DNA of 27,821 nucleotides from a virus (Duplodnaviria > Caudoviricetes). The notes under the pieces were generated by a model. That model was not told where the DNA came from, did no database searches, and saw nothing but the letters and a program-made list of their open reading frames with translations. The position numbers and the translations under genes are program-made. Where the stretch lies: the IMG/VR virus record IMGVR_UViG_3300003481_000047, positions 1 through 27,821 of that record. One strand, written 5' to 3'. Shown one piece after another: positions 1 to 27,821 of this stretch (its first letter is position 1; the number at the start of each line of letters is the position of its first letter).

Positions 1-276
1 TCAGTGAGTTGGCTCCGTTTCCGCCATCTCATTGCAGCCATCAGAATTCGCTGGTGCCCGTTTGGTGCCCGTTTCGTTTTCTCGAAATGCGCAAACCTCA
101 GCAGCGATCCATGCCTGCACCTCGCTCATCAGCCAGAGCGATCTTTTGCCGACCTTGATCTGCCTGGGGAAGGTCTTCTCCCCGATGCGGATATAGATGT
201 AGGCCCGACTGACCCCGGTCAGCTCGCACACGCGATCAATCGACAGTAGCTCTTCCAGTTTTTCAGCCGCGCTCAC
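1..276 (-). CDS. alpA: AlpA-family DNA-binding protein / probable excisionase (recombination directionality factor), 91 aa
   Basis: LLSIDRVCELTGVSRAYIY...FPRQIKVGKRSLWLMSEVQAWI is a typical AlpA pattern. GTG start at 276 has an AAGGAG Shine-Dalgarno (SD) and overlaps the RT stop by 14 bp. The longer ORF-track start (528) is rejected. Confidence 0.85.
   Translation of the reverse strand: MSAAEKLEELLSIDRVCELTGVSRAYIYIRIGEKTFPRQIKVGKRSLWLMSEVQAWIAAEVCAFRENETGTKRAPANSDGCNEMAETEPTH
52..73. repeat. Tandem 11-bp direct repeat TGGTGCCCGTT x2, candidate integrase arm-type site
   Basis: Exact repeat at 52-62 and 63-73, at the end of the excisionase gene. The function is inferred from position only. 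Confidence 0.4.
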
Positions 277-1624
277 GGCAGGCTCCTTGTGAAATGGTGA
301 TGCGCCGACCTTCGGCGCGAAGCGAGTAGCGGCGCGGGCGAGTGGCCGCCGGCAGCCAGGGGAATCGACGGATGAAACCGGCGCGCAGGCGGTGTGCATT
401 GGCATGCCGGAAATGGCCTTCATACGAGGCCCAGATCGAGCGCACGGCGCGGAAGTCATCGGGCGTTCCAGTGATCCGGCCGGCGTCGCTGTGTGCGCTC
501 TCCCAGGCCGCCGGCGCGGCGCGGGCATGCGAGACGACGCGGCGGCGCACGGTGGTGTGCGTTGGCCGCACCACGTAGCCGAGGAAGTCGATACCGGCAG
601 CCAGCGGCTGAGGGTCGGCGTCCTCCTTCAGCGACAGGCGCAGCTCGTCGGCCAGGAACTGGACGATGCGGGCCTTCCACTCCAGCAGCTGTTCGCGGCT
701 GTGGTGCACCAGCACAAAGTCGTCCACATAGCGCAGGTAGCGCAGCGCGCCCAGCGTGTGCTTGATGAACTGATCGAGCCGGTCCAGGTAGACATTGGCG
801 AAGAACTGCGACGACAGGTTTCCGATGGGGATGCCGCAGCCGGCCGGGGCGTTCTCCAGCCGCTTGTGCGGCGGCACCAGCGCCCGGTCGGTCGCCGTGG
901 CGACGTGGCGCACCCCGATCTCCAGCGGCGAGTACCGGAGCAGGGCATGCGTGGCCTTGCGCGCGATCCACGGCAACCGGCGACGCTCCATCCGCGCTTT
1001 GAGCATCCGGTACAGCGTGGGCCGGTGTATGCGGTTGAAGAAATTGGCGATGTCGAGCTGCAGGTAGTAGCCGCCGCCCTGGCCGCTATGGACCTGCCGG
1101 ACGAACGCCTGCAGCCGCCGCACCGCGGCGTGCGATCCCTTGCCGCGCCGGTTGGCGAACGAATCGGCGATGAATGTCCGCTCGTAGATGGCTTCCAGCT
1201 TCGGAATTAGCCAGTGATGTACAACCCGGTCTCCGAAATCGGGAGCGTGGATCTCCCTGGCCTTTGGCCGGGTGGCCACGAAACAGGTGGTGGGCCGGGG
1301 CGACCAGGCGCCGGCGTTGATCTGCTCCTGCAGATCCAGCAGCCGGTCGCCCCAGCGGGTGTCGAAGTCGAGTTGATTGGCGCTCGGCACCTTCTGCCGG
1401 CGCGCTGCCTTCCATGCAGCATGGAGGTCGCGCAGCGTGACCTGCTGCGCTTCCCCTGCACCCTGAAACTCACGCGCGGGACCGCGCACGGCGCGCACGC
1501 GGTTGTTGTTGTCGCGGTTGTTGATGTTGGAATTGCCATTGTCGAAGTTGACGATCCAGGCGTTGTCCCCGCGATCTTGCAACCCATCCGCGCAGGCCAG
1601 TATCGGATAGCACGGACTCGTCAT
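263..1624 (-). CDS. brt: DGR reverse transcriptase, 453 aa, with the TR translated in its N-terminus
   Basis: Motifs KAREIHAPDFGDRVVHH, YYLQLDIANFFNRI, GIPIGNLSSQFFANVYL (DGR-type SQ motif), RYVDDF and GIDFLGY. ATG at 1624 has a GGAGGT SD and an ATGA overlap with the avd stop. Confidence 0.95.
   Translation of the reverse strand: MTSPCYPILACADGLQDRGDNAWIVNFDNGNSNINNRDNNNRVRAVRGPAREFQGAGEAQQVTLRDLHAAWKAARRQKVPSANQLDFDTRWGDRLLDLQEQINAGAWSPRPTTCFVATRPKAREIHAPDFGDRVVHHWLIPKLEAIYERTFIADSFANRRGKGSHAAVRRLQAFVRQVHSGQGGGYYLQLDIANFFNRIHRPTLYRMLKARMERRRLPWIARKATHALLRYSPLEIGVRHVATATDRALVPPHKRLENAPAGCGIPIGNLSSQFFANVYLDRLDQFIKHTLGALRYLRYVDDFVLVHHSREQLLEWKARIVQFLADELRLSLKEDADPQPLAAGIDFLGYVVRPTHTTVRRRVVSHARAAPAAWESAHSDAGRITGTPDDFRAVRSIWASYEGHFRHANAHRLRAGFIRRFPWLPAATRPRRYSLRAEGRRITISQGACRERG
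1468..1568 (-). repeat. DGR template repeat (TR) with IMH*-like 3' end
   Basis: Sense strand: GAC AAC GCC TGG ATC GTC AAC TTC GAC AAT GGC AAT TCC AAC ATC AAC AAC CGC GAC AAC AAC AAC CGC GTG CGC GCC GTG CGC GGT CCC GCG CGT GAG T. It is AAC-rich and aligns without gaps to both VRs. Confidence 0.96.
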
Positions 1625-2070
1625 CGGTAGACCTCCCAGCTGGAGGTGCCGCGGGTACTCAGTTTCTCGGCACGCTGCGCACGGGCTTGGCGACCCTGCG
1701 CATTCTGGCCGGTGTTGGGGTGCGGACTGCTCTGCTGGCGATACCAGCCGCCCGCTTGCTTGCCAAGCTCGCGGGCGATCCGGGCCAGCATCTCGAACTG
1801 CGCCAGGCTCGCAAAGGCGCGAAGCTGGCTGCACAGCTGCATCCTGATCTTCAACGCGTCTACTTCCCACATGACGCGCTCGACCAGGACGAGCTGCTGC
1901 TTTCTGTCCCGCCACGCCCGATGGACCAGCACAGTGATGCCCATCGCCTGCTGTCGCAGATCCGCGCCGGCGGTGTAGCGGTGTCGGCGAGGGAAGCCGG
2001 CGACCGCCCGCTCTATTTCGAGCAGCAGGCGTTCGGCGGTCTTGGCGATGGGTGGCAGCTGGAAGGTCAT
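1621..2070 (-). CDS. avd: DGR accessory variability determinant (Avd-like four-helix-bundle protein), 149 aa
   Basis: FPRRHRYTAGADLR...ELGKQAGGWYR pattern, and its position between target and TR/RT matches the canonical DGR layout. Confidence 0.9.
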   Translation of the reverse strand: MTFQLPPIAKTAERLLLEIERAVAGFPRRHRYTAGADLRQQAMGITVLVHRAWRDRKQQLVLVERVMWEVDALKIRMQLCSQLRAFASLAQFEMLARIARELGKQAGGWYRQQSSPHPNTGQNAQGRQARAQRAEKLSTRGTSSWEVYR

Positions 2071-2101
2071 CGGCTTCGGTCAGGTCAGGCCAAGATGCAA
2101 A

Positions 2102-2530
2102 TCACTGACGCGCGGGACCGCGCACGGCGCGCACGCGGAGGCCGTAGCCGCGGCCGTAGAAGTTGGAACTGCCATTGACGAAGTGGACGAACCAGGCGTA
2201 GTCGGAGTAGCCGGTGTCATCGTCCTTCTCCTCGCTGGCGTCATCGGTCGCGGTCCAGTACCAATCCGACTGGCAGGTCGGGAAAGCCGCGGTGTCGATG
2301 GCAGGGCTGCAGCGCGAGCGGTCGGCCAGAAGGAACAGTTCCTCGACCTCCGGCAGGCGCCAGTCCGTGAAGCCGCCGAACGCCTCCGCGTTGAGCTTGG
2401 CGACGGCGGTCAGCGCGTCGGCATGGGTCATACGGCCACCGGCTACGTCGTCCTGCGTCCAGTGCAGATCGCGGGCCGGCTCGTAGACGATGCCGTCGGC
2501 ATGCTGGGTGAAACGGGATTGCTCGGTCAT
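2102..2530 (-). CDS. DGR target protein 1, DUF1566/Lcl (C-type lectin fold) protein, 142 aa
   Basis: LHWTQ...FGGFTDWRLPEVEELFLL...SPAIDTAAFP...WYWTAT...AWFVHF..G...VRAVRG. Start at ATG 2530 with a GGAGG SD. The C-terminus is encoded by VR1. Confidence 0.92.
   Translation of the reverse strand: MTEQSRFTQHADGIVYEPARDLHWTQDDVAGGRMTHADALTAVAKLNAEAFGGFTDWRLPEVEELFLLADRSRCSPAIDTAAFPTCQSDWYWTATDDASEEKDDDTGYSDYAWFVHFVNGSSNFYGRGYGLRVRAVRGPARQ
2104..2203 (-). repeat. DGR variable repeat VR1
   Basis: 2108-2203 aligns to TR 1472-1567 over 96 bp with 15 mismatches, all at TR adenines (7 A>T, 6 A>G, 2 A>C). Confidence 0.96.
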
Positions 2531-2565
2531 GATGCCCTCCAGGGCGGTGGTAGATGGAGTAGGGG

Positions 2566-2766
2566 TCACGCCATCGATGGCGTGCATTTGGCGGCCATGG
2601 CTTCGTATCGCTCAGCCTCGGCCAGATAGAACCGCACGCGTTCTTCGCGGACGGTCGGAGGAAAGTTGTAGGCAACGCGCGCTGCATCGGCTGCGACACG
2701 GTTGATCTCGGCCAGGCGCCGAGCGCGATAGCCGAAGATGTCCAGCTGCTCAGGCGCGCTGCGCAT
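2566..2766 (-). CDS. Hypothetical phage protein, 66 aa
   Basis: MRSAPEQLDIFG..., overlapping the upstream gene and tightly packed in the operon. Confidence 0.6.
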   Translation of the reverse strand: MRSAPEQLDIFGYRARRLAEINRVAADAARVAYNFPPTVREERVRFYLAEAERYEAMAAKCTPSMA

Positions 2767-2968
2767 TGCCGCGGCCCTTCGGGCTATCGGGGAGGGCGAC
2801 AAGGCGCTGCAGCAGCGCCGCGTGCTGCGGCCGGGTGAGATCGAGGGTGCTTTCGCACCCGACCGCCCTGACGTGCGCCCGATACGTTTCCTCGTCCAAG
2901 CCCTTCTGCCCGTGAGCGAGCCGGCGCAGTGCCTTCACCATGGCCGGACTGATGTTGAAGTCAGTCAT
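2750..2968 (-). CDS. Small protein resembling the N-terminal part of Mu GemA/gp16 (DUF1018-like), 72 aa
   Basis: GLDEETYRAHVRAVGCESTLDLT resembles the GemA 'glDdetYRa.L....S.kdLt' pattern, recalled from memory. Confidence 0.5.
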   Translation of the reverse strand: MTDFNISPAMVKALRRLAHGQKGLDEETYRAHVRAVGCESTLDLTRPQHAALLQRLVALPDSPKGRGNAQRA

Positions 2969-3377
2969 CGCCGGCACCTCGCGGCCCATTCGCTTCGAGC
3001 GCGGCGCGGATGACCTGGCGCCAGCGGCTCGCCGCGGAGAGGCTCATCGGCCTGAACTTGCGGATCTCCTCCGCGCTCGGCGCCCGGTCGCGGAATCGCT
3101 GGGCCAGCTGCACCGCAATCAGCATTGTCGGCACCCGGATCTCACCGCGCTTCGCATTCGGGCGCGCACCGACAGCCTGGCAAAGCTGAGCACCCTTCCA
3201 GCCGTAGCGGAGCCGGGCACGGATAGCGGCGTCCGTCACCCCGGCAACCACGGCGATCTGTGGTACAGAAAGCCGGCCGTAGCGCCCACAGTTGATCAGG
3301 ACCGGCGGCCGCCCGGTGCGCTTTCGCACCGGCTGCGCACCTATGGTCGGCGCGAGCGGTTGCAGGTTTTGGGTCAT
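2961..3377 (-). CDS. Putative HTH DNA-binding protein, 138 aa
   Basis: LSVPQIAVVAGVTDAAIRARLRYGW is HTH-like. ATGA overlap with the methyltransferase stop. Confidence 0.6.
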   Translation of the reverse strand: MTQNLQPLAPTIGAQPVRKRTGRPPVLINCGRYGRLSVPQIAVVAGVTDAAIRARLRYGWKGAQLCQAVGARPNAKRGEIRVPTMLIAVQLAQRFRDRAPSAEEIRKFRPMSLSAASRWRQVIRAALEANGPRGAGDD

Positions 3378-4792
3378 GCTGCGGCCCTCTGCAGCCAGGT
3401 ATGGGCGATCTGGATGCGCCGGCCTATCCAGTGGATCACGGGGACCGCGAAGCTGTTGCCGAGCATCTTGTAGCGCGGGCCGTCGGCCATCGGCTTGCCC
3501 TTGGCGTTCGGCACCAGCGTCCAGTCGTCGATCGCGCCCTGCAGGCGCTCACATTCGCGTGGCGTAAGCCGGCGAACCTGCGTCGGTGTGAGCAATGCTG
3601 GTGCCGGGCTGTTCGCATCCAGGCATGTCGTGCGTTCCCTGAACAGCTTTCCCGCGTTGTTGCTCGCCGTGTTGTGTAGCTTGGTCGTGTATGCGACGGC
3701 GGCATGTCCACCGCCGTGTGCCGCCCGTAGCGTTCCGGGGACCTCACCGATCGACAGGGAAGTGTCGCCGCCCGCCTTGCAGTCGAATGCGATAGCCGGC
3801 GGATGAGCGCCAGCGCAAAGCGGATGGCATGGATCGCCCAGCCTGGGGCTGCTGCCATTGGTCACCGATGTGATTTGCGTCGTGTCGAAGGGCAGCACCG
3901 GCACCAGTGGCGTGCCGCGACCGGTGCCGTCCTCGCTGGCGTCGAAGCCATCGGCGCGGAGAGTGTGGGCGACTTCGGGCAGCAGAAGGCCAGCGTATGC
4001 GTCTTGTTGGGTGGCGCTACCTGCCGCCTTGGGGTTCCTGACCAGGGTGCCAGAGACCTCTGGAATCAACTGGCCACGCTCTCCGTCCTCCGCGCCACGC
4101 TCGCCAGCGCTGCGCGTAAGGGTGCCGGCAACTCCTTCCCCCGCTTCTCGGCGCGGCGCAGAATCCCCACGCAGGCTGTCGGGCTCAAGTAGTACCGGGG
4201 GTCTATCGGCCCAGTTTCCAGTATCGAGGACAGCGAACACGCGGCGGCGCCGCTGCGCCACTCCGAACCACTGCGCGTCAAGCACGCTCCATTCGACGAG
4301 CCCGTTGTCGCCCAACGCCACGCCCTCATTCCCCCAGCCGTCCGGCGGGACATCGAGTTCGCATCCTGCGAGCGCACCAACCACGACAGCAAAGTCTCGT
4401 CCCTGGTTGCTGCTGAAGGCGCCGGGGACGTTCTCCCACACGAGCCAGCGAGCGCCGCAAAGAGTCCTTGCTGCATTGAAGATCCTCAGTTGTTCGTGAA
4501 AGAGCCCAGAGCGTGCGCCGGCCAAGCCAACGCGCTTGCCGGCCACGGACAGGTCTTGGCATGGGCTGCCGCCGATCACGACGTCAATGTGTCCGAGCGT
4601 CGCGATCTTCTCGGCGGTGATGTCGGTGACGCTGCCCAGGTTCGGGACATGCGGCAGCCGGTGCGCCAGCAGTGCGCAGGCCGCCGGTTCGATCTCGGCG
4701 ACGGCGACGCACTCCCAGCCCAGCGGCGCCCAGGCCAGATGCGCAGCCTCCATACCGGAGAACAGGGACAGGTAGCGGATCGGCTCACGCAT
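3374..4792 (-). CDS. Phage C5 cytosine DNA methyltransferase (orphan), 472 aa
   Basis: Motif I SLFSG, IV GGSPCQ, VI WENVPG, VIII QRRRRVF, IX RRLTPRECERLQG and X KMLGNS. Confidence 0.95.
   Translation of the reverse strand: MREPIRYLSLFSGMEAAHLAWAPLGWECVAVAEIEPAACALLAHRLPHVPNLGSVTDITAEKIATLGHIDVVIGGSPCQDLSVAGKRVGLAGARSGLFHEQLRIFNAARTLCGARWLVWENVPGAFSSNQGRDFAVVVGALAGCELDVPPDGWGNEGVALGDNGLVEWSVLDAQWFGVAQRRRRVFAVLDTGNWADRPPVLLEPDSLRGDSAPRREAGEGVAGTLTRSAGERGAEDGERGQLIPEVSGTLVRNPKAAGSATQQDAYAGLLLPEVAHTLRADGFDASEDGTGRGTPLVPVLPFDTTQITSVTNGSSPRLGDPCHPLCAGAHPPAIAFDCKAGGDTSLSIGEVPGTLRAAHGGGHAAVAYTTKLHNTASNNAGKLFRERTTCLDANSPAPALLTPTQVRRLTPRECERLQGAIDDWTLVPNAKGKPMADGPRYKMLGNSFAVPVIHWIGRRIQIAHTWLQRAAA
4066..4476 (-). 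CDS. Alternative-frame ORF nested inside the methyltransferase, similar to the M.EcoHK31I beta-type polypeptide, 136 aa
   Basis: CSLSSILETGPIDPRYYLSPTACVGILRRAEKRGKELPAPLRAAL reads as a real conserved protein segment. It lies in a second frame across motifs VI-VIII. Confidence 0.6.
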   Translation of the reverse strand: MQQGLFAALAGSCGRTSPAPSAATRDETLLSWLVRSQDANSMSRRTAGGMRAWRWATTGSSNGACLTRSGSEWRSGAAACSLSSILETGPIDPRYYLSPTACVGILRRAEKRGKELPAPLRAALASVARRTESVAS

Positions 4793-5042
4793 CGCTCGCC
4801 TCCTGCGGGCTGTCCGCTTCCTCTCCGCAGTCCGCGTCGCACCATGGCTCGCCGCATAACGGGCAGCCGATCTCCTCTACCAATTCCGGCGCGCAGTTGT
4901 GGCAGGCATGTTCGCCGCCATACCACCCACCGCAACCAGCCCAGCAAAAGCCTTGGCCACAGGTCTTGCAGATTCCTGCATCGCTCAGGTCCAGCGGCTC
5001 GTCGCACACGGCGCACAGTCCGATTGGCATATCACCGGCCAT
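4785..5042 (-). CDS. Small Cys-rich putative zinc-binding protein, 85 aa
   Basis: 12 Cys in CxxC/CxxxC pairs. It overlaps both neighbouring genes. Confidence 0.7.
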   Translation of the reverse strand: MAGDMPIGLCAVCDEPLDLSDAGICKTCGQGFCWAGCGGWYGGEHACHNCAPELVEEIGCPLCGEPWCDADCGEEADSPQEASDA

Positions 5043-5376
5043 CCTTCATCCCCTGCGGGCGGGCGGCGATGATCTCCAGCCGCTGCACGGTGTAAGGCTG
5101 CCTGTTCCGGTTCCCTCGGTACGTCAGTTCGGCCGCGTAGGCGGCCGGCTCAGAACTGTATAGGCCGCCGACCTGATCTCCGCCCGAGTTAATCAGCCTC
5201 CAAGCCTCGCTGACGACTTCGCGCTCAGAAGCTGCGCGCAGCGCGTCGGCGATGACACCCACTGCCGCTTCGCTCATCCGGCATACACCGGGCACCAGCG
5301 CCAGCCTGTCGCTGTAACCACGGGTCCTGTACTCCGCCGCCAGCAGTTCGCGGGCCTGCTGCATCAGGTCAGCCAT
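5032..5376 (-). CDS. Hypothetical phage protein, 114 aa
   Basis: MADLMQQARELLAAEY..., packed in the operon. Confidence 0.65.
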   Translation of the reverse strand: MADLMQQARELLAAEYRTRGYSDRLALVPGVCRMSEAAVGVIADALRAASEREVVSEAWRLINSGGDQVGGLYSSEPAAYAAELTYRGNRNRQPYTVQRLEIIAARPQGMKDGR

Positions 5377-5599
5377 GGCGCACCACCCACTTTCGGTTGT
5401 GAAGCTCTATGGCTCCCCTCTTGCGCAGTGATTGCAGCCGGCGGTCCACGATTCTGTAGCAGTCCGCTCGCTCATCGCCGAACGCGGCGACGCACGCCTC
5501 CTTAACCTTTCGATTCGGGAAGATCGCGCCAAACGTGTCGGCCCCATTTTCAATGCAGCTGACAATTGCTGCGTCGATGCTGCTGTAATCAATTGCCAT
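5369..5599 (-). CDS. Small putative winged-helix protein, 76 aa
   Basis: YRIVDRRLQSLRKRGAIELHNRKW is a helix-wing pattern. Start taken at the second ATG (5599). Confidence 0.6.
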   Translation of the reverse strand: MAIDYSSIDAAIVSCIENGADTFGAIFPNRKVKEACVAAFGDERADCYRIVDRRLQSLRKRGAIELHNRKWVVRHG

Positions 5600-5780
5600 C
5601 GGGCACCCCCGCGCCGTGGCTGTTGGCCTGCAAGTTGTCAACCTGCGCTTGCTGCTGTCCGCGCCCCATTTGGCTCAGCAGCGGCATACGCGCTGACGTG
5701 TCGTGTACGCAGCCCCAGTAGTGCTGGAAGGGCTGCCCAAGCGGACTTTCGCGTCCGCATTCGCTGCATTTTTGGCTCAC
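5589..5780 (-). CDS. Hypothetical protein with CxxC...HxxxC motif, 63 aa
   Basis: GTG start overlaps the upstream TGA (GTGA). Sequence begins MSQKCSECGRESPLGQPFQHYWGC. Confidence 0.5.
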   Translation of the reverse strand: MSQKCSECGRESPLGQPFQHYWGCVHDTSARMPLLSQMGRGQQQAQVDNLQANSHGAGVPDGN

Positions 5781-6715
5781 GGCTGCACCTCCGCATCGCC
5801 GGCCTGCGCCTTCATCGCGGCGCGAATGGCGCCCCGGATGGTGTCGTGGACGTTCCCGCGCCTCGGGGCCATCGTCTCGTGCACGACCACGCAGTGGCCG
5901 GAAATACCATCGATGGGATCGACCGACCGGTAGGCGGTGAAGCCGTTGGCGTCCATCCAGTTCAGCAGCGCCGCGTCGTCCGCCTCGCTGCCGCCCTCGG
6001 GGCTGCTCAACCCTTCGGCGCTTCCGAACTGTTCGTTCAGCGCGCCCTTGGGGCTGTCCAACCCTTCGGCGCTTCCGAACTGTTCGTTCAGCGTGGCGCC
6101 CTTGGGGCTGGCGTCGATCAGGGCCGATTCCACGTCGCGCAGGCGAACCCAAGCGCCGCGCTCAGACTTGCGCATCTCAGAGACATAAATGTCGTGTGCC
6201 AGCACGTAACGCGGAACTTTGGACAGGTCAATCCCCGGCGCTGCGGGGGTGCTGGCGTGCGCCTTGTGAAACTCGGCCGTGGTCGCGCCTGCCCATTCGG
6301 CGTAGCGCTTCGCCTCGGCGATACGCCAATCGGGCAGCGGTTCGTCCGCGCCCATGCCGAGCGCAAAGCGCAGCGGCTGGCCCACCGGCGAGCTGGCGCC
6401 CTGGTGGTGCCACAGCACCCATGCGATGGCGGCGCGGGCCGTGTCGGTGAACTCCGGCGACATTTCGGCCGGCGCTGCGGTGACGGGGGCGGCGTAGAGT
6501 GGGACGAAGCAATCGTCATCCGGCATCGCGTATGCATAGCTGCTGGCGGCTGCATCGGCATTGCCGGCCCGATGTTCGGCAAAGCGATCAAGAGCCTTGC
6601 GCGTCATCCACGCCACCGCCTCATGCGCTGAGGCGGCCGGATGCACTGGGCACGGCCAGCGCAGCGACCCGTCGCCGCTGGGGCAGGTGCACTTGTTGTT
6701 CGGCTGCATGGTCAT
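5777..6715 (-). CDS. Mosaic early phage protein with an internal tandem duplication, 312 aa
   Basis: Starts MTMQPNNKCTCPSGDGSLRWPCPVHP after an AAGGAAG SD with an ATGA overlap. Contains the modular segments AVAW..PLYAAP and LIDASPKG. Confidence 0.7.
   Translation of the reverse strand: MTMQPNNKCTCPSGDGSLRWPCPVHPAASAHEAVAWMTRKALDRFAEHRAGNADAAASSYAYAMPDDDCFVPLYAAPVTAAPAEMSPEFTDTARAAIAWVLWHHQGASSPVGQPLRFALGMGADEPLPDWRIAEAKRYAEWAGATTAEFHKAHASTPAAPGIDLSKVPRYVLAHDIYVSEMRKSERGAWVRLRDVESALIDASPKGATLNEQFGSAEGLDSPKGALNEQFGSAEGLSSPEGGSEADDAALLNWMDANGFTAYRSVDPIDGISGHCVVVHETMAPRRGNVHDTIRGAIRAAMKAQAGDAEVQP
5999..6110. repeat. About 51-bp tandem duplication encoding (SPKGA[T]LNEQFGSAEGL) x2
   Basis: CAACCCTTCGGCGCTTCCGAACTGTTCGTTCAGCG occurs at 6008 and 6059, each flanked by GGGGCTG. 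Confidence 0.9.
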
Positions 6716-7005
6716 TGGCTGGCTTCCTTCTTGCCTGGGCGATGGGTGTACCGGGCGCGGCCCGGCAGATGGGGGATGAGGAGCTTCTGGGCGGTCGGCG
6801 CGCTGTAGCGCGCAACGCGGCATGGTTTGCCGCGGCGGTTGCGGACCACGATCTCGGTTGAGTGGATGACGTAGCCGTCGCGCCGGAGGTCGTAGACGCG
6901 CGCGCTGGCGCGGGCGATGCCAAGCTCGACCAGGATCTCCATGGCGGTCATCGGCTTCTTGGAGATGGCGTCCAGGAGCAGGGCGGATTGAGCGTCGTCC
7001 GACAT
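6712..7005 (-). CDS. Winged helix-turn-helix protein, 97 aa
   Basis: MTAMEILVELGIARASARVYDLRRDGYVI. ATG at 7005 has a GAGGT SD. Confidence 0.75.
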   Translation of the reverse strand: MSDDAQSALLLDAISKKPMTAMEILVELGIARASARVYDLRRDGYVIHSTEIVVRNRRGKPCRVARYSAPTAQKLLIPHLPGRARYTHRPGKKEASQ

Positions 7006-7012
7006 GGCCACC

Positions 7013-7276
7013 TCAGAACGACAGCTGGAGCTGCGGCATGGCCGGGAAAACCCTGCGCGGCGCCCTGGGCGCGCGGCGCGCGGCCGGCTGCTGGTGCATC
7101 TGCTCCCATTCCGCCAGGGCGCGTTCGTACTCGGGATGCCGCGCGGTGTGGCTGCAGGCGCACTCGATGCCATGGCCGCCGCCTGCGGAGGCGCGGCGCA
7201 GGTCATGGATGTGGCGGGCGGCGTGGCCCTTGCTGCAGGGTGTGATCGGTTCGGGGTGGCTGATCATGCGTTGCAT
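7013..7276 (-). CDS. Hypothetical His/Cys-containing protein, weakly Lar-like, 87 aa
   Basis: PCSKGH...IECAC...ALAEW. AGGAG SD. Confidence 0.6.
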   Translation of the reverse strand: MQRMISHPEPITPCSKGHAARHIHDLRRASAGGGHGIECACSHTARHPEYERALAEWEQMHQQPAARRAPRAPRRVFPAMPQLQLSF

Positions 7277-7295
7277 GGGCTTCTCCTGGGCCGCG

Positions 7296-7820
7296 TCAGG
7301 GCGCGGCGCTGACGAACGCCAGGTCGTAGATGACGCAATGCACCCGGGCCGCCGACAGGGTTTCGGCGTTCACCACGGAGGACAGGGGGGCAACCGCAGT
7401 TGCCCGGGTGCATGCGTCGGGGGAAACGGAATAGGAGCCGCTGGTCACGGCGTCGACGGCATCGAGCGCGTCCTGCCAGCGGCGAGGGGAGAACTCCTGG
7501 GTGAGTGCCGCGCCGACGCCGGCGGCGCAGTTCGGCACGCGGTCGGCGGCGCGGAAGCCGTTCAACGCGGTGAGGGCGATGGCGGCGCGCAGGCCCCAGT
7601 CGTCGTGATCGGCCAGGTCGTAGACGGCGAGCGCGGCGCAGATCCGCGGGCTCGTCACGATCAGGTCTGCCGGGATGGCGACTTCGCCATCCACGGCGAG
7701 CACCGAGGACGAGACGGGCTCAGGGTGGACGGGAGCGGCGCAGCCGACCATGACGAGCATCAGGGAGGCGAGGAGAGCGCACCTCAGCGCTGCGATTGCA
7801 TTGGATTGCCGCGCGCCCAT
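7296..7820 (-). CDS. Putative lipoprotein with a degenerate SleB/cell-wall-hydrolase-2-like fold, 174 aa
   Basis: Hydrophobic signal with lipobox MVG-C. ICAALAVY...G..AIA...LN....P...QEFS...W..A...AT echoes the SleB family, but the catalytic Glu is absent. Confidence 0.55.
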   Translation of the reverse strand: MGARQSNAIAALRCALLASLMLVMVGCAAPVHPEPVSSSVLAVDGEVAIPADLIVTSPRICAALAVYDLADHDDWGLRAAIALTALNGFRAADRVPNCAAGVGAALTQEFSPRRWQDALDAVDAVTSGSYSVSPDACTRATAVAPLSSVVNAETLSAARVHCVIYDLAFVSAAP

Positions 7821-7823
7821 GGT

Positions 7824-8264
7824 TCAGCGCTCCAAAGAGGCCGAGGACTGACGCGCGGGACCGCGCACGGCGCGCACGCGGTTGCCGCCGCCGCGGTAGG
7901 CGATGTAGGAATAGCCATAGCCGAAGTCGACGACCCAGGCGTAGTCCTTGTCGCCGGCGTAGACCGTGGAAGTCCAGAACCAGGTGTTCGGGGTGTTCGG
8001 GAACGCGTCGGTGTCGATGGCCGGCGAGTAGCGGGTGTCGTCCACCAGCGTCAGCAGCTCGGCGCGGGTCGGCAGGCGCCAGTCGTCGTGACCGCCCAGG
8101 CGCAGCTCTGCGCAGGCCTTGACGGCATCGGCGTGCTTCATCGACTCGGCGAAGGGGCTGGCCTGCCACTCCAGCCCGGTGGTGGTGTCCAGGACGGTCT
8201 CGTGGACCGGCGGCGGGGTGGGGACGATCTTCTGGAAGCGGGGAAGCGCGGCGGTGCCGGACAT
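7824..8264 (-). CDS. DGR target protein 2, DUF1566/Lcl protein, 146 aa, first gene of the pL operon
   Basis: VLDTTTGLEWQ...LGGHDDWRLPTRAELLTLVD...SPAIDTDAFP...WFWTST...AWVVDF..G...VRAVRG. GGAGA SD. The C-terminal region is encoded by VR2. Confidence 0.93.
   Translation of the reverse strand: MSGTAALPRFQKIVPTPPPVHETVLDTTTGLEWQASPFAESMKHADAVKACAELRLGGHDDWRLPTRAELLTLVDDTRYSPAIDTDAFPNTPNTWFWTSTVYAGDKDYAWVVDFGYGYSYIAYRGGGNRVRAVRGPARQSSASLER
7847..7947 (-). repeat. DGR variable repeat VR2 (remote target)
   Basis: 7851-7946 aligns to TR 1472-1567 over 96 bp with 15 mismatches, all at TR adenines (9 A>G, 5 A>T, 1 A>C). Confidence 0.96.
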
Positions 8265-8318
8265 TTGCGGTCTCCGTGCCCCGGCCCGGGATGGGCTGGT
8301 CTTGGGGCGACGGATGCA

Positions 8319-8360
8319 AAGTTAGGACTAGCTAATTACCAAGTCAATAGGAGAGGCTAA
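8319..8360 (-). promoter_or_regulatory. pL-like promoter (TTGACT-17-TAACTT) overlapped by two 14-bp operators (8322-8335 and 8347-8360)
   Basis: -35 at 8347-8342 and -10 at 8324-8319. TTAGGACTAGCTAA is the exact reverse complement of the operator at 9319-9332. Confidence 0.85.
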
Positions 8361-8428
8361 GTTTTTCAGCGGAAGGCTGAATACTTAACTATTGATTCAG
8401 GGTATTTGAGCGTATCGGGCCAAATGAG

Positions 8429-8451
8429 AAGCCCCACCTGGGGTGGGGCTT
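8429..8451 (-). terminator. Hairpin/intrinsic terminator ending the cI operon
   Basis: Stem AAGCCCCACC / GGTGGGGCTT, downstream of the 8477-8809 gene. Confidence 0.65.
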
Positions 8452-8476
8452 GATGGGCATCACCACAAGCTGGTGG

Positions 8477-8809
8477 TCAACGCATGGAGCGCAGGAGGCC
8501 GGCATCCTCGAACGTAACCCCATCCGCAATGCACTCACGTGCTCGGTCGAGGTCTCGATGTAGCGCCAGCAGCTCGGCATCGGAAAGGTCCTCGATGGCC
8601 GCGCATCCGATGGTGGCCTGGTCCACCAATAGCTGGAAGCCAAACTGTCGGTATGCCTTGGTCAAACTGCGGATCATGCGGATGTGGCTCTGCCGCGTGA
8701 TCTCGTCCATTGGGCGAAGCGCCCCAACATCAGCCAGCGGCTTGTCAGCTGGCGGTGCGGCGCTGATCCGCTCCAGCAACTTTTCCAGCAGTGTGTCCGT
8801 TTTGCTCAT
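8477..8809 (-). CDS. Hypothetical protein co-transcribed with cI, 110 aa
   Basis: MSKTDTLLEKLLERIS..., GGGAG SD, overlaps the 3' end of cI. Confidence 0.7.
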   Translation of the reverse strand: MSKTDTLLEKLLERISAAPPADKPLADVGALRPMDEITRQSHIRMIRSLTKAYRQFGFQLLVDQATIGCAAIEDLSDAELLALHRDLDRARECIADGVTFEDAGLLRSMR

Positions 8810-9269
8810 CTCGCTCCCTGTGACTATCCCGCTTCGCCCGCCATTGAGCGAAGTCCACAAGGTTTCTTTGATCTATCGGCCTGTCGTCCTCGGAAACCCA
8901 CTCATAGACGTCCGCGAACAGGTCGGCTTCCGCCGTGAGTGAGAACTTCTTGCCGAGTGCAGCGAAGGCTCGCTCAAGGAAATCTTGGGTGGCGGAAAGG
9001 ATCGCCGGGTCAGGTCGCGCGGAGTGAGACTTAGTTGGGCCGGGTGCCTGGCGACGCTCCATGGGCCCTTGGCCGGTGGCGAGCCACTCATCCGAGACCA
9101 CCAAAGCCGCAGCTGCGCTAAGAAGGTTCTCGCCGCGGAGGAACTTCGACTTTCCGCTCAACCAGCCATGGACGCTTGGCTGGCTCACGCCGCACAGCCG
9201 CGCAAGTTCTGCTTGGGACATGCCCCGCTGAGACATAGCGAGGGAAAGGCGTTCGGCGAGAGTGCTCAT
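8745..9269 (-). CDS. cI: CI-like Xre/HTH_3 repressor with no recognisable S24 peptidase domain, 174 aa
   Basis: LAERL...MSQAELARLCGVSQPSVHGWLSG...WLATGQG. Transcribed divergently from cro. Confidence 0.88.
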   Translation of the reverse strand: MSTLAERLSLAMSQRGMSQAELARLCGVSQPSVHGWLSGKSKFLRGENLLSAAAALVVSDEWLATGQGPMERRQAPGPTKSHSARPDPAILSATQDFLERAFAALGKKFSLTAEADLFADVYEWVSEDDRPIDQRNLVDFAQWRAKRDSHRERDEQNGHTAGKVAGADQRRTAS

Positions 9270-9335
9270 TAGTTAAGCCTAATTAGGGTTGGCTTCGGAC
9301 TGGCTATTGACCACGGACTTAGCTAGTCCTAAGCT
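9269..9335. promoter_or_regulatory. oR region: three 14-bp operators at 25-bp spacing (9269-9282, 9294-9307, 9319-9332), pR (TTGACC-17-TAAGCT) and a probable leaderless pRM
   Basis: Sites TTAGTTAAGCCTAA, TTCGGACTGGCTAT and TTAGCTAGTCCTAA, consensus TTAG-N6-CTAA. pR -35 at 9307-9312 and -10 at 9330-9335. Confidence 0.85.
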
Positions 9336-9343
9336 TCGGCGCC

Positions 9344-9748
9344 ATGGACACCAAAACCCCCTCCCAGATCATCGATGCGCTCGGCGGCACTGCGACGGTC
9401 GCCAGGCTCTGCAGAGTCAAGGCTCCGTCCGTTAGCGACTGGCGGAAGAACGGAATCCCGGACGCGCGCCGGCAGTACCTGGAGCTTCTCCGGCCCGACG
9501 TATTCCAGGAGGAGGGAATCACGAAGCGCGCGCTGATGCAGCGCCTGGCACTGACCAACGACACGAGTCTTGCCGTGCTGCTGCAGTTGCCGCGCGAGAC
9601 CGTGGAGGAATGGCCGGACGACGCGACTGTCCCGGCTTCGCCGCGGTTGCAGGCGCTGCTCGCCGATGTTCCCGCCGCCGCCGCCGCCGCGTCGCAGGAA
9701 CCCGAAGACCCCGACGCCGCCCGCATCGTCCCGGTGGAGACCGCCTGA
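9344..9748 (+). CDS. cro: Cro-like regulator with a C-terminal extension, 134 aa
   Basis: IIDALGGTATVARLCRVKAPSVSDWRKNGIP..R is a Cro/YdaS-type HTH. Confidence 0.85.
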   Translation: MDTKTPSQIIDALGGTATVARLCRVKAPSVSDWRKNGIPDARRQYLELLRPDVFQEEGITKRALMQRLALTNDTSLAVLLQLPRETVEEWPDDATVPASPRLQALLADVPAAAAAASQEPEDPDAARIVPVETA

Positions 9749-9828
9749 GATGGACGTTCTCGCCGATAAGTTCCGTGTCCTGCCAGATGAAAGGCGGGAC
9801 TTCCATGTCCTCGCCGACAGGTTCCGGG

Positions 9829-10032
9829 TTACGCCGCCAGCAGGTTTTTCAGTGCAGCGAGCGTCGCGTCCCGTGTTTCCTGATCCGACTTCTGAAGGCT
9901 CGGCATGAGAAGCGCCTCCACCTTTTCTGCGAACTGCGAGTCGCGCTCCATTGCGTCCTTTGCCAGCTGCGCGACGACTGCCTGCATTGCAAACGTCGTG
10001 ACCAACAAGTGGTTTCTCAGCTCGGTCTCCAT
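9829..10032 (-). CDS. Small antisense-oriented hypothetical protein, 67 aa
   Basis: METELRNHLL... with a strong AAGGAGG SD. Predicted helical. Confidence 0.5.
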   Translation of the reverse strand: METELRNHLLVTTFAMQAVVAQLAKDAMERDSQFAEKVEALLMPSLQKSDQETRDATLAALKNLLAA

Positions 10033-10192
10033 GTCGCCCTCCTTGCGGGCTGTTCGTGTGGAAACAGCAGCGTACCGCAAGGCGGGCGGCGCCTTCTTGG
10101 CCGGGGAGGGCGCCTGAAATGTCGGTGATCTCTTCCATGGCGCCCATCGTGCGCCGCGCCTTCGCCAACAACTACGTTCACGGAGTCCAGGA

Positions 10193-10663
10193 ATGAACAT
10201 CAGCGATGCAGCCCACAAGACCGTGAAGGAATACCCGGGCGGCGCTGAGGCGTTGTCGACCCGCTTGGTGACCATCAACGAGAAGGGTGAGGAGCGGCCC
10301 ATGTCTGCCGCTGTGCTGCGCAACAAGGTCAATCCGAACAACACGACGCACCACCTGACCCTTGCGGAAGCGAGCGAGATCATGGCGCTGACGAACAATC
10401 ACCGGATTCTCCACGCCTTGGCTGCAGAGCACGGCTACGTCCTGCGTCGTGTCGAGGGTGCGCCGAGCGGCAGCGTCGTGACGGCGATCCTCGCGGTGTC
10501 GGCTCGGCAAGGGGATCTGGCGCAGGCTGTGTCCGAGTCCCTGGAAGATGGGCAAATCACGCCCAACGAAGCTATCGAGATCGGCCGGCTGTGCGCATCG
10601 ATTCAGGCGGATGCGGCGGAACTTGCGCAGCGCGCCGATCAGGCCGCCTCGAGGTCTCGCTGA
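10193..10663 (+). CDS. cII: Phage regulatory protein CII (CP76/186-type)
   Basis: YPGGAEAL...LRNKVNPN...HHLTLAEA...ILHALAAEHG. Confidence 0.8.
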   Translation: MNISDAAHKTVKEYPGGAEALSTRLVTINEKGEERPMSAAVLRNKVNPNNTTHHLTLAEASEIMALTNNHRILHALAAEHGYVLRRVEGAPSGSVVTAILAVSARQGDLAQAVSESLEDGQITPNEAIEIGRLCASIQADAAELAQRADQAASRSR

Positions 10664-10974
10664 TGGCTGCCCAGGACGCAAAGCCTAGGCAGCGGATGAT
10701 CGGCCTTGCCCGCTACACGGATCAGCAACTGCGGACAGAGCTTGATCGCCGGGCGCGCGCTGCAGGTAAGCCGGCGGCGCAGTGGGTCGGCAAGCGGTCG
10801 GAGTACCTGCGCAAGACGGCCGCCGAGTTGCAGGCACAGCTTGACGAGCTTCTGGAGGACCGTGTTCCAGCGGGGCCGATGCTGGCCGTGAAGCGCGCCC
10901 GTGTGCGCTCCCTCGAAGAGCGGATCAACAAGAACTTGCGCTTCGCCAAGTTGGCGGAAGCGGAAGGGAACTAG
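10663..10974 (+). CDS. Hypothetical coiled-coil protein, 103 aa
   Basis: TGATG coupling to cII. Begins MAAQDAKPRQ. Confidence 0.6.
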   Translation: MAAQDAKPRQRMIGLARYTDQQLRTELDRRARAAGKPAAQWVGKRSEYLRKTAAELQAQLDELLEDRVPAGPMLAVKRARVRSLEERINKNLRFAKLAEAEGN

Positions 10975-11122
10975 GCGCGCCGTCGCCACCAGAACCCCGC
11001 CCCTCTAACCGCCGGGTAGCTCCTGGCGGGACAGCCGAACTCCTGCGCGGTTGAGGGATGCGGGTATGCAGGAGGACGTAGGAGCAGAGCCATGCAGTAC
11101 ACGACATCGAGGGGGGGCTGAC

Positions 11123-12079
11123 ATGCAGGACGCACGCATTGCGACCGGGCTATCAGGCCATCCGAAAACCAAGAAGCTGATCCGCACGCTGGGCCAAGCC
11201 GCAGCGTGGAACCTGATCTGCCTCATCACCTGGGCAGCAGCGAACCGCAGCGACGGTGACCTGTCGGGGATGACGGTTGAGGATATTGAGCTTGCCGCCG
11301 ACTGGCTGGGCGACGAAGGCGTTCTCGTGGCCGAGCTGGTCCGCGTCCGCTTCCTGGACCAGACCGAGGCCGGCTACGCGCTGCACGACTGGGAGGACCA
11401 CAACCCGTGGGCCGCTGGCGCCGAAGCGCGGAGCGAGAAGTCGCGTTGGGCTGCCCTGTGCAAGCAATACGGACGCCCCGAGGCTGCTAAGAGGATGCCC
11501 GACTATGCCAAGCGCATCGGGTTTGAATACTCGTCGCAACCCGAAGGACTGCCAGAAAGTGCCAGTGGCACCCCAGTGGCAGATTCTGGGAGTGCCCCGT
11601 CTCCGTCTCCGTCTCCGTCTCCGTCTCCAGAAGAGCCTAAATCCTCGCTTCGCTCGGATTCGTCATCGGCTGCGCCGGATGACGCCCAGGCCGACGGCGG
11701 CAAGAGCGGCGACAAGGCCCAACGGCTGGCCGAGGTCACGGACGAGGCGATTGCGGCATGGAACGCCTCGCTGCTGGTCAAGCCAAACGGCGGCCTGCTG
11801 GCGGCGGTGAACCCTGCCGTAGGGCGCGAGAACCGCCGAAACCAGGTCAAACGCTGCATCGCCATCGCCCGGGACATTTGCCGGGAGCAGGGACATCGGC
11901 GCATCCCCGCCGAGTTCTGGGCGGAGTACTTCGCCGTCGCCGCACGGGACGATTTCCACGCCGGTCGCCAAGGCGGCGGGCGCGGCCACGAGAGGTGGAT
12001 GCCCGATTTCGAGTTCCTGACGCAGCCCAAGACGATGCTGAAGCTGTTCGAGCGCGTCGAGAGCGAGGAGACGGCCTGA
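11123..12079 (+). CDS. Phage replication initiator (O-like)
   Basis: HPKTKKL...NLICLITWA...DG and LHDWEDHNP in the N-terminal domain, a Ser/Pro linker, and C-terminal W.PDFEFL. Lies immediately upstream of dnaB. Confidence 0.75.
   Translation: MQDARIATGLSGHPKTKKLIRTLGQAAAWNLICLITWAAANRSDGDLSGMTVEDIELAADWLGDEGVLVAELVRVRFLDQTEAGYALHDWEDHNPWAAGAEARSEKSRWAALCKQYGRPEAAKRMPDYAKRIGFEYSSQPEGLPESASGTPVADSGSAPSPSPSPSPSPEEPKSSLRSDSSSAAPDDAQADGGKSGDKAQRLAEVTDEAIAAWNASLLVKPNGGLLAAVNPAVGRENRRNQVKRCIAIARDICREQGHRRIPAEFWAEYFAVAARDDFHAGRQGGGRGHERWMPDFEFLTQPKTMLKLFERVESEETA
11597..11626 (+). repeat. (CCGTCT) x5 hexamer repeat encoding a PSPSPSPSPS linker
   Basis: Read directly from the sequence. Confidence 0.9.
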
Positions 12080-13515
12080 TGCACGACGTCGACCAGGCGC
12101 TGGCGCACCTGCGGGTGCCACCGCAGAGCGTTGCCGCCGAGCAGGCGGTCATCGGCGGCCTGATGCAGTACCCGGAAGCATGGGCCAAGGTGGAGGCGTT
12201 GCTGCAGCCCGAGGACTTCTACCGCCGCGACCACCAGCAGGTCTACCGGGCGATCCGGGACATGGTGGCGCGCGACCGGCCGTTTGACGCCGTGACGTTG
12301 GGCGAGTGGTTCGAGGCTCAGGCCAAGGCCGCCGGTCGTGATGACGATGGAATCGGTTCCTACCTGATCGATCTGGCCGCGACCACGCCATCGGCAGCGA
12401 ACATCGCCGGCTATGCCCAGATCGTGAGCGACAAGGCCCTGGCGCGGCGGATGATCGAGATCGGGACGGAGATCGCCAACGCGGGGTTCGATCCGGGCTT
12501 CACCCCGGACGATGGCATCGCCGCCGCGCAGACGCTGATGCAGGGGCTGGCCCCAAGCCAGACCGGCGGCCTGGTCTCTGTCACCGACACGTTGCCGGAC
12601 TGGTTCGATGACTTGCGCCACCGGTTCGAGTTGGGCACGTCCGTTACTGGCGTACCGACCCCCTGGGCGGCGCTCAACGATGCGACCCACGGACTGCAGG
12701 ACGGCGACCTGATCATCCTGGCCGGCCGTCCCAGCATGGGCAAATCCATCGCGGGCCTGAACATCACCGACTTCGCCGCGCGGGATCGGCATGTCGCGCT
12801 GTTCTCTCTGGAGATGAACAAGAAGCAGATCAACAGGCGTGGCATCTCGGCCGCGGCCAAGGTTCCCCACGACTGGCTGCTGGCTCCAGGCGGCGCCGAC
12901 GAGCACTGGTCGAAGGTGACTGGCGCGGTGCGGGACCGGCGCGCGCTGCAGCTGAGCATTGACGACACGCCGTCCCTGCGGATCAGCCAGCTCATGGCCC
13001 GGGCGCGCGCGCTGCACGCGAGGAATCCCATCCGCTTGCTGGTGGTGGACCACATCCATGACTTCAAGATCGACGCGAAGCTGGCGCGCTTCGAGTACGG
13101 CGAGATCGCCCAGGGGCTCAAGACCCTTGCCAAGGAGTTCAACTGCCCGGTTGTGGCGCTGGGCCAGCTGAACCGCGCGTTGTCGCAGCGTTCGGACAAG
13201 CGGCCGACCATGGCTGACCTGCGCGAGTCGGGCGAGATCGAGCAGAAGGCGGACATGATCATCTTCATCCACCGCGAGGACTACTACGACAAGAACACCC
13301 ACATGCGTGGGGTTGTTGAGTTGATCTTGGCGAAGGGCCGCGACGTGGAGGCCGGGAAGTCGATCTTCTTGGCGAACGACTACGCGCACATGGCGCTGCG
13401 TGACCTGGACGGTCCGCTGCCGTTGCCTGCGGAGCCGGAGCGGGGCAGCAAGCCGGGCAAGCCGCGGTTCTTCGGCGGTGGCGCCGGCCGGCGGTTGGCC
13501 CCGGAGGAGGACTGA
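12079..13515 (+). CDS. dnaB: Replicative DnaB-like helicase
   Basis: PPQSVAAEQAVIGG, Walker A GRPSMGKS, FSLEM, VVDHIH, QLNR and DLRESGEIEQKAD. TGATG start at 12079. Confidence 0.95.
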   Translation: MHDVDQALAHLRVPPQSVAAEQAVIGGLMQYPEAWAKVEALLQPEDFYRRDHQQVYRAIRDMVARDRPFDAVTLGEWFEAQAKAAGRDDDGIGSYLIDLAATTPSAANIAGYAQIVSDKALARRMIEIGTEIANAGFDPGFTPDDGIAAAQTLMQGLAPSQTGGLVSVTDTLPDWFDDLRHRFELGTSVTGVPTPWAALNDATHGLQDGDLIILAGRPSMGKSIAGLNITDFAARDRHVALFSLEMNKKQINRRGISAAAKVPHDWLLAPGGADEHWSKVTGAVRDRRALQLSIDDTPSLRISQLMARARALHARNPIRLLVVDHIHDFKIDAKLARFEYGEIAQGLKTLAKEFNCPVVALGQLNRALSQRSDKRPTMADLRESGEIEQKADMIIFIHREDYYDKNTHMRGVVELILAKGRDVEAGKSIFLANDYAHMALRDLDGPLPLPAEPERGSKPGKPRFFGGGAGRRLAPEED

Positions 13516-13889
13516 TGGCTATGTCCCATTCGACCGGCACCCCGACCGCTGAGGAGGCTGAGCGCATCGTGGCGGCGAAGGTCGGCCCCTGCATGGCCTG
13601 TCTGGCGCTCGTCACCGCCGACCTGCTGGCGCCGGAGCTGGTGGTGATCGGCTGCGACTACAACCACGCGAAAAGCGGCAACGTCCGCCGCGGGCACATG
13701 TTCGGGTATGCGCTGTGCGCCTGGCATCACCGACGCCACCCGCTGGAGGGGAACACCTTCGCGTGGATGCGGGCGATCTACGGCCCGAGCCTGCTTGATG
13801 GCTCGCGCGTGTTCCACGAGACCTACGGCTCGGACGACGAGCTGATCGAGCAACAGACCTACGTGATCGAACAAAGGAGAGCGGCATGA
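13515..13889 (+). CDS. Zn-binding HNH-like nuclease (Ref/nin-region type), 124 aa
   Basis: CMAC...YNH...GH...ALCAWHH...FHETYG.DDEL. Confidence 0.7.
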   Translation: MAMSHSTGTPTAEEAERIVAAKVGPCMACLALVTADLLAPELVVIGCDYNHAKSGNVRRGHMFGYALCAWHHRRHPLEGNTFAWMRAIYGPSLLDGSRVFHETYGSDDELIEQQTYVIEQRRAA

Positions 13890-14497
13890 ACAACGTGCGC
13901 GAGCTGCTGGCGCGGCTGAACCCCACCGTTGCCAGGCTGGACGGCGCGGCCGGCGGTGGCGTGGTCGAACTGAGCAATATCGACATCTCCGGGGCGCTGG
14001 GCATGGTGCCGGCTGGCATTGGCCGAGACCTGCTGGAGCTGCTGCACGGTCCCGACCCGAGCCGCGGCGACATCCTGCGGGTGCTGGAGGGCATCACGCG
14101 CATGGCGCTGGAGGAGCGGAACCGGCGGTCGAAGGACTACGCGGATGCACGCGCGACCTGGGGCATTGCCGAATGCATGGCTCGGTTCAACCGCGACCGG
14201 GAGGAGCGCACGGTGCGACACCTGGAGATCCTCAAGGCGCGGGTGGCCATTGCCCGCGACCGGCTGTGGCCCGAGCGCTTGGAAGAGCGGATGCCGGAGA
14301 TCGCTACGGTGGCAATCGGCTACATGAAGGGCGAACGCTTGAGCAACCGCGAGCGCGCCACCGCCCTCGGCGTCGGCGATTCGACGTACCGGGAGGGATG
14401 GGCCGAAGTGGTGGATTGGCTGCTGACCCAGATGCTTGAGGCGGAGCAGTGCGCAGCGAACAGGTTCTGCCACGCGCTCCAGCAGTCGGCCGCGTAG
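13886..14497 (+). CDS. Probable late antiterminator Q-like protein, 203 aa
   Basis: Last early gene before a promoter-terminator pair and the lysis genes. C-terminal HTH-like SNRERATALGVGDSTYREGW. Confidence 0.65.
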   Translation: MNNVRELLARLNPTVARLDGAAGGGVVELSNIDISGALGMVPAGIGRDLLELLHGPDPSRGDILRVLEGITRMALEERNRRSKDYADARATWGIAECMARFNRDREERTVRHLEILKARVAIARDRLWPERLEERMPEIATVAIGYMKGERLSNRERATALGVGDSTYREGWAEVVDWLLTQMLEAEQCAANRFCHALQQSAA

Positions 14498-14504
14498 TGC
14501 GCGG

Positions 14505-14534
14505 GTGACAGCCGCGCGATTTTGGCCCTACATT
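14505..14534 (+). promoter_or_regulatory. Candidate late promoter pR' (GTGACA-18-TACATT)
   Basis: Lies just after the Q stop and just before a terminator, as in lambdoid phages. Confidence 0.45.
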
Positions 14535-14552
14535 CCTACCATCACGCGACGA

Positions 14553-14583
14553 AAGCCCGGCACAAGCCGGGCTTCTTCTTTTC
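14553..14583 (+). terminator. Intrinsic terminator (tR'-like)
   Basis: AAGCCCGGC-ACAA-GCCGGGCTT followed by CTTCTTTTC. Confidence 0.8.
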
Positions 14584-14586
14584 AAC

Positions 14587-14717
14587 CCGATCACCACCGC
14601 GCCGAAAACCCCTCCGCTCGCCGTGAGGCGATTGGGGCTGGCGTCGTGCTGCTACCTAAGCGGCAGTGCACCGGCTACCGCCATGGCCGGAACCGCCTAG
14701 CCAGCGGTGGTGATCGG
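14587..14717 (+). ncRNA. Candidate structured RNA: multi-branch fold closed by a perfect 14-bp helix
   Basis: CCGATCACCACCGC (14587-14600) pairs with GCGGTGGTGATCGG (14704-14717) and encloses three hairpins. Confidence 0.4.
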
Positions 14718-14787
14718 ACCTTCTACGCCCGTCGACCCACACCGGACCCATTAGCAGAGCCTGCCGGCTGCGGTGCCGGGCACCTTT

Positions 14788-14827
14788 TAAACAAAAGTGT
14801 TTACCGTTACACAAAAGTGTGTAAAAT
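14788..14827 (+). promoter_or_regulatory. hicAB promoter with two palindromic operators
   Basis: TAAACAAAAGTGTTTA (14788-14803) and TACACAAAAGTGTGTA (14808-14823). -10 TAAAAT at 14822-14827. Confidence 0.7.
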
Positions 14828-14856
14828 GGCCTCCATCGAAACAACAACGGAGGCGG

Positions 14857-15042
14857 ATGAAAACAAGCGAGTTCAGGCGGTGGTTGCAGTCCCAAGGCGT
14901 GGTGATGAAGGAAGGAGCCAATCACACCAAGCTGTACTACCAAGGGAAGCAATCGACACTGCCCCGACACGCTGCGGAGATGAGGGAAGGCACACGGAAG
15001 GCCATCATCAAGCAGCTAGGATTGGAGGAACCGCCCCGGTAA
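14857..15042 (+). CDS. hicA: HicA-family mRNA interferase toxin, 61 aa
   Basis: MKTSEFRRWLQSQG...GANHTKL...STLPRH..EMREGT.KAIIKQLGL. GGAGG SD. Confidence 0.92.
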   Translation: MKTSEFRRWLQSQGVVMKEGANHTKLYYQGKQSTLPRHAAEMREGTRKAIIKQLGLEEPPR

Positions 15043-15083
15043 GGGGCGGCGCCTTCGGCTCGCAAGTGACCATCTGATTACAC

Positions 15084-15506
15084 ATGCTGTATCCAGCAAA
15101 ACTGGCGCCGGAGGACGGCGGCTACGTGGTGACGTTCCGGGACATCCCGGAGGCGATCACGCAGGGCGACACGAGGGAGGAAGCCATTGCGATGGCGGCC
15201 GATGCCCTCGCAACGGCTATGGAGTTCTACTTCGAGGACCGCCGGCAGGTTCCGCCGCCGTCGGAGCTTCGCCGGGGTGAGGTGGGTATCTCTCTGCCGG
15301 CTGGCTTCACCGCGAAGGCGTTGCTGCTCAACGAGATGCTGGCCCAAGGCGTGACGCCTTCGGAGCTGGCCCGCAGGATGGGAACGTCGCCGCAGGTGGT
15401 GAACCGGATTGTGGATCTCGGGCATGCGACGAAGATCGACACCATCGCCGACGCGCTGCGCGCGCTGGGCGCCCGGCTGGACCTGACTGTTAGCCGCGCG
15501 GCATAG
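15084..15506 (+). CDS. hicB: HicB-family antitoxin with a C-terminal HTH, 140 aa
   Basis: YPAKL..EDGGYVVTFRDIPEAITQGDTREEAIAMAADAL, plus C-terminal SELARRMG. Confidence 0.93.
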   Translation: MLYPAKLAPEDGGYVVTFRDIPEAITQGDTREEAIAMAADALATAMEFYFEDRRQVPPPSELRRGEVGISLPAGFTAKALLLNEMLAQGVTPSELARRMGTSPQVVNRIVDLGHATKIDTIADALRALGARLDLTVSRAA

Positions 15507-15539
15507 CACCGCCCAGGGGAAGCCCTGGTGAATCACAAC

Positions 15540-15573
15540 AAGGCCCTGCCGGCGACGGTGGGGCCTTTTTCAT
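15540..15573 (+). terminator. Intrinsic terminator after hicB
   Basis: AAGGCCCTGCCG-GCGA-CGGTGGGGCCTT followed by a T-tract. Confidence 0.8.
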
Positions 15574-15675
15574 TTCCGCCTGCTGCGCCGTACCGACCGG
15601 GCCTCTCCGTCCCGGTGGCGCCGCGGGCGTTTCATCCGTTGCCGGGAGACCGGAATGCACACGAGACCGCAAACC

Positions 15676-15876
15676 ATGCGCGAGGAAATCATCGGAACCA
15701 CCGGCAGCGCCGTACTCAAGACCGCGCCGATGGTGGCCGTGGCTGGCGCCAGCGTGGCCGGCTGGGGCGTGCAGGAGTGGATGTATGCCGGGACGCTCGG
15801 CTACATCGTGCTGCAGGGCATGTACCTGGTGTGGAAGTGGTACCGGGAGTGGAGGAAGGACCGCGATGGCCGGTGA
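15676..15876 (+). CDS. Holin/pinholin (an upstream in-frame ATG at 15655 is also possible)
   Basis: Small protein with two hydrophobic segments and a basic C-terminus, overlapping the endolysin start. Confidence 0.7.
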   Translation: MREEIIGTTGSAVLKTAPMVAVAGASVAGWGVQEWMYAGTLGYIVLQGMYLVWKWYREWRKDRDGR

Positions 15877-16441
15877 ACCGAAAAGCCCGGTCCGGGTTGC
15901 GGTCGCCGGCCTGATGTTGAGCGCGGCCGGCTTCATGGGCTGGCAGGTGAAAGAGAGCTTCGCGCCCAAGCCGCACATCCCGACCAAGGGCGACGTGCCG
16001 ACCATCGGGTTCGGCTCGACGCGCTACGAGGACGGCCGGCCGGTACGGCTGACGGACCCGCCGATCACCCGCAGGCGCGCCGAGGAGCTGGCGTGGAACC
16101 TCCACAGTGAGGAGGCCGAGCGGTTCAGGGCTTCGCTGCCGGGCGTGCGGATGACGCAGGGCGAGTTCGACCTGTACCTGGACTTCACCGGGCAATACGG
16201 GATCGGCAACTGGCGTGGGTCCGGCATGCGGCGAAACTTGCTCGCAACGGTCACCGCACCGACCCCCGATGCCCAGCGTGCCCACTACCGGGCCGCCTGC
16301 GATGCGCTGCTGCGGTTCAAGTACGCCGCCGGCTACGACTGCTCGACGCTGGTGGATGGCAAGCCGAACAAACGGTGCTGGGGCTCGTGGGAGCGCCAGC
16401 AGGAGCGCCATGCCAAGTGCGTGGCCGAACAAAGCCCTTGA
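15866..16441 (+). CDS. GH24 lysozyme, probable SAR endolysin, 191 aa
   Basis: N-terminal weakly hydrophobic VRVAVAGLMLSAAGFMGW, followed by the E...GDVPTIGFGST catalytic region. Confidence 0.88.
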   Translation: MAGEPKSPVRVAVAGLMLSAAGFMGWQVKESFAPKPHIPTKGDVPTIGFGSTRYEDGRPVRLTDPPITRRRAEELAWNLHSEEAERFRASLPGVRMTQGEFDLYLDFTGQYGIGNWRGSGMRRNLLATVTAPTPDAQRAHYRAACDALLRFKYAAGYDCSTLVDGKPNKRCWGSWERQQERHAKCVAEQSP

Positions 16442-16457
16442 GGGCATGGAGGTTTAG

Positions 16458-16748
16458 GTGAATCCCGAGGTTCGATCCGAGCGGAAAAACGTGACGGTCC
16501 ACAAGGCGGTCTTTCATGAAAAAGACCTGCATGACCTGGTGGCCCGCGCTGTTGGGTGCGGCGTTGGCGTTCCGTGGCGCGCGCCGTGGGTCCATGTCCA
16601 CATCTATTCCTCCACCCATCAGGAGGGAAGCTTGGGCACTTCCAAGCCCTGCGTGCATATCGAGTTGACCGTCGATCATGACAAGGAGCCGGATGCCGCG
16701 CGGAAACCGGAGAAGATCAAGGAGCAGGGACATGAGCATCAGCCTTGA
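16458..16748 (+). CDS. Hypothetical protein inserted between endolysin and Rz, 96 aa
   Basis: GTG start with a GGAGG SD. Confidence 0.55.
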   Translation: MNPEVRSERKNVTVHKAVFHEKDLHDLVARAVGCGVGVPWRAPWVHVHIYSSTHQEGSLGTSKPCVHIELTVDHDKEPDAARKPEKIKEQGHEHQP

Positions 16749-17322
16749 TCTGCTGCGCCCCTATGCAGACCTGATCCGCTGGGCGGTCGGCTTGCTGCTG
16801 GCCCTGCTGGTGCTGGCATTCGGCTACCGCTGGGGCGGCTCGCATTGGCGCGGCGAGTACCAGGCCGAAGTCCAGGCCCGCGCCACCGAGAACGCGCAGC
16901 ACGCCGCCACCCTGCAGCAGCTGGCCGAGGCCACCGCCGCGGTGGCCGCAAAGGCGCGCGCTGCATCCGAGAAGCTGGCCCAGAGCCGGCGCGAGAACGA
17001 CACCCGCTACCAGAAGGCCATCAACGATGCGAACCGTGCCGAACGTGATCTTGCCGCTGCTCTGCGCCGCGGTTCTGTGCAGCTGCGGCCGGAGTGGTCC
17101 TGTGGTGCGGCCGGAGCCGGCACCGGTGGAGCTGCGGTCTTTGCCGCAGGACAAGATGCTGCCGCCGACCTTCGGTGGGCAGGCGCGACGCATCTTGTTG
17201 CAGGAGGCGACCGGGCAGACGCATGGATCGGGTGGCTCCAACGGGAGCTGATCGACACCCGGCGCGCGGTAGTGGCTGCCGGCTGCGCCGTCGAGATCGG
17301 GCCGACGCAGCCGCAGGGATAG
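16732..17322 (+). CDS. Rz: i-spanin (Rz)
   Basis: N-terminal transmembrane segment WAVGLLLALLVLAFGY followed by an Ala-rich coiled coil. Contains a nested lipoprotein gene. Confidence 0.85.
   Translation: MSISLDLLRPYADLIRWAVGLLLALLVLAFGYRWGGSHWRGEYQAEVQARATENAQHAATLQQLAEATAAVAAKARAASEKLAQSRRENDTRYQKAINDANRAERDLAAALRRGSVQLRPEWSCGAAGAGTGGAAVFAAGQDAAADLRWAGATHLVAGGDRADAWIGWLQRELIDTRRAVVAAGCAVEIGPTQPQG
17027..17251 (+). CDS. Rz1: o-spanin lipoprotein (Rz1), embedded in the +1 frame of Rz
   Basis: Lipobox VLCS-C and a Pro-rich mature part. Confidence 0.8.
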   Translation: MRTVPNVILPLLCAAVLCSCGRSGPVVRPEPAPVELRSLPQDKMLPPTFGGQARRILLQEATGQTHGSGGSNGS

Positions 17323-17327
17323 AGGCG

Positions 17328-17708
17328 CTACTCCTTCTTGAGGTAGTCCTTGAGCTGATAGATGTAATAGGACAGGTCGGTCGAGGAGTTGTAGATGCCG
17401 GAGATCCATTTGCTGGGCGGGGCATCCACTCGCATATGGAAGTTGGCAGAGGCCGACCTGACCGCCGGCCCGAAGAAGGCGCTCTCCAGGTGAGTTAGCG
17501 GCCTGCGGCGCCCGTCCACTGTCTCGTTCTTGGCGAGCGCCTTGAGCTCGGCCTTCACTGCAGTAAGCCGTTCTCGGAGTTCCGGCATGTCGTCCCGGTT
17601 GAGGGTGCGCCATCCGTCCGATATCCGCATTAAGTCCTCAAGTTCATTGTGCAAGCGGCTCAACGTCGAGAGCACCAGCTCGGCATCCTGGAGATTTCGT
17701 GTGTCCAT
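17328..17708 (-). CDS. Antisense moron of unknown function, 126 aa
   Basis: Clean ORF on the opposite strand, AT-richer than its flanks by eye, convergent with Rz. Confidence 0.7.
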   Translation of the reverse strand: MDTRNLQDAELVLSTLSRLHNELEDLMRISDGWRTLNRDDMPELRERLTAVKAELKALAKNETVDGRRRPLTHLESAFFGPAVRSASANFHMRVDAPPSKWISGIYNSSTDLSYYIYQLKDYLKKE

Positions 17709-17739
17709 TCATTACTGTCCAGATAAGGGTGAGACCACG

Positions 17740-17910
17740 GTGTCCATTTCCACCAAGGGCGTTCCCCAAGCAGACCTGCACGTCTGGTTGGCGGCGGCGA
17801 CCCTTCGCACGGTGGAGTCTATCGCCAGGGCGGACAGCCGGTCGGCGCGGCGGAAGCTGGTGGCCGTACTGGCAGGCCAGGTGCGGACCTTGCGGAAGGC
17901 TTGCGGATGA
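17740..17910 (+). CDS. Possible small hypothetical protein, 56 aa
   Basis: GTG start, and an ATGA overlap with the next gene. Confidence 0.35.
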   Translation: MSISTKGVPQADLHVWLAAATLRTVESIARADSRSARRKLVAVLAGQVRTLRKACG

Positions 17911-18263
17911 AGCGCAAGGCCGGAGGCGGACACCTGGCGCTCGGCCGGCTCAAGGCCGGGAAGATGAACCAGACCGAGAAGGCGTATGCCGAACACCTGA
18001 GCGCGCTGCAGCACGCAGGCGAGATCCTCTGGTTCCGGTTCGAGGGCATCAAGCTGCGGCTCGCCGACAACACGTTTTATACCCCGGACTTCGCAGTCCT
18101 GGCGGCTGACGGCGTGATGGAGATGCGCGAGGTAAAGGGGTTCTGGCAGGACGATGCCAGGGCGAAGATCAAGATCGCGGCCGATCAGTACCCGTTCCGG
18201 TTCATCGCGGTGCGCGTGCGCCCGAAGAAGGACGGCGGCGGCTGGGCCGTGGAGGAGTTCTGA
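17907..18263 (+). CDS. PD-(D/E)xK endonuclease (DUF1064-like)
   Basis: YTPDFAV...MREVKGFW...AKIK.AA. Confidence 0.8.
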   Translation: MKRKAGGGHLALGRLKAGKMNQTEKAYAEHLSALQHAGEILWFRFEGIKLRLADNTFYTPDFAVLAADGVMEMREVKGFWQDDARAKIKIAADQYPFRFIAVRVRPKKDGGGWAVEEF

Positions 18264-18439
18264 TGTCCGAGACGGTCACAGCATCCATCGGCTGGCGCTG
18301 GTGGGTGCGCTGGTATCTGCGCGCGGTGGTGTGGTTCGCCCGGGTGACGGGCATGGAGCCGGACTGGCAGCGGGTGGAGTGGTGGATACGGCGCGGCCTG
18401 TTCGTGCGAACTGAGCCGCGCGGGCGCGGAAGGTTGTGA
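18263..18439 (+). CDS. Small Trp/Arg-rich protein, 58 aa (absent from the ORF track)
   Basis: MSETVTASIGWRWWVRWYLRAVVWFARVTGMEPDWQRVEWWIRRGLFVRTEPRGRGRL. TGATG coupling at both ends. Confidence 0.65.
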   Translation: MSETVTASIGWRWWVRWYLRAVVWFARVTGMEPDWQRVEWWIRRGLFVRTEPRGRGRL

Positions 18440-18828
18440 TGAGCGGACGGCCGATGCGCCAGCGAGGCGGCACCGCGTTCGCCCACCTTTACAAGACGGC
18501 CCGCTGGCAGCGAATTCGCAAGGCGCAGCTTGCACGGGAGCCCCTGTGCAGCAGATGTGCCGCTAGAGGCGCGGTCACTGCGGCGACGGTTTGCAACCAC
18601 ACGAACGGGCACCCCGCTGGCGAGACCGAGGAGCAGTTCTGGGGCGGCCCGTTCGACAGCCAGTGCGTGACCTGCCACAGCGGCGAGACCGCCCGGATCG
18701 AGCGTGGTGCCACGATGGTGAAGGGGTGCGATGAGGACGGATGGCCGCTGCCAGCACCGACCGCGGAGCCCTCTCGGATCGAACCATACCCCGGGGGTAT
18801 CAAAAGTACGGTTAGGTTCCGGCCCTAG
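18439..18828 (+). CDS. HNH endonuclease, HK97 gp74-like packaging cofactor
   Basis: Y.TARW..IR..QL.REPLCSRC...ATVCNH...CVTCH, plus GCDEDGWP. Directly upstream of terS. Confidence 0.85.
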   Translation: MSGRPMRQRGGTAFAHLYKTARWQRIRKAQLAREPLCSRCAARGAVTAATVCNHTNGHPAGETEEQFWGGPFDSQCVTCHSGETARIERGATMVKGCDEDGWPLPAPTAEPSRIEPYPGGIKSTVRFRP

Positions 18829-18893
18829 ACCGACTGTCCCCCTTTCTTCACGCATCCACAGTTGGAAAGACGACCCCAGCAGAGGGGCGATTC

Positions 18894-19271
18894 ATGGCGA
18901 ATCCAAGGACTCCCGCGGCGAAGGCGAAGGTCTCCGGCGCGGCGGCAAAGAACCCGAAACGACACAAGGACCGCAAGACGCCGAAGAAGGCGCGGCCCAT
19001 CGGCCCCCCGTACAAGGGGATGACGAAGGCGCAGATCGCGGTGTGGCGCGAGCAGGTAGAGAACATGCCCTGGCTGCACGCAGGCCACCGCCTGCTGCTG
19101 CGCCAGGTCTGCATCTTGGGTGCTCGCATGGAAACCGATCCCGAAATGGGGGTATCGGCAATGCAGGCGCTGGGCTCGCTTCTGTCGAAGCTGGGCGCCA
19201 CGCCGGTGGACGAGACGAAAGTGAATCATGGCGAAGGCGAGGACGACGACCCGGACGAAAAGTTCTTCTGA
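18894..19271 (+). CDS. terS: Terminase small subunit
   Basis: Position before terL. MANPRTP...LSKLGATP.D.TKV (P27-type ending). Confidence 0.8.
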   Translation: MANPRTPAAKAKVSGAAAKNPKRHKDRKTPKKARPIGPPYKGMTKAQIAVWREQVENMPWLHAGHRLLLRQVCILGARMETDPEMGVSAMQALGSLLSKLGATPVDETKVNHGEGEDDDPDEKFF

Positions 19272-21108
19272 CCGGGCCACGGCCTACGCGGAGGATGTCG
19301 TTGCCGGCCGGATCATCGCCGGCCCGCACGTCCGGAACGCATGCCGGCGGCACCTGAAAGACCTGCAGGACGGGCACGAGCGCGGGCTGTACTTCGACCG
19401 TGCCGCGGCGGATCGGGTCTATGGGTATTTCGAGACGATCCTGCGTCTGTCCGAAGGGCAGTTCGAGGGGAAGGCGTTTCAGCTGCACCCGTCGCAGGCG
19501 TTCATCCTGGGCTCGTTGTTCGGGTGGAAGAAGGCCGACGGCTTCCGACGTTTCCGGCGCGCCTACATCGAAATGGGCAAAGGCAACGGCAAATCACCGA
19601 TGGCCGGCGGCATCGGCCTGTATGGCATGACCTCGGACGGCGAGGCCGGCGCGCAGATCTACGCCGCGGCGGCAAAGAAGGAGCAGGCCGGCATCCTTTT
19701 CGCGGACGCAGTGAAGATGGTGAAGGCGTCGAAGGCCCTGGAGAAGCGACTGGAGTTCTCCGGCGGCGCGGGCAAGGAATACAACATCGCGCACCACAAG
19801 AGCGGCAGCTTCTTCCGCCCGGTTTCGCGCGATACGGGCAAGACCGGCTCCGGTCCGCGTCCCTATTTCGTGTTGGCCGACGAGGTGCACGAGCTTCCGG
19901 ACCGCAAGTCCATCGAGATGCTGGAGCGCGGCTTCAAGTTTCGCCGTCAACCGCTGCTGTTCATGATTACCAATTCCGGCAGTGACCGGAATTCGGTGTG
20001 CTGGGAAGAGCATGAGCACGCGGTGAAGGTGGCCGCCGGCCACACCGAGGCGGTCAACGATCCGACCTTCGTCGGCGAGCCGCTGGACGACCGCACTTTC
20101 AGCTACGTCTGCGCGCTCGATGAGGGCGACGACCCGCTGGAAGATCCATCTTGCTGGGCCAAGGCGAACCCGTTGCTCGGGATCACCATCACTGAGGAGA
20201 CGCTGGGGGACATTGTTCACCAGGCCAAAGCGATCCCCGGCCAGTTGAATGGCGTGCTGCGCCTGCACTTCTGTGTCTGGACCGACGCTGAAACTGCATG
20301 GATGACCCGCGCGACGCTGGAGCCGGCCCTGGCCGACTTCGACATTACTGAGCACCACGGAAAGCAGGTCTTCGGCGGGCTGGACCTCTCGCAAGTACGC
20401 GACCTGACCGCCGCGGCGTTCGTCGTGCAGACCGGCAGCGTGCCGGTAACCGTCGTGGTGGAGGGCAAGGAGCGCGTAGTCGAGAAGCCGACGTTTGATG
20501 CCTGGATTGAGGCATGGACGCCAGGCGACACGGTGGATGCGCGGGAGTTGAAGGACAAGCTGCCCTACCGGACGTGGATCGAGGCCGGGCACCTGCATGC
20601 GCCGAAGGGTAAGACGATCAGCTTCCGGCATGTGGCGCAGACGCTGGCCGACTACGACCAGGACTACGCCATCCAACTGGTGGCCTATGACCGGTACGTA
20701 TTCCGTCGGTTCGAGGATGACGCCAAGCAGATTGGGCTTTCCCTGACCTTCGCCGAGCACCCGCAGGGTGGCACCAAGAAGGGCAAGCCGCTAGAGGCGG
20801 CCGTTCAAGCTGCCAAGGCCGCGCGGCAGCCGCCGCCGGAGGGCATGTGGATGCCCGGCTCGCTCAACTTGCTGGAGGAGGCGCTGTTGGAGGGCCGCAT
20901 CCGGCTCAAGAGGAACCCGGTCCTTGTGTCCGCGCTGATGTCGGCGGTGATCGAGACCGACAAGTGGGATAACCGCTGGCTCTCCAAGGAACGATCCATC
21001 AACAAGATCGACCCGGCCGTGGCTCTGTGCATGGCTATCGGCGCGGCACACGCGAGCTTCACCCCGGCCACTTCCGTGTACGAGACGCGCGGAATCCGAT
21101 TTCTATAA
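19228..21108 (+). CDS. terL: Terminase large subunit
   Basis: Walker A GKGNGKS, Walker B VLADEVH, ITNSG, GGLDLS and KIDPAVA. Confidence 0.95.
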   Translation: MAKARTTTRTKSSSDRATAYAEDVVAGRIIAGPHVRNACRRHLKDLQDGHERGLYFDRAAADRVYGYFETILRLSEGQFEGKAFQLHPSQAFILGSLFGWKKADGFRRFRRAYIEMGKGNGKSPMAGGIGLYGMTSDGEAGAQIYAAAAKKEQAGILFADAVKMVKASKALEKRLEFSGGAGKEYNIAHHKSGSFFRPVSRDTGKTGSGPRPYFVLADEVHELPDRKSIEMLERGFKFRRQPLLFMITNSGSDRNSVCWEEHEHAVKVAAGHTEAVNDPTFVGEPLDDRTFSYVCALDEGDDPLEDPSCWAKANPLLGITITEETLGDIVHQAKAIPGQLNGVLRLHFCVWTDAETAWMTRATLEPALADFDITEHHGKQVFGGLDLSQVRDLTAAAFVVQTGSVPVTVVVEGKERVVEKPTFDAWIEAWTPGDTVDARELKDKLPYRTWIEAGHLHAPKGKTISFRHVAQTLADYDQDYAIQLVAYDRYVFRRFEDDAKQIGLSLTFAEHPQGGTKKGKPLEAAVQAAKAARQPPPEGMWMPGSLNLLEEALLEGRIRLKRNPVLVSALMSAVIETDKWDNRWLSKERSINKIDPAVALCMAIGAAHASFTPATSVYETRGIRFL

Positions 21109-21116
21109 GGAAACCC

Positions 21117-22376
21117 ATGTCCAGGTTCAACAAGGACTCCCTCGGCGCGCTGGAGCGAATCTGGAGCGGCGAAGGGGAGAGCAAGCCCGTGCTCGCCGAG
21201 TCTCGCCAGTTCACCGGCATGGACGATCCGGCGTTGCTGGAGTTCATCCGCGCCGGGCAGGCCGGCGCACACGACAGCTTCCAGCTGCGCAACATGGCCG
21301 TCCTGCGCTGCGTGTCTCTGATCTGCGGCACGGTCGGCATGCTGCCCATCAACCTGATCGAAGCGGGCCCGAAGAAGCGGGTCGCGTCGGAGCATCCGGT
21401 CCACCGGCTGTTGAAGCGGAAGCCGAACCCGTGGCAGACGCCGTTGGAGTTCAAGCGGCAGATGGAGTTGGCGAAGCAGCGACACGGGAACGCCTACGCG
21501 CGCGCGGTGTGGTCGGCCGGACGGCCCATCCATCTGATCCCGCTGGACAGTACTGCGGTGCGTTCGGAGCTGGGCGACGACTGGAAGATGGTCTATCGCT
21601 ACAACTCGAAGAAGCGCGGCGAGGTGGTCCTGAAACAGGAGGAGGTATTCCACCTGCGTGACCTGTCCATCGACGGCGTGGTGGGGCTGTCCCGCATGAA
21701 GCTGGCCGACCGGGCGATTCGCCTGGCGCTGGACGCGGAGAAGGCGGCGAGCCGAATCTTCGAGACCGGCAACATGGCCGGCGGCGCCATTGAGGTGGCC
21801 GGCACGTTGAGCGAGACGGCCTATAACCGCATGCGCCAGTCGCTCGACACCGAGTACGCCGGAGCGGCCGCCGCGCAGCGGTGGATGCTGCTGGAAGAGA
21901 ACGCCAAGGCCAACAAGTTCGGCAGCACCGCCCAGGAGGCCCAGCACGTCGAGAACCGGAACGCCCAGGTGGGCGAGGTGGCGCGCCTGTTCGGCGTACC
22001 GCGGCCGCTGTTGTTCATGGACGACACGAGTTGGGGCAGTGGCATCGAGCAGCTGGGCATCTTCTTCCTGCAGTACACGATGCTCGAGCACTTCACGAAT
22101 TGGGAGCAGGCCATCGAGCGCACGCTCCTGCAGGAGCACGAGCTGGAGCAGTACCAGCCGAAGTTCAACGTTCGGGCGCTGATGCGAGGCACGTTGACGG
22201 ACCAGGCCGATTTCTTCGCCAAGGCGCTCGGCGCCGGTGGCACTGCGCCGTGGCACACCCAGAACGAGGTCCGAGACCTGCTGGACTACCCCGAATCCGA
22301 GCAGCCCGGCACCAACGAGCTGCGCAACCCGATGACCCAGAAAGGAAAACCCGATGAGCCTCCGGAATCTGCCTGA
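21117..22376 (+). CDS. HK97-family portal protein
   Basis: AVLRCVSLI...LP, PNPWQT, GNAYA, EVFHLR and VARLFGVP. AAGGA SD before ATG 21117. Confidence 0.93.
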   Translation: MSRFNKDSLGALERIWSGEGESKPVLAESRQFTGMDDPALLEFIRAGQAGAHDSFQLRNMAVLRCVSLICGTVGMLPINLIEAGPKKRVASEHPVHRLLKRKPNPWQTPLEFKRQMELAKQRHGNAYARAVWSAGRPIHLIPLDSTAVRSELGDDWKMVYRYNSKKRGEVVLKQEEVFHLRDLSIDGVVGLSRMKLADRAIRLALDAEKAASRIFETGNMAGGAIEVAGTLSETAYNRMRQSLDTEYAGAAAAQRWMLLEENAKANKFGSTAQEAQHVENRNAQVGEVARLFGVPRPLLFMDDTSWGSGIEQLGIFFLQYTMLEHFTNWEQAIERTLLQEHELEQYQPKFNVRALMRGTLTDQADFFAKALGAGGTAPWHTQNEVRDLLDYPESEQPGTNELRNPMTQKGKPDEPPESA

Positions 22377-23193
22377 AATCCGCGCCGATGCCGGTCTGGC
22401 CGGCATGCAGTTCGACGTGCGCGAGGACGCCATCGACGCATGGCAGCCTGAATTGCAGGCTGCAGCGCCCGACCCTGCGACCTCGATCTCCATCTACGGC
22501 CGAATCGGCCAGGGGATCGATGGACAGGGCATCACCTCCCGCTCCATCGCCGCGGCGCTGCGCTCCATCGGCCCGCGCGCGGTGACGGTCAACATCAACT
22601 CGCCCGGCGGTGACTACTTCGAGGGGCTGGGCATCTACAACCTGCTGCGCCAGCACGCGGGTGAGGTGACCGTCCATGTCCTGAGCATGGCCGCCTCCGC
22701 TGCGTCGGTGATCGCGATGGCCGGGGACCGCATCCTGATGGCGGACCACTCCCGGATCATGATCCACAACGCCTGGGGGGTGGCCGTGGGCAACCGGCAC
22801 GACATGGCGAAAGCCGTGGCGATGCTGGAGCCGCTGGACCAGGACATGGCCTCCGTCTACGCCAGCCGCTCCGGGATGGACGCGGGGAAGGTGGCGGCCC
22901 TGATGGACGCCGAGACGTTCATGTCGGTGGATGACGCGATCAACAGGGGGTTCGCGGACGCGCGCCTGGCGCCGGCGAAGGTGAGCCGCGACAAAGCCAG
23001 GGCGCCGGCGAAGGCGCTGGCGATGGTCGAGGCCAGCCTGACGAAGGCCGGCTACTCGCGCGCCGACCGCCGCGACCTCCTGAAAGACCTGTTTTCCGGC
23101 AAGCCGCGCGCTGCCGAACCTGCCACGCCGTGCGCTGGCGACACCCAGACGGCGGCCCTGTTGCAGGGGCTGCTCAACACCCTCAAAGCCTAA
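22354..23193 (+). CDS. ClpP/S14-type head maturation protease
   Basis: VNINSPGGD, AASAASVIAMAG, IMIHNAW and ETFM. Confidence 0.93.
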   Translation: MSLRNLPEIRADAGLAGMQFDVREDAIDAWQPELQAAAPDPATSISIYGRIGQGIDGQGITSRSIAAALRSIGPRAVTVNINSPGGDYFEGLGIYNLLRQHAGEVTVHVLSMAASAASVIAMAGDRILMADHSRIMIHNAWGVAVGNRHDMAKAVAMLEPLDQDMASVYASRSGMDAGKVAALMDAETFMSVDDAINRGFADARLAPAKVSRDKARAPAKALAMVEASLTKAGYSRADRRDLLKDLFSGKPRAAEPATPCAGDTQTAALLQGLLNTLKA

Positions 23194-23205
23194 GCGAGGC
23201 AATCA

Positions 23206-24453
23206 ATGAGCAACATGCAGAAAGGCCGCGTGACCCGCGGCCTCGTTTCCGTGCACGCCGACGGCGGCAACCCGCCCGACGTGAACGCGCTGGTCGAGGC
23301 GCTGAACAAGGCGTTCGCCGACTTCAAGGCCGAGCACAATCAGCAGCTGGAGGAGGTCAAGAAGGGCAACGCCGACGCCCTCCAGGCGCTGAAGGTGGAC
23401 AACATCAACGGCGAGATCAGCCGGCTGCAGGCCGCGGTGGACGCCGCCAACACGCAGCTGGCAGCCATCCAGATGGGCGGCGGCGCGGCCGGCGGCGACA
23501 CGCTGGCCGATGCGGAGTACAGCGGCGCGTTCCTGGCCCACTTCCGCAAGGGTGAAGTGCAGGCGGCGATGAACAAGGGCGTGGCCGACGACGGCGGCTA
23601 CTTGGCGCCGGTCGAGTGGGACCGCACCATCACCGGCCGCCTGGTCATCCTGTCGGACATGCGTCAGCTGGCGAACGTTGTCCCCTGTTCGGGCACCGGC
23701 CTGACCAAGCTGTACAACATGGGCGGCACCGCTTCCGGCTGGGTCGGTGAAGAGGATGCCCGCCCCGCGACCGCGACTGGCAAGCTCAAGCAGCTGGGGT
23801 TCGGCTGGGGCGAGGTGTACGCCAACCCGGGCGCAACGCAGCAGCTGCTGGACGACTCGGAGATCGACCTGGAGGCGTGGCTGTCCGGCGAGGTGGACGT
23901 CGAGTTCGCCCGGCAGGAAGGCGCCGGCTTCTTCGCGGGCGATGGTGTGAACAAGCCGTTCGGCATCCTGACCTACGTCACCGGCGGGGCCAATGCGGCG
24001 AAGCACCCGTTCGGCGCCATCGGCGCGATCAACAGCGGTGCGGCCGCAGCGATCACCGCTGACGGCCTGATCGACCTGGTGTACGACCTGCCGTCGGCCT
24101 TCACCGCGAACGCCCGTTTCGCCATGAACCGCAAGACGATGGGCGCGATCCGCAAGCTCAAGGACACCGAAGGCAACTACCTGTGGCAGCCGTCGTTGAT
24201 CGCCGGCCAGCCGTCCACCCTCCTGGGCTTCCCGGTGCAGGACGTGGCGGCGATCCCGGATGTGGCGGCCAACGCCATCGCCGCGCTGTTCGGTGACTTC
24301 AAGCAGACCTACACCGTGTACGACCGCAAGGGCGTGCGTGTGCTGCGCGATCCGTTCACCAACAAGCCCTACGTCCACTTCTACACGACCAAGCGTGTGG
24401 GCGGCGGCGTCCACAACCCGGAGCCGATGCGCGCGCTGAAGATTGCCGCGTAA
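23206..24453 (+). CDS. HK97-fold major capsid protein
   Basis: Coiled-coil delta domain, DGGYLAP, QLLDDS, GDGVNKPFGIL, FGDF and KRVGG. Confidence 0.95.
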   Translation: MSNMQKGRVTRGLVSVHADGGNPPDVNALVEALNKAFADFKAEHNQQLEEVKKGNADALQALKVDNINGEISRLQAAVDAANTQLAAIQMGGGAAGGDTLADAEYSGAFLAHFRKGEVQAAMNKGVADDGGYLAPVEWDRTITGRLVILSDMRQLANVVPCSGTGLTKLYNMGGTASGWVGEEDARPATATGKLKQLGFGWGEVYANPGATQQLLDDSEIDLEAWLSGEVDVEFARQEGAGFFAGDGVNKPFGILTYVTGGANAAKHPFGAIGAINSGAAAAITADGLIDLVYDLPSAFTANARFAMNRKTMGAIRKLKDTEGNYLWQPSLIAGQPSTLLGFPVQDVAAIPDVAANAIAALFGDFKQTYTVYDRKGVRVLRDPFTNKPYVHFYTTKRVGGGVHNPEPMRALKIAA

Positions 24454-24476
24454 CCGGGTCGAGGATCGCTAACCAA

Positions 24477-24502
24477 GGGCGGGCGGCTTCGGCCGCCCGC
24501 TC
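24477..24502 (+). terminator. Strong cUUCGg-capped hairpin after the capsid gene (mRNA stabiliser or terminator)
   Basis: GGGCGGGCGGC-TTCG-GCCGCCCGCTC, with no U-tract. Confidence 0.6.
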
Positions 24503-24516
24503 TGCATGGAGAAGTC

Positions 24517-24783
24517 ATGAGCAAACTGACCAAGCCTTTTCGCGGCGTGCGCGATGGCGAGATTTACCCAACCGAGTTCGCGGCCGGCGCCGAGTGCCCG
24601 CCCGAGCTGGAGGCCGGCGCCCGCGCGTCCGGCGCGCTGGCCGATGGCAAGTCCTCGGGAGGCCCCGACCAGGAAGGGAAGGCGGAGCTGATCGCCAAGC
24701 TGGAAGCGGCCGGCATCACGTTCGACAAGCGTTGGGGGGTGGACAAGCTCGCCGCCGCGCTGGCCGAAGGCAAAAAGGAGTGA
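24517..24783 (+). CDS. Small capsid-associated hypothetical protein, 88 aa
   Basis: F.GVRDGEIYP..F.AG, with a C-terminal HeH-like GITFDKRWGVDKL. Confidence 0.75.
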   Translation: MSKLTKPFRGVRDGEIYPTEFAAGAECPPELEAGARASGALADGKSSGGPDQEGKAELIAKLEAAGITFDKRWGVDKLAAALAEGKKE

Positions 24784-24787
24784 ACCT

Positions 24788-25267
24788 ATGCCGCTGCTGA
24801 CTATCGAGCAGTGCCGCCGGCAGTGCCGAGTGGACGGCGACTATGACGACGATCTGCTCTCGGAACTGTTGGGGTCTGCCGAGGACTCGGCGGCGGCGTA
24901 TCTCAACCGCGCGGTATTCCCCGATCAGTCGGCGTTGTCCGCAGCGTTGGCAGAGCTACCTGCCGGGGCTGCCGCCGCGGCCGAAGAGTATGCATCCGCT
25001 ATCGCTGCTGCCGCCTCTGAGTCGAACGCAGAAATGGCGAAGGCCATGGTTGAGGTCGCACTGGCCAAACGTGATGCGCTGGCTCTTGCCCGCAATCGCG
25101 TACTGCACGGAATCGTGGTGAACGGGAGCGTCGTGGCTGCCATAAGGCTGATGCTCGGCGACCTCTACGCCAACCGGGAGAACACGATGGTCGGCGCCGT
25201 AGCTGTTGAGATGCCGGCGGGCGCCAAGGCGCTACTGCGTCCCTACCGGAGGGTGATGGGCCCATGA
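24788..25267 (+). CDS. Head-tail connector (HK97 gp6-like)
   Basis: CRVDGDYDDDLL...AYLNR...AIRLMLGDLYANRE...LLRPYR. Confidence 0.9.
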   Translation: MPLLTIEQCRRQCRVDGDYDDDLLSELLGSAEDSAAAYLNRAVFPDQSALSAALAELPAGAAAAAEEYASAIAAAASESNAEMAKAMVEVALAKRDALALARNRVLHGIVVNGSVVAAIRLMLGDLYANRENTMVGAVAVEMPAGAKALLRPYRRVMGP

Positions 25268-25614
25268 AAGCGGGAGACCTCAACCGCCGCATCACCATCG
25301 AGCAGCGCGGCGCCGGCAAGGACGAGTGGGGCCAGCCAGCGGAGACGTGGGCATCAGTAGGCGAGGTGTGGGCCGGTATCGCCGGCGAAACCGGGCTTGG
25401 CGCCATCCGCGCCAACCTGCAGGCTGGCGCTCCCGCTTCCATCGCCCGCTACAGCTTCCTGGTGCGCTTCGAGATTGTCGGCCGGCTTGGCATCAACCCT
25501 GGCATGCGGATCGTCTACGACGGGCTGGTGTTCGACATCAAGGGCGTCACCCGCGACATGAAGGACCGCACGGCGGCGTGGATCATCACCGAGCAAGGCG
25601 GGAACAGCGGATGA
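25264..25614 (+). CDS. Head closure / head-tail adaptor (SPP1 gp16-like)
   Basis: MKAGDLNRRITIEQ...DEWGQP..W...VWA...GMRIVY. Confidence 0.9.
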   Translation: MKAGDLNRRITIEQRGAGKDEWGQPAETWASVGEVWAGIAGETGLGAIRANLQAGAPASIARYSFLVRFEIVGRLGINPGMRIVYDGLVFDIKGVTRDMKDRTAAWIITEQGGNSG

Positions 25615-26108
25615 CCATCAAGGCGAACGTCGATTTCAGCGATGCGATGCGGGGCCTGGACCTGCTCACCGATGTCCGCCACCAGCTGGCGCGCTCCATG
25701 GCAGTGGCCGGCGGCAAGGTGCTGCGGGACGAGGCCAAGGCACGCGCGCCAGTGGGCGAGGGGAGCAAGCGGCCCGGCCAGCTGCGCGACGCGATCTATC
25801 TGGCGTACCGGGACAAGGCGTCGACCGACAAGGCCGAGGTCTACGCGGTGAGCTGGAACGCCAAGACGGCGCCGCATGGGCACCTGGTCGAGTTCGGACA
25901 CTGGCAGACACATGCGCGGTACAAGGGCAAGGACGGCGACTGGTACACGGGCGCGCCGCTGGCGACGCCCAAGTGGGTGCCGGCCGATCCTTTCCTGCGG
26001 CCGGCTCTGGATGCAGCCAGGGAGCGGGCGAAGGTAGCGATGGTCGAGCGCGGCCGGGCGCGGTTGCCGGAGCTGCTGGCCGGCAAGGGAGGCGACGATG
26101 AGCTATGA
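25611..26108 (+). CDS. HK97 gp10-like tail completion protein
   Basis: LRDEAKARAP..GQLRDAI...HLVEFG...PFLRPALD. ATGA overlap at 25611. Confidence 0.88.
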   Translation: MTIKANVDFSDAMRGLDLLTDVRHQLARSMAVAGGKVLRDEAKARAPVGEGSKRPGQLRDAIYLAYRDKASTDKAEVYAVSWNAKTAPHGHLVEFGHWQTHARYKGKDGDWYTGAPLATPKWVPADPFLRPALDAARERAKVAMVERGRARLPELLAGKGGDDEL

Positions 26109-26454
26109 GCCGCAGTTGACCGCCCTGCTGGCGCCACTCCTGGACGACAGGTTCTACCCGGACGTGCCACCGGACAACCAGCAATACCCGTGCGCGGTCT
26201 ACCAGCAGGTGGGCGGCCGCTCGCTGTGGTTCGGCGAGGGCGCCATGCCCGACCACAAGCACGCCCGGGTGCAGATCACCCTATGGGCCGACACGCGCGC
26301 GCAGGCGAACACGCTGATGCGGCGGATCGAGGACAGCATCTGCACCGGCATGCCGAAGTCTGAGCCCCTTGGCGCCGCGGTGTCCGGATACGCCGACGCC
26401 ATCAAGAAGTACACGGCCCGGCAGGACTTCGGGCTCTGGTATCCCGATCCCTGA
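26098..26454 (+). CDS. Tail terminator (DUF3168-like)
   Basis: RFYPDVPP...YPCAVYQQVGG...RVQITLWA. Confidence 0.82.
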   Translation: MSYEPQLTALLAPLLDDRFYPDVPPDNQQYPCAVYQQVGGRSLWFGEGAMPDHKHARVQITLWADTRAQANTLMRRIEDSICTGMPKSEPLGAAVSGYADAIKKYTARQDFGLWYPDP

Positions 26455-26481
26455 CCGATCCACCCAGCACTAACCCCAACC

Positions 26482-26508
26482 ACCCGGCCTCGCGCCGGGT
26501 TTTTCATT
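26482..26508 (+). terminator. Intrinsic terminator-like hairpin before the tail tube gene
   Basis: ACCCGGC-CTCGC-GCCGGGT followed by TTTTC. Confidence 0.6.
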
Positions 26509-26530
26509 TACCCAAGCGAGGTAACAACGA

Positions 26531-27199
26531 ATGGCACTCAAGTTCCCCAAGGGCACCCAGTTCGGGTTTGCCAATGTCATTCCCGCCATCATCGCCGCCA
26601 CGGCCATCTCCAAGGCCGATCCAGCGGTGGCAACTGTCACCACCGGCGCCGTCGTTGAGGATGACGTCCTGCTGATCGAAGTGCCGGGCTGGCCGATCAT
26701 CAACAATCGCGTCGCGCAGGCTGGCACTGTCAACGCGGGCGCCAGCGATTCGGTGATCCTGCTGGGTATCGATACCAGCTCGACCGCGCTTTTCCCCGGC
26801 GCAAGCGGTGCCGCCAAGCTCTACAAGGCTGACGACTTTGTGGACTTCACGCAGCAGGGCGAGCCGTCCATGTCCGGTGGCGAGCAGCAGTTCTGGTCCG
26901 GTCAGTTTCTGGAAGATCCGACTGGCCAGCAGATCAACGTGCCGACCTACAAGAACGCCCGCGTGCTGACCATTCCCCTGTACTACGATCCGAAGCTGCC
27001 CTGGTACAAGGCTGCCAAGGAAGTGGACGCCATCGGCAAGCCGGTCATCCTGCGCGCCAAGCTGCCGGGCGGTGACGTGCAGTACCGCTATGGCTACCTG
27101 TCCTTCAACGGCGATCCGTCGATCGCGAACAACGCCCCGAACTCCAATACGGCCACGTTCACGCAGCTGGCCGAATCCACGCTGGTGGAGGCCGCCTGA
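26531..27199 (+). CDS. Major tail tube protein
   Basis: Position and size (222 aa), with the AISKADPAV, GIDT and SGGEQQF patterns of lambdoid tail tubes. Confidence 0.88.
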   Translation: MALKFPKGTQFGFANVIPAIIAATAISKADPAVATVTTGAVVEDDVLLIEVPGWPIINNRVAQAGTVNAGASDSVILLGIDTSSTALFPGASGAAKLYKADDFVDFTQQGEPSMSGGEQQFWSGQFLEDPTGQQINVPTYKNARVLTIPLYYDPKLPWYKAAKEVDAIGKPVILRAKLPGGDVQYRYGYLSFNGDPSIANNAPNSNTATFTQLAESTLVEAA

Positions 27200-27507
27200 T
27201 GTTCAAGGTCAAAGCACCGGAGACGTTCGGCACCACCCTGACCATCGTGGGCCAGGGCCGCGAGCAGAAGCTGAAACTGACCTACCGCCACCTGCTCAAG
27301 GACGCCTACAAGGCGCTGATGGACAAGCTGGCGGCCGGCGAGATCACCCCGGCGCAGGCGGTCTTGGAGCTGGTGGCCGAGTGGGACGCTGATGTGGACC
27401 TGGACACCGACGGCGTGGAAACGGCCCTGCAGCATCAGATCGGCCTCGACACGGCGATCATCCACGGCTACGCCCAGGCGATCCAGGTGGCCCGCAAGGG
27501 AAACTGA
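27199..27507 (+). CDS. Tail assembly chaperone (gpG-like)
   Basis: Follows the tail tube gene and ends ..RKGN on a slippery site. Confidence 0.85.
   Translation: MFKVKAPETFGTTLTIVGQGREQKLKLTYRHLLKDAYKALMDKLAAGEITPAQAVLELVAEWDADVDLDTDGVETALQHQIGLDTAIIHGYAQAIQVARKGN
27498..27504 (+). other. -1 programmed ribosomal frameshift site G GGA AAC
   Basis: X XXY YYZ heptamer in the correct phase. The -1 frame runs open into the 27516-27821 ORF. Confidence 0.85.
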
Positions 27508-27821
27508 CAGAGGCGGTGGGGGCGTTGTACTGGCGCGCCCCCACCGAGGCCGAGCTCGCAGGCACCGGCCTCAAGGCCAAGCACTTCACCGCGCCCGAGG
27601 TTGAGCTGTGGCCGGAGTGCGCCTTGCCGATCACGATCTATTCGCGGGTCTCCACCCAGTGGCGCAGCAGCGCCGGGGGCCTGATAGGGCTGGACTACCA
27701 GGAGGTGCACCGGGAGCTGGACCGTGAGGGGCTGGAGGGAGACCGCCGAGAGGAAGTGATGGCGGGAATCCGGGTCATCGAAGCGGCAGCCCTGGCGTAT
27801 TTTGCGGAGGCCAGCAAGTAG
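27498..27821 (+). CDS. gpT-like portion of the frameshifted tail chaperone gpGT (DUF1799-like)
   Basis: LWPE...TQWR..GG.IGLDY...IRVIEAAAL. Reached by the -1 frameshift. Confidence 0.8.
   Translation, partial: GKLTEAVGALYWRAPTEAELAGTGLKAKHFTAPEVELWPECALPITIYSRVSTQWRSSAGGLIGLDYQEVHRELDREGLEGDRREEVMAGIRVIEAAALAYFAEASK

Follow-up and report, generated by a model that had tools for sequence, protein, structure and literature searches.

Diversity-generating retroelements (DGRs), which work through an error-prone reverse transcriptase (RT), are in phages generally taken as host-range switches. In DGRs characterized elsewhere, RT and Avd copy the RNA of a template repeat (TR), making errors at A, and a variable repeat (VR) is replaced by the resulting cDNA. 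The cassette of Bordetella phage BPP-1 (mtd-avd-TR-brt) varies a 381-aa tail receptor-binding protein encoded near the tail genes. The window analyzed here, the whole 27,821-nt stretch of a Caudoviricetes virus, resembles BPP-1 in its target-avd-TR-RT order, its A-specific mismatches, and a C-terminal VR in a CLec fold. Unlike in BPP-1, its targets are early genes of 142-146 aa, not tail receptor-binding proteins of the structural module, and its TR lies inside the RT ORF, whereas 144 nt separate the TR from brt in BPP-1.

A DGR with the same two-short-target layout is in print for Burkholderia phage Magia (MT701587) (PMC7883833). Like the window, Magia is temperate and carries its DGR in a leftward operon between repressor and integrase, with short lectin-fold targets, one leading the leftward genes and others next to avd-RT; three VRs were found there. 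The early-operon cassette with short targets is shared, but the RTs fall in separate clades in a quick tree (41% identity). The Rfam RT-15 RNA is present at 3/3 Magia-type loci, compared with 0/3 loci of the window's clade, and is absent from the window. The Magia TR is also out of frame with the RT, unlike that of the window. An independent origin from the Magia type is unsupported, since the AU test retains one common origin (p 0.149). The Magia authors proposed, without a test, that the DGR serves host range or lets the phage adapt as conditions change (PMC7883833). Pseudomonas phages Haboob and Cruim01 and Shewanella phage vB_Sb_QDWS have DGRs of a similar kind, each with a pair of small targets. 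The available part of PMC11846083 leaves the Haboob DGR unmentioned, and those of PMC11661182 and PMC6328139 add no function for such targets.

A non-structural, conflict-related role for a phage DGR target was proposed by Benler et al. (2021), in the accessible portion of that paper (PMC8008677). As described there, the second Quimbyvirus target, like those of the window, lies at a distance from the structural genes and on the other strand; methyltransferases are encoded nearby, and a role in phage-host conflict was proposed for it. Quimbyvirus differs in its Bacteroides host, its frameshifted RT, and an additional varied target beside the tail fibre genes (PMC8008677, same portion), whereas no complete relative examined in the window's clade has a tail target. 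According to the accessible text of Wu et al. (2018), roughly one in two DUF1566-class targets is a short protein with a single domain (PMC5758913). Multiple and non-adjacent targets are common among category 'd'/CLec2 DUF1566 targets, as in Legionella LdtA and the eight-target DGR of Stenotrophomonas sp. SKA14, and the accessible text mostly interprets these targets as chromosomal surface proteins (PMC5758913, PMC6602519). The novelty implied in the preliminary description of this locus was thus too high, given the Magia layout (PMC7883833), the proposal of Benler et al. (PMC8008677), and short DUF1566 targets (PMC5758913), the latter two as seen in the available text. A clade-wide, tail-independent pattern was not found in the literature searched.

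The DGR reverse transcriptase (263..1624, minus strand, 453 aa) has a YVDD motif, matches RVT_1 (E 7e-15) and phrog_1423 (E 4e-93), and places with DGR RTs in a quick tree. Its ATG, preceded by a GGAGG site, overlaps the stop codon of avd (ATGA). The avd accessory gene (1621..2070, minus strand, 149 aa) matches phrog_3206, 'Avd protein of DGR' (E 2e-16), although its Pfam bAvd score is under the cut-off. The TR (1472..1567, minus strand) aligns without gaps to VR1 (2108..2203) and VR2 (7851..7946), both also on the minus strand. Each VR differs from the TR at 15/96 positions, and all 30 mismatches fall at TR adenines (chance about 2.5e-11 per VR for a TR with 25 A in 96 nt). The preliminary description, which had called RT and avd intact and reported this gapless, adenine-confined pattern, is borne out on both points. 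The 25 adenines make 15 codons variable and about 6e14 peptides possible. The invariant, GC-rich last 30 nt of VR1, after which the sequence departs from the TR immediately beyond 2108, are a putative IMH; folds downstream of the VRs, looked at as a candidate IMH hairpin, are weak (-2.8 and -7.5 kcal/mol). Scanning both strands of the window with A as a wildcard gave no third VR, and positions 1-10,000 gave no Rfam match.

The RT belongs to a clade from temperate phages of Xanthomonadales (Stenotrophomonas, Xanthomonas, Lysobacter, Dyella, and Rhodanobacter) that comprises 36 distinct loci and 74 targets, which have a median of 150 aa and a single Lcl_C domain. A point absent from the preliminary description is that the TR is in frame within the RT ORF at 36/36 of these loci, which makes for a very compact DGR. 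In the window, the translated TR forms RT residues 20-51, within a segment (residues 1-58) predicted to be disordered; the dN/dS of this RT leader is too noisy to use (0-1.6). Each locus has one to three targets that are varied separately.

Recent activity is indicated by a strain in runs X15 and X17, which are likely a single campaign and were counted once. This strain has one difference from the window over 200-1501 and none over 1474-2133, compared with 15 differences in VR1, 14 of them at TR adenines, and 11 listed differences in VR2, all 11 at TR adenines. Because nearly all differences from so close a strain sit at TR adenines, these comparisons indicate that the VRs of both targets were recently rewritten, in line with the diversification first claimed for the locus. 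The VRs differ in every close relative; three identical records and sample runs possibly from the source gave no VR change, so any present-day activity in this lineage is putative. Outside the VRs, scaffold dN/dS is below 1 in 16/16 pairs (0.11-0.39 in the seven closest), as expected of scaffolds under purifying selection. This selection argues against a hitch-hiking or near-neutral cassette whose targets do little and whose VR change is purely mutational. Such a cassette would fit the patchy distribution among siblings, an amino-acid use in the VRs like that of unrelated DGRs, and the eroded TR of one locus (L029). It would not fit the extra targets, a second or a third, gained time and again at distant positions, or the retention of the cassette across a clade whose RT identity falls to 55%, and it is very improbable.

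Target 1 (2102..2530, minus strand, 142 aa) has a GGAGG site at its start; a start at the upstream ATG (2587), which has no RBS and is absent from locus L004, would lengthen the protein to 161 aa. Target 2 (7824..8264, minus strand) has 146 aa. Each is a stand-alone protein with one Lcl_C/DUF1566 domain over the cut-off, as first described. The targets are predicted to adopt a C-type-lectin fold with the VR placed C-terminally; the model (pLDDT 90) resembles 8q4e and C-type lectins. By sequence and structure, the best match is the C-terminal domain of Legionella Lcl, PDB 8q4e (E 2e-5; Foldseek E 3.7e-5, TM 0.58), with 24% identity. Lcl is a collagen-like bacterial protein and extracellular adhesin, which weighs against an intracellular role of the targets, and it is not known as a DGR target. 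Judged by the Lcl_C profile, the VR overlaps DUF1566 as in category 'd'/CLec2 targets, and the nearest folds are Lcl and the CLec domains of phage fibres. A search of the ESM Atlas returned Lcl_C clusters only. The single match of target 2 by tblastn among 50,697 GenBank phages was a weak one, to Xylella phage Xfas53, where no TR/VR was found within the 6.5 kb examined.

Related chromosomal DGR targets that were sampled carry signal peptides, unlike those of the window's phage clade. By a crude Kyte-Doolittle test, a hydrophobic N-terminus is found in 3/86 clade targets compared with 42/79 targets from related non-clade DGRs, which agrees with the lack of an export signal noted at first. The targets are likely located in the cytoplasm. 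Cys content was considered as a clue to a reducing or oxidizing site and is uninformative: VRs of clade and outgroup are equally depleted (3 observed vs 63 expected, and 0 vs 70), and the canonical disulfide is retained in neither. Tyr/Gly/Ser-rich VR composition, identical in the outgroup, was likewise dropped as a specific clue. Prediction of a complex between targets 1 and 2 gave no answer (score 0.00) and weighs neither way.

Of 15 loci that share the next gene at 89% identity or higher, ten have neither target 2 nor an RT match, and Lcl_C was found in 0/5 of the DGR-less siblings tested. Two cassette-less siblings (G031 and G035) have neck and tail genes 89-90% identical to those of the window. 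At the empty site of DGR-less siblings, the AlpA/excisionase-like gene (1..288, minus strand, by profile matches) directly follows the ORF at 2566-2802. The first eight codons of target 2 (MSGTAALP; 8241..8264, minus strand) are common to the first leftward gene of siblings without target 2, and in 9/10 of these the match to the window ends inside or at the end of these codons. In sibling L150, the gene for a 174-aa ORF with a lipoprotein-like N-terminus (7296..7820, minus strand, in the window) itself opens with the start of target 2. These alignments place the insertion of target 2 directly behind codon 8 of the gene that leads the leftward early operon, whose start it captured, and indicate that the targets and cassette are optional genes.

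The preliminary description held that the targets are not tail fibres. The window contig stops short of the tail fibre genes, which had been overlooked, so a tail VR is not excludable from the window alone. Whole-record scans of ten near-complete relatives, each with its own TR, found no VR outside the early region, and tail genes are present in 10/10 of these, with at least four tail-tip families; on these relatives the claim holds. No VR was found in the tail region of G026, which is 93% identical to the window over 18,800-27,821. In 22/25 records, all Lcl_C matches are at most about 7.5 kb upstream of the RT and on its strand. These data bear on the possibility that the targets act as adhesins set free at lysis, or as dispensable additions to the virion, and so alter adsorption or mask receptors, which corresponds to the host-range reading of the Magia authors. 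Tail proteins are most viral DGR targets, according to the available part of PMC8144416, the nearest folds include those fibre domains, and an accessory fibre is compatible with gene absence in siblings. Nevertheless, the targets lack an attachment domain and sit in an early operon, the N-terminus of target 2 was borrowed from an unrelated early gene, and one target family is found alongside unrelated head and tail modules (a terminase search matched 1/5 records; the families differ). A virion or adhesin role is accordingly unlikely.

The operon itself would fit expression early in infection. The first head gene begins 10.6 kb from the targets on the opposite strand, matching the separation of more than 10 kb first reported. 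Target 2 is the first gene behind a leftward promoter-like site (TTGACT-17-TAACTT; 8319..8347, minus strand) that was read by eye and was missed by a consensus scanner, which found no leftward sigma-70 site. An operator-like repeat recurs in this site and in the rightward promoter-like site that precedes cro (9307..9335, plus strand), and a CI-like repressor gene (8745..9269, minus strand) lies between them. Of eight annotated clade loci, seven have repressor/Cro upstream, five have integrase downstream, and five have recombination genes nearby. The leftward early operon proposed at the outset is supported by this arrangement, and the targets are likely early-expressed. RNA runs X18-X20 contained small shares only, on contigs from relatives.

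Taken together, a recently active DGR would rewrite the tips of two small, optional lectin-fold proteins that are likely made in the cytoplasm, during infection or upon induction, under a leftward promoter governed by the repressor. These would most likely serve as variable binders that block strain-specific host defence proteins; we give this account about an even chance. A single leftward transcript would bear targets, avd, TR, and RT, so that diversification and use of the targets could occur in the same lytic round, and variants neutralizing a local host obstacle would yield more progeny. The most conjectural step is that the ligand would be a defence protein, and counter-defence as the role of the targets is a best guess that could fall either way; the anti-defence, host-takeover, and competitor-inhibition roles suggested in the preliminary description are likewise conjectures. 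Counter-evidence is that the search for a ligand, a partner, or a conserved neighbour gave none: the 35 clustered loci have nothing in common beyond targets, avd, and RT, and neither targets nor neighbours matched PADLOC. Mtd binding relies on avidity, according to the accessible part of PMC2408619, which a lone 140-aa domain may not have.

The same anatomy would serve proteins that act inside the cell against competing phages or co-resident prophages, inhibiting them by binding their proteins at co-infection or induction. Rival phage proteins change fast, the type of ligand that favours diversification, and DGR-based antiviral defence has been proposed (PMC10053308, available text). Yet a repressor-controlled promoter, by analogy with lambdoid phages, would probably keep the targets silent in the lysogen, the state in which a prophage usually requires defence, and the targets have no fused effector domain, unlike the sensors in the available part of PMC10907252. 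Inhibition of competitors therefore carries a low probability. Binding of host housekeeping or regulatory proteins, for takeover or lysis-lysogeny tuning, could aid adaptation to related hosts with no link to defence, as the first position in the leftward operon and the spread of the clade over its five genera would allow. Conserved host proteins, however, need neither about 6e14 variants nor one to three separately varied copies, and would hardly call for a different VR in every close relative; this role is quite improbable.

If counter-defence is correct, a broader picture can be drawn tentatively, and it is somewhat doubtful as a whole. Proteobacterial temperate phages would have adopted a surface-adhesin DGR, lost the export signal, and set several targets behind the first early promoter as pre-emptive, antibody-like cytoplasmic binders. 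Selected against local host defences, these would later be fixed as anti-defence genes after DGR loss, amounting to adaptive counter-immunity. A widespread clade varying only small optional early proteins points to a second, intracellular use of targeted hypermutation, and the role of non-structural phage DGR targets, a question raised in print, becomes testable. Material for this exists: a type strain whose prophage has a 96%-identical RT, phage isolates arranged alike, and natural siblings of which some carry the cassette and others lack it. A related prophage with two targets (L039/L005) resides in Stenotrophomonas nitritireducens DSM 12575. Should the ligands prove to be defence proteins, VR alleles could serve as bait for defence systems and the 140-aa scaffold as a compact intracellular binder. 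In eight records of 90% completeness or more, a target-like gene persists intact and no RT match is found, which is expected if a fixed variant is useful. Such orphan-target records may also be trimmed proviruses; G026 stops where the cassette would begin.

The diversity-generating retroelement (DGR) of the window is real and recently active. Its template repeat (TR, 1472-1567) aligns without gaps to the variable repeats of target 1 (VR1, 2108-2203) and target 2 (VR2, 7851-7946). Each VR has 15 mismatches to the TR, every one among its 25 adenines, a pattern with a chance probability of about 2.5e-11 per VR. The preliminary description had claimed one TR, two VRs with adenine-only mismatches, intact reverse transcriptase (RT) and avd genes, and single-domain targets of about 142-146 aa, all of which re-examination bears out. 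Target 1 (142 aa) and target 2 (146 aa) each consist of a single Lcl_C (DUF1566) domain, and no further VR was found across the window.

Activity was read from contigs, which lose rare variants. A near-identical phage occurs in contigs of two sequencing runs, X15 and X17, likely from one campaign. It has 1 difference from the window over 200-1501 and none across avd and the greater part of the TR. Among the best-supported differences listed, its VR1 has 15, 14 of them at TR adenines, its VR2 has at least 11, those listed all being at TR adenines, and at least 4 others fall in non-VR parts of the target genes. Comparing VRs among relatives had been proposed earlier, and VR2 proved different in each close relative rather than identical throughout. 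Counting against current activity, the VRs of runs X1, X5, and X12 (possible source samples) and of records L001-L003 match those of the window. In another locus (L029:10061-10170, record G022), most adenines are gone from the TR itself; judged by eye, the changes relative to the sister TR in L027 are at ancestral adenines. The distal VR of this locus departs from that TR at only 3 remaining adenines, and the proximal VR is older than the erosion. The pattern looks like that of a TR replaced by a VR or by a cDNA copied from itself, in an element that was still active afterwards. Smaller TR changes occur in L205 and L225.

In an AlphaFold2 model (pLDDT 90), target 2 resembles C-type lectins, among them the C-terminal domain of Legionella Lcl. 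The Pfam match spans residues 22-134 of 146, so a second domain has no room in the protein. Most viral targets are assigned to tails by Roux et al. (PMC8144416). For the present targets, a tail role appears strongly contradicted by comparative evidence. In 22 of 25 records, the Lcl_C matches are upstream of the RT and at most ~7.5 kb from it. Ten near-complete records, all with tail genes (several families), were scanned whole, each with its own TR. No VR was found beyond the early region in any of them: in the nine records whose TR is intact, even the best matches there differ at 27 or more of 66-70 non-A positions, and the tenth, with its eroded TR, gave none either. The window, a complete record, stops short of tail fibre genes; the head and tail genes of record G026 match it at 93%, which makes G026 a proxy for the missing half, and its tail region contains no VR. 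The earlier claim that the targets are not tail fibres is thus upheld.

RT searches yielded 38 viral and 74 genomic loci, and the clade set comprises 47 loci with RTs at least 54% identical (window counted). In a quick tree, these RTs form one branch (SH-aLRT 100) among chromosomal proteobacterial DGRs. Many chromosomal DGRs outside the clade (L050-L112) have one target upstream of the RT and a second ~2 kb downstream, the latter often ~170 aa and signal-bearing. TR/VR pairs are present in 43 of the 47 clade loci; the other four are explained by one deletion, one circular join, one contig end, and one eroded TR. Removal of 7 duplicates left 36 loci with 74 targets (two in 24 loci, three in 7, one in 5), and the median target length is 150 aa with automatically chosen start codons. 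A crude hydrophobicity test flagged 3/86 clade targets versus 42/79 outside targets, which suggests that export signals were lost in the clade. Among eight loci annotated for neighbourhood (102 chosen proteins), an upstream repressor or Cro is present in seven, a downstream integrase in five, and nearby recombination genes in five; all tail genes seen lie on the opposite strand. No gene family was found to travel with the cassette besides its own parts. In a close relative (L007:8663-10930), ~25 kb is gone and the tail-tube region is fused to the RT interior.

The TR lies in the RT frame in 36/36 clade loci versus 6/43 outside loci. In 33 of the 36 clade loci, the avd stop and a start codon overlap as ATGA behind a purine-rich site, 66-96 nt before an anchor codon in the TR; in 31 of these 33, the stretch up to the RT core contains no second in-frame start preceded by a strong ribosome site. 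The frame is kept through several indels. Clade-wide, as in the window (1451-1624, minus strand), the TR is translated as the RT N-terminus with a conserved leader motif. Since this 58-residue leader is predicted to be disordered and its dN/dS is noisy, we read the layout as compaction with translational coupling rather than a new domain. DGRs beyond the clade can also have the TR close to the RT, usually in the +1 frame.

Sibling loci, here those with a neighbour gene of at least 89% identity, number 15; target 2 is present in 5 of them (one a copy of the window) and missing from 10. The 10 records without it, 3 of them at least 90% complete, have no RT match, and Lcl_C was found in none of the 5 tested. 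In L147 and L152, the gene preceding the cassette directly adjoins the excisionase, and neck/tail genes are shared with the window (89-90%). In 9 of these 10 siblings, the match to the window breaks off inside the opening 8 codons of target 2 or past them, and in those inspected the frame runs on as another gene, which indicates that the first leftward gene received target 2 as an insertion. Target 2 uses the ribosome site of that gene and probably also its promoter. A leftward promoter-like site (TTGACT-17-TAACTT), missed by a consensus scanner, has an operator-like repeat in common with the site ahead of cro. Intact target-like genes also occur in 8 records at least 90% complete with no RT match, of which some may be trimmed and two represent a more distant sub-family. 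Scaffold dN/dS is 0.02-0.68 (16 pairs), and the scaffolds are evidently under purifying selection. A 174-aa ORF of no known family (7296-7820, minus strand) with a lipoprotein-like signal is common among siblings and is a possible exclusion protein.

Mutagenic retrohoming is established for BPP-1. In its standard form, it would rewrite 15 codons at the lectin tip. Every part would be produced from the leftward early operon on infection or induction, and the target proteins would remain cytoplasmic. Alleles binding a local obstacle would be selected, and some would be retained once the cassette is lost. The targets are thus envisaged, with good though incomplete confidence, as optional, non-virion, early, cytoplasmic binders; the chances that their ligand is a host defence protein seem evenly balanced. 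A weak point of the binder reading is the dependence of Mtd on avidity (PMC2408619), an objection tempered by the monomeric state of other DGR targets (PMC6328139).

Both the early-operon, short-target layout and the idea of a conflict role are already in print, the former for Magia, which has the same layout as the DGR of the window (PMC7883833), and the latter for a non-structural Quimbyvirus target, as proposed by Benler et al. (PMC8008677). DGRs of a similar kind also occur in three other phage isolates, from Pseudomonas and Shewanella (L114, L115, and L116); each encodes two targets, annotated as hypothetical proteins, in a non-structural gene region. Together with Magia, they form an RT clade separate from that of the window; in a test of separate versus shared origin for the two groups of RTs, shared origin was not rejected. 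Wu et al. (PMC5758913) describe short targets made of DUF1566 alone, as well as prophages in which targets are non-adjacent. Roux et al. (PMC8144416) report that activity is lower in a mixed clade 3. A literature search of main texts, few of them subscription papers, found no study of the Xanthomonadales clade, no test of such targets, and no description of the in-frame TR-within-RT form.

The window covers the early half of a temperate phage of lambdoid type, with AlpA/excisionase, methyltransferase, CI, Cro, CII, and DnaB genes, lysis genes, and terminase, portal, capsid, and tail tube genes. Among named relatives, a prophage of Stenotrophomonas nitritireducens comes closest (RT 96%). A lone opposite-strand ORF past the lysis genes (17328-17708, minus strand) belongs to a function-unknown family (phrog_35260) and is moron-like. 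At 5992-6093, a 51-nt sequence occurs twice in tandem inside a mosaic early ORF, and a HicAB toxin-antitoxin pair (14797-15506, plus strand) lies between a Q-like gene and the holin.

Follow-up and report, generated by a model that had tools for sequence, protein, structure and literature searches.

The stretch of DNA analysed here, referred to as the window, comprises 27,821 nucleotides and represents most of a lambdoid prophage, in which a cro-like gene, a cII-like gene, replication genes, a Q-like gene and the lysis, head and tail genes follow one another rightward. The same element lies within a 326-kb contig, with non-phage DNA beyond the excisionase-like gene at the left end of the window, and among named organisms its closest relatives occur in Stenotrophomonas nitritireducens and S. 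acidaminiphila. A HicA/HicB-like toxin-antitoxin pair (14797–15506, plus strand) is encoded between the Q-like gene and the lysis genes. The control region, from the first leftward gene to the first rightward one, is composed of the following features.

7824–8264, minus strand: target 2, a 146-aa stand-alone Lcl_C protein (DUF1566, CLec2-type; Pfam E 2e-34)
8273–8314, minus strand: 5' leader stem-loop, which takes in three of the first gene's four Shine-Dalgarno bases (-22.7 kcal/mol)
8319–8347, minus strand: pL-like promoter TTGACT-17-TAACTT, from sequence and a family-trained matrix; relatives exchange exactly this stretch together with their immunity region
8322–8335, unstranded: operator OL1, TTAGGACTAGCTAA, an exact inverted copy of OR1, overlapping the pL spacer and -10
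8347–8360, unstranded: operator OL2, with one mismatch, 25 bp from OL1 and touching the -35
8429–8451, minus strand: 10-bp hairpin downstream of the repressor operon, its U tail modest (-17 kcal/mol; not called by the scanner)
8477–8809, minus strand: 110-aa ORF (PHROG 27415), overlapping the repressor gene
8745–9269, minus strand: CI-like HTH repressor of 174 aa without a peptidase S24 domain, its start codon abutting OR3
9269–9335, unstranded: OR3 (9269–9282), OR2 (9294–9307, two mismatches) and OR1 (9319–9332) with pR, from the sequence pattern
9344–9748, plus strand: cro-like gene, from profile matches

The sequence-only reading had placed a promoter about 55 bp before target 2, overlapped by an operator which is the exact reverse complement of that over pR. 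Both statements hold: the -35 (TTGACT, 8347–8342) and the -10 (TAACTT, 8324–8319), separated by a 17-nt spacer, lie 54 nt 5' of the ATG at 8264, target 2 is indeed the first ORF behind them, and the site at 8322–8335 is repeated in inverted form at 9319–9332. The promoter carries 8 of 12 consensus bases and was missing from the list of a generic sigma-70 scanner, so a matrix trained on the phage family was built, in which pL is the top site with 19.7 bits. Since the training set includes pL, this score is partly circular, as it is for pL sites in general, and only the negative results of the matrix inside the arm were used. The motif TTAG-N6-CTAA, with one mismatch at most, occurs four times in 27.8 kb (8322, 8347, 9269 and 9319), always in the two control regions, compared with a mean of 0.94 in shuffled sequences, none of 100 reaching four; the sites stand at 25 bp spacing, with a further two-mismatch site at 9294. 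On the other side, pR (TTGACC-17-TAAGCT, 9307–9335, plus strand) has its -10 overlapped by OR1.

Moreover, operator and repressor change together across the relatives, while leader and target stay. When seven immunity types were compared, the pL regions matched their own pR best (13–27 vs 5–13, the own score of 13 in locus L068 tying with one foreign score), which argues for phage operators rather than a host motif. A host LexA box was rejected as the operator, since the sites change with each phage repressor; the Xylella-type LexA motif presumably also has a different spacing. Operators which lie over the promoter, match those between cI and cro, and vary with the repressor are those of a lambdoid pL/OL region. 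By analogy with lambda, the repressor would almost certainly bind the TTAG-N6-CTAA sites and close both pL and pR, and its control of target 2 is very likely. The RecA-triggered autoprotease domain is absent from the repressor of the window, which has the HTH only, and an S24 domain is present in 15 of the 21 repressors found in relatives. In the window the protease-less repressor is followed by the overlapping 110-aa ORF (8477–9269, minus strand), the PHROG 27415 ORF being a candidate partner for induction; a similar two-gene arrangement was observed in L002. A -10-like hexamer stands 6 nt upstream of the repressor start codon that abuts OR3 (9260–9290, minus strand), and suggests a leaderless repressor transcript, as in lambda. 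At the other end of the repressor operon, the hairpin at 8429–8451 would shield the pL arm from read-through.

As regards the leader, in 14 sequences (the window and 13 relatives) 93% of the cells are paired and two-sided changes occur in 5 of 10 pairs, none of 500 shuffles being as high. Since the stem-loop pairs with the Shine-Dalgarno sequence and covaries, translation of the first gene may be further controlled, and the structure is also present where other genes occupy the first slot. A longer, multi-stem leader type was observed in L083, L090, L099, L103, L108, L113 and L117. Neither the window nor the leaders of five loci matched any Rfam family. The first gene of the lambda pL operon is N, and the hypervariable protein had been described as occupying this immediate-early slot; the position is confirmed, but the protein is not N-like, having a C-type lectin fold. 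An N-like/nut-site reading was in fact rejected, in view of the folded lectin domain, which is not an arginine-rich RNA-binding protein, and of the leader without an Rfam match.

The structural model of target 2 (pLDDT 90) has as its top PDB fold match 8q4e, the C-terminal domain of Legionella Lcl (E 6e-5), and also matches C-type lectins, with viral tail or structural proteins among its fold neighbours. The C-type lectin fold with a C-terminal VR that characterizes CLec2/Lcl_C targets is thus present. Inspection by eye revealed no signal or membrane stretch in target 2, and neither target matched the PADLOC families. Further along the arm lie the second gene, a second target and the DGR core.

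1–276, minus strand: AlpA/excisionase-like gene, last of the arm; host DNA lies beyond it in L078
263–1624, minus strand: DGR reverse transcriptase (RT), an open frame with RVT_1 and a YVDD motif (PHROG 1423, E 4e-93)
1472–1566, minus strand: template repeat (TR) with 25 adenines, lying in frame near the 5' end of the RT ORF
1621–2070, minus strand: avd (Pfam bAvd; PHROG 3206, E 2e-16; NF033474, E 1e-11), the Pfam and NCBIfam matches being below cut-offs
2102–2530, minus strand: target 1, a 142-aa stand-alone Lcl_C protein, its start chosen by the Shine-Dalgarno sequence, with an in-frame ATG also at 2587
2108–2202, minus strand: VR1, 15 of 15 mismatches at TR adenines
7296–7820, minus strand: predicted lipoprotein, the second gene, resembling Hydrolase_2 cell-wall hydrolases; it is the first gene in four relatives, with the same first codons
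7851–7945, minus strand: VR2, with a GC-rich 3' homing end, 15 of 15 mismatches at TR adenines

The presence of RT, avd, adenine-only TR/VR pairs and a shared homing end identifies a DGR, and target 2 is a true DGR target. Each VR differs from TR at 15 positions over 95 nt, all of them template adenines, and the homing end consists of 31 bases identical in TR and both VRs, with divergence afterwards. The TR has 14 variable codons, equivalent to about 1e14 protein variants. No strong hairpin of the BPP-1 downstream type follows either VR, and the homing end itself contains a short GC hairpin. As for the genes around these elements, the lipoprotein has two alternative N-termini, depending on whether target 2 stands in front of it or not, and apparently lacks the catalytic glutamate; an early gene of 312 aa contains a 51-nt tandem duplication (5992–6093), a DNA methyltransferase is also encoded in the pL arm, and an integrase is absent from the excisionase-like end of the prophage (window 1–276; L078 1566–1980).

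The comparison between strains points to ongoing or recent diversification. In fact, comparison of VR2 with that of three relatives gave 51 differences in all, 50 of them at TR adenines, while the remaining gene differs at 3–14 of 319 bases. Two runs, X15 and X17 (probably DNA), contain a near-identical phage with one difference in 1501 bp over RT and part of TR, 16 differences in a 1728-bp contig (listed at 2145–2219, 14 at TR adenines) and 11 listed differences in VR2, every one at a TR adenine; the immunity region of this phage is replaced from exactly 8320. In the RNA runs X19 and X20, only 5–6% of the words were present. The X1 and X5 contigs display no VR variation, and such contigs drop rare variants and so cannot show them; unbroken contigs were consequently rejected as a proof of silence in the lysogen, as were the identical VRs of L052, L053, L078, L080 and L081, which may reflect one strain or one source of data. 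One of these loci, L081, has the VR2 of the window with TR-like bases past the homing end and a next gene 60 nt shorter, the end of its target 2 being due either to an extended cDNA transfer or to an assembly chimera. The whole S. nitritireducens assembly contains only three copies of the homing end, and therefore no third (tail) target.

The sequence-only reading had described the genes from 8264 to 1 as co-oriented and free of obvious terminators, a description borne out by the 17 ORFs picked, which all lie on the minus strand, are separated by -53 to +34 nt (a 52-aa ORF at 5638–5796 is uncertain) and lead from target 2 through avd, TR and RT, 6–8 kb downstream, to the AlpA/excisionase-like gene. 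The scanner found no minus-strand terminator in 1–12000, and a looser hairpin scan gave only irregular structures, nearly all intragenic, with weak ones followed by U-rich tracts at the ends of both VRs. Regarding internal promoters, the family matrix detected between 8264 and 1 a single site above 9 bits and none of 11 or more, a yield no higher than in resampled sequence. Judging from the gene packing and this lack of internal promoters, avd, the TR RNA and RT are probably carried on the pL transcript, and repressor control of the core is likely; the core would then be made after infection or derepression and, briefly, also during the establishment of a new lysogen.

A different arrangement, in which only target 2 obeys pL and the avd-TR-RT core has a promoter of its own (weak, activator-dependent or served by another sigma factor), would allow mutagenesis also in the lysogen or upon another cue. 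The distance from pL to the core, the lack of any recognised N-like antiterminator for a transcript of 8.3 kb and the weak hairpins and U tracts after each VR would agree with it, as would the promoter-like matches of at least 12 bits found before 5 of 45 avd genes in relatives and the diversification of hankyphage lysogen cultures without inducer, reported in the accessible part of PMC12135933. Nevertheless, the best sites before target 1 and avd in the window reach only 0.7 and 3.7 bits, the gaps there are 35 and 31 nt, and none of the 65 avd-adjacent targets is preceded by a promoter of 12 bits or more. Furthermore, the hexamers of the relatives, which are absent in the window, lie in the VR end and the stop codon, recur after remote targets and have TAA swapped for TGA as in a stop codon. 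Being most likely just VR end plus stop codon, they were rejected as promoters, although in that subclade they have to be kept in mind. Overall, an independent core promoter is considered improbable.

With the core on the pL transcript, the sequence of events would be as follows. In the lysogen, the repressor would keep pL and pR closed, by analogy with lambda; on infection or derepression, pL would express target 2 first and, if the transcript reads on, target 1, Avd, the TR RNA, RT and the excisionase-like protein. The first position of target 2 had been proposed to tie mutagenesis to the lysis-lysogeny switch, an argument that loses its force since, in a reconstituted DGR, transcription of the target mattered only mildly (PMC12875486, in the sections available). 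The gate would hence be expression of the core, the first slot providing an early and strong supply of the product. Likewise, diversification "at each induction" was too narrow a formulation, because infection, too, activates pL. In the reconstituted DGR, editing was 7.6- to 24.6-fold more efficient when the target was directed away from the origin (PMC12875486); both targets of the window are directed away from the replication genes, and would by extension have the favoured orientation if the origin lies there. The origin has been placed by analogy, the replication gene showing no iterons and only a hexamer repeat that encodes a Ser-Pro run. A variant generated during lytic growth would be produced as soon as the next cell is infected, and could become fixed in new lysogens.

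The occupation of the first slot was followed across related phages. A search with 24 nt of the leader gave 16 loci, 13 of them distinct once two copies of the window and one duplicate were removed. Behind the same leader and near-identical first codons, these relatives encode target 2 (4 loci), the lipoprotein (4), a 70-aa ORF (4) or a 109-aa ORF (1), so that in 9 of the 13 the leader feeds one of three other ORFs, four of these nine having the repressor type of the window without target 2. The first slot is thus a cassette, filled by other genes in close relatives that lack target 2, yet one in which lectin targets are favoured. For a wider survey, 96 homologues were aligned and used as the query; out of 213 viral matches 80 were retained, representing 70 loci, or 63 after duplicates (L087, L088, L119, L124, L137) and window copies (L052, L053) were removed; the genome loci L002, L144 and L145 were left out of the 63, and L094 was taken off the first-slot list because of an intervening ORF start. 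An Lcl_C gene stands directly behind pL/OL in 22 of the 63 viral loci (14 identified by automatic matching of OL to OR, 8 by visual inspection), a share inflated by the seeding with relatives of target 2 and by the retention of 80 of 213 matches, and occupies the second position in three more. Including the window, the first-slot loci comprise 21 repressor groups among the 22 repressors found. In a quick tree built without the VR, the first-slot proteins cluster apart from the avd-adjacent ones (SH-aLRT 87), and two first-slot subclades (SH-aLRT 98 and 99) match two TR lineages.

Where both avd and RT are present (38 loci), all 81 Lcl_C copies correspond to a TR with adenine-biased changes, and 75 of the 81 have no non-adenine change in their best 84-nt window. 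A repressor upstream or an integrase/excisionase downstream was matched in 26 of 34 viral cores. An apparently strict co-occurrence of target 2 and core, perfect among the closest relatives, did not hold up in the larger sample and had to be abandoned. Out of 16 viral cores whose repressor was identified, 9 are without a first-slot target, so a core can work without one. Conversely, the 23 first-slot loci (window included) have an RT in 10 cases, avd only in one and no core in four (at least 10 kb or the end of the arm being present), while eight are cut short. Among proviruses rated 100% complete and bearing a first-slot gene, G007 and G009 have no RT and G006 a short C-terminal remnant; G008 and G010 also lack an intact RT, and G003 (97% complete) has one homing-end copy only. 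The maintenance of the first-slot gene after RT loss indicates that its product is kept without ongoing mutation. As a separate observation, in L002 (13799–13984), G006 and G010 only the C-terminal end of RT is left, with the targets still open and, in L002, TR also gone, which looks like a recurring route of DGR shut-off. Another side observation concerns Haboob, a cultured P. aeruginosa phage (L223, 6955–13101), where two Lcl_C-like targets, avd and RT lie a few genes after cI in the leftward arm. The feature is general within a lineage of temperate phages.

It could be argued that the position is incidental, the slot being an insertion hot spot and the targets a small DGR family tolerated in early arms with little selected function. 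Four different ORFs on the same leader and first codons, the decay of cores with loss of TR and RT, and the many cores without a first-slot target are all compatible with this. Such indifference is hard to reconcile, however, with a slot kept over 21 repressor groups, in both TR lineages and behind three or more types of leader, and also in the distant phage Magia (RT 41% identical), nor would it be expected that first-slot genes remain open frames once RT is lost and that the fold core is conserved in the 96 homologues. An incidental placement is therefore regarded as quite improbable.

Another explanation would make the targets small receptor-binding or decoration proteins, produced early and ending on the virion or released at lysis, so that the DGR would serve tropism switching. 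The usual adhesins of DGRs have C-type lectin folds, the fold neighbours include Lcl as well as viral tail or structural proteins, and the Magia paper suggests a change of host range (PMC7883833). Yet the proteins of the window are single domains of 142–146 aa that lack an anchor or stalk. Their genes belong to the early arm, at a distance of over 10 kb from the head and tail genes, which lie behind the Q-like gene. Early transcripts are, moreover, normally shut off before assembly. A virion role is accordingly judged highly improbable. Given that no anchor or export signal was seen, the targets are likely cytoplasmic binders, and the recurrence of the layout in many related phages makes it likely that the varied protein acts inside the cell just after infection rather than as a tail fibre.

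The reading we favour, with moderate confidence, is that target 2 is an adenine-hypermutated lectin gene placed first behind a pL-like promoter, which the repressor is predicted to silence, likely together with the whole arm down to RT, and that new variants would originate in lytic replication and be tried in the next host, likely as intracellular binders of defence or rival-phage proteins. That the binding partner is a target of counter-defence or of phage competition is a guess, with chances somewhat below even. In its broadest form the proposal is more doubtful still: a widespread temperate lineage would keep a DGR-diversified intracellular binder as its very first product of infection. 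The phage would thereby own an adaptive repertoire of some 1e14 variants, which the repressor-controlled DGR would renew whenever the phage grows lytically, and on which the defence proteins or resident prophages of the following host would exert selection.

The interest of the system lies in that phage DGRs have been read almost wholly as host-range switches acting on tail proteins, while the only targets found in the window are two small non-tail proteins of the early arm, one of them held in the first-expressed slot across some 20 immunity types. The function of the varied proteins is the most interesting part: should they bind defence or rival-phage proteins, phages would carry a mutating counter-defence repertoire, whose partners could be fished directly. 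The layout also makes it testable when, in the temperate life cycle, a DGR switches on, and the arrangement is carried by the cultured lysogen S. nitritireducens DSM 12575, whose copy is the closest one in culture and has a repressor of the cleavable type, as well as by the cultured phages Magia and Haboob.

Among known systems, the Burkholderia phage Magia (genes 57 and 47; PMC7883833) shares with the window short lectin-fold targets. One of them, gene 57, opens the co-oriented series behind an OL/pL-like site; the avd-RT core comes about 6 kb later and in turn precedes the integrase. Gene 57 is Lcl_C-like and has 15 adenine-only differences from its own TR. The present analysis also found differences, since Magia has an RT 41% identical, a leader of about 400 nt, a weak Lcl_C score and three targets. 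That paper named the targets and did not mention their early position or repressor control. Coupling of DGR activity to a repressor is already known from the hankyphage, where, according to the available part of PMC12135933, silencing of the CI-like RepCHP raised DGR activity in virions (7.93-fold vs 3.32-fold over background). As described there, the hankyphage is like the window in having a CI-like repressor, which there keeps phage genes silent, and unlike it in being Mu-like, with a tail-fibre target and no stand-alone early target.

The CLec2/DUF1566 class was delineated by Wu et al. (PMC5758913), whose accessible text states that about half of the category-d targets are lone DUF1566 domains and that, in DGRs linked to phages, an adjacent target is often accompanied by a non-adjacent one, and includes a Stenotrophomonas SKA14 entry without a stem-loop after the VR, an example also displayed by MyDGR (PMC6602519, in its available part). 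As far as that text goes, these DGRs were given no link to immunity regions or early operons, and its supplement holds no Xanthomonas or Lysobacter entries. Most viral targets are tail proteins according to the available text of Roux et al. (PMC8144416), and the part of PMC10612066 at hand describes a tail-targeting DGR. In gut prophages, a second, distal VR near counter-defence genes has been read as a phage-host arms race, as the accessible portion of PMC12629997 puts it; those DGRs mainly target tail proteins, whereas in the window both targets are non-tail and one comes first behind pL. In the open literature, exclusive of preprint supplements, no paper was found that states the placement of a non-tail DGR target in an early operon; the supplementary lists of PMC8144416 and PMC12629997 may contain such cases.

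The regulatory frame itself is close to that of lambda, with divergent cI/cro genes, operators spaced 25 bp over both promoters and a leftward arm ending in an excisionase-like gene, and departs from it in that the first gene encodes a lectin fold instead of an antiterminator, the repressor has no autoprotease and no integrase is found at the end of the arm. Within this frame, as far as its sequence tells, the system of the window is a DGR, and a variant one in its targets and in their placement.
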